Position numbers and translations under genes: made by a program
Part shown: piece after piece, positions 1-47,309 of the stretch
How the letters are laid out: every line of letters starts with the position of its first letter
Position numbering within the stretch: position 1 is the stretch's first letter
Notes under the pieces: model-generated
Told to the model about the DNA's origin: nothing
Databases searched by the model: none
The model's input: the letters and a program-made list of their open reading frames with translations, nothing else
Source of the DNA: an uncultured Candidatus Peribacteria bacterium
GTDB lineage: Bacteria > Patescibacteriota > Gracilibacteria > Absconditabacterales > Absconditicoccaceae
Assembly: GCA_964586005.1 (NCBI GenBank)
Contig: CAZPFR010000001.1
Coordinates: forward strand, 39,185-86,493
Length of the DNA stretch: 47,309 bases
Direction: 5' to 3'

Positions 1-1046
1 TATTTTGATTTGTTATTTTTCTTTTCATTTTTTTTTGTTTTTTTTGAATTAATATGTTTATGAAATTTTTTTGTTAGTTTGTTTTTTGTTATAATTATTG
101 TGATAATTGCTATAACTACTAATAAAATTACTATTGATGCATATGTTTCTCGTCAAATAATTAGTATATTTGTTTGTTCTATTATTTCCCCATCTTTTAT
201 AGCATCATTTGTTTCTAATCAATTTCAAAGATTTGCTGAATGTATTACACTATATGTTATAGTAAAAGGTCCTTTATAAAAAGGTAAATCGTCTATTACG
301 TTATTGATATTTGATGCTTGTTTTGAAAATATAGTTCTTTTTTCTTCAAGAAATGTTTTTTTGTATCATAATCGATTTTTAATTTCTCATTTGATTGTTA
401 TTCATTGTTCTGCGGTTCCTTTATTTTGTAATATACTTTGTATGTATAATTTTTTTTCGTCTTTTTCAAAAAAACTTAGAATTTTTGAATTTTTTGAAAT
501 ACTTTTAATTTGAGAGGTAACATCTACAAATTCTAAACCGATGGAAACTACTCATTTGGCAAAAATATCTATGAAATTTGCTCTACGTACCATTACTTTG
601 AACATGTCTTTTTGGTTTTTTTCTCATTCTATGAAATAGGTTACACATCAACGTATTTCTCCAGCAGCTTCTTCAGGAAGTGTAATTGTTCCTGTAAGGG
701 TTGTACTTCATCTAGCTGGTACTGTTATTTTATTTGTTGGTATTGATACATATTTTCAAAAATTTTCATTTTCTCATTCATTTTTACACGCTTTTTTCTG
801 ATCAGCATCATTGGTTATCGTTCCATCGACAAAATTCATAGTAATAGAAACATCTTCGTTTCCTCAATTTATTAATACCATACAAATGTTTTGTTCTTGA
901 TTTCCACTTGTTGTAAGAGATATGGTTTTTTCTAATTTTTCTGGGTTATTACAGAATCTAAGTGCTACATCTCCAATACTTGCAGCATAAGTACTACTTA
1001 TACTTATTATTCAAAAAAGAAGTAACAACATTCCAAATTTTTTCAT
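1..1046 (-). CDS. secreted protein with signal peptide and C-terminal TM anchor (3' end runs off the window). The architecture resembles CscA/DUF916-type anchors of WxL surface clusters (inference).
   Basis: The code-25 reading from ATG 1046 stays open to the window edge (348 codons, many in-frame TGA, no TAA/TAG). The N-terminus MKKFGMLLLLFGIISISSTYAAS looks like a signal peptide. Near the C-end a hydrophobic helix ASIVILLVVIAIITIIIT is followed by the basic tail KNKLTKKFHKH. No enzyme motif recognised. Confidence 0.6.
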
Positions 1047-1106
1047 TTTTTGTTTATAAAATCTAAAATATTTATTTGTGTATAAAAAAATCTTTTTTAT
1101 ATGCAA

Positions 1107-4100
1107 CTAATTTTCATAAAGAGTATATGTTAATGTTGCATGATATGCATCGATACTAATAAATGCAGGAATATCAAATCTTAATCGTGGTTTATTTCAG
1201 TATTTTCATGTTATTCCATAATTTGTTTGGTTATCTCTTTTGATATATGTGATAGGATTTCCTATTGGTTGATAATTTGTTAATGAAGAATTTATTGTAA
1301 CACGTCGATTTGAATCCCCAGAAAGAAGTGTTATTCAATCTCATTTTAAATAAATATTACTATTGTCTATATTTTCATAATCTCATGATAAATCAGAAAT
1401 AGAAATGGTTGTATAATATCAATTATCAGTTCATATAGGATCTTCTATCCAAAAATAATCGTTGAATTGTTGTTCTACAATTTGAAGATCACTTGTTGCT
1501 TCTATATTTGCGTTTATCATACTTGGTCATCAAATATTTAGTGGGTTTTTGCATATTCGATTTACACTAGCAATTGCTATTCCGGTATTAAATCCTTCAT
1601 CTCTAAATGTAAAAGTAAATGTTCCATTTTCTGTAAATGTGTAGGTATTTGATCATTGATTATTGGTGATTACTATTGGTTCTGAATATCCTGTTAATGT
1701 TGCTATAATATCTCCATTATAACAAGATCATGAATTATGACTATATTCTATATATGCAGTTGGCGGTGTATTATCTACAAATTCTGCATATAAATTGTAT
1801 ACCTGACTAGGAGTTAATGTTTTGTTATATATACGAACATCATCTAACATTCATTTATAAAAAGTATTTGCTTGATTTGCACTTCTTCTGGCAAGGGTAA
1901 TATTGTTTATTGGATTGTATCATCAGGCATCTATAGACGAATTACTTATTTTTTCTATTCCATCAATATATACTGTAGCTTTCTTTTTGCCAGGAATTTC
2001 TCAATTATCATCTATTGTTAATGTATATAAATGTCGTTCATTATTTGTTAGTGTTGTGTATGTTGAAGAATTCAGATTTAATATTGTTTGTTGTCCATTT
2101 ATAAATGTTTTGATCATTTTATCACTATTGTTTAATACTATGTTTATAGAATTTACTGCACCACTATCTCAGTGACTAAAAAGATACATATTGTTTCCTG
2201 TGCTATTTGTTTTTAATCGAAAAGATACACTTAGATCTGGTCCATATTCAAAATCTACAATACTAACTTCATCGTTTACTCCATCAAATTGGAAGGCTTT
2301 CCCATTTACTCCGGTTTGATTTCTTATTACTCATCATAATAAAATTCAATAATTATTGTTTAATGAACTATCAAATGTTGTACTTCCTGATGGTTCTTCA
2401 AACTCTAACCAAGATCGTGCTGCTGGTAACCAGGTTGTTTGTGTTGATTGAATCTCAGATATTTGACTTTCTCCAGCACTATTTATTGCTTGGATTTTGT
2501 AGTAATATCGAGTTTCTTTTTGTAGTCAAGTTATCGTTTCTTTTGTATCTGTTATTACTTTTCCACTGTATCAGCTAATTGTTGTAGAAAACGTATTTGT
2601 TGTTGAGACTCGTAACTTATAAATGGTAGCTCATGTTGTTGATTCTCGATTTATTCTAAATCAATCATTATCTAGATAATTTGCTGGTTTGAATATTGGT
2701 TTTTCTGGTTTTGTTAAAAAACCTGATTGTGTAGTATATTTTGTTCAGTAATTATTTATAGCAAAACCTTTAAAATAAATCCATGTTCATCAAGGTAGTC
2801 CTGTTAAATTTAAAGAAAAAGTACCCGTATTTGATCGGTTTCAATATTCGCTTACTTTTGTTCAAATTCCATCATTAAATCAGTTTGCTGTACTTCGATA
2901 AAATCATCTTTCTGTAATAGTACTATTTCCTATTGATAAAATATTTGCTGTTGCTAATGCTGTATTTTCTGTAATATTTGTCGTAATATTCCCTGTTATT
3001 ATTGGTACTTCATTGAGATTTACTGTTGTAAATTTCCATATTCAAGATCCAATAATTCCTGGAAAGCTATTTCCTGCTATATCTCTAAATGCACCGCTTT
3101 GAATTTCTATATAATATCAGGTAAAATTTTCGAATGCTGTTCAATGTAGTATTGTTGCTGTAGTATTATTGATTATTACTTTGTTACTGCCTGCATCAAT
3201 TGTCTCAAATATACTATTGTCATGTGTTTTTTTGATATATATAGAGAACCCAGTATAAGCTCTGATATTTTCATCAAAATTAATAATTAAATTATTGTAT
3301 AAACCTACATTTGTTTCATTGGTATAAGGGCTTGTCGATAATATTTGTGGTTTTTCATTATCGGCAGCGTATGTAAGTGTTAACATAGGTCTTTCTCCTA
3401 TAGTTCAATATTCTTTTGAACGAATACATAACCAATAATCATTACTATCTCACATTGCTATTCATTGGTTTGTATCAGGATTATCTAACCAATTTTGTAC
3501 CCGAGATAATCAATTGCTATTTAAACTAAATTCTTGTGTAATATTATTTCCTATTGCCCCAGAAAAACTAAGTGTATTGGTTATATTTGTTGTTCCATAA
3601 TCTATTCCGTTTACCATACCAATATTTCCATTGTGTCGATATTTTTCTTGTCGTTTTATCATTTTGTAATTTAACTCTCCAATACTTGCTGTACTATTTG
3701 ATTTTGTTCATTCAACCCATCATGGATTGTTTATAATAGGTCTTAATGAAAAAGACATTCCAGATGCTTGTGATGTGATATAATATCTAGATAACCTAAG
3801 TTTTGCTGAAGTGATTTTTGATCCCACTGGTATACTGGAAACATTAAACTTCATTAAAACTCTTGATCAAAAATCAGAAGCACATAAATATTGCATTGCT
3901 CAATAATTATTTTCTTGACAAATTCCATCTCCACATCCATTTGTAATATCGGTATCTGCGTCAATCATTGTATCATCACTTGGATATAATTGTAGTCCTA
4001 CATATGGATCCATAAAATTAATTTTAATTCAAGTTATCGTACTATTGATAATTTCATAATCTTGTGCATTAGTAAACGCTCAGTTTCAAAATCTGATTTC

Positions 4101-7100
4101 TATAGTATTGATATCATTATTATTTGCATGATTTATAGCAGTTCAAGATAATCCTACTATCAAGGTTTGAGTTCCACTGAGATAAAAATTTGTAGTAAGT
4201 CCAGCTGGAACTCATGACATTGTGATACTACCATTGGTTGGTGCATTATTATTGAAGGTATGTCATGTTAATTCAAAACTGATTGTGTTTTTAATTTGTC
4301 CGTTGTTCAATATATCATCTTCATCGAAAATCAAATTTGTTCCTGTTATTAATCATTTTTTTATCCAATCTACTTTTGCTATACTTTCGTATGTTATTCC
4401 TGTGATACTTTGTATTTTATATATAAATTCCCCATTACCACTAAATGTGTACTGATTTGATCAATTATTGTTTGTAATAACATAATTATTTCCGTATCAA
4501 GTAATTGTGGCTATAACATTATCAAATGTTTCGTTGTTTTGAGAATAATTGGTTGTTCGTACAGGATATACCGTTAATCCATTTGGATATGTTATGCTAC
4601 CTGTCCTTCAGTAAATATTTATATAATTTAATGTTACATTATATACTCAAGAGTTTAATTCTGGTATTATATTCGTTTTCCAAGTTCCATTTTGATAATT
4701 TGTTGTTGGATAATTTATTCCATTGATGATAACTTCTATGTTCATGTTTTTATCAGGGCTTGTTCATTCAAGAACAGGTGTTTTGGTGAATACTGTTTTT
4801 GGTGAAAAACTAGGTGCTTTCATGTATAAATTTTGAATTTCTTGATTGGTGAGTGTTTTGTTGTATATACGTACTTCATCAATTGATCCGGAAAAATAGT
4901 TTGTTGTAGTTCCTGCATATTTTCAAATAGTTTGATGTTGTGATGTTGTGTCTAATGTTACACTATTGGTACTTGTTCATCATTGGATTCCATTTACATA
5001 AATTGTTCTACTAGTTGCAGAATTAAAAATTCCTACTACATGATACCATTGTCATGCTTGTGCAGAAATTGTTCCATTTGCTGTTCTTGATACAGTATTT
5101 CTTGCTGTAATTTGAAATGTTGCATTATTTAAATTAATTCAAAAATATCTATTATTTGAGTTACTTCTTCCTTTAAACACAATTCATTGAGTTCATGTGA
5201 TTCTATCTGGTTTTACCCAAGCAGAAATAGTGAAAGGATATGTTGATACGATAGGTTGAGTGATATTAATATATTGATTTGTACCATTGAAACTCATTGT
5301 TGGAAGTCATGATAGAGTAGTGGTGTAAACATTATTTATACTATTTGCTAGATAATTATTTGATGAAATATCATAAAAATATGTTCCTGTGTATGATCCG
5401 TCTACATGTAATTGTAGCCCTAAAGATTCTTGTGTAGGAGTAGTATCTAAATAAATAGTATCTTGAATATATGCAAAACCTCAATTTCCACTAAATATTC
5501 CATAAACAGTTTTTTCTCAGTTAGCGCCAGTAAGTGTTCGAGGATAATTTGTATCATAGGTAACCCGATTGGCGCTATCTCTTTCACTTGGCGTGTTTCC
5601 AAACTTCATATGAGTTGCTCCAGTAATGTTTGTTTGTAATGTTACATTATTGCTTGTAGTACTTATTTCATCATTATTTATTACAAAATTTCCTGACCAT
5701 ATTCCTAATGAAAATATGGTAAAATGATTCGTTTGAAAAGAAGCAAAAACTCAATTTTCTTCAGATTGTGTTTTAATTGTATCAAAATATTTCCATTCAT
5801 TTCCATCTTGAGAATATTGAATAATGATATTTTTTTCCTTGTAATATTCTGGTAGAGTTATTTTGATAGTAGCATTTTTATCATTTCCTATATCATCTTG
5901 TAAAAATATTGGTTCTTCAGCTCCTGCTTTAAATGTAGTGATATGTTCAACTCATTGTTGTGATTCTTTGTTTTCTATAGGAAAAAAATCTATAATTCAG
6001 GTATATTCGCTGTTATCATTTGTTTTTATAATAGTATTTTCTGGAAAAATTATTTCTCCTATAAAATTACTTTCCTCTTTTGTTATAATTGTTGCTTGTG
6101 GAATTAGTCATTCAGTTCTTTCTAAATCGAATCATTTTTTTCCTATTAAAATTTTCTTATCTTTTTTAGTTTCTTCCAAAAAACCTAAATTACATAATTC
6201 TTCTTTGAATATTGTATTTTTATCTTTTTTATTGGTTTCTTGTTCTGTTTCTCATGATTTTATAGTATCGATCTTTTGATCTTCTTCTGCTTTCTGATTA
6301 CTTTTAGTAAATGTTATCCATACTTCATTGATTCTTTTTCTGGTTGATGGTCCCATGTATCATTGAACTTTTTTATTGTCTTCTTGTCATTTTAATATGC
6401 TTTCTTTGAGTTGAAATTGATAGATTGCTTCTATTGTTCTTTGATCATATGTGTTATTTATTTCTCAATTATACACTCAGTATCGATATAAAAATTTTTG
6501 TAAATCTCCTATAAGTTGATTTTGCTCGTCTTTTTGAAATGGATTAGAAAAATAAGAATCTGATTTTTTGTTTTCTATTTCTTCTTCTATTTCTATTTTT
6601 TCAATATTTGTATCTGTCTTTTTAACTTTAGTTTCTATAATCTGTTTGTTGGTATCTTCTTCTTTTGTTATACTTATTTCTTTATTTTCTATTTCTTGTA
6701 ATTTTTTATCCTCTTGATTTATATTATTTTCTTTTGTATCATCGAGAGTTTTATCTGTAACTGGTAGTCAATTTGAAGTAAAAGGGGAGTATTTTCTTAT
6801 TAAATATTTATTTATTTCTGTTATTTCATAATTTGATAATCATCTATCATAAATTAATATCTCTGCAATATATCATCCTAATGGTAAAATACCTAATTTT
6901 AATGTTCATTCTGATTCTATTGGTTTTTGGAGAATAGTTATTTCATTGTTGTTCATATGAACTATTGTTCATCAAGAATTTGTGCTAATACTTATAGCTT
7001 TGAATGAATTATTTCATCGATAACTAGGAATATTTACACCTCCTGAAGCAAAAAATATAAAATTATTCTGGTCAAATCATACAAATCGTTTTTCATTACT

Positions 7101-7940
7101 TCCTATTGCTGAAGCAAATCATCAAGGAGTTATTTCTTTGTTGTATACCAAAAATAATGTATACTCTTTTTGAAGTCTGATGTTTGTTTCTAATTCATCG
7201 TCTATGTTATCAAAGAAAATTGCTGGATAATTATTGATAATATTCTCAACGTATAGTGGTTGTTTATTTTCTTTCTTTGCAAAAGCTTTATGTGAAAATC
7301 AACGTCTATCTTTTCGTTCTTGTACATTATTTCATGATTGAATAATGCTATTTGATTTATTTGCATCAAACCATGCTTCTAAGTTTTCTACATCAATAGG
7401 ACTATCTATTTCTTTTATTTCTATTGTAATATCTCAAGTAATTTCTTGAACATCTCAAGTGATTTCTTGAACATCTCAAGTGATTTCTTGAACATCTCAG
7501 GTTATTTCTTGAACATCTCAAGTAATTTCTTGAATATCTCAGGTTATTTCTTGAACATCTCAAGTAATTTCTTGAACATCTCAGGTTATTTCTTGAATAT
7601 CTCAAGTAATTTCTTGAATATCTCAGGTTATTTCTTGAACATCTCACGTAATTTCTTGGATGTTTCAAGATAAATTATCGTTTTGTTCGTCGTTTATATT
7701 TTCATCTTTGTTAATTATTTCATTTGTGTAAGTTTGAATTATTTCATCTTCGGTTATTATCGTTTGATCTCCAGTTTGAGCAAACATCGAATTTACAACA
7801 TAATATAGCCAAAATCCCAATACAACAAGACAAATATGCATATAACTTAAAAGTATATGTTTATGTTTATTTGCCAAATGTCCACTTTTGTGAATTAGAC
7901 TTCTGGCATTATGAATTATAAAATGTCTTGTTTTTCTCAT
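1107..7940 (-). CDS. giant (2277 aa) membrane-anchored multidomain surface/adhesin-like protein
   Basis: ATG 7940 to TAG 1107-1109. Every in-phase triplet was checked by hand: no TAA/TAG, many TGA. The track ORF 3141-3386 is in the same phase. Motifs seen: TM HICLVVLGFWLYYVVNSMFA; 11x (V/I)QEITGD. Three LamG-type domain ends: GGYIAEILIYDRGLSNYEI, GSIDEVRIYNKTLTNQEIQNLY, GMLDDVRIYNKTLTPSQVYNLY. PG-binding-like LIGDLQKFLYRYGVYNGEINNTYDQRTIEAIYQFQ (~6330-6540). DNRLRE-like ...KITSAKLRLS...SKEYGTIGERPMLTLTY (~3370-3990). Ig-like Big_5-type ...AFRDIAGNSFPG..WKFTT (~3030-3360). FN3-like RYYYKIQAINSAGES (~2440-2700). C-terminal WxL-like domain (~1107-1480). Confidence 0.85.
7431..7661 (-). repeat. 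11 tandem 21-bp in-frame repeats inside the giant gene
   Basis: Plus-strand unit atctcaagtaatttcttgaac x11, with variants at 3-4 positions. On the coding strand this is GTTCAAGAAATTACTTGAGAT = heptad (V/I)QEITGD. The Gly of every heptad is a TGA codon. Confidence 0.95.
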
Positions 7941-7980
7941 GATTTATAATTTTGATAATTCAAAATTGTTTCATATTACA

Positions 7981-8008
7981 ATTATATTATCTTTTCTCTA
8001 ATCAGCAA
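7981..8008 (-). promoter_or_regulatory. candidate sigma-70-type promoter of the giant gene
   Basis: Minus strand TTGCTG-N16-TATAAT (plus strand cagcaa 8003-8008, attata 7981-7986), about 40 nt upstream of ATG 7940. Confidence 0.35.
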
Positions 8009-8080
8009 TTTTAGTATAGTTTATTATTACAATGAGATTGTTATCTTGTTTTTTTTATTAATATTAGTTGACATTTTATA

Positions 8081-8116
8081 AAAAATAAAAAAAGAAGATG
8101 CGTTAAGCATCTTCTT
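8081..8116 (-). terminator. rho-independent terminator after the small WxL-like gene
   Basis: The minus-strand RNA reads AAGAAGAUGC-UUAAC-GCAUCUUCUU followed by a U-rich run. This is a 10-bp perfect stem (plus 8092-8101 / 8107-8116). Confidence 0.7.
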
Positions 8117-8139
8117 AGAAAAATTCAAAAAATTTATTA

Positions 8140-8706
8140 TTAATTTTCGATAATTGTATATGTTACTGTTGCTTGGTATGAACCAACTGCTTGATAAGCA
8201 GGTATAGTTACTTGTAGCCAAGGAAATGCTGCATATTGTCCTAATTTTCCAGCATTTGGAGCACTATCCCTTTTAATAAATGTTATAGCATTATTAAGTG
8301 GTGTGTAATTTAATAGAGTATTACTTACTACAACATTTGCATTAGCACTTCCATTGATAACTGATGTATTTACAGTGTCTACTTTTGCAGCAATATTTGC
8401 AGCTGGTATTGTTCCATTAGCTCCAGAAAGATCAGTTACTTGAAGAGTTGTGTAATATCAATCGTCAGCTCCTTTCATATCTTGAACTCGGAAGTAATTT
8501 CCTGTACCGAATTTTTTTTCTTGTGTGACTTCTGTTGTAGAAACAGCAAGACTTCCAAAATCTAATGCACCTGTTTGTCCAATAGTTACTTGTCCTCAGA
8601 TGATTGTTAAATAAACATCTGTACTTACTTGAGCTTTTGTTGTTGCGCCAAATATTGCAGCCAATAGGAAAGCCCCTACCAATAACGTTTTTGTTCTTTT
8701 AAACAT
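8140..8706 (-). CDS. small secreted protein with WxL-like domain, paralogous to the C-terminus of the giant protein
   Basis: ATG 8706, TAA 8140-8142, 188 aa. Signal peptide MFKRTKTLLVGAFLLAAIFGATTKAQV. NYFRVQDMKGADDGYYTTLQVTDLSG ... ITFIKRD ... FPWLQVTIPAYQAVGSYQATVTYTIIEN is collinear with the giant's DYFWIEDPIGTDNGYYTTISISDLSG ... ITYIKRD ... LRFDIPAFISIDAYHATLTYTLYEN. Confidence 0.8.
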
Positions 8707-8741
8707 TTTGTTTTAAATAAAAAATAAAATTTTTCATACTT

Positions 8742-8769
8742 ATTATAAGTGGAATTTTTTATTTTGCAA
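8742..8769 (-). promoter_or_regulatory. candidate promoter of the WxL-like gene
   Basis: Minus strand TTGCAA-N16-TATAAT (plus ttgcaa 8764-8769, attata 8742-8747), about 35 nt upstream of ATG 8706. Confidence 0.4.
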
Positions 8770-8843
8770 ATTTTTGAATATTTTTTTCATTAGGGAAATG
8801 ATGAAGATTAATCTTTGGTCTACTATGATCTTTGTGAAAAATT

Positions 8844-8866
8844 AAAAAAACATCTTTAGAAGATGC
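8844..8866 (-). terminator. rho-independent terminator after the 8922-9542 gene
   Basis: Minus-strand RNA GCAUCUU-CUA-AAGAUG followed by U7 (plus A-run 8844-8850). Confidence 0.5.
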
Positions 8867-8921
8867 TCTTTCAGTGGTCCTTTCTATTATTGAATGAAAA
8901 CAATCACAATAGGAAATTGAT

Positions 8922-9542
8922 TTATAATTCGTGTTCTTCTTTTTTTTCGAGATATTCTTTTATAACATCAGATAATACTTCTGTTAATAAAGATATTTGT
9001 TCGTTGTTTGTTTCTGGTTGTTTTGGGTCTAAATATGTTTTTTGTTTTATAGCATTTTCTTTTAATTTCATTATTTTTTTGATTTGTTTTTTTGGCATAT
9101 TTACTTGTTCAAAATCGTATGTTATACCATGATCTAGTTGGATTTTAATGTTTCCTTTCAAAAAGATTTTATCCCAAAATGTTTTTTGCTCGTGACTTAT
9201 TGTTTCTATAGCATCTCGTCAAAAAAATTCAGTTTTATTTTTTCGTATTCCATCCCGAGAAAAAAATGTTATTCATTGTTTTGATAAAATGATACAATCA
9301 ATTATTTTATTGAAAATATCTGTACTATATTTTATCAATAATAAAATACCAAGACCTATAAATATTCGTTTGAAAAAAGGCTGTTGGATATAATCTTTTA
9401 ATAAAAAATATATACAAAAAAGTATAGCTAATAATATAATTGTTCTAATACTATCTTTAAAAATAATGCTTCAATTGTGAAAAACAATGTCTTCGACACT
9501 GTCTTCATTTATATATTGACTGAAAAAGTTTTTGAGAATCAT
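8922..9542 (-). CDS. hypothetical membrane protein (2 TM plus soluble domain; weak resemblance to the YdbS/bPH layout)
   Basis: ATG 9542, TAA 8922-8924, 206 aa, in phase with track ORF 8922-9161 through three TGA codons. Hydrophobic stretches IRTIILLAILFCIYFLL and FIGLGILLLI. Confidence 0.6.
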
Positions 9543-9560
9543 ATAAAGATTGTTGTAAAA

Positions 9561-9785
9561 TTATTTTTGTATAGCATCAATCTTTTTTTGTTTTTCTAAG
9601 AATTTTTCCATTCTTCCTTTAACTACTTTCTTTATAACTTTGTCTTTGTTATATGTAGGATGACATTTGTAACACGTTTCGAGTTTTATAGGACCAGGAG
9701 TAGTTGTGCTTATTGTAAATGTTGCTCCGCAGATACAGTTTACTTCTACATTATTGAAGTATTTTGGATGAATTCAATCTTTCAT
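9561..9785 (-). CDS. rpmE: 50S ribosomal protein L31
   Basis: 74 aa, MKDGIHPKYFNNVEVNCICGATFTISTTTPGPIKLETCYKCHPTYN... The start matches the L31 signature (K-x-x-IHP-x-Y), with two Cys pairs. The 4th codon is TGA=Gly. Confidence 0.9.
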
Positions 9786-9870
9786 GATAAATAATATACG
9801 TTATAAATAGATAAATGTAGAAATGCTTTTGGCAAATTGGAAACCTACATTTGGTATGATAAGAAGTGTA

Positions 9871-10377
9871 TTAACGAGTAAATGCACAATGAATTGGCTT
9901 GTAATCAAAGATTTCTTGTTCAGAAAACCAGTGTTTTATTTCGGCTTCAGCTTCTTCTTTGTTACCTGATGCATGAACAAGATTTGGTAATCCGATGTTT
10001 TCTTTATCTGCATAATCAAAAGACATATGCGCGTAATCTCATCTAATAGTACCTGGTGCTGCTGATTTTGGTTCTGTGGATCATACAATTTTACGAACAT
10101 ATTCTACAGCACAAACTCATTCTAATATCATTGCAATAATAGGACTTTTTGTCATGAGATCTAGTACCATATCAAAAGGTTTTTGTCAACGACGAGAAAT
10201 CATTTGTCCTATATTTTCGTAGTGATGATATAGAAAGTCTTTATCTGGTTTTACCATTTTTATCCCTACAATATGGAGTCCAGCTCTTTCGAAGCGAGAA
10301 ATTATTTCTCAAGATATTGAACGTCAAACAGTGTCTGGTTTTAGCACAACCAAAGTTCTTTCTATTTTGCTCATCAT
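9871..10377 (-). CDS. ndk: nucleoside diphosphate kinase
   Basis: 168 aa: [36 protein letters not shown] ... ILEGVCAVEYVRKIVGSTEP..APGTIRGDY ... NLVHASG. TGA falls at conserved Gly positions (EG, VG, RGD). Confidence 0.92.
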
Positions 10378-10442
10378 GCTTTGTTATAAATAAAGCGTTT
10401 ATTATACATATGATTTTACTAGAAAAATTCAAGTACAAATAG

Positions 10443-11438
10443 TTAATATATACATATGTTTTCAATAGAAACTATTTTATTATTGTTTTTGTCTATCTTT
10501 GCACTTATTCCTTCTTGTTGGTTTATCCTTGGAAAATAATAATTTTGAGTTTCCTCAGTTTCTTCTATAATCGCTGGTAAATAATCTGATTGTATTGCAA
10601 AATTGTTTTTTTCAAAAAATATATTCAGATTTGGTAAATTTCATTCTATTTTATTTTCATTTTCTGCACTTGTATTGAGTATTGAAATTGAATTGTTTGT
10701 AAAATTTATTGTTACTTTGTATGTTTTGTTATTATAAATAAAAAATTTACTAGTGTTTTCTGTAATATTATTTATCACAAGGTATTCTTTGCTTGTTTTA
10801 CAGAATGTTTTTATTGTATCTTCTTTTATTGGTGGTTCAGATAAAAATTCTTTTGTTCTCATTTTATTGGTATTTGATCAATCTTGTTCTCTTTCCGGTA
10901 ATGCCATTATCATAACGTTACCTATTTCATTTGATGCTCATTCTCATCTTTCTATTATTGGTTCAGAATTTTTTATATTTGTATTTTCCTTTGTATATTT
11001 CGTTGATATTGTTTCTTTTTGTTCTATTTTATTTTCAGTTGATTGTTCTTTTACGGTTTCGTTTGTCTCTATTTCATTTGTTTTTATTTCATTATAAAAA
11101 GCTATTTGTTGAGTATTACTATTTTGATTGTTTTGGATATAATTAAAAATAATAAACATCAATATTCATGTAGTAATCGTAGAAAATCCAATTATCCAAT
11201 ATTTTATTCAATCAAATAATGGTCGTGTTTTTTTATTTTCTACCGTTGCTTTTTGTTTGTTAATTATTTGGATAATTTCCTTTTTAAGGACTATTTTGAA
11301 TTGATTTGTAAATGGTGTTTTTGGCTTATTTTCAATAAGTTCTTGAATTAAACTTTCAAGTTCTTTTTTTGTCATTTTTATACTAGGATCAATATTGGTA
11401 ATGTCGTTTATTATTTCTTGAATTATAGAATTTCCCAT
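10443..11438 (-). CDS. single-pass membrane protein downstream of the sigma factor (anti-sigma role proposed from position only)
   Basis: ATG 11438, TAA 10443-10445, 331 aa. It joins track ORFs 11208-11438, 10944-11162 and 10641-10862, all in one phase via TGA. TM IKYWIIGFSTITTGILMFIIFNYI. The extracytoplasmic part is N/E/K/T-rich. No HxxxCxxC zinc anti-sigma motif. Confidence 0.55.
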
Positions 11439-11460
11439 TTAAAATTATTAGTTCATAAAG

Positions 11461-12030
11461 TTATTTTGTGTTGATCAAAAATAGTAATACTCCAATGTAG
11501 CCGAATTTTTGGATAATTGTTTGCAATGTTCTATGAAATGTTACTTTGCATGTGTTTGCAGATTTTCCTATGATCTGTGCTATTTCTTCATAAGACATTT
11601 CATTCCAAATTCTTAATAAAAATATTTCTTTTTTTTCTTTTCCTAATGTTTCTAAAAATTGTAGAATCTGATTTAATTTATCACGATCTTGAATTCCTTG
11701 TAAAATATCTATTTCTATACTTTGGTCTTGAAGTCGTGTATATTCTGGATAATCTATGTTATTTTGACGAAAATAATCAATAGTAGTGTTTCTTGCTATA
11801 CTATATAATCGTGAAGAAAATCAGAATTCTTTATTATGATCGAATAAATGAATTTTTTCGAATGCTTTGAGAAATGTATCGGAGGTAAGATCTTCAGTTT
11901 CTTGTTTTTTTCCAACTTTGAAAAAAATAAAGTCAAAAATCTTTTTAACATATTTTTCGTAAAGCGGTATAAAATTATCTGTCTTTCCTTCTTGGATAGC
12001 TTTCACTAGATCATTGTCTGAAATCTGCAT
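11461..12030 (-). CDS. ECF-type sigma-70 family RNA polymerase sigma factor
   Basis: 189 aa. Region 2-like FIPLYEKYVKKIFDFIFFKV..ETEDLTSDTFLKAFEKI ... RLYSIARNTTIDYFRQ. Region 4 HTH KEIFLLRIWNEMSYEEIAQIIGKSANTCKVTFHRTLQ. Confidence 0.85.
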
Positions 12031-12096
12031 ATATTACGTTTAAATAGTATAAACGAGCTCTTTATACATATATGGTACGCGAATGAAAGAAAAAAG

Positions 12097-12462
12097 TTAC
12101 AGGGGTTTTGCTTTGCTTGTCAGTTTGATGAGTTGTTCGATGGCTTTTTGTTCGAAGACGTTTTCGTTTTTAAGATAGATTTTGGTGATATATTTTCCAC
12201 TGGCGTCAAAAAGATGTGGTAGCATTGGATATTGGTCAAAAATACGATATGTATTTGTATATATAATAGGAAATTTCTTTTTGTAGGTATTTATATAAAA
12301 TCGTAGATTATTTGAAAATTTATAGCAGATATGGATAGATTTTAATGTTTCTTTTGCTCAATATTTCAATAATAGTTTTCTGATCTTTTCAACGAGAAAA
12401 TGATTTTCAGGTGAAAGTTTGCAAAGAAGTTCATTTATAGAAGAATACTGTGATATAGACAT
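12097..12462 (-). CDS. hypothetical protein (possibly DUF1801/YdhG-like)
   Basis: ATG 12462, TAA 12097-12099, 121 aa. It starts 3 nt after the stop of the upstream gene (operon). Confidence 0.5.
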
Positions 12463-12465
12463 GTA

Positions 12466-13611
12466 TTATTTTTTTCTTGTTAAAAATCGTAAAATTGTTC
12501 GTATTACCAATAGTCAGATTACTATTATTCATCTTTGTGGGTTTATAAAATAGATATGAATTGTTGTTGTAATTATAGCAATATAAGATATTTTTTGAAT
12601 TTTTTTTCGATTTTTCCCTAAATATTTCATAGCTTTTTTGTTGGATGTAATGAACCCAATCCCTGCAGCCAAAAGTCCTAATAATCAAAAAATTCCTGAG
12701 AGACTTAAAAATAAATTATCCATAAGCATATTTCGTTTCAACCAATTGATTAACCAAATACTTCCATGTAAAAAAGCAAACCAAAACATTGTTATTCCAA
12801 TTTGTTTCCTTTTCCCAACACACCAAATTAAAAATGTATTCAGAATTGATTTTTTGATATATTTATTGGTAATGTTAGCCAAAGGTCTTACAATCAAAAT
12901 TAATCGTAAAGATCGAAATCATAAATATCCTCGATGTATAGGTTCTGTTATTAGCTTTGGAAAGAAAAAATATTGAATCAATCCCAAAATGGGTATGTAA
13001 ACTAGTAGTATATTAGCATCAATACTTCTTATTTTATCGAAAATAGGAGTTTTGATCTTTCTTGTTAAAAATATTACTATGAGTAAAATAAGAAAACCTA
13101 AGAATAATCAAAAATGCATTTGTTGAAGTACTATGTCATTATTTGTTGCTGGTATATTTTCTGTTGAAATATTTCATGTTATACTATTTGATTCTGTTCC
13201 TTTTAAGAGGGTTCTTAATTCTTTTATAGGTAAATTTGCACGATCATGAATTTCTTGTACGGATGTTGTTTCTTTTACTGAAAAACCTACTTTTGTAGAA
13301 ATCTTTTCAATAGTTTCTTTGATATTTATATTAAATGCTTGGGCGAGTTGTTGTACGGTCATTGCTTTCATTTGGGTTGATGAGATTTCGCCAGCAGCTA
13401 GTCAACTATCACATGCGTCTGTTTGTGTATGATTCTCTGTTTTGTTTGTAACTGGTTCTCCTAGATCACAATTATTATTTGCATTATTGTCTATATATAA
13501 TCCACATTGTCCTGGATAAGGATCATTTGTTATTCCGGAAGGACATGATTGCGCCAGAGTAGTTTGTGTTAATACAATAATTGATAAGAAAAATCAGATT
13601 ATATTTTTCAT
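12466..13611 (-). CDS. polytopic membrane protein with Cys-rich N-terminal exposed region (possibly DUF4405-like)
   Basis: ATG 13611, TAA 12466-12468, 381 aa. MKNIIGFFLSIIVLTQTTLAQS is a signal peptide or TM. Cys-rich CPSG..GQCG..NNCD..DACD, then a soluble helix-rich segment (track ORF 13174-13371), then several TM helices with His/Trp motifs (HGSIWLINWL). Confidence 0.6.
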
Positions 13612-13738
13612 TGTGTTACCATATAGAATAAATGTATTTGTATTTATTGATCTTCTTTTCCACTTCAATGTTTTTTATTTCTTGTAAAGAATAGTAATAT
13701 TTTTATACATTCATTACTTTTTATTTTTTATTCTGTTT

Positions 13739-14812
13739 ATGTTTGTAGAAAATTGAGTTCTTCGTATAGTATTTTTTATTCTTTTTTTGTCTTTTCTCTT
13801 CTTTTTGTTATTTGTATCTCTTTGGAGGTGAGCTGTTTCTTTTGGTATTTCTGTTAGCATAAAAACAATTATTATTGTTACATTTTGTTTTTTTTGATTT
13901 ATGCTCCTTTGATTTTCATTTAATAATTCTGATATAATTGTAGTACCTTTTTTTACTTCGTTTATTGTTTGATTATTATATTTGGTTTGGTTGTTGTTAC
14001 CTCTTTTTCTATTAAGAGATTTTATTTCTTTTTGGTATAAAATACCTTGATTATTTATGTTTATTATTTCTATTCTCTGGATTTGATTTGGAATTTACTT
14101 TGGTACTACGGTAAAGGTTACTACCTTAGAACTTCCAGTAACTTCTTTGTCTCAAGATTATACATTTGTTTTTATTAGTGATCTTCATGTACAAGCATTG
14201 CGTAATACTCAGTATATACAATCTATTGTGAATAAAATAAAAAAAATACAACCAGATTTTGTTATTATTGGCTGAGATTTATTTGATAGAGTAAAATCTG
14301 AATATAGTAAAGCATATTTACCTTTTAATCAGCTTGATATTCCTATTTATGCGACACTTGGAAATCATGATGCTATGTGAAGTACAGATTCTCTTTTAAA
14401 TATGTTCGATAATACAAATATTATTTTTTTGAGAAATAAAAGTGTACTATTTTCTGGTATTCAGCTTGTAGGTATTGATGATAAAAGTTTTTGGAAAGAA
14501 AAACAACTTGATGATGTCTTGAATGAAAGTGATATCAAACAAAATGCTTTATATACAATATTGATTAGTCATCAACCATATAAACTTTCTTTAATAAAAA
14601 ATTATCCAATTGATTTGCAATTGGCTGGCCATACGCATAGAGGTCAATTTATCCCTTTATCATGGATTATTTGATGGTTTAATGATTATGCATATGGAAA
14701 ATATGATGAACATGGAAAAATTGTATTTGTTTCTCAATGAATTGGTACGCGAGGAGCTCCAATTAGAGTAGGAACTCAGAGTGAATTAGTTTTAGTTACG
14801 CTTAAACATTAA
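13739..14812 (+). CDS. membrane-anchored metallophosphoesterase (calcineurin-like, YkuE-type layout)
   Basis: 357 aa. N-terminal TM helices, then FVFISDLH, IIGGDLFD (first G = TGA), TLGNHD, ISHQP, GHTHRGQ. Confidence 0.85.
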
Positions 14813-15042
14813 TCTAAACATTTTGGTTTTTGGTAATTTTCACAGTACATCATAGTACAAGCAGCTTCTGTACTATTTTCTATTTTATTGCACGTATTAC
14901 AACCGTCAAAAAATGATTTACAATCCTTTGAAATTGTTGTTTTTCGACTATCTTGATTATAAGAAGGTGTTTTGGAAATTTGGTTACATCAAGTCAAAAC
15001 AAATGGTAAAACAATTAGAGAGAAAAGAAACACTTTATTCAT
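14809..15042 (-). CDS. small Cys-rich lipoprotein
   Basis: 77 aa: MNKVFLFSLIVLPFVLTGCNQ, with lipobox L-T-G-C whose Gly is TGA, plus six further Cys in the mature part. Its TAA (14809-14811) overlaps the TAA of the convergent phosphoesterase gene (14810-14812). Confidence 0.65.
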
Positions 15043-15272
15043 GATATTTAAAATAAAAAAATAAAAGATATTTTTAATACGTGAATTTCTCCAAAAAGAT
15101 ACATAAAAAATACATTATTACAATAATGATTAATTAGATTTGTTTTTTATGTTTAAATAAACCATTAAAATGTCAAATTTAAAAATAATTGATATGTCAG
15201 ATTTTTTGTTTTTTTATAAGATTTGTGTATAATTTTATTGGAAACTGTTTTTATTCTTTTATAACATATTCT

Positions 15273-16733
15273 ATGAACTTACAAGAACTTATTGCGACAT
15301 TAAATCCTCATCAACTTGCTTATATCAATATGGATCTCAAGGATCCTAAAAATGGGGATTATATGTTGAGTGTTTTTCATCTCATTCCTGGTGGGAAACT
15401 TAATATTTTGCAAGCGGCATGTGAAGTTGCTGCTGAATCTAGTACAGGGACAAATTTTTTGGTACAAACAGAAACTGCATACTCAAAAATGCTTAATGCA
15501 TTAGTATATCAAGTAGATTTGGAAAAAAATCTTGTACGGATTGCTTATCCATGGAGACTTTTTGATAGAAAAGGAAATGTTCAAAATATTTTGACGTATA
15601 TTGCAGGAAATGTCTTCTGAATGAAAGAAATTCAAGCCTTGAAACTTTTGGATGTTTGGTTTCCTCCTGCTATGCTTGAACAATATGATGGACCTAGTTA
15701 TACTTTGGATGATATGAGAAAATATCTCAATGTGTATGATAGACCAATTCTTGGAACTATTGTGAAACCAAAAATGGGACTTACTTCTGCTGAATATGCT
15801 GAAGTGGCTTATGATTTTCGGGTAGGATGAGGTGATTTTGTGAAAAATGATGAACCGCAGGCAGATCAAGATTTCTGTCCTTATGATAAAATGGTAGCTC
15901 ATATCAAAGAAGCTATGGATAAAGCAGTTAAAGAAACTGGTCAGAAAAAGGTACATTCATTTAATGTCTCAGCAGCAGACTATGATACGATGATTGCAAG
16001 ATGTGAGATGGTAGTAAATTCTGGTATGGAAAAAGGTAGCTATGCTTTCCTTATCGACTGAACTACAGCTGGATGGATGGCAGTACAAACACTTAGAAGA
16101 AAATATCCAGATGTGTTTATTCATTTTCATAGAGCAGGACATGGTGCTTTTACTAGACCAGAAAATCCTATTTGATATACTGTTTTAGTTTTATCTAAAT
16201 TTGCTAGACTTGCTGGAGCATCTGGAATTCATACCGGAACTGCTGGAGTTGGTAAAATGGCAGGAACTCCCGAAGAAGATGTTACAGCAGCACATAATAT
16301 TTTTTGACTTGATGCTCCAGGGCATATTTTCCAACAATCACGAGGAACTATTCCAGAAAACGATGAAGATCGATTAAATAAAGTCCAAGAAGATCATCAT
16401 CAACATCTAGTTAATGAAGATGATACTTGGAGAAATCTCAAAAAATGTTGTCCAATTATTTCTGGATGACTCAATCCAACTCTTTTGAAACCATTTATTG
16501 ATGTGATGTGAAATGTAGATTTCATTACAACTATGGGTGCTGGTTGTCATGCTCATCCTAGAGGAACAAAAATTGGAGCGACAGCATTAGTACAAGCATG
16601 TGAAGCATATAAAAAATGAATAGATATTGTAGAGTATGCAAAAGATCATATTGAACTTGCTGAAGCTATTGAATTTTTTACTAAGAAAGAAAATAAAGAT
16701 TTGAGGCATGCTGAGAGAAGAGAATCTAATTAA
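15273..16733 (+). CDS. rbcL: ribulose-1,5-bisphosphate carboxylase/oxygenase large subunit, form II-like / form II/III type
   Basis: 486 aa. It joins track ORFs 15189-15620, 15621-15830 and 15840-16061 in one phase. Catalytic motifs are present: GNVFG(TGA)[15 protein letters not shown](TGA)[27 protein letters not shown](TGA)[18 protein letters not shown](TGA)[13 protein letters not shown]. About 30 extra residues ([33 protein letters not shown], ~16347-16446) lie before the SGG motif. Confidence 0.93.
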
Positions 16734-16766
16734 TTAGTTTATCCGCAATACAGAACAAACAAAAAA

Positions 16767-16795
16767 GGTTAGATGTAAAAATCTGGCTTTTTTTG
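16767..16795 (+). terminator. possible terminator after the RuBisCO gene
   Basis: GGUUAGAU-GUAAAA-AUCUGGCU (stem includes three G-U pairs) followed by U7. Confidence 0.35.
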
Positions 16796-16870
16796 AAATT
16801 TGAATTGTAACTTGAAAGTAAAATTATACAACAAAAAAGAATCAGAATTTTATATTATTATATATATATT

Positions 16871-18070
16871 ATGTATCAACCAAGTTCAGAATTATTAAAA
16901 AAATATGCAGATGTTTTGGTGAAATTTGCATTGTGGAGTGGAAAATGAGTAAATAAAGGAGATGTGGTTTTTGTTCAAATTCCAGAGTGTGCTAAACCAT
17001 TTTATTTACCTTTGCAACAATCTATTTTGGAGGCTGGTGCTTATCCTATTTTTGAATATTATCCAGATGGTGTGGCTAGAAATTTTTATGAAAATGCTAG
17101 TGATGAACAAATATCCTTTTATCCACAGGCTTATTTTGATGGTAAAGTGGAACAGATGACTCATGTGATTTCTATAATTGCAGAGCATGATAAATATGAA
17201 TTGAAGTGAGTTGATCCGCAAAAAATGGCTACTAGAGTAAAATCTCGTAAACCTTATGTAGAAAAACGTACTCAAAAAGAACTTGAAGGAAAAATGACAT
17301 GGACACTCTGATTATATGGTACTCCTGCTATGGCGGAAGAAGTTGGTATGACACTTGAGGAATATCGAAATCAAATTATAAAAGCGTGTTATCTTGATGA
17401 AGAAAATCCTATTGAAAATTGGAAAAAAACTAATATGGAAATAGAAACAATAATTTCTAAATTAAATGAAATGAAAATTCAGAAAATTCATATGGTTGGT
17501 GAAAGTGTAAATCTTTGGGTTGGTATATGATCTAATAGACAATGGCTTGGTGGGTCAGGAAGAAATATTCCGTCCTTTGAAATTTTTACTTCACCTGATT
17601 ATAGAGAAACTAGTGGTTGGATGAAATTTAATCAACCATTGTATAGATATGGTCAAAAAATCACCGAAATTTCTTTGAAATTTGAAAAGTGAGAAGTTGT
17701 TTATTTTGATGCTAGCGAAGGAAAAGAACTTTTAGAAGAAATATTTAAAATTTCTGGTACCAAATCATTGTGAGAGTTTAGTTTAACTGATAGTAGACAT
17801 TCTCATATTACAAAATGTATGGCTGAAACATTATATGATGAAAATATATGAGGTGAATTTGGAAATACTCATATAGCAATTTGAAGATCTTATGAGGAAA
17901 CTTATGTTTGAGATGTTAGTATACTATCTGAAGAACAAAGAAAAGAATTATGATTTAATCAAAGTGCAGAACATATAGATATTATTTCTACCACGGATAG
18001 AACCGTGACTGCATATTTGGAAGATGGTAGAGAGGTAATTATTTATGAAAAAGGTAAGTTTTTTATTTAG
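16871..18070 (+). CDS. aminopeptidase, peptidase family M29 (AmpS/PepS-like)
   Basis: 399 aa: MYQPSSELLKKYADVLVKFALWSGKGVNKGDVVFVQ ... GGSGRNIPSFEIFTSP ... GGEFGNTHIAIG(TGA)RSY. TAG at 18068-18070. Confidence 0.85.
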
Positions 18071-18092
18071 AACTTAGCACTTAGAGATTAGG

Positions 18093-18187
18093 GTTCAAAA
18101 TCGAGCAATAAAGAAGATATACAAAAGAAATGAATCATTACCAAATCAACATAATTCGTAGCCAAAAAGCATTCATACAATTCTAAC
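18093..18187. repeat. dispersed intergenic repeat, copy B (inverted relative to copy A at 35021-35110)
   Basis: The reverse complement of 18093-18187 aligns with 35021-35110. Shared blocks are ttagaattgtat, attatgttgatttggt and tttattgctcgatttt, roughly 70-80% identity by eye. Confidence 0.7.
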
Positions 18188-18307
18188 TAGACTTAAAATT
18201 TAGATAATGATATTGCCTTAATGAGAAATGAATTTTGTTGTCTTTTATTGCGAGATATTTTTTAGCTTTTCGAATTTAGAATTACATTTTACAAAATAAA
18301 ATTTAAA

Positions 18308-19039
18308 ATGTACTTATACGGATTTACTACATTTGCAGGTATCGATAAAGTAATGAAAGTGGATCGTGATGATTTGAAATTTTCTGTTTGAGATTTATTA
18401 CAATCTGATGATGAATATTTTTTGGTATTGGGAAATACTGTTTCTTTTGCTGAACAATATACAGCTCGTTTACCTAATAATCGTGAATTAATTGTAATTT
18501 ATCCTAAATTTGTTTCTCAAAAATATATTGCATGGATTCATTGGATGGTTTCGGAATATTATACGGGTTATAAGAATGTAATAAAATATTTTATTTCACA
18601 AGATGTTGAATCTTTACTCAAAAGAGAATGATCAAAAAAATCTAAATTATCAGCAAAACTTTCTTTGTCTCCAAAACTCTTTGGTGTAGATACTGTTGCA
18701 GAAAAAGGTCAGACTTTGATTGTTTATCCAGATTTATGGACTATGTTTATTATGTCTAATGAACATACTCGTACACAATCTCAAGTTTTAGTCTTACATT
18801 CTTCGGATACTCAAATAAAAAAAGATAAAGCTTTTTGGCAAATAAAACACGGTTTAGTAAAATATATTTTGACAACTCATGCTGAAATGTTCCAAGATTT
18901 TTATGATCTTCAATCTATTTCTGTGATACATCCCTATAAGCGATATTATGCTCATCAACAAGATCCTAGATATAAAACTATAGATGTATTGTCGTATCTT
19001 TCCAAAATACATCAGGCGAATATTATAGAATATAATTAG
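18308..19039 (+). CDS. truncated PriA-like (primosomal protein N') protein lacking Walker A, DExH and the C-terminal half
   Basis: 243 aa, intact ORF. AWIHWMVSEYYTGYKNVIKYFIS resembles the PriA N-terminal motif. GQTLIVYPDLWT...VLVLHSSDTQIKKDKAFWQIKHGLVKYILTTHAEMFQDFYDLQSISVIHPYKRYYAHQQDPRYKTIDVLSYLSK is collinear with PriA motif Ia to after motif II (E. coli ...GKQALVMVPEIGLT...[70 protein letters not shown]). There is no GxGKT, and DEEH is replaced by IHPY. Confidence 0.5.
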
Positions 19040-19116
19040 ATTTTTAGAAAACCTCTTGAATTATTTTTTCTATTGCATATAGTTGCTTTGTTAAATTTAT
19101 TTTTTATGAATTCCTC

Positions 19117-19680
19117 ATGCTTTTTGATTTTCAAGCATTTATAGAAGAACTTAGAGAAAAACCAGAAAAAAAACAGATTGTTGAGAAATATGAACAATTG
19201 GTTTGATCTATCCAATGAGATATCAAAGATCAAGAATGGTATACTGAATACTTAGTTAAGTTTTCTCCTGTTGTTTATCGTGTTCCAGAAGAACTAAAAG
19301 ATGATTTTGACTGGGATTTGTTACAACAGTTGGTTTTATGATCTTTTAGTAGTGATTACGAATTAAAAAAGGAATCACAACAATCAGAGAAAGAATTATA
19401 TATTGCGGTAAAAAGTTGAGAACAAAGTGTTGTAAAAACAATTTCAGAACTTTGGTCTTTTCAAATACTTAGATTATATGAAATATATATAGAGGAACAA
19501 ATGAATCTTCATGCTTTGAGAAAGGAAGAGGAAAATGAACAAGTAGCTATTGATTGAGAAAGAGAAGCAAGATTATTGAGATGGAAAGCTGTTTTGGAAA
19601 CTATGGATAGAGATGAATTGGCATGAAAAGCAAAACAAGAACAAGAATCAAAATTATGAGATCTTATGGGACAGTTATAA
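19117..19680 (+). CDS. hypothetical protein (acidic, coiled-coil-like C-terminus)
   Basis: ATG 19117, TAA 19678-19680, 187 aa, eight in-frame TGA, no TAA/TAG on hand translation. No motif recognised. Confidence 0.5.
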
Positions 19681-19704
19681 AATCATCATTTTCATTATAA
19701 AATC

Positions 19705-19740
19705 TTAAAATAGGAGTAAACTCTCCTATTTTTTAAAAAA
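19705..19740. terminator. bidirectional rho-independent terminator between convergent genes
   Basis: Stem AATAGGAG / CTCCTATT (19709-19716 / 19723-19730), loop TAAACT, flanked by T6 on one side and an A-run on the other. It serves both the + gene ending at 19680 and the - gene ending at 19733. Confidence 0.7.
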
Positions 19741-20596
19741 TAGAACTGTCAATTAAATATGATGGTATTGGTAGTTTGTAGATTGATTCTAAACTAATTT
19801 TTTTTCAGTTAGAATATCAAAAACTTGATATGTATGTTTTTGGAAGGGGTAAATTGTTATCTCATGGTATTTGTAAACAGAATTCAAGTTGTGTATCGTT
19901 TTTATTTGCTATGATTAAATAATTTTGAAGATCATTGTCATATTGTCGATTTCTTATTGAAGGATCGTTATCTTCTCTAAATAAATTATGTGCTTTTACA
20001 TTAAAATCTTCAAAAAAATTTTCTCATCAAAATATTTCTGTTTCGAAAAATATTCCGGATTCTTTTATTGTTCCAGATGACGAAAGGATGATTCATATTC
20101 AAATATTTTGAGTAGTTTCAAGATCTCTTATTTTTATATCTTTTAGAATATATGATTTATTGCTATAATATTTTTGCTCAGAAAAATGTTCATTTATATT
20201 ATTATTTGGTTCATCAATAAATAAAGGAAGAATTAGACTTTCTCCTCAAGAGATATTGATTTTATTTGTACAAGAGTTTGTTTTGGGATGTCAATCTGAT
20301 AATAGGCTATTTTTTCATATAATTTCGATTCAAAATTTTGTAGATGCATTGATATTGTCTTTCACCAGATCATCGTTTTCATTTATTTTTATACTATATC
20401 ATTCTCAACGGATCTGGAGTAAACTTAGCCCTATTTCATTTCATCATTTTGCTAAGTAGTAACTTTTGTAATAATTGTGTATTTGATTTGTTTGGATTGC
20501 TATATGTTTTGTATATTGTACTGCCATTATTCCAATTAAAGAACAAGCGACTAAAACAAATAATACTAGTAAACTTATATTTCATTGTTTTTTCAT
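19733..20596 (-). CDS. PilX-like type IV pilus minor component
   Basis: 287 aa: MKKQG(TGA)NISLLVLFVLVACSLIGIMAVQYT ... SYYLAKGGNEIGL resembles the PilX N-terminal domain. It starts 5 nt after the preceding stop. Confidence 0.5.
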
Positions 20597-20601
20597 TTTT
20601 T

Positions 20602-21216
20602 TTATTGAAGATTAAAAAACTGTTGGAAAAGAATTGAACTTGTCCTTATTCGATTTCATTTTTCATATAAAGGACTGTATATACTGAAATGAATTAAAAA
20701 GCTCGGTTGTTTTATATATAACAAAGGAAATTCAATCTGACTATCTTGTATTATAGCATTGTTATCTTTGAATGGAAATATTGTAAAATATGGTTTGGAT
20801 ATAGAACTTTCACTAGGTGTTGTTATATTTGTTATTACTCAACTTGAATTTATAATGATTAATGTGCAAGGATTGTTTTTTTCTTCTTCGTTAAATCATG
20901 TGATTAAAGGAAAATCTGGTTTACATATTCCTGTACTAGTAATTGTTATGTTTCCCAATAATCAGGAGAGATATAATGTATCTGTTTTTTCTGTATTTAT
21001 CTGCTGATCAAAATTGAGACTATGATTGTCTGCTATATTTTGTAGTGTTTGATTGGTCCAAATTAATTCTTGTTGAATTTTTTTTTCTTGTTGTGTACGA
21101 AAACTTATCAATGATATAGTATTATACGTCCTAAAAAGGATAACCGTTAATACTCCGATCATACTAATTGTTATGAGTAATTCTATTAATGTAAATCAGA
21201 ATTTTTTATTGTTCAT
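20602..21216 (-). CDS. prepilin-type N-terminal cleavage/methylation domain protein (minor pilin/pseudopilin)
   Basis: 204 aa: MNNKKFG(TGA)FTLIELLITISMIGVLTVILF. It includes track ORF 20962-21162. Confidence 0.8.
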
Positions 21217-21218
21217 AA

Positions 21219-21788
21219 TTAGTAGTTTCAAATAAATGATTCCAATACAACTTCTCCTGTTTTTGATCATCTTTGGTATATTACGTGTGATTCTACTTTC
21301 AAAATTTTTCAGGTATTCAGTATGTTATCATGGTCTTTAACTCCTGTAAAATATATATATCTAGAATATTGTGTTGGTTGTTCGCTGGGCACATGAGTAT
21401 ATTCTAAAGATCAATTATTATTTATAAATAATTTTGTTTCTGATAGGTCGTTGGTTATAACTGGACTTCGTTCTACGGTGTTTATATCAACTATTCGTTT
21501 ATTTTGTCCTTCCAAAAAATAGTGTTTACATACATTAGTTCCCATAATGTCATAATATTCTTTGTCTACTATACAATCTCGTGGTAATCCAGCAATGCGA
21601 TTACTATCTCTAGTGTTATATGTTAGTTCTAAGCCTTCTTTTGCCAAAAGAGTTGCAGTTGTTTTTATTTCTAATTCGTTCATGGTGTTCATGTTGTACA
21701 TTATCAACTTTAATACAGCTAATACACCTACGGAAAAGATAAAAAGAACTATAATCATCTCTATTAATGTAAATCATTTCTTTTTCAT
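21219..21788 (-). CDS. prepilin-type N-terminal cleavage/methylation domain protein (minor pilin/pseudopilin)
   Basis: 189 aa: MKKKG(TGA)FTLIEMIIVLFIFSVGVLAV. It includes track ORF 21411-21758 and continues through TGA to TAA 21219-21221. Confidence 0.8.
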
Positions 21789-21802
21789 ATTGGTTTTTTG
21801 AT

Positions 21803-22315
21803 TTAAAAACTACTACAAGGAATATATTCTAATTTACATATGTTGGTTGTTATTTTGAAACAGTAAATTTTATTTCTAATTTCTGTTTTTATTTTAGTTA
21901 TTCCTTCTTGATCGTTTATTTTACATCCGATGGTATAGGGTAATAATTTTATATCTACAATATTTGAAGTCTGGTTGTTTATTTTAATTTCTTTTATTAT
22001 CTGTTTACTGTCAGAAAATCATGTAAATAATTTCATATCTCAAGATTCTTGCTCTAGTCTATAATCAAATCAATGTGATCATGTCTCAATTTTTATATAT
22101 AGTGCTGTATATCTTTCTTCTCCATTATAATTTGAACTCATATTACTCAATAAAAGTTGTTCATAATTATTTTTAAAATCATCTTTTCCAGTTTGAGCTT
22201 CAAGTTCTTTAATGCGTGAACCACTAAATTTCATAGTAATCGTCATAATTATTACAATTATTGATATTACGATAATAATTTCGAGTAATGTAAATCATTT
22301 CTTTTTTAGTTTCAT
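21803..22315 (-). CDS. prepilin-type N-terminal cleavage/methylation domain protein (minor pilin/pseudopilin)
   Basis: 170 aa: MKLKKKG(TGA)FTLLEIIIVISIIVIIMTIT. Confidence 0.8.
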
Positions 22316-22396
22316 CAAAAACATAGAAAATAAATTCTTTTATGTTATATATATTTTCATATATGATGCAATGTTATGTTTTTTATGAAATATCTC

Positions 22397-23515
22397 TTAT
22401 AATCAAACTCATTCCATGATATGTAGAATTAATCAGAATACGGCATATGCTATTATTACTACAATTCCTCACATACCTATTAACATAATAGGCTCAATAA
22501 CTTTTGATAAACGATTTATTTTAATATCTAATTCTGACTCATACATCTGTAATACATTATTTAATGATTCATCTAAATTAGCTGTTTGTTCTCCTACTTT
22601 TATCATTATAGCAATATCCGCAGGGATGAGCTCTCTATGATTTTTAATTGAAGTATAAATGTCTTTACCTTCTTTTAATCAATTAATTATTTCTTCTAAC
22701 ATATCTTGATATGCAGATATTCCTAAAATTTCTTTTAATAGTAAAAATGTTTGAATATAATTCATTCATGAACTATTCATAAGTTTCATATATCTACAAA
22801 ATTTTACAATATAATAATATTGTGTCATCTTTCCAATAAGAGGAATTTGCATCAAAGTAGAAAATCAGATTTTTTTTCATTTTTCTGTTGTTGAAAATAA
22901 TCAAATTATAATTCATATCGCTGTTATACTACCTGCAATACTTTTCCAATGAATTTTTAAAAATTCAGAAAGATCTCTCAATATTCTTGTTGCTCGTGGT
23001 AATTCTAAATTTTGAAAACTATCTGCAATAGAAAAAATAGAAGGTAATACTAAAGTAAATAAGCTAATTACAGCTATAATAGATATAATTAATAACATTA
23101 TCGGATAAATCATTGCTCATATATATTTGTTTTTGATTTCTTTTGTATACTCGTATTCTTTTGCTAATGATTCTAAGACTATAGCTAATTTACCTGATGC
23201 TTCACCTGTTTTGATTACTGCAATATCTCATTCGTTGAAATAATCTGGTAATCTTGATAATGAATAAGATAAAGACATACCTCTTTTTAAATATATTTGT
23301 ATTGTAGATGCCATATCTTTTAATGCAAAATTATCTGTTGATTCTTGAAGAATATTTGTTGCTTCATTTAATGATATTCCTCATTTTATTAAATAAGCTA
23401 TTTCTTTGAATAAAATTATTTTGTCTTTTTCAGAAAAATTTTTTTTATCTAGGGATTGTAAAAAATTTACTATAGCTTTATCAAAAAAATCATCTGTTTG
23501 TTTTAAATTATTCAT
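22397..23515 (-). CDS. pilC: type IV pilus / type II secretion platform protein (GspF/PilC family)
   Basis: 372 aa, all in-phase triplets checked. Two T2SSF-type repeats: IILFKEIAYLIKGGISLNEA...GDIAVIKTGEASGKL and FCRYMKLMNSSGMNYIQTF...IAIMIKVGEQTANLDESL. TM segments flank track ORF 22913-23113. Confidence 0.88.
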
Positions 23516-23519
23516 TAGT

Positions 23520-24299
23520 TTATTCTTTAGAATAAAATGCTTTTATTTGTATATCAACTAATTGCTCTTGATCATATTCCATAATATTGTAGTTTATTTC
23601 ATCTATTTTGTATAGAACACGATATTCTTTTTGTTCAGATACATTTTTATCTACGTTTTCTATAAATGATAATAAATAATCTTTATTAAGAAATTTTGCT
23701 TGGAGTTTTATTGGTATTGCATAAAGTTGTTCTTTTATATTTTCTGATTTTCAGAAAGAAATATTTATTATATTACCCAATTCTTGTTTATTTTCTTTGT
23801 CTTTTAATAAGTATTCGTTGATATTTGCTAATAATAATTTTTCATTAATTTCCATTTTATTATCTTGAAGATTATTTATTTGTAAATATGATCTAGCAAA
23901 TCCAAAATTATCTTTGATATCTTGTGGTATTTCGGGACATCCTGTTCTATAATTTACACAAGAAATAATGTTGTTTTCATTGTTTTCTATTAATGAAATA
24001 AGATCTTTATCTTTCTCATATTGATTCTTTTTGATTAAAAAATCATGTATTTGAGTCTCTTTTCATATAATAGTTTGTTTTAATTCTATTGTTTTCCCTC
24101 GGTTTGGTAATAAATATTCGGTAATACATAATACAATTAATAAAAATGTTATCAATACATATAACCTGTATTTTATTCATGAAACTCTAGCCATTGATAT
24201 TGAAATCTGAGCATCTTCTTTTGATTCTTTGTTATTTTTTTGTTGTTCCATCAACTTTTCAATAAGCTGATTTTGGTTCTCTTGGTTGTTATTTTCCAT
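23520..24299 (-). CDS. PilO-like pilus assembly protein (single TM, coiled coil, C-terminal globular domain)
   Basis: 259 aa. N/Q/E-rich N-terminus, TM YRLYVLITFLLIVLCITEYLL. Its ATG lies inside the last codons of the upstream pilN-like gene (ATGGAAAATAA overlap). Confidence 0.45.
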
Positions 24300-24825
24300 C
24301 TTTTATAACATTAGCTTCTAAAATAAATGAAAATCAATTACTATCATCTTTTTTTGTGTAATTTTTGATGTATAAATTTTCTATAAAATCTAAATCTTTA
24401 AATCTATCTATTAAAGAAATAATTCATTTATCTTTATCAGAATAATATAGTGAATTTAAATTAGATACTTCTCATCTTACCGATATTTTTTCTAAGTCAA
24501 CGTTGAAATCTGATAATAATATATCATTTCAACTTTGGTTTAAAGTTTTAATTTCTTGGAGCATAGTTATTATTTTATTGATATGCGTTGATCGTGGGGT
24601 TTCGTTATATTGTTCTTCAAGACTTTTTATAGCTATTAACTTTGTAAATCCGGTTAATGTTTTATAATTTTCTAATTCTTTATTTTGTTGTTCTATAATA
24701 ATATTTTTTTCTTGGATATTTTTGTTTAATAAAAATGTGTATCATTGTAATGCTAGATATGCCATTATTGATAGACCAAAAAGGATAAGAGTAAATGTAA
24801 AATATTTTTTTCGATTGGATTTCAT
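24289..24825 (-). CDS. PilN-like fimbrial assembly protein
   Basis: 178 aa: MKSNRKKYFTFTLILFGLSIMAYLAL (short cytoplasmic tail plus TM), a coiled coil, then ...LLSDFNVDLEKISVRGEVSNLNSL...FSFILEANVI, typical of the PilN C-terminal fold. Confidence 0.55.
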
Positions 24826-24862
24826 GATATTTACAATAAATGATTAAATATATATATTTTTA

Positions 24863-24891
24863 ATTATACTCTTTATTGATAAAAAAATCAA
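24863..24891 (-). promoter_or_regulatory. candidate promoter of the pilus operon
   Basis: Minus strand TTGATT-N17-TATAAT (plus aatcaa 24886-24891, attata 24863-24868), about 38 nt upstream of ATG 24825. Confidence 0.4.
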
Positions 24892-24920
24892 AATCTGAAT
24901 ATTTTATTTGTTATTATTTA

Positions 24921-24949
24921 TTGACAAAAATATTATATTTGTTTAAATA
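24921..24949 (+). promoter_or_regulatory. candidate promoter for tRNA-Arg / rpsO / rpsA
   Basis: TTGACA (24921-24926)-N17-TAAATA (24944-24949), about 65 nt upstream of the tRNA. Confidence 0.35.
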
Positions 24950-25014
24950 CGTCTTTTTTTTCATTTGGTGTTGATTTTTTGTTTTAAAAATTTATAAGAG
25001 AACGCCTTCTGTGG

Positions 25015-25087
25015 GCTCTTGTAGTTCAACGGGATAGAACAACTCTCTCCTAAGGAGTAAATACAGGTTCGAGTCCTGTCAGGGGTA
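25015..25087 (+). tRNA. tRNA-Arg (anticodon CCU)
   Basis: 73-nt cloverleaf folded by hand. Acceptor GCTCTTG/CAGGGGT (3 G-U pairs), D arm GTTC-AACGGGATA-GAAC, anticodon arm ACTCT-CT[CCT]AA-GGAGT, variable AAAT, T arm ACAGG-TTCGAGT-CCTGT, discriminator A. CCA is not encoded. Confidence 0.8.
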
Positions 25088-25164
25088 ATCTATTTAAATA
25101 CGTGCTATAACGGTTTAACCATCTGTTAGCTTTGTATTTGTTTTTATATTTTTATTCTATTATT

Positions 25165-25410
25165 ATGGTTGTAAAAAAAGAAAAAACAGATTTTAGAAGA
25201 CATGAAAAAGATACATGATCTCCTGAATATCAAATTTCTTTGTTGTCTGATGAAATTAAAATGTTACAAGAACATTTACAGTTACACAAAAAAGATTTTG
25301 ATGCAAAAAGAAGTATTCTTAAAAAAGTTGCAAAAAGAAGAACTCTTTTGAGATATTTGAAAGAGAAAAACATTGAAATGTATATGAACGTTTCAAAAAA
25401 ATTCTGAATT
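25165..25410 (+). CDS. rpsO: 30S ribosomal protein S15
   Basis: 81 aa: ...RRHEKDTG(TGA)SPEYQISLLSDEIKMLQEHLQLHKKDFDAKRSILKKVAKRRTLLRYL. This matches the S15 signature DTGSPEVQ ... HKKD ... RR.LL.YL. Confidence 0.9.
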
Positions 25411-25456
25411 AAAATTTAATTAAAATAACACTTTTTATTTTTTAACGTTTTATTTT

Positions 25457-26653
25457 ATGACTGCAAAAAATGTTGCAGAAAAAAAAGTTTCTGCTAAATT
25501 TTCTGTGCCTTTAATCAAAGAAGGGCAAAAAGTTAAATGAATAGTTTTGAAAAAAATTGGTAATGGAGTTCTTGTTGACTGTGCTAACTCTGCTTTTACT
25601 GGAGTTATTCTTTCTAAAGAAGTAAAAGAATTAGAAAGATCAGGTTATGATTTAGCTCCAGGTAGAGAAATAGAGCTTGAAATAGTTAATCCTAGTATTA
25701 GACATGAAGATTGATATTATATTGTTTCTATTACAAAATTATTACAATATGATGTTTGGAAAGCTATTTTGAAAAAATTTGAAGATGATGAAATTATTAC
25801 TGTTATTCCAACAGAAGCAAATCTTGGAGGTTTGTTAGTTGATATGCACGGTATTAAATGATTTGTTCCACTTTCTCAATTGGCGCCAATTCATTACCCA
25901 AGAGTAGAAGATTGAGATCAAGAAGCAATTTTTGAAAAATTATTGGATCTTATCGGTAAAGAACTTAGAGTAAGAATTATTAACATTGATGAAGAAGAAA
26001 AAAGAATTATTCTTTCTGAAAGAGAAGCATTGAAAGAAGAAAGAGAATCTGTATTGAAAGAATTAGAAGTTGGAAAAATATTTGATGGTGTAGTAAGTGG
26101 TGTTTCTTCTTATGGATTATTTGTAACTATTTGAGGAACTGTTGAATGACTTGTTCATATCTCAGAAATTACTTATGGACATGTTAATAATATTGATAGA
26201 CTTGGTAAGATATGAGATAAAATTCAAGTAAAAGTTATTGGTTTAGAAAATGGAAAAATATCGTTATCTAGTAAAAAACTAAAGAACGATCCATGGACAG
26301 AATTACCAAAACAACATAAAGTAGGAGATATCCTTGAATGAGAAATTATTAGATATGTTCCTTATGGAGTATTTATTAGAGTATTTGATGATATCAATGG
26401 GTTGATTCACTTGAGTGAACTTTCTCACAAATCTACACAAAATCCAAATGAAGTAGTTAAGTTATGACAAATAGTAAAAGCTAAAATTATTTTGTTGGAT
26501 CCAAAAAATAGAAAAATTGGTCTTAGTATGAAAGGGGTTAATGAACCATTACCTGAAACTCCTACAGAAAAACCAGCTGTAAAAAAAACTGTTTCATCAA
26601 AAAAATGACTTGAAGATATTGTTAAAAAAATAGCAACAGATAAGGAAGATTAA
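25457..26653 (+). CDS. rpsA: 30S ribosomal protein S1 (four S1 domains)
   Basis: 398 aa. Repeated S1 motifs: GQKVKGIVLKKIGNGVLVD, GGLLVDMHGIKGFVPLSQL, GKIFDGVVSGVSSYGLFVTIGGTVEGLVHISEI, GDILEGEIIRYVPYGVFIRVFDDINGLIHLSEL. It includes track ORF 25943-26134. Confidence 0.88.
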
Positions 26654-26671
26654 TAGAATATAATGGAAAAG

Positions 26672-26704
26672 GACTCAAATTATTATGATTTGGGTCTTTT
26701 TTTT
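26672..26704. terminator. bidirectional terminator between rpsA and dus
   Basis: Stem GACTCAAAT / ATTTGGGTC (one G-U pair), loop TATTATG, then T8 (26697-26704). An A-rich run sits on the other side. Confidence 0.65.
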
Positions 26705-26712
26705 AAAATTTT

Positions 26713-27663
26713 TTAGATATTGAAAAAATCTAAGATATTCTTTTTGATATCTTGATATTCTTTTATCTCGTTACATCTCACTTTAAATTCTTTTGAACCA
26801 GGAATTCCTTTGACATAAGAATATAGATGTTTTCTAAATTCAACGAGTGAATATTGAAGCATCTCTTCTGACTGATTTTTCTCTTTGATAAGTTCTATAT
26901 GTTTTATAATTGTTTCCAATTTTTCTGATGGGGTGGGGTGATGATGGGTGAATATCCAGGGGTTTCCGATGGCGGCTTGTCCTATCATCACCCCATCGAG
27001 ATTTTCTCTCATCTGTTTAATTTGTTCGTAATTTGTTATACCTCCATTTCCAATAATTATTTGGTTTGGTAAATGTTCTTTGAGATTATAAATAAAATTT
27101 CGATCTGGGTTTGGTCAATATCATTGGGCAGTAGTTCTTCCGTGAATAGTTATCATATCAACATAAGGACTAGCCTGTAATAAAAATTCAGTCTGATTTA
27201 TTTTATCTTGTTCGTTTGTGCCTGTTCTTGTTTTGATACTAAATGGCATATCGGTTACTTTTCTTATATTTTCGATAATTTCTAATGATTTTTGTTTGTT
27301 TTTGATAAGTTCTGCTCAACCTCAACTTTTCATTACATTATTTGCAGGGCAGCCCATATTTAATTCGATTCCTCTGAAACGATTTTTATATTTTTTATTG
27401 AGTATTTTAGCTGTTTCTATAAGTGTTTCTTGGTTTCCACCAAATATTTGAACAATAAGATTTTTCTGATTAGGGGTTGTTTCCAAATGATGAATTACTC
27501 CTTCAGGATTACGAATAAATCCATCTGCTGTCATAAATTCTGTCCATAGAAAAAAATCATACTGATCTTTTTGTCAGTATTGGTCTCGGATTTCTTGAGC
27601 TATACAGCGGCATGCTGCATCAGTAAATCCATCCATTGGAGCTAGTCAGAGTATTGGTTTCAT
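26713..27663 (-). CDS. dus: tRNA-dihydrouridine synthase
   Basis: 316 aa: MKPILG(TGA)LAPMDGFTDAACR ... IELNMGCPANNVMKSG(TGA)G G(TGA)AELI ... ITIHGRTTAQG(TGA)YG(TGA)PNPD ... DGVMIGQAAIGNPWIF. It joins track ORFs 27322-27534 and 26713-27012. Confidence 0.9.
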
Positions 27664-27843
27664 TATATTGTTCTGAATAATTATTTTAATAAACAATAAA
27701 TGTACCATAGTTCGCTGTTTATATTTCTTAACGGTAAAAATTTACAAACAAACCGGCTCCATGTATTTTTACCTAAAATATAAAATGCTTACTTATGTTA
27801 TTTATTGTTTATATATTATAGTTAATTCCTCATTTTTTTCAAT

Positions 27844-27869
27844 GAAAAAAGCCCTGGCATTACCAGAGC
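27844..27869 (-). terminator. rho-independent terminator after the small ORF
   Basis: Minus-strand RNA GCUCUGG-UAAUG-CCAGGGC followed by U6 (plus stem 27851-27857 / 27863-27869, A-run 27845-27850). Confidence 0.6.
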
Positions 27870-27893
27870 TTTTGACAATAATGTTGTGCTTGA

Positions 27894-28028
27894 TTATTTG
27901 TCGTATTTTTCAATCGCATATTTGCGTGTCATGTATGCAACGGGATTTTTCATTGCAAGAATGTTTAATGCGGCTAAATATGCGTTAGTGTCCTTTAGAA
28001 ATGTAGCATTGGGAACATCAGAAGGCAT
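27894..28028 (-). CDS. small hypothetical protein (44 aa from ATG 28028; 64 aa if TTG 28088 is used). Coding status is uncertain.
   Basis: MPSDVPNATFLKDTNAYLAALNILAMKNPVAYMTRKYAIEKYDK, TAA at 27894-27896, with its own terminator. The region is locally more GC-rich than its surroundings. The upstream YYLRMP segment weakly resembles a ribbon-helix-helix strand. Confidence 0.3.
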   Translation of the reverse strand: MPSDVPNATFLKDTNAYLAALNILAMKNPVAYMTRKYAIEKYDK

Positions 28029-28127
28029 TCTCAAATAATAGGTTTTTTTTTCTTTGTAAGCTGTTCTTGAAAATGGAAAACTAAACAATACAAAAAAATC
28101 AGATTTTAATTTATATATTTGTATATT

Positions 28128-28577
28128 ATGAAGGTTGTTATTTTGGAAAATATACGTAGTGCTTATAATGTTGGAAATATTATTCGTACAGCTGATGCTT
28201 TGTGATGGAAGGTCTGGTTGACCGGTTATACACCATCTCCCTTAACTGTTCCTAAAGTAAAAAAAACTTCACTTGGAGCAGAAGAAACAGTTGATCTTCA
28301 ACAATTTTGATTCACCAAAGAAGCCATAGATGTGGCTAGAAATAAGTGACTTGTTGTTGTTGCGGCAGAGATAACAGATCATGCAGTACCTATTGACATG
28401 TATACTATTTCTAAAGATGGTATTGCTGTTATTTTTTGAAATGAAGTTGAGGGTGTTTTACAAGAAACACTAAAAAATGTTGATGATGTCGTCTTTATTC
28501 CTATGTCTTGAATAAAAGAATCTTTGAATGTTGGTCAAAGTTCTGCTATTATTATGTGGCAATTATGATTGTTGTAG
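28128..28577 (+). CDS. SpoU/TrmH-family RNA 2'-O-methyltransferase
   Basis: 149 aa: MKVVILENIRSAYNVGNIIRTADALG(TGA)W ... IAVIFG(TGA)NEVEGV ... VFIPMSG(TGA)IKESLNVGQSSAIIMW. Confidence 0.85.
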
Positions 28578-29159
28578 TTATCTTATTTTTATTGTTTTGA
28601 TGATGTTTTCTATATCTTTTTCGTACATTTTGAATGTTTCTTTTGTTGCTGTATAACTTATTATATATGCTAAATTATCTTTTAATATCAATGTTTGTTC
28701 TTGTTTTATAGTATTTTGTTCTTGATTGAAAGAATATGTTATTTTCTTTGCTGGAAAATTGTCTATTTCTTTATCTTCTTCGTTTTCTATTTGAAAATTT
28801 TCTCCTATATTATTTATCATTTTTTTGTTTTCTTCGTATAAATTTTTTAAACTTGTTCAAGATTGCACTAAATAAACAAGAAATCCTAAATTTTCTCTTG
28901 TTGCTTTTTCTTCTGTTTGTGGTGCAAAAAATATTACTGTAGATCAATAAATATTTTCTTTGAATGTTCGATTTCAAGGGAAACTTAATTTGAATCTATA
29001 TTGTTTGTTCTCATAATTATTTATGTTTGATTTTTTTTCTGTAATTTGTTCAATTTGGTTGTTTCAGGAATTTTCCTGAATTGTATTTTCTGGTTGCTTA
29101 TTACATCCAGATAGTACTATAACCAGAATTCACAATGAAATAATGATTTTCTTTGACAT
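28578..29159 (-). CDS. lipoprotein (possibly a PsbP/DcrB-like fold)
   Basis: 193 aa: MSKKIIISLG(TGA)ILVIVLSGCNKQ (lipobox LSGC). It includes track ORF 28578-28820. It starts 11 nt downstream of the CYTH-methyltransferase stop. Confidence 0.65.
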
Positions 29160-29170
29160 AAGAATATATA

Positions 29171-30439
29171 TTATAAAGTAAAAATATTTTTTTTGGCTAT
29201 AAGTATCGTGTTATTTGCAGTTTTCCATGTGTTTGTTACTTCTCATTGTTTGTTTGTATATATTAATTTCTCTATTAATAGTCAACTTTGTATACATATT
29301 TTTTTAAGCTCTTTTTTGGTAAATATATGATAAAATCTATAATATGTTTTGTTTTTTGATTTTCGAGGAATAAATAAATTATTTCGTTCATTATTATTTG
29401 GATTTATTAATTTTTTCAAAAAACTTTTTAAGATTATTTTTGTATAATTTTTTATCATTCGTAATGAAAATGATCGATTTGTTATTATTGTTACTCAACC
29501 ATATCTTAATGCTCTATATATAAGTTTCATAATTAAAAATCTTTGCTTTTTATTTGTTAAATGCTGAATACTTGCTATACCTACTATTATATCTATTGAT
29601 TCTTGTTTACACTTGGATAAATAGCCTATCATATCATCACAAATAAATTCTGTTTTAATGTTTTTTTGTGGTATTTGATTTTTTTTTGCTTCTTCTAATA
29701 TATTTTCAGATAGATCAATTCATGTATAATTAATTATTTTGTCTTTAATTACTGTCAAATGTTCCAATAATCTTCAGCTTCCACATCATAATTCTACTAT
29801 TCTTATTTGTTTTTCTGGGTAAGATGCAATGGTATTTATTATTATATCAGCATCATTTCGATATTTTTTTCTTGTTTGACTATATTTTAAAGCTTCTTGG
29901 TTATAAAATTCTTTAAGTTGAAAACGAATTATTATATCTTGGTATTTATTTTTTTTAATTAAACGATTCATTCAATGTTTTGCTAAAAAGCTATTGTTTC
30001 CTTCTTTTTGGTTTGTTATTTCTTTATAACATCGTTCTGGCGGTATAAATTTTTCACTTTCTCTTACTGATCAAAATTCTATTTCAGCGATTCGTAGTCA
30101 TTCAAGATTATCTTCAAACTTATTTATTTCAATATTATACCCTTTGTAAGGGTAAAAATAACGAGTTTTTTTGATCTTTTCGGTTGTAATATTTTTTCGA
30201 TACTCAATAAAATCTTTTTTATTTATTGTTTTTTCAAATTCTTCTCTTACTAATCCTTTCCCTTTTTTTCTTGTTAAAAAATATTTTTTTTGTGTTTTAC
30301 CCTTTTTTTTTGTAATAATTTCTCTTACTCTAATCTTTTTTTTATCGATTATTGTATATCATTGTAAAATTTCTTGTTGTTCACAAGTACTTATATCTGG
30401 AATGTTATTTATTAAGAATTTTCTTTCTATTTCTAACAT
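29171..30439 (-). CDS. fusion protein: N-terminal CYTH (triphosphate tunnel metalloenzyme) domain plus C-terminal class I SAM-dependent methyltransferase (Trm9/Methyltransf_11-like)
   Basis: 422 aa, translated block by block without a stop. CYTH: MLEIERKFLINNIPD ... QGYTI ... RVRE ... YNIEINKFEDNLEGLRIAEIEF. MTase: IRIVELG(TGA)CGSG(TGA)RLLEHL (motif I), IDLSENILEEAKK, IIVGIASIQHL, RALRYGGVTII, and a tail LFIPRKSK..TYYRFYHIFTKKELKKICIQSGLLIEKL...NTWKTANNTILIAKK. Confidence 0.8.
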
Positions 30440-30453
30440 GATTTATGTGCTAT

Positions 30454-31353
30454 TTAAAATAAACTTGTTTCTTGATGATTTGTTTCTTTTTCATTTTTTT
30501 CTTTTGTATTAGATAATTTAAGAAAATCTTCTTCATCAAATATTTTTTCTTCGTTTTCTATAAATATTTTTTTGAAATGTATTAAATATAATGTTAGTAA
30601 AGCTGTCATTCTTACATCGTTTTTACAGTATATTTTGAATTCTTCTAAATATTTTAAATCCTTTGTTTCTTGATATTTTTTCCATAATGTTTCTCATTCC
30701 GCTCATGATTCTAATGTTTTTTGTATTCCAACCAATGCACTTGCTACTTTATTTAACCCTAATCTTTTTCCTGTCAGTTTATTTAAAAATACATATAAGT
30801 CTATGCTTTTGTCGTTTATCTCATTAAGATCTTCTTCTGTTTTTCAACAATTGTATATACATACAGGATTATCAAACCATATGTTATTATATCATATAAT
30901 ATATCAATCAAAATCAATCATTTTTTGTACAAATTCAGTCAGATTGTTTTGATCTATATATTCATATTCCATTTTATTGTTTTCTGCTGGATACATTGCA
31001 TATCATAGTAAAAATTTAGCATCTTTGATGTCATCACTTAATGTTGTTTCTATATCATATACCATATAAGGTTTGTTATTTATTGTTGAATAAGCTCCTG
31101 ATGAAAATTCGTCCATAAGTATTTGTTCAATTGTTTTTTGTCCTGTTTGTTTTTCTTTTTTGATTATAAAATTTTTGATTATATTATGGAGTTCTTTTTT
31201 GCCTTCTTCATCTATTATTATTTCTATTTTTTCTCTTTCATCTCTTATAATTATCTCATTGTTCTCTGTTTGTGAAAAACTAAATATTATTTCGGATCTA
31301 TTGCAATAATAAATATCTTTACCTTCTCTAAAAATTTTTTTGAAAAAATCCAT
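30454..31353 (-). CDS. DnaQ/RNase H-like fold 3'-5' exonuclease domain protein with ~95-aa N-terminal extension
   Basis: 299 aa, all in-phase triplets checked. Exo I MVYDIETT, Exo II IIGYNNIWFDNPV, Exo III YCKNDVRMT. It includes track ORF 31003-31353. Confidence 0.75.
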
Positions 31354-31453
31354 AATTCATAGACAGCGTTCTTTCTTTATATTGCTATATAAATTTTGTA
31401 TAAAATTATTTTGTATCGATTTTAATTCTTGTAATGAGAACCTTTTGTACATA

Positions 31454-33670
31454 TTATTTTGTGTTTTCTGATGTAAATTTTTGGTATATTATGAATTCTT
31501 CTGGGCTTATTTCTTTTATTGTTTTTAGAGGATCTGATACAAAATTATCAATTTTTATTTTGTTTTCATCGTTTAATGTCAGACTTAAATTCTTTATAAG
31601 AAGGGGTATATTGTTTGAATCTATTTTTTTAAAATAAATTGGTTCTATTTTATGGTCTTCTATATTATAATATCCAATAAAGGAAATTCATTGTATAATA
31701 AAATCAATTAGTACTTTATTGTTTTTTTCTACGATATCTGATACAGTGATTCAAAGAAACTGTTTAACTCTTTCTATAATAATAATACTATTTATAGATC
31801 ATTCTGAATTATTTGATGTTTCTGGAACGTAGGTTAATAGTCATTGAATGATGCTTTTTATAAAGAGAGCAAATTTTTCTTTACTTTGATCAGTGTTTGA
31901 TGTTTGTATTATATTATTTATTATTTTTCTTGCCTCTTCATCTGATACATCTATCTTATTTAAAATAAAATTGTTGTGTAAAAAAGTGATTGTTATAATA
32001 TTATTTTTCCAAAGAACGTCGATATCTATGTTTGTTTTATTACAAGTTTTTAACTCTTGTCTTGGTAAAAGAATTTTAATTGTGGTACATAACTTATTTA
32101 TTTCTTCTTCTTGTATTTCTTGTCCTACTTCTCAGAATAATGTTTTATTTTGTTCTATATATTTTTGTAAATCACTAAAAGATCGTTTCTGAGATGTACA
32201 CAATTTATTTATTGATTCAGTTATTTCAGTAAATCAAATTAATACTATATTTTTTACATATAATGTATTTTTTTCTTCTTCTAAAGTTATTTCTAAAGGA
32301 ATTTTTGTTTCTAGATTCCAATCTCATTCTATTTTTATTGTGTTTCATGAAATTATTTTTTTATTTATGCTTATTATGTTGATTTGTTGGAGTAAATTCT
32401 CAATCAAATTGATTTGATTTTCGTTATTTTGTTCTGTATTGTTTTCTCCTGTGTTAGTAATAATAAAATCATTTTGTAAAATATTTTTGTTTATTTGATC
32501 TTTTAATCAATTATATCCTATTAATTTGTTTCAATTATTTATGTTTATGATTTGCTTTTCTATTTCATTGAGTTCAAATTTATTAGTTATGTTTTTGATT
32601 ATTTCTGTCTTTTGTAGGTTTTCTTTGATATAATAATTATTAAAATAATATATTACTTCCTTATAAAAATTTCAGATTTGATTTCTTTTTAATATTTCTT
32701 GTATAAAACTAAAATATCAGTTTAAACTATCTATATTTAATCTATTATTTTTTATATCTTCGTATATTATTTGTTGAAATGATATTAATTTATAGATATT
32801 TATTTTTTCATTTTTATATATTTTATTACTTATAAATTTGTTGTATAGCTCATTTTGTACATCAATAAAATTTGTAAAAGTAATATAACTGTCTTTGTAT
32901 TCTGATCAACAATTTTCTAAAAAATTTTGAATTGTGATATTTTGACTGTTGGTGTAATATGTATAGTATAATAAATTCTGACACATTTTTTCTTTATGTT
33001 TTTTTTGTTTTATAATATTATTAAATATTGGTTCTATATTTATATTATCTTGTTCTATATTATAAATAAAAAATTCTTTTATAAATTTCTCTGTGAATAT
33101 ATCACAAATTGAATTTGTTATTTTTTTCTCGAATAGACATTGTAAATTAAATTCTTCTATAAGATTTTTATTGATTGGAAATAAGGTATTTAATTTTGTT
33201 TCCTTGGAAATTCATTTACTTCATAAAATGATATTTTTAAAAAATATTGCCATTTCTTCTTTTGTATATGTTCATTTTTGAAAATACGGTAAAGGTTGAA
33301 TAGGTGCTGTCTTCGTTATGCTAAAAAATCTTGGTACAATAAATCATTTATACGTTACTAAATTGTTGTAAGAACTAATAATTTCATTTTCTTCTTGTAT
33401 ATCATCTGTTATTATTTCTCCCGAAAAAAAATATAAGGTATTTTTTTTATTTATTTTTTTAAAAAATTCTTGTATTGTTTTTTGTTTAATTGTATCTAAG
33501 CTGTTTATGTCATATATTAAATTTGCTTGTTTATTTAATATATTGTATATTTTGAATATTACAAAAACTCCTATTATGATAAAAATCCCATAGGTAAATA
33601 GTATTTTATATATTTTTCAATACTTTTTCAGTATTTCTTGAGTCTTTTCTTGTAATTGTTGTTTGTTCAT
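31454..33670 (-). CDS. large orphan protein (738 aa) with an N-terminal TM anchor
   Basis: ATG 33670, TAA 31454-31456. Every in-phase triplet was checked: no TAA/TAG. TM ILFTYGIFIIIGVFVIFKIY. The rest is N/I/K/E-rich with no motif I recognise. Confidence 0.75.
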
Positions 33671-33809
33671 TTTTTATTATTCAAATAATAATTTTGTTCA
33701 TTATACTTTTTTCTTAGTTGTTTTTCAATCTTTAAATTATTGTTTTTTCTATAAAATATAGCAATTCTTATTTGTATTTTTGTTTTTTGTAAAAAAAATA
33801 ATAAAAGTC

Positions 33810-33837
33810 TTGCAAAAAAAGTTTTTTTCTCTATATT
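33810..33837 (+). promoter_or_regulatory. candidate promoter of the repeat lipoprotein gene
   Basis: TTGCAA (33810-33815)-N16-TATATT (33832-33837), about 43 nt upstream of ATG 33880. Confidence 0.4.
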
Positions 33838-33879
33838 GGCCGCGCTGTTAAGTTTTTTATTTTTGTAAAAATTTGTCAA

Positions 33880-34122
33880 ATGAAAAAATTATTGACATTA
33901 AGTGCTCTTGTTTTGACTGTTTTATTAGCTGGATGTGGACAAACTGAAATTTCTGAAGAAGAAGTTGCAGCTCCAGTTGTAGAAGAAGCAGTAGCTCCAG
34001 TTGTAGAAGAAGCAGTAGCTCCAGTTGCAGAAGAAGCAGTAGCTCCAGTTGCAGAAGAAGCAGTAGCTCCAGTTGCAGAAGTAGCTCCAGTTGCTGAAGA
34101 AACTCCAGTTGCACCTCAATAG
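33880..34122 (+). CDS. lipoprotein with tandem EEAVAPV(V/A) repeats
   Basis: 80 aa, intact in the standard track. MKKLLTLSALVLTVLLAGCGQ (lipobox LAGC), then about 5.5 copies of an 8-aa acidic Ala/Pro/Val repeat. TAG at 34120-34122. Confidence 0.85.
   Translation: MKKLLTLSALVLTVLLAGCGQTEISEEEVAAPVVEEAVAPVVEEAVAPVAEEAVAPVAEEAVAPVAEVAPVAEETPVAPQ
33958..34110 (+). repeat. 24-bp tandem repeats (about 6 copies) inside the lipoprotein gene
   Basis: Unit gaagaagcagtagctccagttgca, with copies starting at 33958, 33982, 34006, 34030 and 34054, plus degenerate copies from 34078. The unit is 50% GC in an otherwise very AT-rich window. Confidence 0.95.
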
Positions 34123-34161
34123 TATATTTTTGGTTGCAACTTTTAGTTAAAACTATAAAAG

Positions 34162-34186
34162 AAGTCGATTTATCGACTTTTTTTTA
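34162..34186 (+). terminator. rho-independent terminator
   Basis: AAGTCGA-TTTA-TCGACTT followed by T7. Confidence 0.7.
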
Positions 34187-34201
34187 TTTATCTTTATTAT
34201 T

Positions 34202-34933
34202 ATGAAATTACGTGAATTTTTACAACAACAATGAATATCTAGGAGAACTATTATTTCATATATAAATAATAATCAATTATTTTTGAATTGAGTTATTGTT
34301 CAATCTTATTGATTGGAAATAAAACAAGGAGATTGTATTCATACTGTTGACAAAAAATGGATATATGAAAATATGTCAATATCTGAAAAAAAACAATTTT
34401 TATGTTTTTATAAACCAGTTGGTTGTGTATGTTCTAAATTAGATAAATATAATACGACTATTTATAATTATCTTCCTGAAATATATCATAATCGATATTA
34501 TATAGGAAGATTAGATAAAGATAGTCGTTGACTTGTTTTATTAACAAATGATCCTAAAATAGTTAATGAATATGAACATCCACGTCATTGAATAACTAAA
34601 GAATATCTTGTTACATTAAATAAATCTTTTAGTAAAGAAGATGTAAAACGTTGTTTAGAAGGAATTGAAAATGAAGGAAATATATTAAAAGCTGTTGAAT
34701 GTCAGATTTTTGATGATGTATTGTACGATAAAAATAAAAAATATTTATTGAGTAATTGTGTTAAAAAACCGTCATGTGTAATAAAAATTGTTTTAAATGA
34801 ATGAAAAAAAAGACATATTAGAAGAATGATGAGCTCAATGAGATATCATGTGGAGGATTTAGTGAGAATTCGTGAAGAAAAATTTGAGTTATGAGATTTG
34901 AAAGAAGGTTCTTTTGCTTTGTATGATTTATAA
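34202..34933 (+). CDS. rsuA: rRNA pseudouridine synthase, RsuA/RluB family
   Basis: 243 aa. S4-like MKLREFLQQQG(TGA)ISRRTIISYINNNQLFLNG(TGA)V, catalytic GRLDKDSRG(TGA)LVLLTNDP, then KEYLVTL and EG(TGA)KKRHIRRM. Confidence 0.85.
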
Positions 34934-35020
34934 TTTTATTGATCAGTGATTAGTTTTGTGATCAAGGAAAAACAAAGTCAATTCTTCATCAAAGCAATGT
35001 TGTTGTTTGAATTTACTTGT

Positions 35021-35110
35021 CATTAGAATTGTATTCTTGGTTTGAACTATGATTATGTTGATTTGGTGATAATTTCATTCTTTTATTTATTCCTTTTATT
35101 GCTCGATTTT
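35021..35110. repeat. dispersed intergenic repeat, copy A
   Basis: Aligns with the reverse complement of 18093-18187. It carries the motif CTTTTATTGCTCG at 35093-35110, and a second direct copy lies at 35126-35143. Confidence 0.7.
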
Positions 35111-35223
35111 AAAAGTTATTGTTTGCTCTTTTATTGCTCGGTTTATAGTATTTCACCAATCCAGAACAAACAAAGTTGATTCATCATTATTATTGTATGT
35201 TTATTTATTTAATGATTGTTTTA

Positions 35224-36198
35224 ATGCTTATATATCTCGAACAACAAGCAAAAGAATATCCATTGACGAAAAAAATTTTGTCGAAATTTTCTAATGTGAA
35301 TGTGGTAGAAATCCAGCATTATAAAAATATCTTTGATAAAAAAATAGAGTATAATACCGAAAAATGTCTTATTTTGGCAAAAAGCGATACATTAAAAATC
35401 TTTCCTGTTCCAAAAAATTATGGGTATCAGGATGCGAGGGCTTTTTTCTTTGTTACTCAGCTTAATTGTATTTTTAATTGTAAGTATTGTTATCTTAAAG
35501 GGACTTTTAAAAATACATTTCCAGTTATCTTTGTAAATTATGAGGATATTCAATCAGAACTTAAAAATAAAATTTTAGAGATTAGAAGTACATGATATAT
35601 GGATAAATTAGTGTTTTATGCGAGTAATTATTCTGATTTATTGGGAATGGAAGTGTTGTCTGATTTTCATACGTCATTTATTCCGTTTTTTGATCAATTT
35701 GATAATATCTTGATGGAAACTCGTACAAAATCTTGAAATATTCACTCTCTATTGGATTTATCTTTTATACCTAAAAATACAGAAATTGCATTTTCTCTGA
35801 ATCCTCAATGTATTATTGATCAATATGAACTTGGTTCTTCTTCTTTACAACAAAGAATTTCTGCCATTAAACAATTGATAGAAAAATGATGGAAGGTCTG
35901 AATTAGATTTTTACCACTTTTGCCTGTTCAATGATATTTGGAAATATATGATACATTTCTAGGTGAACTTTGCCAGGAAATTAATATACAGAGTGTAAAT
36001 AGTATTTTTTTAGCGACATTGATTTATAATAAACAGGATTGGTTACTATTACAAAAAAAAGAATCAGATTTTGATTTATTGAAAAATTTAGAAATTGGTG
36101 AGGATTGATTGGTTAGGGTTTCAAAAACAGATAGAGAATTATTTGATTGATTATTTAAAAAATATTTTGGAGATAGGGTAGTTTGGGATTATGTTTAA
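35224..36198 (+). CDS. splB: radical SAM protein, spore photoproduct lyase (SplB)-like DNA repair lyase family
   Basis: 324 aa from ATG 35224; in-frame alternatives are ATG 35197 and TTG 35176. LIYLEQQAKEYPLTKKILSKF, CX3CX2C motif NCIFNCKYCYLKG. It continues through TGA after track ORF 35176-35595 to TAA 36196-36198. Confidence 0.7.
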
Positions 36199-36213
36199 TA
36201 TATAATTTATATA

Positions 36214-36819
36214 ATGGAACAGAAACGAGAAAAATTAATAAAAGTATTTTTGGATAAAAATAAACAGATAAATTTGAGTGCAATTAGGGATGAACAAGGT
36301 GTTTATGATAAGCATATTCGTGATGCTTTGGAAATAAAAAATGTTTTTGATTTGGAATCGGGTATGAACGTATGTGATGTTGGTACAGGAGGTTGATTTC
36401 CTTTGTTGCCATTAGCAATTCAATATCCAAATGTTCAATTTATTGGAATTGATTCGGTTAAAAAGAAAATTGAAGCAGTTTCAGATATTACTAAACAATT
36501 GTGATTACATAATGTTGAACTTTTTTGGAAGAGAGCAGAAGAATGTAAAGAAATGGAGATGTCTTTTGATGTTATTACTGCTAGAGCAGTTGCTTATGTT
36601 GATAAACTTTTGCCTTGGACAAAACATTTATTAAAACAAGGAGGTATTTGGATTTTGTTTAAGCAAGTTGATGAGCAAGAAAGACAAGATCTTTTGCAAC
36701 TTTGTGGGGAGATGAATTTGAAATTAGAAAAGAGATATACCTATAAACTTTTTGAAGGAGATATCGAAAGAGTAATTTATGTAGTGAGAAGGCTTTGATG
36801 AATTTGGAAAATGAGATAA
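36214..36819 (+). CDS. rsmG: 16S rRNA (guanine527-N7)-methyltransferase
   Basis: 201 aa: ...NLSAIRDEQGVYDKHIRDAL...VCDVGTGGG(TGA)FPLLPLAI...DVITARAVA. Under code 25 the ORF runs through two TGA at 36796-36801 to TAA 36817-36819. Confidence 0.88.
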
Positions 36820-36847
36820 TAAATTTATACTTATTAATTTATCATTA

Positions 36848-38377
36848 ATGGATGAAAATCAATTGTTAGTAGATCAGCCACTTTGAGAAAAATTAATTAA
36901 AAAATGATTTTGGTTATATTTTTTCTCGTTTTTGATTGCTCCGGCATCATATTTTATAAAGGTTATTATTTCTAATTCCGTATCTGTTGCTGATGTCGGA
37001 GTATTGTATAGCATTGTTAGTTTGATAATGTTTTTGAATGTTTATAATGATTTATGATTGACTGAAAGTCTTCAATATTTTTTGCCAAGATATTGGATGA
37101 AAAAACAATATAATTATATCAAAACTTCTATTTATTTGAGTTTATTTGTTCAAATTTTTACGGCTTTGCTTATAGCAATTTTTTTGTGGTTTGGTGCTCC
37201 ATGGTTAGCAGAGCATTATTTTCATAGTGATAGTGTAGTGATAATTCTTAAATATTTTTGTTTTTATTTTTTGGGAATAAATCTTTTTCAGATTTTGCAA
37301 AGTATTTTTGTAGCTTTTCAGAGTACTTTTTCATTTCAATTTGTAGAATTTGTTAGGGTCTGGAGCATTGTTTGATTTTCTGTTTTATTTTTTTTTACTG
37401 GTAGACAAAGTATTGAACGATATAGTATTAATTGGGTATTATGATTGATTATATGAATATGTGTTGCAAGTTTTCTGTTTTATAAAAATTATAGAAAAAC
37501 TTTGTTACAAGGAAATCTTGTTTTTGAAAAACCTATGCTCAAAGAATATGTTAATTATTCACTTTGGTGTTTTGTAGGACTTAATACTGCTAATATTTTC
37601 TGACAAATTATTCAACAATTAATTATTGTTATTTTAGGGCCAGAATCAGCAGGATATTATAGTAATTTTATTAGTTTGTTTAGTATATCTGCTGCTATTA
37701 TTTCGCCTATTATGACTTTGATTTTTCCTTTGATTTCAGAATTGGTAATCAAAAAGGATATCATAAAACAAAAATCTTTATACTCATTTTTTTATACCTA
37801 TTTTGGAATTTTTGCTTTTTTATTGGCAAGTTTTTTTGTCGTAACTTGACCTGAAACGGCACTAATTCTTTTTGGTTATAAATTTGTTTTTTCTGGGCAA
37901 CTTTTTTCTTGGTGAATTATTGTTAGTATATTTACAACTTTTGTTAGTTTTAATTTTGCTGTTTTAGCTGGTATGTGAAAAATCAAGGAAAGAGTTAAGA
38001 TGTTACTTATTTCTGCTTGTGTAGTTATTGTTGTTTCTTTAATATGACTAACTACAATCTGAATTTATTGATCAATTTTGGCTTTATGATTGTGATATTG
38101 ATTATTGTTTTTATTGAGTTTTTTATTTCTTTATAAACATCTTCCTTTTTCTATTGATTGGAAATTTATAATAAAAAATATTATAGTAACATCTATATTG
38201 TCAATTGGAGTATGGTTGATAAAATCAGAATTATTTATATTTGATGATATCATGAGATGATCCAATTTATTAAAGTTAATTGGTATTTGATTAATTTTCT
38301 TTTTTGTTTTTATTGGAATTAATTGGAAAAGAGCTATGTTATTGAAAGATGAATTAATAAAAATGAGATCTAATTAG
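36848..38377 (+). CDS. wzx: oligosaccharide/polysaccharide flippase (Wzx-like, MOP superfamily)
   Basis: 509 aa, all in-phase codons checked. About 12-14 hydrophobic helices throughout. It includes track ORF 37058-37375. TAG at 38375-38377. Confidence 0.7.
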
Positions 38378-38445
38378 ATTGATATTGTTAATTAAATTAT
38401 TATTGTTTTTTGAAAAATATTTAAATTCTGATCATATGTCTATTT

Positions 38446-39381
38446 ATGAAAAAAATTCTTGTAACGTGAGGTGCTTGATTTATCTGAAGTCATTTGTGTA
38501 AAAAACTTTTGGAACAAGGTCATGAAGTTATTTGTTTAGATAATCTTTTTACGTGAAATAAAAGTAATATTGAGAACTTATTAGATAATCATAGATTTAC
38601 TTTTGTTCTTCATGATGTAACTCAACCTTTTTGGGCTCAAGTAGATGAAATTTATAATCTTGCGTGTCCGGCGTCACCTATTCATTATCAAAAAAATCCT
38701 GTAGAAACAATCAAAACATCCCTTTTGTGATCAATAAATATGTTGGAATTGTCATTGAAAGTAAAAGCTAAAATTTTGCAAACCTCTACTTCTGAAGTAT
38801 ATTGAGATCCTATGGTTCATCCACAACCAGAATCTTATTGGTGAAATGTAAATATTGTATGATGTAGATCGTGTTATGATGAAGGTAAAAGAGCTGCGGA
38901 AACATTATTTATGGATTATCATAGACAATATGGTGTAGATGTGAGAATAATTAGAATATTTAATACGTATGGTCCAAATATGCATCCTGCTGATGGTCGT
39001 GTTGTAAGTAATTTTATTATGCAGGCATTGAAAAATCAAGATATAACTATATATTGAGATGGTAGTCAAACGAGATCTTTTCAGTATGTCGATGATTTGA
39101 TTGACGGTATGATAACAATGATGAATAACGAAATTTGATTTATTTGACCCGTGAATATTGGTACAGAGTATGAATTTACTATCAAAGAATTAGCTGAAAA
39201 AGTTATTGAAATTATTTCGTGATGTACGAGTAAAATTGTTTATCAACAGCTTCCTAGTGATGATCCTAAACATAGGAGGACTGATAATAATTTGGCTAAA
39301 GAGAAATTATGATGGAATCCGATTATTGGTTTGGATGAAGGATTGGAAAGAACGGTAAAATATTTTAGAAAGTTTGTTTAG
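38446..39381 (+). CDS. uxs: UDP-glucuronate decarboxylase (UDP-xylose synthase, SDR family)
   Basis: 311 aa: MKKILVTG GAG FIG SHL (three of the Rossmann glycines are TGA), [104 protein letters not shown]. Confidence 0.9.
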
Positions 39382-39405
39382 TTTTTAAATTTTATATATT
39401 TTCAT

Positions 39406-40176
39406 ATGCAAGTAGTATTGTTAGCATGATGACTTTGAACTCGTTTATCTGAAGAAACTGTTGTTAGGCCAAAGCCTATGGTTGAGATTTGATGAAAACC
39501 TATTATTTGGCATATCATGAAATGATATGCACATCAATGATTTAATGAATTTATCATCTGTTTGTGATACAAGTGATATATGATAAAAGAATGGTTTTCT
39601 AATTATTATTTACATAATAGTGATATTACTATAGAAACGAAAACTAATACATTAACGGTACATAATAATAATTGTGATGATCGAAAAGTTACTTTGATAG
39701 ATACATGAGAAAATACTATGACAGGATGAAGAATCAAAAGAGTAGAAAATTATATAAATTGAGATGTATTCATGCTTACTTATGGTGATGGTGTAAGTGA
39801 TGTTAATGTAAAAGATGTTTTTGATTTTCATTGTAATCATTGAAAATTAGCTACACTTATTTCTGTTCAACCGGAAAATAGATTTGGAAAACTTGTTATA
39901 GAATGAGATAAAATAATGGAATTTTGAGAAAAGAAAGATAATGTAGGTCAGAATATTAATTGATGATTTATGGTCCTTAATAAAAAAGTGATTAATTATA
40001 TTGATTGAGATTTTATGCCATTTGAAAAAGAACCATTAGAAAATCTTGCTAAAGATTGAGAACTTATGGCATATAAGCATAATTGATTTTGGTTTGCAAT
40101 GGATACAATAAAACATAAACAAGATCTTGAGCAATTGCGAAATTCGTGAAAAGCCCCATGGAAAAAACGATCTTAA
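39406..40176 (+). CDS. rfbF: glucose-1-phosphate cytidylyltransferase
   Basis: 256 aa: [41 protein letters not shown]...FIICLGYKGYMIKEWF...TLIDTGENTMTGGRIKRV...TYGDGVSDVN...INGGFMVL...HNGFWFAMDTIKHKQDLEQLRNSGKAPWK. Confidence 0.92.
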
Positions 40177-40195
40177 TTTAGTAATTTTTTCTTTT

Positions 40196-41152
40196 ATGAA
40201 AAATATTTTGCTAACTTGAAGTACATGATTTATTTGAAGTCATTTATTAATAGCTTTAATTGGTGAATGATTTGATGTTTTTTCTATAATTAGAAAATGA
40301 TCTGATATTTCTAGAATTACCAGATATTTATGAAATCCTAAATTACATATTATATATATAAATAAAAATGAAGATATTGAAAAACTTTTTTTGAAAAATA
40401 AAATAAATTTTATTATACATTTAGCAACAACTTACAGAAAAACACATAATAAACCAGATATAGATGAGATGATAAAAACCAATATTGCTTTTTGAACTTA
40501 TTTATGTGATCTAGCTGTTAAAAATTGAGTTAATTATTTTATAAATACGTGAACTTTTTTTGAATATGCTCATTATAAAAATAAAGACAATATTATAACA
40601 GAAAAGACAACAGAAAGAGCGTATAATTTATATGCATCAACAAAATTAGCTTTTAATAATATAGTTAAATATTATACAGAAAATTATAATTTTAAATCTA
40701 TTACTTTGAGATTGTTTTCTCCTTATTGACCTAAAGATAATGATAAAATTATACCTCTTATAATAAAGAATACTATAGATGATAGTAATATTTTACGTCT
40801 TTCTTGAGGAAAGCAAAAATTAAGTTTTACTTATATAGATGATATAATTTCTGCTTATTTATTGTCTTTAAAATATATAGTCAAAACGAATAAAAAATTT
40901 GATATTTTTAATATATGATCTTCTGAAACTTTATCATTAAAAATGGTATATAAATATATAATTGAAATAGCTAAGAAATCTGGAAAAAATATTGAATTTT
41001 GAGCATTACCATATTCTGAAAATGATATTTTTTATTCTTGATGTGATAATACAAAGGCAAGAAATAAATTATGATGGACTACTAAATATTCAATAAAAGA
41101 ATGATTGTTTTTTACTTATAAAAGTTATTTGAATGAAATTTATAAAAACTAA
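40196..41152 (+). CDS. NAD(P)-dependent SDR epimerase/reductase; candidate CDP-3,6-dideoxyhexulose 4-reductase (RfbS/AscF-like, function inferred from context)
   Basis: 318 aa: MKNILLTG(TGA)STG(TGA)FIG(TGA)SHLL, YxxxK as YASTK. It sits between rfbF and the cupin epimerase. Confidence 0.65.
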
Positions 41153-41678
41153 TTTAAATACTGTTTTTGAAGTTTTTTTTGATGTGTTTTCAGATGAAAG
41201 ATGATCTTTTATAAAAACATTTCATAATGAGGATTTTTATAAAATTTGATTAAAAGATTCTTTTAAAGAGAGTTTTTATTCTATATCAAAGAAAAATGTT
41301 ATAAGATGAATGCATTTTCAAAATCCTCCTTATGATCATGATAAATTTGTCTATCCTATACAATGAAGTGTTCTTGATGTTGTTCTTGATCTTAGAAGAA
41401 ATAGTATAACATATTGAAAATATGTTTCCGTGAATTTATCAAAAGAAAAAAATAATTGAATATTTATTCCTAGATGATTTGCTCATTGATTTTTAACACT
41501 TAGTGATGATGCAATTCTTGTTTATATGGATACAACAATTTTTAATAAAGAAAGTGACTCATGAATACATTGGAATTCTTTTTGAATGGATTGGTCTGTT
41601 GAAAATCCCATTATTTCAGAAAAAGATAGAAATTTATCTTCTTTGTTAGATTTTGATACTCCTTTTATTTTAGAATAA
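41133..41678 (+). CDS. RmlC-type cupin sugar-nucleotide 3,5-(or 5-)epimerase (RfbC/AscE-like)
   Basis: 181 aa: FSDERG(TGA)SFIKTF...IRG(TGA)MHFQNPPYDHDKFVYPIQG(TGA)SVLDVVLDLRRNSITYG(TGA)KY...IFIPRG(TGA)FAHG(TGA)F. The start overlaps the preceding gene by 20 nt. Confidence 0.8.
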
Positions 41679-41684
41679 AGAATC

Positions 41685-42728
41685 ATGCAAGAATTTTATA
41701 AATGAAAAACTATATTATTAACTTGATCAACAGGTTTTAAATGAAGTTGGTTGGCTTTATGGTTACATAGTATGTGAGCAAAGGTAATAGGATATGGATT
41801 AATACCCAATACTGAGCCCAATCTATTTACTGCATTAGAATTGAATCAGAAAATAATTCAAATAATCTGAGATATAAATGATACTGAATTATTATCAAAA
41901 ACTATTGATGAATATCAACCTGAGATGATCTTTCATCTTGCAGCACAACCATTGGTAAGAGATAGTTATGAAAATCCTATGTATACTATCAAAACTAATG
42001 CTATGTGAACAACTGTTGTTTTGGAAATGATCAGAATAAAAGAATACATAAAATGAGCGGTATTGATAACAACTGATAAAGTATATGAAAACAAAGAATG
42101 GATTTGGCCTTATAGAGAAAATGATAGATTATGATGACATGATCCCTATAGTAGTAGTAAAGCTATGGCAGAAATAGCAATAACATCGTATACAAAATCA
42201 TTTCTCCATGAATGAAATAAAAAAATAGCAGTAGTTAGAGCATGAAATGTAATAGGATGATGAGATTGGTCAAAAGATAGATTGATACCAGATATTGTAA
42301 GATCTATTATGCAATGAGAAAAGTTAATACTTAGAAATCCTAATGCAGTTAGACCTTGGCAATATGTTCTTGAGGCACTATTTTGATATCTAAATATAGG
42401 AATAAAAATATTTGAAGGTGATAAATATTTATGAGCATATAATTTTTGACCAGATATTAGTGATACACTTAAAGTCATAGATATTGTTACCAAATCTATT
42501 GAAATTTTGGGAAAATGAACATATGAGGTTAACTTAGAAATGAATAACTGAATGCATGAAGCTGGTTTGTTGCTACTTGATAATACAAAAGCTAAACTTC
42601 TTTTATGATGGAAGCCAAAATATAATGTTCAAGAAGTTCTTGAAAGAACAATTAATTTTTATAGGGCATTTTATAATCAAGAAGATATTAAAAAATTAGC
42701 ATTGAATGAGATAAATCAATTTATGTAA
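41685..42728 (+). CDS. rfbG: CDP-glucose 4,6-dehydratase
   Basis: 347 aa: KTILLTGSTGFKGSWLALWLHSMGAKVIGYGL...IFHLAAQPLVRDSYENP..TIKTNAMGT...ITTDKVYENKEWIWPYRENDRLGGHDPYSSSKAMAE...VRAGNVIGGGDWSKDRLIPD...RPWQYVLE. Confidence 0.92.
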
Positions 42729-42753
42729 TATTTTATTTTTATAAAGGTTTATT

Positions 42754-44058
42754 ATGATCAATATTGAATTAAGAGATATAATTAGAGACTCAATTTCTTG
42801 AAAAAAAACAGCATTTGTTCCTGGTACTTCGCCTGTTCCTGTTTCTGGTAAAGTTTTTGATGAAAAAGAATTAGAATATATGATTGAATCTGTTATGGAT
42901 TGTCATTGGACAGAAGGAAGATGGAATGAAAGATTTGAAAAATGATTGCGTGATTTTTTATGAATAAAATTTGCAATAACAACGAATTCTTGAAGTTCTG
43001 CTAATTTGCTTGCTTTAACTGCTTTGACAGCAAAGGAATTATGAGAAAGACAATTAAAACCATGAGATGAAGTTATAACAGTAGCTTCTTGATTTCCAAC
43101 TACTATAAATCCAATAATTCAAAATTGATTAGTCCCTGTTTTTGTTGATGTTGAATTGTGAACATATGAAGTAGATATAGAAGAGTTAAAAAAAACTATC
43201 TCTCCAAAAACTAAAGCTATTATGTTGGCTCATACTTTATGAAATACTTTTAATTTAGATGAAATAACGCAAATATGTAAAGAAAATAATATTCGGCTTA
43301 TAGAAGATAATTGTGATGCTTTATGAACAACATATAATGGTAAATATACCTGAACCTTTTGAGATATATGAACGTTATCTTTTTATCCAGCACATCATAT
43401 CACTATGGGAGAATGATGAGCTTTGGTAACAAATAATCCATTATTGGCAAAAATTATAAGATCGTTTAGAGATTGGTGAAGAGATTGTCGATGTAAAACA
43501 TGAACTGATAATTCATGTAGTAATAGATTTAAACGAAAATTAGGTAATTTGCCGGAATGATTTGATCATAAATATATCTATTCTAGAATTGGTTATAATC
43601 TTAAAGTAACTGATATACAGGCGGCTTTATGAGTAGCTCAGTTAGAAAAATTACCATGATTTATCCAAAAAAGAAAAGATAATTTTAATTATTTTTATTC
43701 TAAATTTATTGAAAACTGATTGGATCAATATTTTATTATGCCAAAAGTAACTTTAAAATCAGATCCAAGTCGATTTTGATTTTTACTGAGTACAAAGGAG
43801 TGATGAATTAATCGTGAAAACTTGATGCAATTTCTAAATGAAAATAAAATCTGAACTAGACTTTTATTTGCTGGTAATTATCTTAATCAACCTGCATTTA
43901 TTGATTATGTAAAAAATTATAGAATTGTTTGAGAATTAAAAAATTCAGATTATGTTATGAATCATACTTTTTGGTTGGGGGTATATCCATGATTGACACA
44001 AGAACATTTAGATTATGTTATTTTAAAAATAAAAGAATTTATTGATGAAAACAAATAA
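42754..44058 (+). CDS. rfbH: CDP-6-deoxy-L-threo-D-glycero-4-hexulose-3-dehydrase (E1; RfbH/DdhC/AscC, DegT-family PMP enzyme)
   Basis: 434 aa: ...VPVSGKVFDEKELEYMIESVMDCHWTEGRW...NSGSSANLLAL...[23 protein letters not shown] (His in place of the PLP Lys, the E1 hallmark). Cys cluster RDWGRDCRCKTGTDNSCSNRF. Confidence 0.9.
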
Positions 44059-44908
44059 GCCATTAATAAGTATATTAGTACCTACCTATAATAGATTAAA
44101 TTATCTAAAAGAGTGTTTAGATAGTATTGTTTCTCAAAAATGATTTTTGAAATCCGATTTAGAATTAATTGTTTCTGATAATTCTGATAATGATGAAACC
44201 AAAAAATTTATGAACCAATATATTAAAGAAAATAATAATTGGGGTATTTATTATAATAAAAACAATAAAAATCTATGAATGGTTTGAAATTGGAATAAAT
44301 TACTAGAATTAAAAAAATGAGAATATTTTATCTTTTTATCTGATGATGATAAATTTTATGATGAAAATAGTTTAAAAATATTATATGATAATTTGATTAA
44401 ATATAATTTGGATGTTTGTTATTGAAGGTATATGTGTATAAATGAATTATCTATATATAGTCAGTTTAAACCCCATAATAAAGTTAATAATAAGGATATT
44501 TATTATGATATTTTTCAAGAACAGATTATTTGACATACAATCTCATTTTGATGAATTTTATATAAAAGTATATGAAAAGTGTATGATGAAAATTTTTGAA
44601 ACTATGCTGATTGGGATTTTAATCTTAATTATTTATATAATTGAAAAAAAATATGATTGATTAATAAATATACTTTTTTATATAAAATTCATACCAATCA
44701 AAATATTAATTCAATTAATGTTTTTTTGGACTATAAATTGTATATATTATGAATGAAAAAATATAAATATAATAAAATAACAAAAAATATATTAATGAAA
44801 ATAATAAAAGTATATCCTATTATGATTATTTTAGATGTAATCAAAAAAATATGATTATACTCTTTTTTTAAAAAAATTGAATATAAAATATGTCAAAAAT
44901 CAGTATAA
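44045..44908 (+). CDS. family 2 glycosyltransferase
   Basis: 287 aa, all codons checked: KPLISILVPTYNRLNYLKECLDSIVSQ...ELIVSDNSDNDET...FIFLSDDDKF. The start overlaps rfbH by 14 nt. Confidence 0.85.
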
Positions 44909-45113
44909 TAACAACAACTTATAATCATAAAGATTTTATAAAAGATACAATTGAAAGTATAATAAATCAATCTTTTTCTGATCGAGAACTTTTGATTTGA
45001 GATGATTCTCCTGATAATAAGACTTGGGATATTATACAGAGTTATGTAAAAAAATATCCAAATAAAATAAAAGCGTGGCATCATCAACCAAATAAATGAA
45101 TAGTAGATAATAT
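44890..45113 (+). repeat. 224-bp segment identical to 45762-45985
   Basis: Base-for-base identity from the ATG of paralog A to the ATG-proximal 224 nt of paralog B (offset 872). The first mismatch is 45114 g vs 45986 a, after which the genes diverge strongly. Confidence 0.95.
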
Positions 45114-45750
45114 GAATTTTTTGCTATCTAAAATAAATTACGCTTCAGAATATGTTGCTTTTTTAGAATGAGATGATATGTACGCAAAAAATAATTTAGA
45201 AGAGAAAATAAAAATATTTAGAAAATATAAAGATGTTTTTTTAGTTTATAGTGATTTTTCTATTATTGATAAACAAAGAAAAACAATTAAGGAAAAATGT
45301 TATGATATTCATTTTCCAGTTCCAAACAATGTTGTTTGTGACTCTTATTTATTTGCTACTTCTCCTATAAATATATTTTCTTATACAAATTGTATGATAA
45401 GAAAGGATATTTTATCTTCTATAAAAATTAGAAATTTAACTTGAAATAAATCGTTTTCTACTTCTGATTGGGATTTTTATTTTCAAATATTAACTAAATA
45501 TAAAAATTATTATATAAATGAGCCTTTATTTTTTTATAGAATCCATTGAAATAATATAACATTAAAAAATAATAATATTTTGTTAGATCTATGGGAAATA
45601 TATTATTATTATATTTCTTTCTGAATTTTTAAAAAAAATAAAATTTTATATATTATTATTAATCCTTTTAAATCAACAATTAAACAGAAACTTAAATTAT
45701 TTGTTGCATTATTTATTCCTATTAAATATATCAAAAAACTTTTAGCCTAA
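44890..45750 (+). CDS. family 2 glycosyltransferase (paralog A)
   Basis: 286 aa, all codons checked: MSKISIITTTYNHKDFIKDTIESIINQSFSDRELLIGDDSPDN...FLEGDDMY. The start overlaps the previous gene by 19 nt. Confidence 0.85.
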
Positions 45751-45761
45751 ATCTTATTTTA

Positions 45762-45985
45762 ATGTCAAAAATCAGTATAATAACAACAACTTATAATCAT
45801 AAAGATTTTATAAAAGATACAATTGAAAGTATAATAAATCAATCTTTTTCTGATCGAGAACTTTTGATTTGAGATGATTCTCCTGATAATAAGACTTGGG
45901 ATATTATACAGAGTTATGTAAAAAAATATCCAAATAAAATAAAAGCGTGGCATCATCAACCAAATAAATGAATAGTAGATAATAT
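45762..45985 (+). repeat. 224-bp segment identical to 44890-45113
   Basis: See the partner feature. The identical antisense track ORFs 44893-45087 and 45765-45959 are a by-product of this repeat. Confidence 0.95.
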
Positions 45986-46733
45986 AAATTTTTTGTTGAA
46001 AATGGTTGATAAAAAATCTGAATATATATCATTTTTAGAATGAGATGATATGTTTGTTTCAGATAATTTGGAAAAAAAATTAAAGATATTTTATCAGTAT
46101 AAAAATATTGCATTAGTTTATAGTGATTTATCTTTTATTGATAAAAATAATCATATTATATTAAAAAGTTTTTTTGATCGAAGAAATATTCCTTTTTTCC
46201 AGAATGAAATTATTTCAATTCAAAAATTTATTTTACAACCAGCTTGACCTATAGCATCATGGAGTACCTGTATGATTAAAAAAACTGTATTGGAGAAATA
46301 TAATGTAATAAGTTTAGAACCATCTAATAAAAAATATTCAGTTTCAGATTATGATTTGTATTTTAGAGTATCTTCTGAAAATAAAGTTTTTGGTATAAAA
46401 GAATCTTTGACTTTATATAGGAGACATCAATGAAATTTGTCTTGAAGTAATTGATGAACTTCTGATGATTTAGAAAAATTAATAGATTATTATTATAAAC
46501 AAAAAATAATAAATATATCTTTATACGGTAAAAAAAAATCTTGGACCAATATAGTTTCTGTTATATTTGCTCTTGAAGCTTGAAATAAAAAATCAGCATT
46601 AAAAAAATATATAAAATCATTTAAATATTGATTTTTATCATATCCTTTGTTTAAAATAGCTATTCTTTGATTTTTTATTCTACCTACAGTAATAAATAGA
46701 AAAATTCTTAATTTTTTTATTAAGAGAGGATAA
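45762..46733 (+). CDS. family 2 glycosyltransferase (paralog B)
   Basis: 323 aa, all codons checked. The first 74 residues are identical to paralog A, then ...INFLLKMVDKKSEYISFLEGDDMFVSDN... Confidence 0.85.
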
Positions 46734-47309
46734 ATTCTATTTTCTCTAAATTATTTTTATTATATCTCTTCACCTTATATCCCTGCAAAACAAACGGAAA
46801 TCTCTCAATATTATCTATCAGATATCATATTTTTAATATATGTAAAATTGGATATATACATTTTCTCATAACTTCAAAACCTGTAGCACATACTGCATAC
46901 CATATCGGATGTAAACTAAAAATAGTTTTGAGATTTTGTCGTGAGAATGTGTACCATTTGTAACTATAATTTGTTGCTCCGCTTTTTATACGATGCATAG
47001 TCAAAGTTTCATCTATATTATATATTAGTTTTTTTCACTTGCATAAAATTTGTTTTTGAAATAACGCATCGGCCATATATATAGTGCTTGGATATCTATA
47101 TTTTTTGTCATTTCTAAATACTAATGAAGGGTGTATTGTATAGTAAGTTTTTTCTCATAAATAATATTCAAATCATTTTTGATCTCATTCGTATCGCATA
47201 AAGGTTTTTGTACCACATCAGATGTATTTTGGATTTTTTTTCAAAAAATTAATTTGTTTTTCTAATTTTTCTGGATGTCGTAAATCATCATGATCTTGAA
47301 TTGCTATAT
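46720..47309 (-). CDS. family 2 glycosyltransferase, C-terminal part (5' end beyond the window)
   Basis: Open from the window edge to TAA 46720-46722, all triplets checked: ...IAIQDHDDLRHPEKLEKQINFLKKNPKYIG(TGA)CGTK... Its 3' end overlaps the convergent paralog B by 14 nt. Confidence 0.7.

Follow-up and report, generated by a model that had tools for sequence, protein, structure and literature searches.

Three consecutive genes on the minus strand of a 47,309-nt stretch of DNA (hereafter, the window) from an uncultivated Absconditabacteria (SR1) bacterium very probably constitute a divergent cell-surface cluster of the WxL type, working by the mechanism proposed below. Their products are a secreted protein of 188 aa, a giant of 2277 aa and a WxLIP-like protein of at least 348 aa. 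As judged from sequence comparisons, the genes are remotely but truly related to the WxL cluster of cell-wall-docking proteins in lactic acid bacteria and enterococci. The homology to WxL and WxLIP proteins, the domain architecture, the conservation of the cluster and a conserved terminator are established. The cluster is a phylogenetically remote, previously undescribed form of a known system, and a concrete candidate for giant-adhesin display on the surface of tiny parasitic bacteria, in lineages where the literature usually credits adhesion to type IV pili. A sequence-only reading had described three consecutive minus-strand genes, each with signal peptide or anchor features, and our analysis recovered both the reading frames and these features:

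8742..8769, minus strand: sigma-70-like promoter match TTGCAA-16 nt-TATAAT (10/12), upstream of the small gene
8140..8706, minus strand: small WxL-like protein gene, 188 aa
8629-8706, minus strand: signal peptide of the small protein (residues 1-26)
8143-8628, minus strand: WxL-like domain of the small protein (residues 27-188)
8092..8116, minus strand: intrinsic-terminator-like hairpin with a 10-bp stem, then a T-run, 24 nt past the stop of the small gene
1107..7940, minus strand: giant "large WxL" gene (2277 aa), in which 97 UGA codons read as Gly and 21 CGA/CGG codons as Trp
7773..7940, minus strand: giant N-region (residues 1-56), His/Lys-rich and basic, then a hydrophobic segment ending in MFAQ
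7431..7667, minus strand: 21-bp tandem repeat of the giant, about 11 copies, encoding (G-D-V/I-Q-E-I-T)n
6405..6518, minus strand: PG_binding_1 (peptidoglycan-binding) module of the giant (residues 475-512; PF01471)
4833..5288, minus strand: Laminin_G_3/concanavalin-like lectin module of the giant (residues 885-1036; PF13385)
3024..3362, minus strand: Big_5 bacterial Ig-like domain of the giant (residues 1527-1639; PF13205)
2451..2627, minus strand: fibronectin type III-like module of the giant (residues 1772-1830; PF00041, sub-threshold)
about 1806-2301, minus strand: second Laminin_G_3 copy of the giant (residues about 1880-2045)
1110..1541, minus strand: C-terminal WxL-like domain of the giant (residues 2134-2277), of the "small" subtype
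1..1046, minus strand: WxLIP-like gene (DUF916-DUF3324-TM type), 348 codons, no stop codon in the window
981-1046, minus strand: signal peptide of the WxLIP-like protein
about 627-977, minus strand: its beta-sandwich 1 (Pfam PGBD match at 642-911)
about 159-584, minus strand: its beta-sandwich 2
87-143, minus strand: its TM helix, a C-terminal hydrophobic helix (residues 302-320)
3-86, minus strand: its Lys-rich tail

All three reading frames are present only when UGA is read as sense; across the whole window there are two ORFs longer than 150 aa with translation table 11 and 55 with tables 4/25. The genetic code is UGA=Gly plus CGA/CGG=Trp. Plain code 25, as initially assigned, does not hold and CGA/CGG=Trp has to be added; residue 73 of the small protein (whose gene has one CGA and two UGA codons, the latter read as Gly) is then W73 instead of R73, and 21 residues of the giant are altered. 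The third gene starts at 1046 and has its 3′ end beyond the left edge of the window; it is almost complete, as gauged from the 348 codons seen versus the 349–356 aa of its orthologues. Since WxL clusters otherwise occur almost exclusively in Lactobacillales and Bacillales (PMC9772566), a recent horizontal transfer from a Firmicute, or contamination of the assembly with Firmicute DNA, was considered. However, UGA=Gly and CGA/CGG=Trp codons occur in all three genes, their GC content (26 %) matches the remainder of the window, the protein families are only 12–18 % identical to Firmicute proteins, the flanking synteny is kept in a complete SR1 genome, and the family occurs across Absconditabacteria, Gracilibacteria and Peribacteria. 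Codon usage and synteny rule out this origin, the probability of which is negligible.

The N-terminus of the small protein reads MFKRTKTLLVGAFLLAAIFGATTKA|QV, with a helix at residues 5–16 in an AF2 model that is otherwise all-beta (pLDDT 91.6). The protein is 41 % identical to the C-terminus of the giant over 126 residues (BLASTP, E 8e-33); the motifs earlier quoted for a shared C-terminal domain lie within this alignment, and both proteins end in EN-stop. Single sequences score 20–23 bits with the Pfam WxL model (PF13731; cut-off 25), a sub-threshold but specific match that in the small protein spans residues 38–184, equivalent to profile positions 45–209 of 214. The same model matched 13 of 23 close relatives and 25 of 86 broader ones (best E 1.6e-8), precomputed PF13731 matches are present on two family members, and one JGI family record is already annotated as "WxL domain surface cell wall-binding". 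Profile-profile comparison with hhalign paired the small-protein family with 20 Pfam-verified Firmicute small WxL proteins at 97.0 % (E 9.7e-11, 144 columns), in support of the WxL-like assignment made from the sequence, and aligned the published motif positions (D at W1-8, a basic residue at W1-6 and the G...G turn) as well as the aromatic at W1 and the C-terminal ...T-aromatic-T-L. Trp-x-Leu motifs were not found in the WxL-like domains of the window: motif 1 is Y-Y-T and motif 2 is Y-T-I/L, as anticipated by the suggestion of Y in place of W, which is right at both positions. Among the 86 relatives, Trp occurs at motif 1 in 13 and at motif 2 in none. A search with the family profile retrieved no Firmicute WxL protein and had no match by sequence among PDB chains, and the long-WxL chain of 9i25 was not among the best 50 Foldseek matches of the small-protein model. 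The mature N-terminal strand (TDVYLTI...) is highly conserved. In relatives, the product of the fourth gene opens with a motif similar to this mature N-terminus.

The third protein scores 25.2–25.3 bits with Pfam WxLIP_PGBD/DUF916 (cut-off 27.3), a model that matched 9 of its 38 relatives (best E 1.2e-6). Its family aligned with full-length Firmicute WxLIPs, likewise a Pfam-verified set, at 98.0 % (E 1.5e-13) over 307 columns, which cover the two domains together with the TM region; cross-controls in this comparison scored 0.6–1.8 %. In the AF2 model of the SR1 orthologue P0172 (pLDDT 84.8), a signal peptide is followed by two beta-sandwiches, a TM helix and a disordered tail; in a Foldseek comparison with 350,542 PDB chains, the top three matches of this model were E. 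faecium WxLIP structures (9i25_C and 9i1y_A/B; E 4e-12 to 6e-11, TM 0.54–0.60). Both results uphold the proposal of a CscA/DUF916-like membrane-anchored partner. Pfam DUF3324 did not match the second domain in the window protein or in its 38 relatives, and the DUF916 signature NQIDKxxxYFDLK is not conserved in the family. The single-sequence Pfam scores under the gathering cut-offs, the low identity to Firmicute proteins and the absence of literal WxL motifs would fit a spurious similarity, due to beta-rich composition or generic Ig-like folds, within an unrelated lineage-specific secreted set. Nevertheless, two independent, adjacent families each match the partner families of one known cluster, with hhalign values of 97–98 % versus 0.2–1.8 % for mismatched family pairs used as negative controls; the Pfam score of a genuine large WxL protein from a Firmicute is just as low (21 bits); and WxLIP structures rank first by Foldseek, with agreement in architecture, lengths and C-terminal placement. 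The matched pairs, the Foldseek ranking and the architecture largely refute this explanation, which we regard as very improbable.

Residues 1–56 of the giant, conserved in the L002 and L006 orthologues, are by inspection a putative signal peptide or signal anchor. They are followed by the tandem repeat (TRF: 7431-7658, period 21, 10.9 copies, 89 % matches) and by modules matching PF01471 (24.1–25.5 bits, cut-off 23), PF13385 (E 6.6e-43, in two stretches with the end motif VRIYNKTLT repeated at residues 1023 and 2035), PF13205 (E 6.2e-10, 40.2 bits) and, below its cut-off of 25, PF00041 (20.4 bits). No Pfam model matched the giant C-terminus alone, and an NCBIfam search of the window's proteins found nothing; a family HMM recognized this WxL-like domain with an E of 6.3e-45, which, together with the BLASTP alignment, confirms that the large protein ends in the domain of the small one. 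The C-termini of CPR large proteins scored 88.1 % against Firmicute small WxL proteins versus 8.6 % against large ones.

Linkage of the genes in related genomes, the loss of which had been set beforehand as grounds for refutation, was found in 25 of 26 Absconditabacterales/"Peribacteria" loci identified through the WxLIP-like gene, which have a WxL-like domain nearby, always at the extreme C-terminus in the large proteins (690–2990 aa). In SR1 relatives, giant orthologues of 2088–2930 aa occupy the same gene position. A WxL cluster has been defined as at least one WxLIP and at least two WxL proteins within four genes (PMC10599100), and this arrangement is present in the window as well as at no fewer than 13 related loci.

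WxL/Csc clusters were defined in Lactobacillales and Bacillales by Siezen (2006; PMC1534035) and Hassan and Williamson (2022/2023; PMC9772566, PMC10599100), examples being E. faecium loci A–C, the E. faecalis elr operon, the L. plantarum csc clusters and those of Listeria. The SR1 cluster has the same minimal gene set: a small WxL protein that consists of nothing but signal peptide and domain, a large protein whose adhesin-type modules precede a domain at the extreme C-terminus, and a WxLIP of ca. 350 aa in which a signal peptide and two Ig-like domains are followed by a C-terminal TM helix. Further points in common are the homology of both families at profile level (97 % and 98 %), WxLIP structures as the best structural match of the third protein's orthologue, the motif skeleton D-x-(R/K)-G-x3-G-aromatic ... 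T-aromatic-T-L and an inter-motif spacing within the small-WxL range. The SR1 cluster differs in its host, a CPR/Patescibacteria of the class Gracilibacteria/Absconditabacteria with a recoded genome, and in the replacement of the signature Trp by Tyr/Phe. Moreover, both its small and large proteins have the "small-type" domain, whereas Firmicute large proteins have a distinct, shorter "large-type" one; its small protein lacks the Pro-rich linker that Firmicute small WxL proteins have after the N-terminal strand (188 versus about 235–265 aa); invariant Cys residues occur in the SR1-family WxLIP-like proteins instead of NQIDKxxxYFDLK; and no LPxTG partner was seen in the cluster, relatives having an SLH-like fourth gene. 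The SR1 large protein has a length of 2277 aa, and those of relatives extend to about 2990, compared to 500–1000 reported in Firmicutes and up to about 1600 in metagenomic reference large WxL proteins.

The terminator described in the sequence-only reading has an equivalent hairpin, with a T-tract and at the same distance, in 14/14 orthologous loci whose stem sequences are unrelated. The accompanying promoter stands as a consensus match only: it is the best minus-strand promoter-like match in 1-9900, and such sites show no overall excess versus shuffles. The conserved terminator makes differential expression of the small gene and the giant plausible, and the small protein is probably made in excess, as suggested by its own candidate promoter and the terminator before the giant.

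In the mechanism that we favor, Sec would export all three proteins. The WxLIP-like protein would be retained in the bacterium's own cytoplasmic membrane with type-I topology, the two Ig-like beta-sandwiches outside, one TM helix and the Lys-rich tail inside, and its membrane-distal first domain would dock the small protein and the giant by their WxL-like domains. Docking would probably consist of a beta-strand inserted into the incomplete WxL sandwich, by analogy with enterococcal WxLIP-WxL pairs, for which AF2 predicts a WxLIP strand completing the WxL sandwich (PMC10599100). The WxL-like domains would also grip the cell wall non-covalently; the genes for complete peptidoglycan synthesis are reported from Gracilibacteria (PMC11452946), so a ligand would be available. 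This platform would present outward the ca. 2100-residue N-terminal array of the giant (repeat stalk, PG_binding_1, two LamG lectin-like modules, Big_5 and fn3), which would bind the surface of another cell. We infer the physical interactions, wall binding, stoichiometry and attachment to host or prey, and the cluster may serve as an attachment apparatus for an epibiotic or predatory lifestyle.

The same homology could underlie an S-layer-like envelope or wall-maintenance coat rather than host attachment. A small protein that appears highly expressed, with its own promoter-like site and conserved terminator, would suit a coat; in relatives the next gene product is SLH-like at its C-terminus (21.6 bits, cut-off 20.8), the PG_binding_1 module of the giant could bind the bacterium's own wall, and the cluster adjoins housekeeping genes (NDK, L31, ECF sigma factor) in conserved synteny. 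However, the N-terminal parts of the large proteins differ greatly in length and content between genomes, which fits adhesins under diversifying selection and not lattice proteins; LamG, Big_5 and fn3 are module types characteristic of adhesins; and in Firmicutes, WxL clusters have been connected with adhesion and virulence (PMC9772566, PMC10599100). A coat is unlikely.

Donor-strand-complemented subunits (FimA/FimG, CfaB, CsuA/B, archaeal cannulae and the Sulfolobus 0406 filament; prob up to 1.0, TM 0.4–0.5) prevailed among the Foldseek matches of the small-protein model, and the matches of the WxLIP-like model include, after the WxLIP structures, CfaA and CsuC, which are chaperones of these same pili (E 1e-10 to 1e-7). 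The small protein might accordingly be a major pilus-like subunit polymerizing through its mature N-terminal strand, with the giant as tip adhesin bearing one C-terminal pilin-like domain and the WxLIP-like protein as membrane-anchored chaperone or base, a monoderm counterpart of chaperone-usher assembly. The predicted strand completion by WxLIP, the terminator in 14/14 loci, fitting a major subunit in excess, and the conserved mature N-terminus with its fourth-gene counterpart agree with such a fibre. Nevertheless, the TM-scores are low (0.3–0.5) with high rmsd and may reflect generic Ig-like similarity, the N-terminal strand is common to Firmicute small WxL proteins without reported fibres, the giant, whose domain has the equivalent N-terminal segment (LNIGGPSMI), is not a clean "acceptor-only" tip subunit, and the cluster has no usher-like or sortase-like assembly gene. 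We consider a fibre quite unlikely.

Compared with chaperone-usher pili (FimA/FimC, CfaB/CfaA, CsuA/B-CsuC) and archaeal donor-strand fibres, the divergent WxL cluster shares subunits resembling the small-protein model, two-domain chaperones resembling the WxLIP-like model, the predicted filling of an incomplete Ig-like sandwich by a partner strand (PMC10599100) and a terminator after the major-subunit gene. It differs in the lack of an usher gene and of an outer membrane, in the TM anchor of its "chaperone", in a structural similarity that is weak (TM 0.3–0.5) with no sequence similarity detected, and in that polymerization of the small protein is putative. DUF916/WxLIP_PGBD-type domains are listed in other CPR genomes (Kazan GW2011_GWA1_50_15 VE98_C0001G0381 and Nanosynbacter lyticus TM7x_00820; Table S5 of PMC10599100), although as DUF916-only proteins with neither a WxL partner nor a cluster; that survey does not include the SR1/Gracilibacteria cluster, presumably owing to its sub-threshold Pfam scores. 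By analogy with SLH, LysM, GW and CWB modules, the terminal WxL-like module would anchor a large modular adhesin to the wall without sortase; their folds and sequences are unrelated, and those modules require no dedicated membrane-anchored partner.

The DNA of the window has a GC content of 26% and contains two open reading frames of more than 150 aa under the standard bacterial code versus 55 when UGA is read as a sense codon. ORF calls confirmed the three consecutive minus-strand genes with signal or hydrophobic features that a sequence-only reading had placed in the first 8.8 kb. The features considered here are:

8140–8706, minus strand: small WxL-like gene, 188 aa
1107–7940, minus strand: giant gene, 2277 aa
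7431–7658, minus strand: 21-bp tandem repeat, 10.9 copies, in the giant gene directly after the N-terminal anchor
1046 to past the left window edge, minus strand: third, WxLIP-like gene, open, 348 codons within the window

The orthologues of the third gene encode 349–356 aa, so it is only a few codons short. The three genes are directly adjacent and are all matched by family HMMs. The small protein begins with a classical signal peptide and the giant with a basic stretch rich in His and Lys, followed by a hydrophobic segment; the third protein combines a signal peptide with a hydrophobic helix and a Lys-rich tail at its C-terminus. Over its last ca. 125 residues, the giant can be aligned to the small protein with 41% identity (E 8e-33), bearing out the shared C-terminal domain previously read by eye.

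The genetic code was deduced from an alignment of six orthologous giants. In 46% of the aligned pairs, the residue opposite UGA was Gly, whose background frequency is 4.8%, and Trp was practically never seen there; therefore, UGA codes for Gly and code 4 (UGA as Trp) was ruled out. The partners of CGA were exclusively CGA or the Trp codon UGG, never the Arg codons AGA or CGU, which also ruled out plain code 25. The giant contains 19 CGA and two CGG codons, and these 21 reassigned codons outnumber UGG (n = 17). Judging from the giant, CGA and CGG behave as Trp, not Arg, in this genome, in agreement with the CGA/CGG-to-Trp reassignment predicted with Codetta for Absconditabacteria (Shulgina & Eddy, PMC8629427). 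The code 25 assumed initially thus holds for UGA as Gly and fails for CGA/CGG as Arg, and database translations made with codes 25 and 4 are wrong at CGA/CGG sites. Public translations take UGA as stop or Trp and CGA/CGG as Arg, and the public copies of these proteins carry W at UGA or R at CGA. The corrected translation changes R73 of the small protein to W73 (YFWVQD, also present in many homologs) and gives KPWLRF in the giant.

In Pfam searches, the small protein matched the WxL profile PF13731 over positions 45–209 of 214, with 23.0 bits for the code-25 translation and 20.2 bits for the corrected one, both below the gathering threshold of 25; the C-terminus of the giant showed no Pfam match. 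Nevertheless, 25 of 86 relatives of the small protein matched WxL (best E 1.6e-8), two relatives have precomputed PF13731 matches, and one JGI record of the family is already named "WxL domain surface cell wall-binding". Sub-threshold scores are normal for divergent members, because one verified large WxL protein from Firmicutes reached only 21 bits. For the third protein, PGBD (PF06030), one of the two domains of WxLIP proteins, the DUF916-DUF3324-TM partners of WxL proteins, scored 25.2–25.3 bits against a threshold of 27.3, and there was no Pfam match to the other domain, HBD (PF11797, DUF3324); WxLIP_PGBD was matched by 9 of 38 relatives (best E 1.2e-6), and PF06030 is precomputed in two. 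Of the Pfam signatures anticipated for the cluster (WxL, DUF916 and DUF3324), WxL and WxLIP_PGBD therefore appeared as specific but sub-threshold matches and DUF3324 did not appear. Standard annotation misses such genes because the wrong code is used and the Pfam thresholds are narrowly missed. An NCBIfam scan of all three proteins returned nothing relevant, and neither the individual proteins nor the family profile matched any PDB sequence. Among the matches listed from 1.84 billion plus 5.8 billion proteins, the family profile retrieved CPR relatives only and no annotated Firmicute WxL protein.

Profile comparisons used Firmicute references from 29 metagenome loci with Firmicute-like GC content and layout, which were found by using the DUF916 signature from the literature as a DNA search pattern; the reference sets comprised their DUF916 proteins and the neighboring dual-WxL proteins, and a sample of these gave strong Pfam matches to WxL (up to 244 bits) and to WxLIP_PGBD plus HBD. 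By hhalign, the CPR small-protein family aligned to Firmicute small WxL proteins with 97.0% probability (E 9.7e-11, 144 columns) and to the C-termini of Firmicute large WxL proteins with 91.3% (E 9.6e-7, 148 columns), whereas mismatched controls gave 0.6% and 1.8%; for reference, Firmicute small and large WxL domains aligned to each other with 97.9% (E 6.4e-13, 135 columns). The suspected resemblance of the shared domain to WxL domains thus extends to profile-level homology of the small-protein family with bona fide WxL domains.

The two Trp-x-Leu motifs are absent from the small protein, where motif 1 is Y84-Y-T and motif 2 is Y183-T-I; as had been noticed from the sequence, Tyr occupies both signature positions, which are Trp in Firmicutes. 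Across the 86 relatives, the aromatic residue of motif 1 is Y in 68, W in 13 and F in 3, and that of motif 2 is Y in 66, F in 16 and W in none, with L or I at position +2 in 82. The motif skeleton is kept, with an invariant D76 (W1-8, counted from the Trp position of motif 1), a basic K78 (W1-6) and a Gly-bounded turn (G79...G83). Since Tyr or Phe suffice, the name-giving tryptophans appear dispensable, which bears on the role of the motif. The motifs are spaced by 99 residues in the small protein and by 97 in the giant; in the Firmicute references, the spacing is 99–120 in small and 83–88 in large WxL proteins. Also, hhalign related the C-termini of the CPR large proteins to Firmicute small WxL (88.1%) rather than to large WxL (8.6%). 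Hence, instead of distinct small-type and large-type domains within the cluster, both CPR domains have small-type spacing.

The WxL-like domain of the giant spans residues 2134–2277 of 2277 and is preceded by two Laminin_G_3 modules, Big_5, an fn3-like module and PG_binding_1, the latter with 25.5 bits, above its Pfam cut-off. This layout, with an extreme C-terminal domain after adhesion-type modules, is that of the large proteins of WxL/Csc clusters, although the protein is very big here. The 21-bp repeat is translated as (G-D-V/I-Q-E-I-T)n, in 7-residue units that each contain a UGA (Gly) codon, and may form a length-variable stalk. Weak Pfam matches to LPP, CsbD, DUF948 and MCPsignal in the repeat region were attributed to low complexity and repeats.

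The third protein has the layout of WxLIP proteins (signal peptide, PGBD, HBD and C-terminal TM; 337–365 aa), with at least 348 aa here. Its CPR family aligned to Firmicute WxLIP by hhalign with 98.0% probability (E 1.5e-13) over 307 columns that include both domains and the TM. The NQIDKxxxYFDLK signature was not found; the aligned segment is NNPEKL--EKTI-SLT, in which K..KT..L alone is kept. In place of the window's own incomplete copy, which runs off the edge, we modeled its SR1 ortholog P0172 with AF2 (pLDDT 84.8), obtaining a signal helix, two beta-sandwiches separated by a low-confidence linker, a TM helix (residues 299–325) and a disordered tail. A Foldseek search with this model ranked first, among 350,542 PDB chains, 9i25_C ("WxLIP from Enterococcus faecium locus A bound to long WxL") and 9i1y_A/B ("WxLIP from E. 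faecium"), with E values from 4e-12 to 6e-11 and TM-scores of 0.54–0.60. Thus, in contrast to the Pfam domains PF06030 and PF11797, neither above its gathering threshold, profile, model and layout agree on a WxLIP, and the CscA-like partner layout first suggested for this protein is supported by both the profile and the AF2 model. Given the hhalign controls and Foldseek, a chance similarity to WxL and WxLIP proteins is effectively excluded.

The small protein was modeled from its database copy P0001, which differs by two Gly-to-Trp changes at UGA codons and by Arg for Trp at residue 73 (CGA). The AF2 model is a single, confident all-beta domain (residues 27–188, pLDDT 91.6) preceded by a signal-like helix (residues 5–16), an architecture of signal peptide plus one domain that corresponds to the WxL definition (ca. 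160–190 residues); the Pro-rich linker of small WxL/Csc proteins is absent from the CPR protein. No small-WxL structure was among the Foldseek results for this P0001-based model, whose top 50 also lacked the long-WxL chain of 9i25; the matches were weak and mainly to donor-strand-complemented pilins and archaeal fiber subunits. For P0172, the structures ranked after the WxLIPs were chaperones of chaperone-usher pili (CfaA, CsuC). The small model therefore resembles chaperone-usher pilins and archaeal donor-strand fibers, and the WxLIP-like model their chaperones, and these predicted folds hint at either a deeper relationship or a convergence between the WxL-WxLIP and donor-strand complementation systems.

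These fold matches, together with a conserved terminator after the small gene, could be taken to favor a fiber in which the small subunit polymerizes by donor-strand exchange, with the giant as tip adhesin and the WxLIP as chaperone or base; the TM-scores are weak, however, and there is no assembly gene, making such a fiber improbable. Specifically, no usher-like gene was found in the window or in related loci, and the likeness to chaperone-usher pili is limited to a weak one in fold. We consider it equally improbable that WxL-WxLIP is the monoderm/CPR counterpart, possibly a distant homolog, of chaperone-usher donor-strand complementation, forming in SR1/Gracilibacteria a surface fiber through the conserved N-terminal strand of a small subunit that would be abundantly expressed, with a membrane-anchored WxLIP base and the lectin-rich giant as tip. 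If true, this would represent a previously unrecognised class of attachment fibers with which recoded CPR predators or epibionts grip their hosts. A FimH-type acceptor lacking the N-terminal strand was discarded for the C-terminal domain of the giant, where LNIGGPSMI pairs in the alignment with LTIIGGQVTI from the small protein.

Directly upstream of the small gene is the highest-scoring sigma-70-like site found on the minus strand in the first 9.9 kb, and the stop codon of this gene is followed by a hairpin and a T-run. A hairpin (7–13-bp stem) plus T-tract occurs at the same distance in all 14 orthologous or related loci, with unrelated stem sequences, which is good evidence for a conserved terminator or attenuator. 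The promoter-like site and terminator described for this gene were thus both recovered and, from the conserved terminator or attenuator, it is reasonable to infer that the small protein is made in excess.

Close homologs of the small protein (57–76% identity) occur in Absconditabacteria/SR1 genomes, among them a complete one (CP006913.1, RAAC1_SR1_1), and more distant ones, down to 39% identity, include Peribacteria. CP006913.1 and DHYS01000028.1 show the same gene order: small gene, giant (2088–2323 aa) and a 349/356-aa protein. At E ≤ 1e-3, the profile search retrieved 514 cluster representatives; most of the 150 listed are 180–260 aa long and some reach lengths of up to 1848 aa, the long ones always carrying the domain at their extreme C-terminus. 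Named matches were from Absconditabacteria, Gracilibacteria, Peribacteria, unspecified Patescibacteria and "gcode 4" bacteria. In GTDB representative genomes, the third-protein family was found in 26 loci, all assigned to Absconditabacteria/Absconditabacterales, "Peribacteria", Patescibacteria or an unclassified bacterium. Two family HMMs run on the code-25 ORFs of these loci located a WxL-like domain nearby in 25 of the 26, and both a small and a large carrier in at least 13, most of the others being cut by contig ends. Gene order differs between loci. The lack of synteny in related genomes that would have refuted the sequence-only reading was thus not observed. Codon usage, GC content and synteny rule out Firmicute contamination or a recent horizontal transfer.

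Several related loci depart from this arrangement. Two tandem WxLIP-like genes are present in each of seven loci (L018, L019, L021, L024, L025, L027 and L032), the second being short (ca. 215–245 aa, the first domain alone) in five and longer in L018 and L019, and in most of them a divergently transcribed small WxL-like gene adjoins the pair. In a Peribacteria locus of 42% GC (L005, CP060225.1), a WxLIP-like ORF of 441 aa (7244–8566) and a small WxL-like gene (9938–10594) are separated by another ORF and adjoin groES/groEL, and no large carrier was found within 10 kb, showing that reduced or rearranged forms of the cluster exist. In the SR1 relatives L002 (18887–20275) and L006 (18820–20250), a fourth secreted protein of 462–476 aa is encoded 3′ of the cluster, a position beyond the left window edge. 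Its mature N-terminus (VDLYLSIV / TDIYLQII) resembles the conserved N-terminal strand TDVYLTII of the small protein, and its C-terminus has a partial SLH match (21.6 bits, cut-off 20.8) and no LPxTG; possibly, the cluster includes this protein as a fourth component.

A WxL cluster is defined by the presence, within four genes of each other, of one or more WxLIPs and two or more WxL proteins (PMC10599100), which is what the three adjacent genes present. An LPxTG partner, frequent but not essential in these clusters, was not found next to the cluster within the window. WxL clusters have been described as nearly confined to Lactobacillales and Bacillales (PMC9772566, PMC10599100), and reviews place more than 91% of WxL sequences in Firmicutes, 99% of these in Bacilli. 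We found no report linking WxL to CPR or Patescibacteria in the literature searched. The survey table of Hassan et al. (Table S5 of PMC10599100) has no SR1 entry; its only CPR entries are DUF916-only proteins, standing alone in the genomes of Kazan GW2011_GWA1_50_15 and Nanosynbacter lyticus TM7x, where divergent WxL-like partners may have been missed too. By sequence homology, our results show that a WxL-type cluster of three components, complete and conserved, is present across Absconditabacteria, Gracilibacteria and Peribacteria; on the same basis, it is a remote form of a system already known and not a system of a new kind. This extends the WxL system to a very distant, ultra-small and host-dependent lineage.

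A plausible mechanism can be drawn by homology with the enterococcal system. We infer that the WxLIP-like protein would be a type-I membrane protein, with a cytoplasmic C-terminus suggested by its Lys-rich tail (positive-inside rule), whose first Ig-like domain probably docks both the small protein and the giant through their WxL-like domains, by beta-strand complementation. These WxL-like domains would also attach to the cell wall; Gracilibacteria reportedly have a full gene set for peptidoglycan synthesis (PMC11452946). The lectin- and Ig-like array of the giant would then project outward and bind the surface of another cell. Because predation is reported for cultivated Absconditabacteria (PMC11452946), host or prey attachment would be the most likely role of the cluster; adhesion in Gracilibacteria was attributed to type IV pili in a metaproteogenomic study (PMC11452946). 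That the three genes specify instead a structural coat seems unlikely to us. The cluster offers a syntenic candidate for the anchoring and display of giant surface proteins in CPR bacteria, whose attachment as epibionts or predators is poorly understood, and its re-annotation has mechanistic implications for this attachment and for what the WxL motif does.

Other genes of the window were also recorded:

11464–12033, minus strand: ECF-type sigma-70 gene, upstream of the cluster
10446–11438, minus strand: single-pass TM protein downstream of the sigma gene, possibly an anti-sigma factor
36785–46730, plus strand: surface-glycan cluster, with a Polysacc_synt flippase, two NAD-dependent epimerase/dehydratases, a sugar nucleotidyltransferase, a DegT-family aminotransferase and a GT2 glycosyltransferase
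15189–16730, plus strand: RuBisCO large-subunit-like gene, adjoining an M29 aminopeptidase-like gene

In the window, the sigma/TM pair is followed by NDK and L31; the pair is kept in CP006913.1, and NDK and L31 are found upstream of the cluster in both SR1 relatives, CP006913.1 and DHYS01000028.1. The orthologs of the RuBisCO-like gene in L002 and L006 match Pfam RuBisCO_large_N and RuBisCO_large.

Follow-up and report, generated by a model that had tools for sequence, protein, structure and literature searches.

The window analyzed here, i.e., the whole 47,309-nucleotide stretch of DNA, carries three adjacent genes on the minus strand: a small gene (orf2), a giant gene, and orf0, with orf2 upstream and orf0 downstream of the giant. 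The neighbors of this cluster are NDK, a sigma factor, and a conserved TM protein. The features of the locus are listed below in the direction of transcription, with amino acid (aa) positions referring to the giant protein.

8742–8770, minus strand: promoter-like site with 10/12 matches, upstream of orf2 (from a consensus scan only; such sites are not enriched in the AT-rich region)
8140–8706, minus strand: orf2, 188-aa small WxL-like protein, putative CscB equivalent, with a signal peptide and one acidic all-beta domain
8092–8116, minus strand: terminator-like hairpin, 10-bp stem and T-run, between orf2 and the giant gene (consensus scan only)
7776–7940, minus strand: N-terminal region, aa 1–55, with a basic n-region, a hydrophobic segment at 28–50 (hydropathy), then SMFA/QT
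7431–7658, minus strand: 21-bp tandem repeat, 10.9 copies, coding for EITGD[VI]Q with one TGA-Gly codon per unit
6747–7409, minus strand: D1, divergent LamG/ConA-like jellyroll, aa 178–398 (LamG by transitive homology only)
6306–6518, minus strand: PG_binding_1-type domain (partial profile match), aa 475–545, with low-complexity acidic linkers on either side
5361–6140, minus strand: conserved stretch, aa 601–860, 60–76% identity, also present in other large WxL-like proteins, e.g., L009
4833–5288, minus strand: Laminin_G_3 (LamG2), aa 885–1036, E = 1.6e-34, 119.6 bits versus a cutoff of 27.6 (PF13385)
4005–4784, minus strand: probable Ig-like modules within aa 1053–1312, with weak Big_13/Ca_tandemer matches at 1053–1114
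3372–3911, minus strand: DNRLRE, aa 1344–1523, NF033679 at 57 bits versus a cutoff of 34, profile positions 12–164 of 164
3024–3362, minus strand: Big_5 bacterial Ig-like domain, aa 1527–1639, E = 3.6e-11
2433–3023, minus strand: aa 1640–1836, including a probable FN3 domain at 1746–1836 (fn3 profile match below cutoff, and PDB matches)
1800–2243, minus strand: Laminin_G_3 (LamG3), aa ~1900–2047, E = 3.5e-13, 50.4 bits versus a cutoff of 27.6
1110–1550, minus strand: C-terminal WxL-like domain, aa 2131–2277, ending in LTYTLYEN, supported indirectly via its homology to orf2
1–1046, minus strand: orf0, WxLIP-like, 348 aa or longer, putative CscA equivalent, running off the window edge

The giant gene occupies positions 1107 to 7940 on the minus strand, a strand left unnamed in the sequence-only reading, with its ATG at 7940–7938 and its TAG stop at 1109–1107. 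The sequence-only reading had described a single 2277-aa ORF without in-phase TAA or TAG, and this is exact: in addition to the 2277 sense codons the only TAG is the terminal one, TAA does not occur, and TGA occurs in frame 97 times; at the base composition of the gene, the probability of meeting no TAA or TAG over 2277 codons is ~1e-73. Under the standard code the frame falls into pieces. The 81-aa fragment that had been named as the only visible one does exist (codons 1519–1599), but a 91-aa fragment lies at the N-terminus too, these two being the longest in-frame ORFs. TGA encodes Gly (table 25), not Trp, in the giant gene, RuBisCO, and NDK. Gly is aligned at seven of the eight TGA sites when the RuBisCO of the window is compared with PDB 8vgs and at four of the six in the NDK alignment; in three close orthologues of the giant, 79 to 84 of its 97 TGA sites are TGA or GGN (45 of the 97 in the more divergent orthologue L008), and TGG is never found there. 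The giant gene is real and not chimeric; it is collinear over its full length with a 2323-aa gene of the complete SR1 genome CP006913.1 (66% identity) and with more full-length orthologues in independent assemblies; the chimeric or interrupted ORF considered earlier is not what is found. Compared domain by domain with these orthologues, the folded modules retain 51–85% identity versus 23–39% in the linkers.

At the N-terminal end, SMFA/QT has the counterpart SMYAQE in orthologues, the signal-peptidase-like Ala-Gln being kept in all of them, and segment 28–50 may belong either to a signal peptide that has a long n-region and is cleaved off or to a signal (TM) anchor. The "heptad array" of the sequence-only reading exists as a repeat, namely a tandem repeat of 21 bp that evolves fast and is not kept in orthologues (23–29% identity in this region, where they bear different repeats); we propose that it is a variable acidic stalk or spacer. 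Three LamG domains had also been named, of which two score above the Pfam cutoff and the first, D1, is reached by transitive homology: it has no direct Pfam LamG match and only a weak hhalign comparison to LamG2/3, and its profile finds five database relatives (E 4e-8 to 9e-4); over the aligned region, four of them match Laminin_G_3 (PF13385) with scores near or at the Pfam cutoff, and one matches it weakly. LamG3 is the most conserved module of the giant (81–85% identity), and LamG2 is among the best conserved (73–83%). The PG-binding call agrees with a PG_binding_1 (PF01471) match at aa 475–512, 30.5 bits against a cutoff of 23, which is partial (profile positions 3–40 of 57, short of the whole three-helix domain); this stretch also resembles the family model of the spore cortex-lytic enzyme SleB, weakly and far below its cutoff. 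DNRLRE and Big_5 are recovered as had been called, with the scores listed above. For FN3, the 22 PDB sequence matches are nearly all FN3 domains, but the fn3 (PF00041) match at aa 1772–1830 reaches 23.3 bits, under the cutoff of 25. Domain searches detected no catalytic (glycoside hydrolase or lyase) domain in the 2277 aa, and they assigned no domain to aa 601–860 or, apart from the weak Ig-like matches, to aa 1041–1315. The reading of the giant as a secreted surface protein with several lectin modules, from an SR1-type bacterium in which TGA is recoded, is supported.

The C-terminal domain is recognized through the neighboring gene, a context that the sequence-only reading had left aside. Orf2 and the C-terminus of the giant share 41% identity over 126 aa (E = 1e-29), so that the WxL-like C-terminus suggested earlier is supported indirectly, via the match of the orf2 family to Pfam WxL. 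Orf2 itself scores 23 bits with Pfam WxL (PF13731), below the 25-bit gathering cutoff, along profile positions 45–209 of 214; the C-terminus of the giant alone has no Pfam match, and no member of the trio in the window reaches the WxL or WxLIP gathering threshold. WxL is matched by 13 of 22 orf2-family members and by 12 of 63 more divergent ones (best E = 1.6e-8), i.e., by 25 of 85 overall at E ≤ 0.01 with no other family recurring, and one member has a precomputed PF13731 match. Searched against 1.84 billion representatives, the family profile collects 575 clusters. The best 150 of these comprise stand-alone proteins of ~190 aa (small forms ~180–210 aa) and proteins of up to 1848 aa, and in the large ones among them the match always ends at, or a few residues from, the last residue; this is the small/large WxL dichotomy. 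Other large members carry LamG, Big_5, DUF285, and cadherin-like/Big_9 passengers before the same C-terminal domain, which, because it is found behind unrelated passengers, behaves as an anchoring or docking module. Among 63 sequences of the family the two Trp-x-Leu motifs that define the WxL domain are not conserved: motif 1 reads G[YW]YTT (8 of the 63 have Trp there), whereas in motif 2, which reads [LI]T[YF]T[LI], none has Trp but the Leu and the small polar "x" are retained.

Orf2 is acidic (pI 4.6), as small WxL proteins are (PMC9772566). When modeled with AF2 (pLDDT 75.6), the small subunit is all-beta with a weak likeness to donor-strand-completed pilins: FimA-type pilins come on top in a structural search of the PDB (probability 0.98–0.99) at TM scores of 0.32–0.45 with large rmsd, and the WxL chain of 9i25 is absent from the top 50 structural matches. 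Small and large WxL proteins reportedly differ in structure (PMC9772566). By sequence, the family profiles fail to reach the solved long-WxL or WxLIP chains. In Firmicutes, a beta-strand of WxLIP is predicted to complete the WxL sandwich, and the pilin-like model of the small subunit would be compatible with such a strand insertion. In the monomer model, confidence is lowest for the nearly invariant N-terminal segment of the small subunit (T29, V31, L33, G38), and the domain of the giant aligns to the small subunit only from about position 35 on.

Orf0 has hydrophobic segments at both ends; its signal peptide is followed by two beta blocks, and it closes with a TM helix and a Lys-rich tail. 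Published WxLIP proteins (DUF916-DUF3324-TMH; CscA; PDB 9i1y, 9i25) are 337–365 aa long with a signal peptide, two Ig-like domains (PGBD and HBD), and TMH (PMC10599100), and orf0 is alike in its length class and signal peptide, in having two consecutive beta domains, and in ending with one TM helix and a basic tail. Orf0 scores 25.3 bits with WxLIP_PGBD (PF06030, cutoff 27.3), which is matched by three of eight orthologues. Unlike WxLIP, orf0 has no match to WxLIP_HBD (DUF3324, PF11797), lacks the conserved NQIDKxxxYFDLK motif, and bears four invariant cysteines. An AF2 model of an SR1 orthologue contains a signal helix, beta blocks at 22–155 and 166–295, and a long C-terminal helix at 299–331. 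A Foldseek search of 350,542 PDB chains with this model returned the Enterococcus faecium WxLIP chains 9i25_C and 9i1y_A/B as the top three (E = 2e-9, probability 1.0); the model is of low confidence (pLDDT 58), the TM scores to WxLIP are 0.23–0.33, and generic tandem-Ig proteins, e.g., RbmA and transglutaminase, are close behind in the list.

At least 10 loci with TGA recoding contain the triad of small WxL, large WxL, and WxLIP, the order of the three genes varying among them, and some MAGs have several small-WxL copies per genome. With its components assigned by near-threshold scores, the triad would be a WxL cluster in the published sense, i.e., a minimum of one WxLIP plus two WxL genes within four genes (PMC10599100; Hassan, Chaudhuri & Williamson 2023). 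A small LPxTG protein, CscD, is usual but not obligatory in Csc clusters (Siezen 2006); an LPxTG motif with an anchor-like tail was found neither in the ORFs of the window nor in any related locus. The sequence-only reading could not match the architecture to a named family. Variable binding domains followed by a C-terminal WxL domain, flanked by a small WxL and a TM-anchored, DUF916-type WxLIP, are what has been described as "large WxL" (PMC1534035, PMC9772566, PMC10599100), and the C-terminal domain, orf2, and orf0 point to this family instead. We therefore consider it probable, the WxL link being drawn through sub-threshold or weak scores, that orf2, the giant, and orf0 form a divergent WxL complex at the cell surface, with the giant as its large WxL (CscC/Lwp-type) subunit.

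Compared with known large WxL proteins (E. faecium LwpA-C, E. faecalis ElrA, L. plantarum CscC), the giant is alike in that its WxL-type domain of ~130–150 aa comes last, behind variable N-terminal passengers that are mostly beta-sandwich binding modules including ConA-like lectins, and in that its gene adjoins those of a small WxL and a TM-anchored WxLIP, all three with export signals. ConA-like lectin domains are the clearest recognized passenger in CscC proteins (PMC1534035). It differs in size, 2277 aa versus 500–1000 aa (two to four times larger), in motif, Tyr/Phe-Thr-Leu with scores below the Pfam threshold versus Trp-x-Leu, in its extra PG_binding_1, DNRLRE, and tandem-repeat stalk, and in its host, a TGA-recoded candidate-phylum bacterium rather than Lactobacillales or Bacillales. 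Orf2 likewise resembles CscB/Swp proteins in combining a signal peptide with one acidic all-beta domain (~163 aa) and in being encoded beside a large WxL gene, but it is shorter (188 aa versus typically ~240 aa) and its Trp-x-Leu motifs are degenerate. WxL systems have so far been described almost only from lactic-acid bacteria and their relatives. Giant surface proteins, generally read as host-attachment factors, have been reported from Absconditabacteria and Gracilibacteria and from further ultrasmall bacteria that live as episymbionts or predators; the giant resembles them in being very large, secreted, rich in repeats and lectin/Ig modules, and encoded in a reduced genome. A literature search found no link between such proteins and the WxL/WxLIP anchoring module.

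By analogy, the complex might work as follows. All three proteins would be exported, as their signal sequences suggest; the membrane-anchored, WxLIP-like orf0 and the small WxL-like orf2 would form a platform at the cell's own wall, on which the C-terminal WxL-like domain of the giant would dock. About 2100 residues would then point outward, i.e., three LamG, DNRLRE, Ig-like, FN3, and PG_binding_1 modules together with the variable repeat stalk, and would bind glycans of another surface, most plausibly that of a host or prey cell. We infer these binding events and the ligand. Absconditabacteria are thought to depend on a host or prey cell, and SR1 bacteria are tiny and probably host-dependent; "predatory", as applied to SR1 relatives, is an extrapolation from cultured relatives. 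A protein gripping the envelope of another cell had been proposed earlier, and an adhesin is indeed the most reasonable inference, but the wall-binding elements need not be the gripping part: as the known system works, the protein is kept by its WxL domain and the partners of that domain on the peptidoglycan of the cell that makes it. Non-covalent peptidoglycan binding counts among the traits that characterize a WxL domain. For binding on the outer side, the LamG, DNRLRE, and Ig modules are likelier, and the N-proximal PG_binding_1 domain may bind either the own wall or the target wall.

Other explanations have to be weighed against this one. The giant could be a stand-alone adhesin that is held by an N-terminal TM anchor and grips the prey envelope directly with PG_binding_1 and lectins, the neighboring genes being irrelevant. 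The hydrophobic segment 28–50, the abundant lectin-type modules, and the place of PG_binding_1 in the N-proximal third, where it would be distal and free to touch another cell if the C-terminus is anchored, all agree with this; however, the Ala-Gln site follows the N-terminal segment in all orthologues, the same C-terminal module stands behind unrelated passengers, the giant has this domain in common with the small secreted protein encoded next to it, and the conservation of the triad, TM-anchored partner included, across at least 10 loci would be left unexplained. We consider a stand-alone adhesin quite unlikely. Still less probable is a role in glycan harvesting, in which the complex would gain nutrients by binding, at the cell surface, complex polysaccharides from the environment or from a host, as Siezen et al. 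proposed for Csc clusters from ConA-like domains and catabolite control (PMC1534035). Three LamG and a DNRLRE domain are indeed carbohydrate-binding-type folds, but hydrolase and lyase domains were not detected in the giant, no sugar transporter or catabolic genes adjoin the cluster (its neighbors being those named above), and later literature favors adhesion (PMC9772566, PMC10599100).

If the small WxL-like subunits used their invariant N-terminal strand (TDVYLTI.GG) for donor-strand exchange and so polymerized, the giant, without that strand, would be a tip adhesin and the WxLIP-like protein the membrane base of a pilus-like fiber. Such a fiber would fit the FimA-type pilins as best PDB matches, the near-invariant but poorly modeled N-terminal segment, and the alignment of the giant from about position 35 only, and the terminator-like hairpin after orf2 could set a high ratio of small to large subunits. 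It is derived wholly from one model whose similarity to pilins is low in TM score and large in rmsd, no usher, chaperone, or sortase gene lies nearby, and we know of no polymerization among Firmicutes WxL proteins, which makes the fiber very improbable in our opinion. Finally, the frame could be an assembly chimera, or a pseudogene that stays open merely through ignored TGA. Its invisibility under the standard code is the sole point in favor of such an artefact; the odds of a chance open frame (~1e-73), the TGA/GGN interchange at the same codons, the collinear orthologues of independent assemblies including a complete genome, and the domain-wise conservation speak against it, and its likelihood is practically negligible. 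We thus retain the large WxL subunit of a divergent WxL complex as the favored reading.

The matter bears on how ultrasmall candidate-phylum bacteria select hosts and become attached to them; most of their giant surface proteins carry the label "hypothetical". Tying the giant to a defined three-component anchoring system yields testable parts, i.e., a domain that docks, a partner in the membrane, and a small subunit. If the assignment of the complex is true, it would extend the known range of WxL systems well past Lactobacillales and Bacillales, and the eponymous Trp-x-Leu motif would be dispensable. The genes are mistranslated (TGA as Trp) or shattered by code-11 calling in public protein collections, which hides the family; with the family profile and its 575 clusters, any TGA-recoded genome could be searched for the set of adhesins that it displays at the surface. 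A more far-reaching reading, which we regard as speculative and rather doubtful, is that a YxL branch of WxL/WxLIP display, ancient or acquired horizontally (575 representative clusters), is the general platform of Absconditabacteria and Gracilibacteria for interchangeable giant adhesins, and that the small subunit may polymerize by donor-strand exchange into a short fiber tipped by the giant. In that case, if this is true, the 2277-aa lectin array would act as an organelle of host recognition and would set the bacterium to which these episymbionts or predators attach.

Three neighboring genes of the window make up the triad considered here, i.e., a small WxL-like gene, a large WxL-like gene (the giant) and a WxLIP-like gene; the sequence-only reading took up the giant and overlooked its two neighbors:

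8140-8706, minus strand: orf2, small WxL-like protein, 188 aa, directly upstream of the giant; signal peptide and one acidic domain
1107-7940, minus strand: the giant, a single ORF from an ATG at 7940 to a TAG at 1109-1107
1-1046, minus strand: orf0, WxLIP-like protein, directly downstream of the giant and running past the window edge, at least 348 aa; signal peptide, long beta-rich ectodomain, C-terminal TM helix and Lys-rich tail

The giant has 2277 sense codons with no in-frame TAA, TAG only as the terminal codon and 97 in-frame TGA codons, and the sequence-only reading was right that this frame is open throughout; a run of 2277 codons free of both TAA and TAG has a probability of about 10^-73 at the base composition of the window (26% G+C). 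Across the window, ORFs reach 160 aa at most if TGA is taken as a stop; if it is taken as sense, 43 ordinary-sized genes fill the window. Aligned sequences show that TGA is glycine. Gly stands in PDB 8vgs opposite seven of the eight TGA positions of the form II/III RuBisCO and is aligned at four of the six in NDK, both encoded in the window, and the TGA positions of orf2 are Gly in its NCBI orthologues. In three close orthologues of the giant, 79-84 of the 97 TGA codons are matched by TGA or GGN, and none by TGG. Table 4 (TGA = Trp) was ruled out because it would give about 5% Trp, because Gly occupies the TGA sites of RuBisCO and NDK, and because TGA exchanges with GGN, never TGG, in the orthologues. 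The sole RNA gene detected in the window is a tRNA-Arg(CCT) (25015-25087, plus strand); no tRNA-Gly(UCA), which would corroborate the recoding directly, lies within it.

The code also affects what can be found in public data. Several database proteins, P0001, P0024 and P0026 among them, are stored with TGA as Trp, e.g., 'TILWGNV' for 'TILGGNV'; such a translation puts a spurious Trp at about 4% of the positions of the giant, and profile searches are weaker as a result. A locus labelled Candidatus Peribacteria (L003; CP060225.1, 1.0 Mb), where the stored gene calls, being short, miss a stretch of about 5 kb, was dropped as a standard-code control, being itself TGA-recoded with broken gene calls. 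Both this locus and L010, on a contig binned as Cryomorphaceae, have long ORFs only with TGA read as sense, and their taxonomic label or bin assignment, plus annotation code, look wrong.

Profile searches (Pfam, NCBIfam) on the table-25 translation of the giant gave the matches below, listed by residue and followed by a repeat in the gene:

aa 475-512: PG_binding_1, partial match, 30.5 bits (cutoff 23)
aa 885-1036: Laminin_G_3, E = 1.6e-34
aa 1344-1523: DNRLRE (NF033679), 57 bits (cutoff 34)
aa 1527-1639: Big_5, E = 3.6e-11
aa 1772-1830: fn3, 23.3 bits (below the cutoff of 25)
aa ~1900-2047: Laminin_G_3, E = 3.5e-13
nt 7431-7658, minus strand: 21-bp tandem repeat, 10.9 copies, 89-94% matches, encoding EITGD[VI]Q

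Two of the three LamG modules proposed from the sequence alone, together with DNRLRE and Big_5, are thus borne out. The peptidoglycan-binding module, in the N-proximal third of the giant, clears its cutoff, although as a partial match, and the FN3 module stays below its own, although almost every PDB sequence match of this region is an FN3 domain. Direct Pfam and NCBIfam scans gave no usable match for D1 (aa 178-398, the proposed first LamG), for residues 601-860 and 1041-1315, or for the C-terminal 228 aa. D1 resembles the two clear LamG domains weakly (hhalign probability 4.5%); a profile of its orthologues, however, found five database proteins (E 4e-8 to 9e-4), and Laminin_G_3 covers the D1-aligned region at or near the Pfam cutoff in four of them and weakly in the fifth. 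We therefore consider D1 a divergent LamG domain by transitive homology; its alignment has an invariant C-terminus, 'IAEILIY...L...YL..KY'.

We do not read the heptad array of the sequence-only reading as a conserved coiled coil. It is the 21-bp tandem repeat, with one in-frame TGA-Gly codon in every unit, and the orthologues have different, irregular repeats at the same place; the Pfam matches there (LPP, CsbD, DUF948) are low-complexity repeat matches. We read the EITGD[VI]Q repeat as a probable spacer or stalk that evolves quickly by repeat turnover, since it differs among orthologues at one and the same site. After the hydrophobic segment at aa 28-50 comes a conserved Ala-Gln; the segment may represent a signal peptide, cleavable and with a long n-region.

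Concerns that the giant might be a chimera are removed by the complete RAAC1_SR1_1 genome (candidate division SR1 bacterium; CP006913.1), where a 2323-aa gene is collinear with it over the full length at 66% identity, in a neighborhood that also matches the window (RuBisCO, ECF sigma factor, NDK). More full-length orthologues (2276-2880 aa) are found in other Absconditabacteria assemblies; those already in GenBank are annotated 'hypothetical protein' or 'Ig-like domain-containing protein'. Conservation is domain-wise, the folded modules being 51-85% identical and the repeats and linkers 23-39%. One orthologue (P0025, 2834 aa; 10621-19263 of locus L005) has about 560 aa duplicated internally, spanning LamG, Big_13-like and following modules; the adhesin becomes larger as modules are duplicated.

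The last 122 residues of the giant are related to the domain of orf2 (41% identity, E = 1e-29). Pfam WxL matches orf2 nearly end to end at 23 bits (cutoff 25), 13 of 22 members of the orf2 family and 12 of 63 more divergent members (best E = 1.6e-8), and no other Pfam family recurs among these 22 and 63. The WxL-like C-terminus proposed earlier for the giant is accordingly supported through orf2, although the giant itself gives no usable match there. The Trp-x-Leu motifs of the WxL domain are replaced in this family: G[YW]YTT stands in place of motif 1 and [LI]T[YF]T[LI], with Trp in none of 63 sequences, in place of motif 2. Structure models of orf2 and orf0 were built from correctly translated NCBI orthologues. 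For the small subunit, AF2 gave an all-beta model (pLDDT 75.6) that weakly resembles donor-strand-requiring pilins (FimA, probability 0.98, TM 0.32-0.45), weak evidence that would be compatible with the docking idea; the WxL chain of 9i25 is absent from its top 50 structural matches.

For orf0, the match to PF06030 ('WxL Interacting Protein, peptidoglycan binding domain') reaches 25.3 bits (cutoff 27.3) and recurs in three of eight orthologues. The low-confidence AF2 model of the SR1 orthologue (pLDDT 58) has a signal helix, beta blocks at 22-155 and 166-295 and a helix at 299-331, a predicted layout equal to the published WxLIP plan, in which PGBD (~148 aa) is followed by HBD (~112 aa) and a TMH (PMC10599100). 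Foldseek against 350,542 PDB chains placed three E. faecium WxLIP structures on top (E = 2e-9), namely 9i25_C ('bound to long WxL') and 9i1y_A/B, with low TM (0.23-0.33) and generic tandem-Ig proteins close behind; this model-based match supports the WxLIP assignment, short of proof. The WxLIP motif NQIDKxxxYFDLK is absent from orf0, and no DUF3324 sequence match was found for it. C32, C55, C87 and C134 of orf0 are invariant across eight WxLIP-like orthologues (22-67% identity) and may be paired as two disulfides within the first beta domain, a feature for which the literature examined on Firmicutes WxLIPs gave no mention.

We consider it fairly probable that the triad works like the WxL system and is a remote branch of it. 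We grade it so, rather than as a proven member, because of sub-threshold scores (none of orf2, the giant and orf0 reaches the Pfam cutoff of either WxL or WxLIP), lost motifs and unreached solved chains: PDB sequence-profile searches with the WxL-like (A1, A7) and WxLIP-like (A4) families did not retrieve the solved chains of WxL or WxLIP. GH123 and EndoS matches of these profiles were discounted as generic beta-strand matches.

When one genome per species was scanned for the small WxL-like gene, 17 loci were found, almost all TGA-recoded. The order small, giant, WxLIP occurs at five; others have large (972 aa), small, WxLIP, or large (883 aa), WxLIP, small, and partial arrangements are WxLIP with small and large with WxLIP. 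Membership kept while order is shuffled argues for a functional unit. The triad, with component assignments below Pfam cutoffs, satisfies the definition of a WxL cluster as one or more WxLIP together with two or more WxL within four genes (PMC10599100). In two MAGs (L013 and L015; L014 and L016), small WxL-like genes number at least two and lie at different loci, and within 10 kb of some of them neither a large WxL nor a WxLIP gene occurs. No LPxTG partner for the triad was found in the window ORFs or in any related locus. Searched with the family profile, 1.84 billion representative proteins gave 575 clusters, 283 of them at E<=1e-10. Among the best 150 of the 575, the domain takes two forms, either stand-alone (~190 aa) or at the extreme C-terminus of larger proteins (up to 1848 aa), where the sampled passengers are LamG, Big_5, DUF285 and cadherin-like/Big_9.

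Other features of the window are as follows:

8092-8116, minus strand: terminator-like hairpin between orf2 and the giant, 10-bp stem and T-run (consensus match only)
8742-8770, minus strand: promoter-like site upstream of orf2, 10/12 matches (consensus match only)
10443-11438, minus strand: 331-aa single-TM protein without family match, possibly an anti-sigma factor
11461-12030, minus strand: ECF-type sigma factor
15273-16733, plus strand: form II/III-type RuBisCO, close to PDB 8vgs and 5mac (E = 1e-256), syntenic with SR1 RAAC1
31454-33670, minus strand: 738-aa ORF with an N-terminal TM segment, second longest gene of the window, no Pfam match at E<=1e-4
36848-46733, plus strand: surface-polysaccharide biosynthesis cluster (Wzx-type flippase, three epimerase/dehydratase paralogues, nucleotidyl transferase, DegT aminotransferase, three GT2 glycosyltransferases)

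With partial read-through, the hairpin and the promoter-like site could keep the ratio of small to large subunits high. The sigma factor and 331-aa protein pair is kept upstream of the cluster in SR1 RAAC1 and could regulate surface genes. Genes of the polysaccharide cluster are unusually rich in TGA-Gly, with up to 28 in 434 codons.

We modelled a mechanism on the Firmicutes WxL system (PMC1534035, PMC9772566, PMC10599100) and infer all of its binding steps; the gene with its code and domains, the C-terminal domain in common with orf2, the conservation of the triad and the architecture across the family were shown. The WxLIP-like protein would be held in the membrane through its C-terminal helix and would build a platform at the wall of the producer jointly with the small WxL-like protein; the giant would dock there by its C-terminal WxL-like domain, and an array of lectin-type and Ig-type modules of about 250 kDa would then face outward. 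Its PG_binding_1 domain may bind either the producer's own wall or that of a target. No paper naming WxL together with CPR, Absconditabacteria or Gracilibacteria was found in our literature search. New here is a large 'YxL' branch with degenerate motifs, from candidate-phylum bacteria that are TGA-recoded; its passengers have two to four times the length of known large WxL proteins. As different passengers precede one C-terminal domain, this domain acts like a docking module of general use, before which binding domains are interchangeable, and, since domain profile searches found no catalytic domain in the giant, we favor adhesion to host or prey surface glycans, rather than polysaccharide degradation, as its role.

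Follow-up and report, generated by a model that had tools for sequence, protein, structure and literature searches.

A conserved four-gene block of Absconditabacterales encoding a DEDDy exonuclease and a Trm9-like methyltransferase

Gene content and layout of the locus

The window, the whole 47,309-nucleotide stretch of DNA that was analyzed, comes from a bacterium in which UGA encodes glycine (table 25). Reading UGA as a sense codon raised open-frame coverage from 9 kb to 65 kb; in an alignment of the window's RuBisCO with PDB 8VGS, seven of eight UGA codons lay opposite Gly and none opposite Trp, and with UGA as Gly the SAM motif of the methyltransferase described below reads ELgCGSg. Under this code, four intact, co-directional open reading frames (g1 to g4) occupy positions 28578 to 33670 of the minus strand. 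The features of the locus, in window coordinates, are as follows.

28128-28577, plus strand: SpoU-family RNA 2'-O-methyltransferase gene (PF00588, E = 4e-31), convergent to g4
28578-29159, minus strand: g4, PsbP_2/DcrB-like lipoprotein, 193 aa
29171-30439, minus strand: g3, fusion of a CYTH domain and a Trm9-like class I SAM methyltransferase, 422 aa
29174-29917, minus strand: Trm9-like class I SAM methyltransferase domain of g3, aa 175-422
29960-30439, minus strand: CYTH/triphosphate-tunnel domain of g3, aa 1-160
30454-31452, minus strand: g2, DEDDy 3'-5' exonuclease, 332 aa
30457-30501, minus strand: disordered tail of g2, aa 318-332, ending in QETSLF
30553-31077, minus strand: PolB/PolA-type exonuclease domain of g2, aa 126-300
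31078-31452, minus strand: N-terminal domain of g2, aa 1-125, conserved
31454-33670, minus strand: g1, single-pass membrane protein, 738 aa
33700-33728, minus strand: promoter-like site, sigma-70-like TTGAAA-17-TATAAT (11/12 match), approximately 30 nt 5' of the g1 ATG
33880-34122, plus strand: small Ala/Pro/Glu-rich lipoprotein gene (lipobox LAGC, weak LptM-type lipobox match), divergent
34157-34184: terminator-like hairpin 3' of the small lipoprotein gene
34202-34933, plus strand: pseudouridine synthase gene (PF00849, E = 2e-20), divergent, upstream of the block

The gene content and domain calls of a preliminary description, made from the letters and open reading frames, are borne out by the intact frames and by Pfam and PDB matches. 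The convergent SpoU gene that it placed downstream is also there, abutting g4 with a gap of 0 nt, an arrangement that is identical in RAAC1_SR1_1. The spacers within the block are 1 nt (g1-g2), 14 nt (g2-g3) and 11 nt (g3-g4); the latter two agree with the description, but its first spacer, 100 nt, was wrong. The start of g2 lies at 31452, because the N-terminal sequence MYKRF is invariant in 20 or more orthologs, and the 1-nt spacer follows from this start. For the same reason, the uncharacterized N-terminal region of g2 comprises approximately 125 to 130 aa, not the 95 aa proposed initially. In the database, g2 of the window itself is entered as a 299-aa protein (P0067), apparently with the late start of the preliminary description.

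Between g1 and the small lipoprotein gene lies a 209-nt divergent intergenic region (33671-33879). The region itself is as described, but the promoter ascribed to it amounts to an 11/12 match: the site scored highest in a 6.4-kb promoter scan, yet promoter-like sites were not enriched over shuffled sequences (59 versus 52), and the match is therefore weak evidence. A hairpin scan found no minus-strand terminator within the four-gene block. The layout is operon-like, and g1 to g4 probably share one transcript from a promoter just 5' of g1.

The exonuclease and the methyltransferase fusion

The complete Exo I-III motifs that had been recognized in g2 (D133/E135, D194 and Y275/D279) were confirmed, and the protein matches PF13482 (RNase_H_2, E = 5e-14). 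Its structural model (pLDDT 85.6, with the tail disordered) had solely DNA polymerases or polymerase complexes as Foldseek neighbors in PDB at an E value of 1e-3 or below, including Pol alpha; the fold is that of the N-terminal half of Pol epsilon, Tgo/KOD Pol and T7 DNA polymerase (probability 1.00, E values down to 3e-5). Matches in PHROGs were to DNA polymerase and DNA polymerase exonuclease subunit families. The DEDDy set D133, E135, D194, Y275 and D279 is common to g2 and to the proofreading modules of DNA polymerases from families B and A. Unlike these modules, however, g2 is a stand-alone protein of 332 aa without a polymerase domain, and it carries its own N-terminal domain of approximately 125 aa, for which no sequence-level relative was found, and a C-terminal candidate docking peptide. 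MrfB/YprB, the mitomycin-repair exonuclease of Bacillus subtilis, and DnaQ/epsilon are likewise stand-alone 3'-5' exonucleases of the DnaQ superfamily, and both act on DNA (PMC11194089). These two are DEDDh enzymes, whereas g2 is DEDDy, and MrfB carries a TPR domain at its C terminus and pairs with a helicase, MrfA, whereas g2 has neither; no helicase gene was seen beside g2 in the annotated loci.

The C-terminal motif of g2, xQ[NS][ILM]F, is kept in 111 of 111 homologs. It matches the clamp motif imperfectly, with the Gln one residue off relative to QxxLF; epsilon carries a weak clamp-binding hexapeptide, QTSMAF (PMC12309361). We infer that this peptide, on its disordered linker, serves to dock g2 to another protein, for which the beta sliding clamp is the most plausible candidate. 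Identity of g2 is 82% to close orthologs and 60% to distant ones. Both g2 and g3 are without a signal peptide and look cytoplasmic.

The proposal that g3 fuses a triphosphate-tunnel domain to a SAM methyltransferase also stands. The CYTH domain, which Pfam missed, matches the CYTH inorganic triphosphatase NeuTTM/NE1496 (PDB 2FBL and 3TYP) across the whole domain (E = 2e-12), and the tunnel residues are conserved (ExExK, RxR, TxK, KxR and ExE). From these residues, the domain should be catalytically competent and hydrolyze a triphosphate (PPPi, NTP or 5'-ppp). Unlike NeuTTM/NE1496, it is joined to a methyltransferase, a fusion of which no description was found in the literature searched. The fusion arose late: it is present in 7 of 66 loci, all in the subclade of the window, and absent from most orthologs.

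In Pfam, the methyltransferase of g3 falls into Methyltransf_25/11. The best PDB match of the family profile was Trm9, the tRNA cm5U34 carboxyl methyltransferase (5CM2_Z, E = 3.7e-14), aligned end to end, with an E value just about 10-fold better than that of a generic methyltransferase; the PHROGs match was "tRNA methyltransferase" (4e-13). The essential residues of Trm9 include R29, D72, H116, R241, Y243, W145 and W168 (PMC4678810). In the g3 family, the counterparts of R29, D72, H116, R241 and Y243 are invariant, whereas W145 and W168, which serve in base stacking, are not, and N271 has no placeable counterpart; in the window's subclade, g3 further differs from Trm9 by its CYTH domain. We postulate that the substrate is a carboxyl-bearing modified nucleoside in tRNA, whose carboxylate g3 would methyl-esterify via the conserved Arg/His/Arg-Tyr set. 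To our knowledge, cm5U has not been reported in bacteria.

The envelope proteins

As the preliminary description had it, g1 is an intact 738-aa frame with one N-terminal transmembrane helix, placed by its hydrophobic peak at approximately residues 23 to 41 (33548-33604), and no recognizable motif. The charges flanking the helix (+3 on the N-terminal side and -1 on the C-terminal side) indicate that g1 most likely has a short cytoplasmic N terminus and a large extracytoplasmic body. It has six invariant Cys residues, belongs to a family of 294 full-length representative clusters and gave no match in Pfam, NCBIfam, PADLOC, PHROGs and PDB. An AF2 model (pLDDT 78) had no significant fold match in PDB or BFVD, and no ComEC-, ComEA- or nuclease-like domain was detected by family or fold. 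Identity is 52% to close orthologs and 33% to distant ones.

The lipoprotein assignment of g4 was upheld by a lipobox, LSGC, at aa 16 to 19 (29103-29114) and by Pfam matches above the gathering score to PsbP_2 (PF18933, E = 4e-15) and DcrB (PF08786, E = 7e-9). Lipoproteins of these families share the lipobox with g4, but no biochemical function has been defined for them that would tie g4 to g1, g2 or g3.

Conservation and interpretation of the block

Block counts refer to gene neighborhoods around g2 in species representatives, 55 of which were fully assessable for the whole block. The order g1-g2-methyltransferase-g4 is intact in 36 of these 55 Absconditabacterales species, and the operon is thus not the orphan that it had been taken for. 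The remaining loci have g2 alone (n = 10), g2 and the methyltransferase only (n = 5), no g1 (n = 2) or no g4 (n = 2). The genes therefore do occur independently in part of the lineage: lone g2 sits between YbaB and NrdR in 10 species, g1 is deleted in locus L063, and at least about 10 metagenome contigs carry the methyltransferase away from g2, in a dCMP-deaminase-like/YebC-like/methyltransferase/DnaK-like context (judged by eye from translations). The loci with only g2 and the methyltransferase include the most divergent ones, where both flanks differ; since the pair survives there, some link between the two is plausible. g4 lies 3' of the pair in 41 of 62 assessable loci.

Conserved gene order reaches past the block to the pseudouridine synthase gene (46 of 63 assessable loci), the SpoU gene (32 of 56) and Dus genes, and the small lipoprotein gene recurs as the divergent partner 5' of g1 in many loci. 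The wider neighborhood is chromosomal and of housekeeping character, with S1, Dus, SpoU, RsmG, NDK, RuBisCO and pilus genes. Since the shared gene order does not stop at the block but takes in the pseudouridine synthase and SpoU genes, the adjacency of g1 to g4 largely reflects inheritance of that order. Nevertheless, the g1-g2-methyltransferase-g4 order persists at 30 to 34% g1 identity despite changed outer flanks (L002, L004 and L005), and functional coupling, instead of inertia, could account for this tight order.

On balance, and with moderate confidence, we read the block as a vertically inherited, probably co-transcribed housekeeping cluster specific to the Absconditabacterales (SR1), whose members would have unrelated functions, and not as one four-part molecular system. 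What was observed are the identities of the domains, the conservation of catalytic residues, and the order and distribution of the genes; the occurrence of the genes apart favors this reading over a defense or uptake machine. In it, g2 and g3 form an older cytoplasmic pair, of which g2 would trim the 3' ends of DNA during replication or repair, and g3 later gained its CYTH domain in the window's subclade. The envelope proteins g1 and g4 would have been added around this pair in one large clade, g1 as a membrane-anchored, probably extracytoplasmic and probably disulfide-bonded multidomain protein, conceivably in partnership with g4.

A different, and in our view unlikely, explanation is an RNA- or tRNA-maturation supercluster, in which tRNA would be the common target of g3, of g2 (as a 3'-5' exoribonuclease in the manner of RNase D, also a DEDDy enzyme) and of the flanking pseudouridine synthase, SpoU, Dus and RsmG, with g1 and g4 as passengers. 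It is consistent with the RNA-modification flanks, syntenic in most loci, with the tRNA methyltransferase matches of g3, with the retention of the g2-methyltransferase pair in the most divergent loci and with the DEDDy nature of RNase D and NrnC (PMC11194089). However, no RNase occurs among the top 50 Foldseek neighbors of g2 in PDB, all DNA polymerases or their complexes, its PHROGs matches are DNA polymerases, and lone g2 is flanked by YbaB (DNA binding) and NrdR (dNTP supply). Small genomes presumably carry many RNA-modification genes, so such neighbors would be expected by chance.

Less likely still is the single nuclease, triphosphate, methyltransferase and membrane system suggested initially, here a membrane-linked machine for nucleic acid processing or uptake. 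In such a machine, g1 and g4 would serve in the capture or translocation of nucleic acid at the envelope, g2 would degrade it (e.g., for nucleotide salvage in an organism unable to make nucleotides), and the role of g3 would be its modification or a reaction at triphosphate ends. The co-directional arrangement with spacers of 1 to 14 nt and the order kept in 36 of 55 species, down to approximately 30% g1 identity, would fit such a system; uptake of host DNA has been proposed for Absconditabacteria (PMC8080830), and a 3'-5' exonuclease would suit the degradation of imported single-stranded DNA. Against it stand the separability of the genes, the late CYTH fusion, synteny wider than the block, the lack in g1 of uptake- or nuclease-like domains or a detectable family, the apparently cytoplasmic location of g2 and g3 as opposed to the predicted extracytoplasmic g1 and g4, and a methyltransferase that is Trm9-like, not a DNA methyltransferase.

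A defense-type role, also suggested initially, here as an anti-phage defense island, is very improbable: although a nuclease, a methyltransferase and an unknown large protein or membrane effector are a common theme of defense systems, and g3 matches mad2 in PADLOC, this match spans the generic SAM-binding core alone, PADLOC gives nothing for g1, g2 or g4, the Pfam-scanned parts of the window showed no integrase, transposase or tRNA-flanked island and no composition anomaly was found, and the cluster occupies one chromosomal place in most species, beside ribosomal and RNA-modification genes, with g2 conserved at 60 to 82%, like a core gene.

Genetic code, gene models and transcription layout

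The gene block reported in the preliminary description is real, apart from one misplaced start codon: under table 25, four co-directional minus-strand genes are seen intact. They are listed here with the divergent neighbor of g1 and with the RuBisCO gene of the window.

Genes of the block, the divergent small lipoprotein gene and the RuBisCO gene
31454-33670, minus strand: g1, membrane protein, 738 aa, intact under table 25
30454-31452, minus strand: g2, exonuclease, 332 aa, intact under table 25
29171-30439, minus strand: g3, fusion of a CYTH (triphosphate-tunnel) domain and a methyltransferase (MTase), 422 aa, intact under table 25
28578-29159, minus strand: g4, lipoprotein, 193 aa, intact under table 25
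33880-34122, plus strand: small lipoprotein with lipobox LAGC, almost wholly (E)EAVAPV(V/A) repeats
15273-16733, plus strand: RuBisCO large subunit (8VGS, E=1e-256; 5MAC, deposited as type III, E=1e-247)

Translation of the block region with the standard bacterial code (table 11) yielded only ORFs of 40 to 116 aa and fragmented every gene. When UGA was read as a sense codon, the open-frame coverage of the window rose from 9 kb to 65 kb; other stop reassignments did worse. In the window's RuBisCO, seven of the eight in-frame UGA codons stood opposite Gly in PDB 8VGS, the nearest solved structure, and none opposite Trp, and six of the eight stood opposite Gly in 5MAC, with VGGGDF and ISGGLNP among the motifs concerned. 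UGA encodes Gly throughout the window. It is the commonest Gly codon of g1 to g4 (for example, 18 of 25 in g1), and it supplies residues of the SAM motif ELGCGSG in g3 and of the Exo II motif IIGYN in g2. The DNA is AT-rich, with a GC content of approximately 0.19 to 0.32 per 2-kb bin, and its nearest relatives are SR1/Absconditabacteria genomes.

The gap of 100 nt that had been described between g1 and g2 is actually 1 nt, since the N-terminal sequence MYKRF, invariant in every aligned ortholog, places the g2 start at 31452. The public call for the window's own g2 (P0067, 299 aa, 30454-31353) falls 33 codons short of this start and appears to use the same late codon that was picked in the first reading; in addition, g1 of the window is stored in the protein database with UGA rendered as Trp (P0001). 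The practical lesson is that pipelines with a wrong UGA assignment or late start codons distort these proteins.

The spacers between g1 and g2, g2 and g3, and g3 and g4 are 1, 14 and 11 nt, respectively. Downstream, g4 and the convergent SpoU gene meet at 28577/28578 with a gap of 0 nt, so that there is no space for an intergenic terminator; the same back-to-back abutment is found in the related SR1 genome RAAC1_SR1_1 (L001, 13121/13122). Upstream of g1 lies a 209-nt region, followed by the divergent small lipoprotein gene, which has a terminator-like hairpin with a 12-bp stem after it (34157-34184); in many related loci, too, this gene stands divergently next to g1. The best promoter-like site in a 6.4-kb scan, TTGAAA-17-TATAAT, lies upstream of g1 on the minus strand (33728-33700), and a hairpin scan from 28578 to 33670 gave no terminator-like hairpin on the minus strand. 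Because promoter-like matches in this AT-rich scan region were not enriched over shuffles, cotranscription of g1 to g4 is plausible rather than proven.

Predicted properties of the four proteins

Of the four genes, g2 is much the most conserved, with 82% identity to close and 60% to distant orthologs, as against 52% and 33% for g1. Residues 132 to 288 of g2 matched Pfam RNase_H_2 (PF13482) above the cutoff (E=5e-14), and the Exo motifs YDIETT (D133, E135), GYNNIWFDN (D194) and YCKNDV (Y275, D279) were invariant in 20 orthologs. These motifs assign g2 to the DEDD (DnaQ-like) 3'-5' exonuclease superfamily, with a predicted DEDDy catalytic set in which Y275 is the fifth residue. Its AlphaFold2 model had a pLDDT of 85.6, with a disordered tail (residues 318 to 332, pLDDT of <50), and Foldseek matches at an E of ≤1e-3 were solely to DNA polymerases and polymerase complexes. 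The neighbors included the N-terminal half of Pol epsilon, T7 DNA polymerase, Tgo/KOD/9°N and Pol alpha. The best 50 PDB matches were all polymerases acting on DNA, of family B or T7, or their complexes, and an RNase was not among them. Independently of this, the PHROGs families matched were annotated "DNA polymerase" and "DNA polymerase exonuclease subunit." The model therefore points to the fold of a DNA-polymerase-type DEDDy proofreading exonuclease, for which activity on DNA is predicted.

The N-terminal domain of g2 (approximately 125 aa) is conserved across orthologs and has no sequence-level relative; searches of the PDB with g2, as a single sequence and as a profile, gave no match. The proposal that it equals the PolB N-terminal domain was rejected as unproven, since it comes from a single long but poor alignment to Pol2(1-528) that spans 391 columns at 24 Å rmsd. 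At the other end, all 111 full-length homologs terminate in xQ[NS][ILM]F plus 0 to 2 residues, an invariant tail that has the typical look of a docking peptide carried by a flexible linker. The beta-clamp-binding consensus is QL[S/D]LF or QxxLF; its positions 1, 4 and 5 are critical, and it usually sits on a flexible terminus (PMC12309361). Positions 3 to 5 of the g2 tail agree with it, whereas in most homologs the Gln lies one residue closer, and in the subclade of the window (QETSLF) one residue further away; because of this offset, that the tail binds the beta clamp is something we only infer. MrfB is a DEDDh nuclease with a C-terminal TPR domain and the MrfA helicase as its partner (PMC11194089). 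With Tyr instead of His, and with merely a short disordered tail instead of a TPR domain, g2 is not an ortholog of MrfB/YprB; no helicase gene was seen next to g2 in the annotated loci.

Residues 1 to 153 of g3 matched the CYTH triphosphatase NE1496 (2FBL/3TYP; E=2e-12), and the tunnel residues EIERK (3-7), RVR (37-39), TRK (56-58), KTR (91-93) and EIE (119-121) are conserved across the fusion proteins; the Pfam CYTH model gave no match to g3 at an E of ≤0.01. This domain is assigned on these residues to the CYTH/triphosphate tunnel metalloenzyme family, and its catalytic activity is predicted. The C-terminal half of g3 is a class I SAM methyltransferase. The top PDB match of the MTase family profile was Trm9 (5CM2 chain Z, E=3.7e-14), and the two aligned end to end via the TR, xH, D.x(V/I)P and R(F/Y)YH motifs. 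In Saccharomyces cerevisiae Trm9, the residues R29, D72, H116, W145, W168, R241, Y243 and N271 are essential (PMC4678810). The counterparts of R29, D72, H116, R241 and Y243 in g3 are R190, E216, H293, R368 and Y370, which are invariant, whereas the positions of W145 and W168 are Arg or variable in the g3 family and N271 could not be placed. PHROGs placed the g3 MTase in a family annotated "tRNA methyltransferase" (E=4e-13). The MTase is thus predicted to be a Trm9-like enzyme, a bacterial protein related to the Trm9 of eukaryotes and archaea, that keeps the carboxylate-positioning residues, and tRNA is its likely substrate. Enzymes of the Trm9 type depend on Trm112 as an obligate activator and act on U34 of tRNA. 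No description of the CYTH-MTase fusion architecture was found in the literature searched.

The two remaining proteins are envelope proteins. In g4, the lipobox LSGC occupies residues 16 to 19, and matches to PF18933 (56.7 bits; cutoff, 27) and PF08786 (36.2 bits; cutoff, 27.2) identify a predicted PsbP_2/DcrB-type lipoprotein. In g1, a single hydrophobic helix at approximately residues 23 to 41 is flanked by a charge of +3 on its N-terminal side and a slightly negative charge on its C-terminal side, which suggests that the N terminus is cytoplasmic and the bulk of the protein lies outside; six Cys residues, invariant among 20 homologs, fit an extracytoplasmic, disulfide-bonded body. No match to g1 was found in Pfam, NCBIfam, PADLOC or PHROGs, and the g1 profile gave nothing under an E of 0.1 against PDB sequences.

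An exhaustive profile search placed g1 in a family of 294 representative clusters, nearly all of them full-length matches of approximately 700 to 950 aa; in the structure and representative searches, the NCBI table-25 orthologs P0002 and P0068 were placed first among the query rows. Some homologs (P0232, P0246 and P0260; approximately 880 to 970 aa) carry a 160- to 240-aa Asn/Gln/Glu-rich N-terminal extension that opens with the conserved peptide M(T/I)FRPSDDV, precedes the TM helix and is presumably cytoplasmic; it is of low complexity and contains no Pfam domain. The AlphaFold2 model of the RAAC1_SR1_1 ortholog (m9359852f92e5; mean pLDDT, 78) comprises the TM helix and a small beta unit, together with a long helical domain and three modules of one helix plus four strands each. 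Foldseek found no significant PDB neighbor for this model (best E, 0.05; TM-scores of ≤0.1), the hints being local SnoaL/NTF2/cystatin-like and VirB8-like matches plus insignificant clamp/PCNA matches; two BFVD matches with an E of <1e-3 had TM-scores of ≤0.15 and lack credibility. In both libraries, bacterial beta clamps and PCNA recurred among the insignificant matches (probability of ≤0.1; TM-scores of approximately 0.05 to 0.1), which probably mirrors the repeated helix-plus-sheet modules of g1 and is not evidence of homology. This surface-protein family, with its roughly 300 representative clusters and no recognizable fold, may matter for the epibiotic lifestyle.

Distribution and interpretation of the block

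Using g2 as the anchor, we recovered 72 loci from species-representative genomes and scored them with HMMs on table-25 six-frame ORFs; g2 is present in 72 of 72. Their labels are SR1/Absconditabacterales type or generic uncultured bacterium, except for L071, which is titled Rickettsia conorii and is presumably mislabeled.

Gene content of the 55 fully assessable loci (MT, methyltransferase)
g1-g2-MT-g4: 36 loci
g2 alone: 10 loci
g2-MT only: 5 loci
g1 missing: 2 loci (perhaps 1, as L015 showed g1 in another scoring)
g4 missing: 2 loci

Most of the loci with g2 alone share a common context (RelA/SpoT, two unknown proteins of approximately 390 aa, MscL, YbaB/EbfC, g2 and NrdR). This cluster holds g2 in one group of SR1 genomes, human-oral HOT-345 among them (L022, L024, L030, L041, L046, L049, L053 and L069). 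The loci with only g2 and MT include the most divergent ones, in which g2 is 36 to 38% identical and the flanks differ, with ABC transporter-like genes (judged by eye from translations) and PBP1A. At L063, g1 has been deleted and g2-MT-g4 kept. With the MTase as the anchor, approximately 10 metagenome contigs carried an MT ortholog that had none of g1, g2 and g4 within 5 kb of it, in the context dCMP-deaminase-like/YebC-like/FtsX-like/TPR/MT/DnaK-like (judged by eye); on several further metagenome contigs, MT was found alone. A Falkowbacteria MTase (P0065, 32% identity) lies in a context that is not comparable and is therefore uninformative on the block.

The proposal that the four genes form an obligate functional module is contradicted by the 10 loci with g2 alone, the 5 with only g2 and MT, the loss of g1 at L063 and the 10 or more contigs with MT but not g2. 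The synteny also extends beyond the block, upstream into the divergent small lipoprotein and a pseudouridine synthase and downstream into SpoU and Dus. Since each component is separable and the synteny does not end with the block, the gene order is largely inherited chromosomal synteny. The CYTH fusion occurs at 7 of 66 loci, exclusively in relatives of the window, which makes the triphosphate component a late addition. MT lies downstream of g2 at 54 of 66 loci; of the linkages in the block, that between these two genes is the most persistent.

The interpretation in the preliminary description holds only in part: the block is conserved and probably cotranscribed, but the evidence favors a lineage-specific housekeeping cluster over a four-part machine. 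In this cluster, a DNA exonuclease of the proofreading type, which carries a docking tail, stands beside two envelope proteins and a Trm9-like methyltransferase that has CYTH in one subclade. The enzymes vary known enzyme kinds, and the g1 family is of unknown fold besides. Because the evidence points to an inherited order of unrelated housekeeping genes rather than to a novel machine for defense or uptake, the cluster matters little as a system; its single proteins offer leads for testing in a host-dependent, recoded lineage that is poorly understood. Among them, g2, being strongly conserved, free-standing and of polymerase type, with an invariant docking peptide, could reveal how DNA 3' ends are edited in these reduced genomes. 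The literature gave nothing specific on these genes in Absconditabacteria.

Of the possibilities that survive, the most interesting is a role for g2 as the proofreader of these reduced genomes, derived from polymerase B and tethered to the clamp. It can be envisioned, as an improbable reading, that g2 is an unrecognized replisome component, in which a PolB-derived stand-alone DEDDy exonuclease would ride the clamp by its tail and act as a trans proofreader or dedicated 3'-end editor for Absconditabacterales. Nothing specific was found in the literature on proofreading subunits in CPR bacteria. Less likely than this replisome role for g2 is a reading in which the Trm9-like MTase, fused to CYTH in one subclade, would methyl-esterify a derivative of the wobble uridine and would thereby help tRNA-Gly(UCA) to read UGA and not UGG in this UGA=Gly lineage. 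An mRNA-capping-like apparatus was rejected: the cap N7 MTase Ecm1 (1RI1) did match the MTase profile (E=2.2e-7), but Trm9 is nearer, CYTH is not ancestral, and a guanylyltransferase domain is absent from g1 to g4 and the adjacent flanking genes. Finally, a defense-type system, which had also been suggested, was rejected on the conserved chromosomal position across species and on PADLOC-DB v2, in which the only match was the g3 MTase, as a generic core, to mad2, with no match for g1, g2 or g4.

The surrounding chromosome

Outside the block, the window consists of ordinary chromosomal genes (S1, Dus, SpoU, RsmG, NDK, a sigma factor, RuBisCO, an M29 peptidase and type IV pilus genes), and it also carries a spore-photoproduct-lyase-like radical SAM protein and a run of sugar-nucleotide and glycosyltransferase-like genes, judged from translations and RAAC1_SR1_1 ortholog annotations. 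No integrase or transposase was found in the Pfam-scanned parts of the window, and no composition anomaly in the window.

Other features of the window
1107-7940, minus strand: giant ORF, 2,277 aa, 97 UGA codons, N-terminal TM segment
19733-24825, minus strand: type IV pilus/T2SS-like cluster, with T2SSF at 22397-23515
25015-25087, plus strand: tRNA-Arg(CCU), the sole tRNA gene of the window
44890-45750 and 45762-46733, plus strand: two adjacent glycosyltransferase-like ORFs, from translations

The giant ORF contains approximately 12 tandem copies of the heptad GD(I/V)QEIT, and with its flanks it is probably a surface adhesin cluster; its neighbors (3-1046 and 8140-8706) gave weak, sub-threshold matches to WxL-interacting-protein and WxL-domain families. 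The RuBisCO, very close to 8VGS and 5MAC, fits the nucleoside-salvage RuBisCO of CPR bacteria. The pilus cluster includes several pseudopilin-like ORFs with an N-terminal GFTLIE and, at 23520-24825, two family-less single-TM proteins. The two glycosyltransferase-like ORFs are identical over their first approximately 75 residues (MSKISIITTTYNHKDF...GIVDN) and divergent afterwards; the pair looks like the product of a recent tandem duplication or recombination.

Follow-up and report, generated by a model that had tools for sequence, protein, structure and literature searches.

A gene of an uncultivated SR1 (Absconditabacteria) bacterium with an altered genetic code encodes a CYTH (triphosphate tunnel) domain fused to a SAM-dependent methyltransferase. 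Both protein families are known; no published or catalogued description of their combination was found. The product is probably a Trm9-type wobble-uridine esterifier joined to a NeuTTM-type triphosphatase, the two activities of which would operate side by side and not as one reaction sequence; the probability of this reading is put at about 0.55. The gene lies in the window, which is the whole stretch of 47,309 nucleotides analysed here.

Positions 29171..30439, minus strand: whole gene of the CYTH-methyltransferase fusion, 422 codons plus the TAA stop at 29171-29173.

The join is invisible to Pfam-based annotation, because the CYTH half falls below the threshold. The conserved fusion to a putative RNA-modification enzyme also offers a concrete partner for studying the role of the bacterial CYTH/NeuTTM triphosphatases.

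Reading frame and genetic code

The fusion gene forms one continuous ORF only with the Absconditabacteria code, in which TGA encodes glycine and CGA encodes tryptophan. The standard bacterial code was ruled out by ten in-frame TGA stops (residues 27, 114, 123, 156, 218, 222, 240, 315, 386 and 399), and plain code 25 was rejected as well, being still wrong at the eight CGA codons (residues 81, 116, 136, 194, 322, 327, 352 and 359). The sequence-only reading had reported an unbroken ORF, which holds at these positions with TGA as glycine but not in the standard code. The TGA codons of the window gene pair mostly with GGA, GGT, GGG or GGC (43 ortholog pairs); the glycine assignment, which had already been made from the sequence, is correct since TGA falls on the motif I glycines (VEL-G-CGS-G-R). 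The eight CGA codons had been taken as arginine; however, in this lineage they almost certainly encode tryptophan. At the protein level, the gene supports the predicted reassignment of CGA to Trp, as its CGA codons coincide exactly with tryptophans essential in Trm9 and with tryptophans conserved in NeuTTM. The window protein, translated with code 4, is present in the database as P0001.

Domain arrangement and gene neighbourhood

The two domains are connected by a short helical segment, and the gene is placed in an apparent operon with the following features:

Positions 29915..29974, minus strand: helical linker, residues 156-175 (AF2 model of an orthologue, and start of the stand-alone methyltransferases).
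Positions 31454..33670, minus strand: first gene of the apparent operon, 738 aa, with no detectable family.
Positions 30454..31452, minus strand: upstream gene, 332 aa, RNase_H_2 (PF13482) DEDD-type exonuclease-like, 14 nt away (Pfam E 5e-14).
Positions 28578..29159, minus strand: downstream gene, DcrB/PsbP_2-like lipoprotein of 193 aa, 11 nt away (synteny).

The structural model is that of the orthologue P0002, which is 63% identical to the window protein. The two-domain AF2 model is confident (pLDDT 91.6, pTM 0.85), and shows helices 150-156, 159-165 and 168-192 around the linker, with pLDDT of at least 87 there. The stand-alone methyltransferases start near profile position 166 and lack the N-terminal 165 residues.

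The RNase_H_2-like gene lies immediately upstream of the methyltransferase gene in some 50 of about 56 orthologous loci, distant ones among them. Its protein has no sequence match in the PDB, and a weak match to the C-terminal region of the RecB-like TM0106 family. The 738-aa protein has orthologues of 723-750 aa at the same position. The best promoter-like site of the apparent operon is found at 33728-33700; the number of such sites is at the level of chance, and only the top position is suggestive. An Rfam scan of the window revealed one tRNA only, and no riboswitch or leader near the operon. Genes for tRNA/rRNA modification are located near the fusion locus, and the conserved exonuclease-like neighbour also represents an RNA-processing context.

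The N-terminal CYTH domain

Positions 29975..30439, minus strand: CYTH/triphosphate-tunnel domain of the NeuTTM subtype, residues 1-155 (phmmer, profile A4 and Foldseek).
Positions 30419..30433, minus strand: ExExK signature E3-I-E5-R-K7, with which the tunnel starts and which binds metal and phosphate (fusion alignment).
Positions 30323..30331, minus strand: RxR motif R37-V-R39, both arginines encoded by AGA, the basic residues for the beta/gamma phosphates (criteria of PMC8233210).
Positions 30077..30085, minus strand: C-terminal acidic ExE of the tunnel, E119-I-E121, invariant in A4 and aligned to VEVEF of NeuTTM.

The proposal that the N-terminal part is a CYTH domain was borne out for residues 1-155. 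The window sequence matched NeuTTM (structures 2fbl/3typ) with an E-value of 8.9e-12 for 2fbl in phmmer, and the family profile A4 matched 2fbl with an E-value of 1.3e-28; NeuTTM was the sole PDB sequence family matched by this domain profile. In Foldseek, the P0002 model was aligned to 2fbl/3typ with a TMt of 0.70-0.73 and 30-32% identity. The model has the eight-strand barrel/cup fold (strands 2-10, 21-32, 35-46, 49-62, 65-72, 89-99, 102-109 and 117-123). No usable match of the CYTH half was found in Pfam or NCBIfam; the Pfam model PF01928 did not match the window protein at E-values up to 10, and reached 20.1-20.5 bits on orthologues, below its cut-off of 23.2 bits. Profile support had been named as the test of the CYTH assignment, and Pfam does miss the domain; but this result is outweighed by the PDB sequence comparison together with the profile and fold matches, and the miss is attributed to low sensitivity of the model, in view of the NeuTTM profile match at E 1e-28.

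The ExExK motif is the hallmark of the CYTH superfamily (PMC8233210). In the fusions, E3 and E5 are kept in 22 of 24 sequences, and 23 of 24 have K or R at position 7. The tunnel residues R37, R39, K58, R65, K91, R93, E67, E69, E119 and E121 are conserved and aligned with NeuTTM. The catalytic dyad of NeuTTM is Tyr28/Lys52, to which Y28/K58 of the fusion are aligned, and this pair is kept in 23/24 fusions. The W/YxRxR motif of thiamine triphosphatases was not found; the position is occupied by K35 here, and by N, S, T or D in the homologues.

These residues suggest that triphosphate binding and hydrolysis have most likely been retained by the CYTH domain. An alternative, which is unlikely but deserves some weight, is that the domain is mainly non-catalytic, and helps the methyltransferase to keep hold of its RNA, either by binding phosphate or RNA or as a stabilising platform comparable to the Trm112 of eukaryotic Trm9, with hydrolysis secondary or absent. 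The fusion lineage P0015 keeps the domain while its metal-binding glutamates and most arginines are replaced (E3I, E5K, R37K, R39K, K58N and E121I), and its methyltransferase residues are intact. The pTM of 0.85 suggests that the domains may be held in a fixed arrangement, and the eukaryotic and archaeal Trm9 also require a partner protein. However, P0015 is known from one short contig, most relatives of the methyltransferase work without a CYTH domain, and the retention of every catalytic residue in 22-23 of the 24 fusions is unexpected for a pure binding module.

The C-terminal methyltransferase domain

Positions 29174..29914, minus strand: Trm9-type class I SAM-dependent methyltransferase, residues 176-422 (Pfam, profile, hhalign and Foldseek).
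Positions 29858..29875, minus strand: T189-R190-K-K192-Y-W194 (W from CGA), corresponding to TRYKPW of Trm9; R190 is equivalent to ScTrm9 R29.
Positions 29771..29794, minus strand: SAM-binding motif I, ELGCGSGR, with G218 and G222 encoded by TGA.
Positions 29561..29566, minus strand: Q292-H293, equivalent to ScTrm9 H115-H116; invariant in 40/40 sequences, H116 being essential in yeast.
Positions 29474..29476, minus strand: W322 (CGA), equivalent to the essential ScTrm9 W145 (codon column, BLASTP).
Positions 29363..29365, minus strand: W359 (CGA), equivalent to the essential ScTrm9 W168 (codon column, alignment).
Positions 29327..29338, minus strand: R368-F-Y370-H371, the carboxylate-holding motif R241-Y-Y243-H of Trm9; R, Y and H are invariant in 40/40 sequences.
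Positions 29210..29212, minus strand: N410, equivalent to ScTrm9 N271; present in 39/40 sequences and invariant in A5.

The likeness of this half to Trm9, which had been suggested from the sequence, is supported by several comparisons. Pfam assigned it to Methyltransf_25/11/31; the methyltransferase profile matched Yarrowia Trm9 (5cm2_Z) over the whole domain with an E-value of 1.7e-14, and hhalign gave a probability of 99% (E 6.5e-18). The Foldseek comparison of the P0002 model with 5cm2_Z gave a TMt of 0.80 (rmsd 3.4), which is the best target TM-score; the Foldseek list itself is headed by METTL6. Some members of the family are named TRM9 in the JGI annotation. The motifs quoted in the sequence-only reading for the two halves (MLEIERKFL, RVRE, LEGL.IAEIEF, VELGCGSGR, LFIP.KSK, YYRFYHIFTKKEL and NTW) are all present.

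Eight residues of yeast Trm9 were reported to inactivate the enzyme when mutated, and the W145A mutant is inactive. With CGA as tryptophan, all eight are matched in the window protein, and 40 homologues show little or no variation at them. The residues R29, H116, W145, W168, R241, Y243 and N271 of Trm9 correspond to R190, H293, W322, W359, R368, Y370 and N410; the W322 and W359 assignments rest on CGA = Trp. At column 322, CGA/CGG interchange with TGG in the orthologues, BLASTP aligned W156 of the Yarrowia enzyme, and non-recoded relatives have TNWNL; at column 359, RAAC1 and L009 have TGG, W179 of the Yarrowia enzyme is aligned, and non-recoded relatives have IPW. The T, R and K residues of the TRxKxW motif are invariant in 40/40 sequences, and its W is found in non-recoded relatives. 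Motif I (ELGCGSGR) and D242, the acidic residue after strand 2 (ScTrm9 D72), are also invariant. Around N410, ANNTILIAKK was paired with KDNWWVVAKR by BLASTP; N271 of ScTrm9 was proposed to recognize the uracil ring.

The reaction of this domain is most likely the methyl-esterification of a carboxylated tRNA wobble uridine, as judged by its predicted pocket. It is rather unlikely that the methyl acceptor is something other than tRNA, such as the carboxylate of a small molecule or a protein or another nucleophile, and that the likeness to Trm9 reflects shared chemistry. E-value alone does not single out Trm9 among the PDB matches: PH0226, MM_2633 (3dtn) and 3sm3, generic class I methyltransferases whose function is different or not known, and also METTL6 reach values that are as good or better; moreover, we know of no report of mcm5U in bacteria. 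Nevertheless, Trm9 alone is aligned across all the family motifs (TRxKxW, QH, NW, IPW, R[FY]YH and the C-terminal N), and the matched residues are those proposed to bind the uracil ring and the neighbouring bases. The nuclease-like conserved neighbour and the nearby RNA modification genes also argue against a non-tRNA acceptor.

Distribution and evolutionary history of the fusion

The fusion architecture was found in about 25 protein clusters and is confined to a single subclade, with 3 of the roughly 50 species representatives. The 24 further full-length homologues (418-429 aa) are 45-64% identical and derive from independent samples; the carriers include the complete genome of the SR1 bacterium RAAC1_SR1_1. 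The protein P0154 (418 aa) was considered as a second fusion type and ruled out, as its N-terminus resembles a mistranslation.

Stand-alone Trm9-like methyltransferases are found in Gracilibacteria, other Absconditabacterales, Peregrinibacteria, Falkowbacteria and others. In the sister lineages they are located at the orthologous locus, with the CYTH gene elsewhere in the genome; no CYTH gene was found within 4 kb of the stand-alone methyltransferase in about 47 loci. Some SR1 genomes with a stand-alone methyltransferase also encode a stand-alone CYTH orthologue (40-46% identical), namely GCA_026397515.1 (CYTH P0231 and methyltransferase L019) and GCA_026397395.1 (CYTH P0235 and methyltransferase L017). 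These CYTH genes come after a surface protein of about 390 aa without a known family, and the context is uninformative. The two putative enzyme domains were separate genes in sister lineages, and the methyltransferase is the older, widely conserved component of the fusion.

A restriction of the methyltransferase family to UGA-recoded lineages was ruled out, as non-recoded Patescibacteria carry the family too. Putative Trm9-type methyltransferases whose catalytic pocket is complete are widely distributed among Patescibacteria, a distribution that points to a possible bacterial pathway of mcm5U-like wobble modification. Neither Elp3 in CPR bacteria nor wobble modification in SR1 turned up in the literature search.

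Proposed function and alternative pathways

In the proposed mechanism, the methyltransferase would use SAM to methyl-esterify a carboxyl side chain on the tRNA wobble uridine (cm5U-type) in a Trm9 pocket. The carboxylate would be positioned by R190 and H293, with R368 and Y370 also in contact, W322 and W359 would stack on the bases, and N410 would read the uracil. In the CYTH domain, a triphosphate would be bound between the basic residues R37, R39, K58, R65, K91 and R93 and the metal-binding residues E3, E5, E119 and E121, and might be hydrolysed by the Y28/K58 dyad; the substrate may be an inorganic, nucleoside-linked or RNA-linked triphosphate. Side by side, the two activities would share co-expression and localisation on RNA.

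When two domains are fused and the fusion is conserved, this is usually a hint that they are functionally linked; the side-by-side reading leaves such a link unexplained.

A more tentative view, which we consider doubtful, is that the NeuTTM-type tunnel binds or trims the triphosphate on the same tRNA or precursor that the Trm9-type domain esterifies, and the modification might then be gated by the triphosphate state. If so, the fusion would be a Rosetta-stone clue to RNA as the substrate of NeuTTM-type CYTH proteins in bacteria. By analogy, the targets in recoded bacteria could include the UGA-reading tRNA-Gly(UCA); the animal ALKBH8 acts on tRNA-Sec(UCA), which provides a parallel.

The pairing of the two folds had also been compared, as a speculation, with cap-like processing of RNA 5'-ends. 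In such a pathway the CYTH domain would trim the RNA 5'-triphosphate, and the methyltransferase would then methylate the processed end. Eukaryotic and giant-virus capping does begin with triphosphate-tunnel triphosphatases, and the methylation of a phosphate oxygen is, in our view, chemically near that of a carboxylate oxygen. The Foldseek matches included capping enzymes of giant viruses and ASFV (7d8u, 1ri1), in long but poorly superposed alignments; these enzymes match the folds of both halves only weakly (rmsd 18-22 A, TM no higher than 0.37). However, the fusion has no guanylyltransferase domain, and its 20-residue linker is too short for one. The CYTH profile matches NeuTTM only and no Cet1-type enzyme, and the methyltransferase keeps the uridine- and carboxylate-specific residues of Trm9, a pocket that differs from that of cap N7 enzymes. 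The cap methyltransferases 1ri1 and 7d8u match as generic class I folds, more weakly than Trm9 and without the family motifs. The methyltransferase stands alone in most lineages, most relatives are CYTH-free, and the stand-alone CYTH gene is in an unrelated context. The cap-like parallel is therefore very unlikely.

A class IV adenylate cyclase as the N-terminal domain, which would link cAMP to methylation, is most improbable. The orthologues, RAAC1 included, are named 'adenylate cyclase' by NCBI and JGI, and PMC5217690 reports cAMP binding by the tRNA methyltransferase TrmD; but true class IV enzymes require an HF pair placed four residues ahead of ExExK, and a small residue instead of the central Arg (PMC8233210). 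The HFxxxxExExK motif is absent from the CYTH half, where HF cannot precede ExExK because the latter begins at residue 3, and R37-x-R39 is intact. NeuTTM, the closest characterised relative, is a specific inorganic triphosphatase without significant cyclase activity.

An artefactual fusion, in which an error of sequencing or assembly, or reading through real stops, has merged two neighbouring genes, can practically be dismissed: ten stop codons do lie in frame under the standard code, but each of them is TGA, with several at positions of conserved glycine, the 418-429-aa architecture is repeated in 25 clusters from independent samples with a closed genome among them, and the linker between codons 155 and 176 has no stop and no change of frame.

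Comparison with known systems

The joining of a CYTH domain to a second domain is also known from YgiF (CYTH-CHAD), the plant TTM1/2 (kinase-CYTH) and the HD and exopolyphosphatase fusions, whose partner domains all serve phosphate or nucleotide metabolism. The architecture had been regarded as unusual from the sequence, and the 2021 CYTH survey agrees with this view: the partners described are HD, exopolyphosphatase, kinase and CHAD domains, and no SAM methyltransferase partner is included (PMC8233210).

The CYTH half shares about 30% identity over the 150-residue domain with NeuTTM (NE1496, 2FBL/3TYP), the inorganic triphosphatase of Nitrosomonas europaea from the CthTTM similarity cluster. 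Common to both are ExExK, RxR, the Tyr/Lys dyad, K..R, ExE and two tryptophans, which are encoded by CGA here. NeuTTM, like its many relatives in bacteria, is a protein of about 150 aa that stands alone, whereas here the CYTH domain forms the N-terminus of a methyltransferase.

To our knowledge, the giant-virus and ASFV capping enzymes (e.g. NP868R) are the only proteins in which a triphosphate-tunnel domain shares its polypeptide with a class I methyltransferase. These enzymes contain the tunnel, guanylyltransferase and N7-methyltransferase in one chain. The fusion differs from them, as they have the guanylyltransferase between the two domains, a Cet1-type tunnel and a cap guanine-N7 methyltransferase.

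The methyltransferase half shares the fold, the eight essential residues and the TRxKxW and R-Y-Y-H motifs with the Trm9/ALKBH8 methyltransferase domain (5CM2), which converts cm5U34 to mcm5U34. It differs from Trm9 in its bacterial host, the inserts at residues ~326-350 and 395-408, a Gln in place of H115, and the fusion to CYTH. The stand-alone methyltransferases of Patescibacteria are orthologues with 30-50% identity to this half; their genes follow the RNase_H_2-like gene at the same locus, and the invariant residues are shared.

Reading frame and genetic code

The fusion gene occupies a single frame of 423 codons (29171-30439, minus strand; 422 aa plus the stop). Under the standard bacterial code, this frame is broken by ten stops, and ORF listing gives only a piece of 61 aa there. 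Each of the ten internal stops is a TGA; the terminal stop is TAA. Two glycines in methyltransferase motif I (VEL-G-CGS-G-R) are encoded by TGA, and the whole window (GC 26%) resolves into long ORFs once TGA is a sense codon. Therefore the continuous ORF claimed in the sequence-only reading holds only in the Absconditabacteria/Gracilibacteria code (table 25), with the ten TGA codons as sense and TAA as the end; every motif quoted in that reading was found in the protein. Read in code 25, the minus strand at 1107-7940 also holds a very large ORF (2277 aa).

The Absconditabacteria were also predicted to read CGA and CGG as Trp (Shulgina and Eddy, PMC8629427). The fusion gene contains eight CGA codons and one TGG. 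In seven orthologous genes, the CGA columns hold either CGA/CGG or TGG and in no case AGA. Among 43 ortholog pairs of the syntenic region, the window CGA was aligned with CGA (53), TGG (15) and CGG (2), and with AGA, AGG, CGT or CGC in no case; the window TGG was aligned with CGA 21 times. CGA was matched to CGA, TGG or CGG at 70 of the 73 ortholog positions (29171-30439 and the syntenic genes at ~25000-38400). Judged from these alignments, CGA and the rare CGG behave as a Trp codon in these genes. Because of this alternation, the lack of Arg-codon alignments, and the genuine Trp in the same columns of non-recoded relatives, residues 81, 116, 136, 194, 322, 327, 352 and 359 of the real protein are very probably Trp. 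The public translations of these genes, made with code 25 or code 4, therefore carry the wrong residue at such sites. The gene is a clean illustration of CGA as Trp, and gives protein-level support to the predicted reassignment. The window has a single tRNA gene, tRNA-Arg(CCU), which reads AGG (25015-25087, +); among the Arg codons of the window, AGA greatly predominates (291 AGA vs 36 AGG).

The N-terminal CYTH domain

Residues 1-153 matched NE1496/NeuTTM (2fbl, 3typ) with an E-value of 9e-12 (phmmer, PDB sequences); a nine-sequence profile of the domain matched NeuTTM (1.3e-28) and nothing else among the PDB sequences. The AlphaFold model (pLDDT 91.6, pTM 0.85), made on the 63%-identical fusion orthologue P0002 rather than on the window sequence, was superposed on NeuTTM with a target TM of 0.70-0.73 and an identity of 30-32%. 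The tunnel residues are present and kept in 22-23 of the 24 fusion proteins: ExExK (E3, E5, K7), R37-x-R39, K58, R65, E67, E69, K91, R93, E119-x-E121, and the equivalents (Y28, K58) of the NeuTTM Tyr28/Lys52 dyad. These results bear out the earlier assignment of the N-terminus to CYTH. The Pfam CYTH model did not detect the window protein and scored the orthologues at 20 bits, below the 23.2-bit cut-off; thus the precomputed annotations give methyltransferase domains only.

Two specialized identities were checked against published determinants. Class IV adenylate cyclase requires HF four residues before ExExK (PMC8233210), which is impossible here, since residue 3 is already the first of ExExK. 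A thiamine triphosphatase would have W/YxRxR (PMC8233210); the W/Y position is K or N here. Since both determinants are absent, the domain is assigned, on its motifs, to the tunnel enzymes of plain triphosphatase type. The orthologue in the complete SR1 genome (RAAC1_SR1_1) is named "adenylate cyclase" in the database, which is probably wrong. In the fusion lineage P0015 (Logan contig, 2186 bp), the CYTH catalytic residues are replaced (E3I, E5K, R37K, R39K, K58N, E121I) and those of the methyltransferase are intact; its CYTH might be a pseudo-enzyme domain.

The C-terminal methyltransferase domain

Pfam returned only generic class I methyltransferase models for this domain. The family profile matched Yarrowia Trm9 (5cm2_Z; E 1.7e-14), the only top profile match aligned over the whole domain, and hhalign against Trm9 gave a probability of 99% (E 6.5e-18). 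Trm9 also had the highest Foldseek target TM-score (0.80, rmsd 3.4); the E-values of METTL6 and 3sm3 were slightly better. Mutation of R29, D72, H116, W145, W168, R241, Y243 or N271 inactivates yeast Trm9 (PMC4678810), and the equivalents (R190, D242, H293, W322, W359, R368, Y370 and N410) are all fully or almost fully conserved across 40 homologues. W322 and W359 are CGA-encoded in the window; the Trp correction bears on the naming of the enzyme. Three family members were independently labelled TRM9 by the JGI pipeline. Given these matches, residues and labels, the name "Trm9-like" is well founded.

Distribution and origin of the fusion

At 90% identity, the full-length fusions group into about 25 clusters. 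At 50% identity, in a set of 1.84 billion representatives, there are just four or five clusters of fusions, vs well over a hundred of stand-alone methyltransferases (245-290 aa). The orthologue is carried by about 50 GTDB species representatives labelled SR1, Absconditabacterales, Gracilibacteria or Peribacteria, and only three of them have the CYTH extension (RAAC1_SR1_1, L014 and UBA5124). Stand-alone methyltransferase genes occupy the same locus, and CYTH-coding sequence is absent within 4 kb of them. CYTH proteins that stand alone and share 40-46% identity with the fused domain occur in SR1 assemblies where the methyltransferase is also stand-alone; the genes of these CYTH proteins lie on other contigs and follow an unrelated gene. 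Two pre-existing genes were therefore joined in one subclade, and the fusion is the derived state.

Gene neighbourhood

Features of the window outside the fusion gene
26713-27708 (-), 28128-28577 (+), 34202-34933 (+), 36214-36819 (+): RNA-modification genes, syntenic across the group
30454-31452 (-): RNase_H_2 (PF13482) protein with DEDD-like exonuclease motifs DIET, FDNP and YCKND
33880-34122 (+): small predicted lipoprotein (signal peptide and Cys), mostly EEAVAPV(V/A) repeats
34157-34184: terminator-like hairpin after the lipoprotein gene
35197-36198 (+): radical-SAM protein of the spore photoproduct lyase family (PF20903), adjoining rsmG
44890-45750 (+) and 45762-46733 (+): adjacent ORFs (286 and 323 aa) with identical first 40 residues, MSKISIITTTYNHKDFIKDTIESIINQSFSDRELLIGDDS

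The locus order is pseudouridine synthase, a ~730-aa protein without known family, RNase_H_2-like, methyltransferase, DcrB-like lipoprotein, SpoU and Dus. In the window, the four genes from 33670 to 28578 are spaced by 1-14 nt, with the best promoter-like site located upstream of the leading gene. In about 50 of about 56 loci (L001-L061), the gene directly upstream of the methyltransferase is that of the RNase_H_2 protein. This adjacency is kept even in distant relatives that have lost all other synteny, suggesting that the two genes form a functional pair. The RNase_H_2-like protein had no sequence match in the PDB.

The surroundings are rich in RNA modification (Dus, SpoU-type methylase, pseudouridine synthase, RsmG/GidB); since these genes are syntenic across the group and on both strands, the clustering may be ordinary conserved gene order. 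The arrangement of the PF20903 gene is kept in RAAC1_SR1_1, and such a protein is unexpected in a non-sporulating CPR bacterium. The ORF pair at 44890-46733 has the look of a glycosyltransferase-like gene duplicated in tandem, within a sugar/polysaccharide gene cluster.

Function and comparison with known systems

One gene encodes two folds with two intact catalytic sets, and the fusion is lineage-specific. By analogy with Trm9, the methyltransferase domain would methyl-esterify a carboxylated wobble uridine of tRNA; by analogy with NeuTTM, the CYTH domain would bind and hydrolyse a triphosphate. These two activities side by side are our best estimate (probability about 0.55). A serious, though improbable, rival is that the CYTH domain is non-catalytic, with an RNA- or phosphate-binding role; the P0015 lineage retains the domain after loss of its glutamates and arginines. 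The cap-like pathway, a parallel raised in the sequence-only reading, is very unlikely because guanylyltransferase is absent, the CYTH domain is of the NeuTTM and not the Cet1 type, the methyltransferase pocket is that of Trm9, and the two genes are independent elsewhere.

Both halves belong to known families, and the protein offers no new fold and no new chemistry. Their combination appears undescribed: a 2021 survey of CYTH architectures (PMC8233210) gave only HD, exopolyphosphatase, kinase and CHAD as partners, and full-text literature searches returned no CYTH-methyltransferase fusion. The fusion is of value as a lead on three fronts: the physiological role of bacterial CYTH triphosphatases, the wide occurrence of Trm9-type enzymes in Patescibacteria, for which it adds evidence, and the reading of CGA as Trp. 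PMC3812714 includes, for the same lineage, another phosphohydrolase-type domain joined to a tRNA-handling enzyme.

To our knowledge, the giant-virus capping enzymes are the only other tunnel-plus-methyltransferase polypeptides; they match the fusion protein only loosely.
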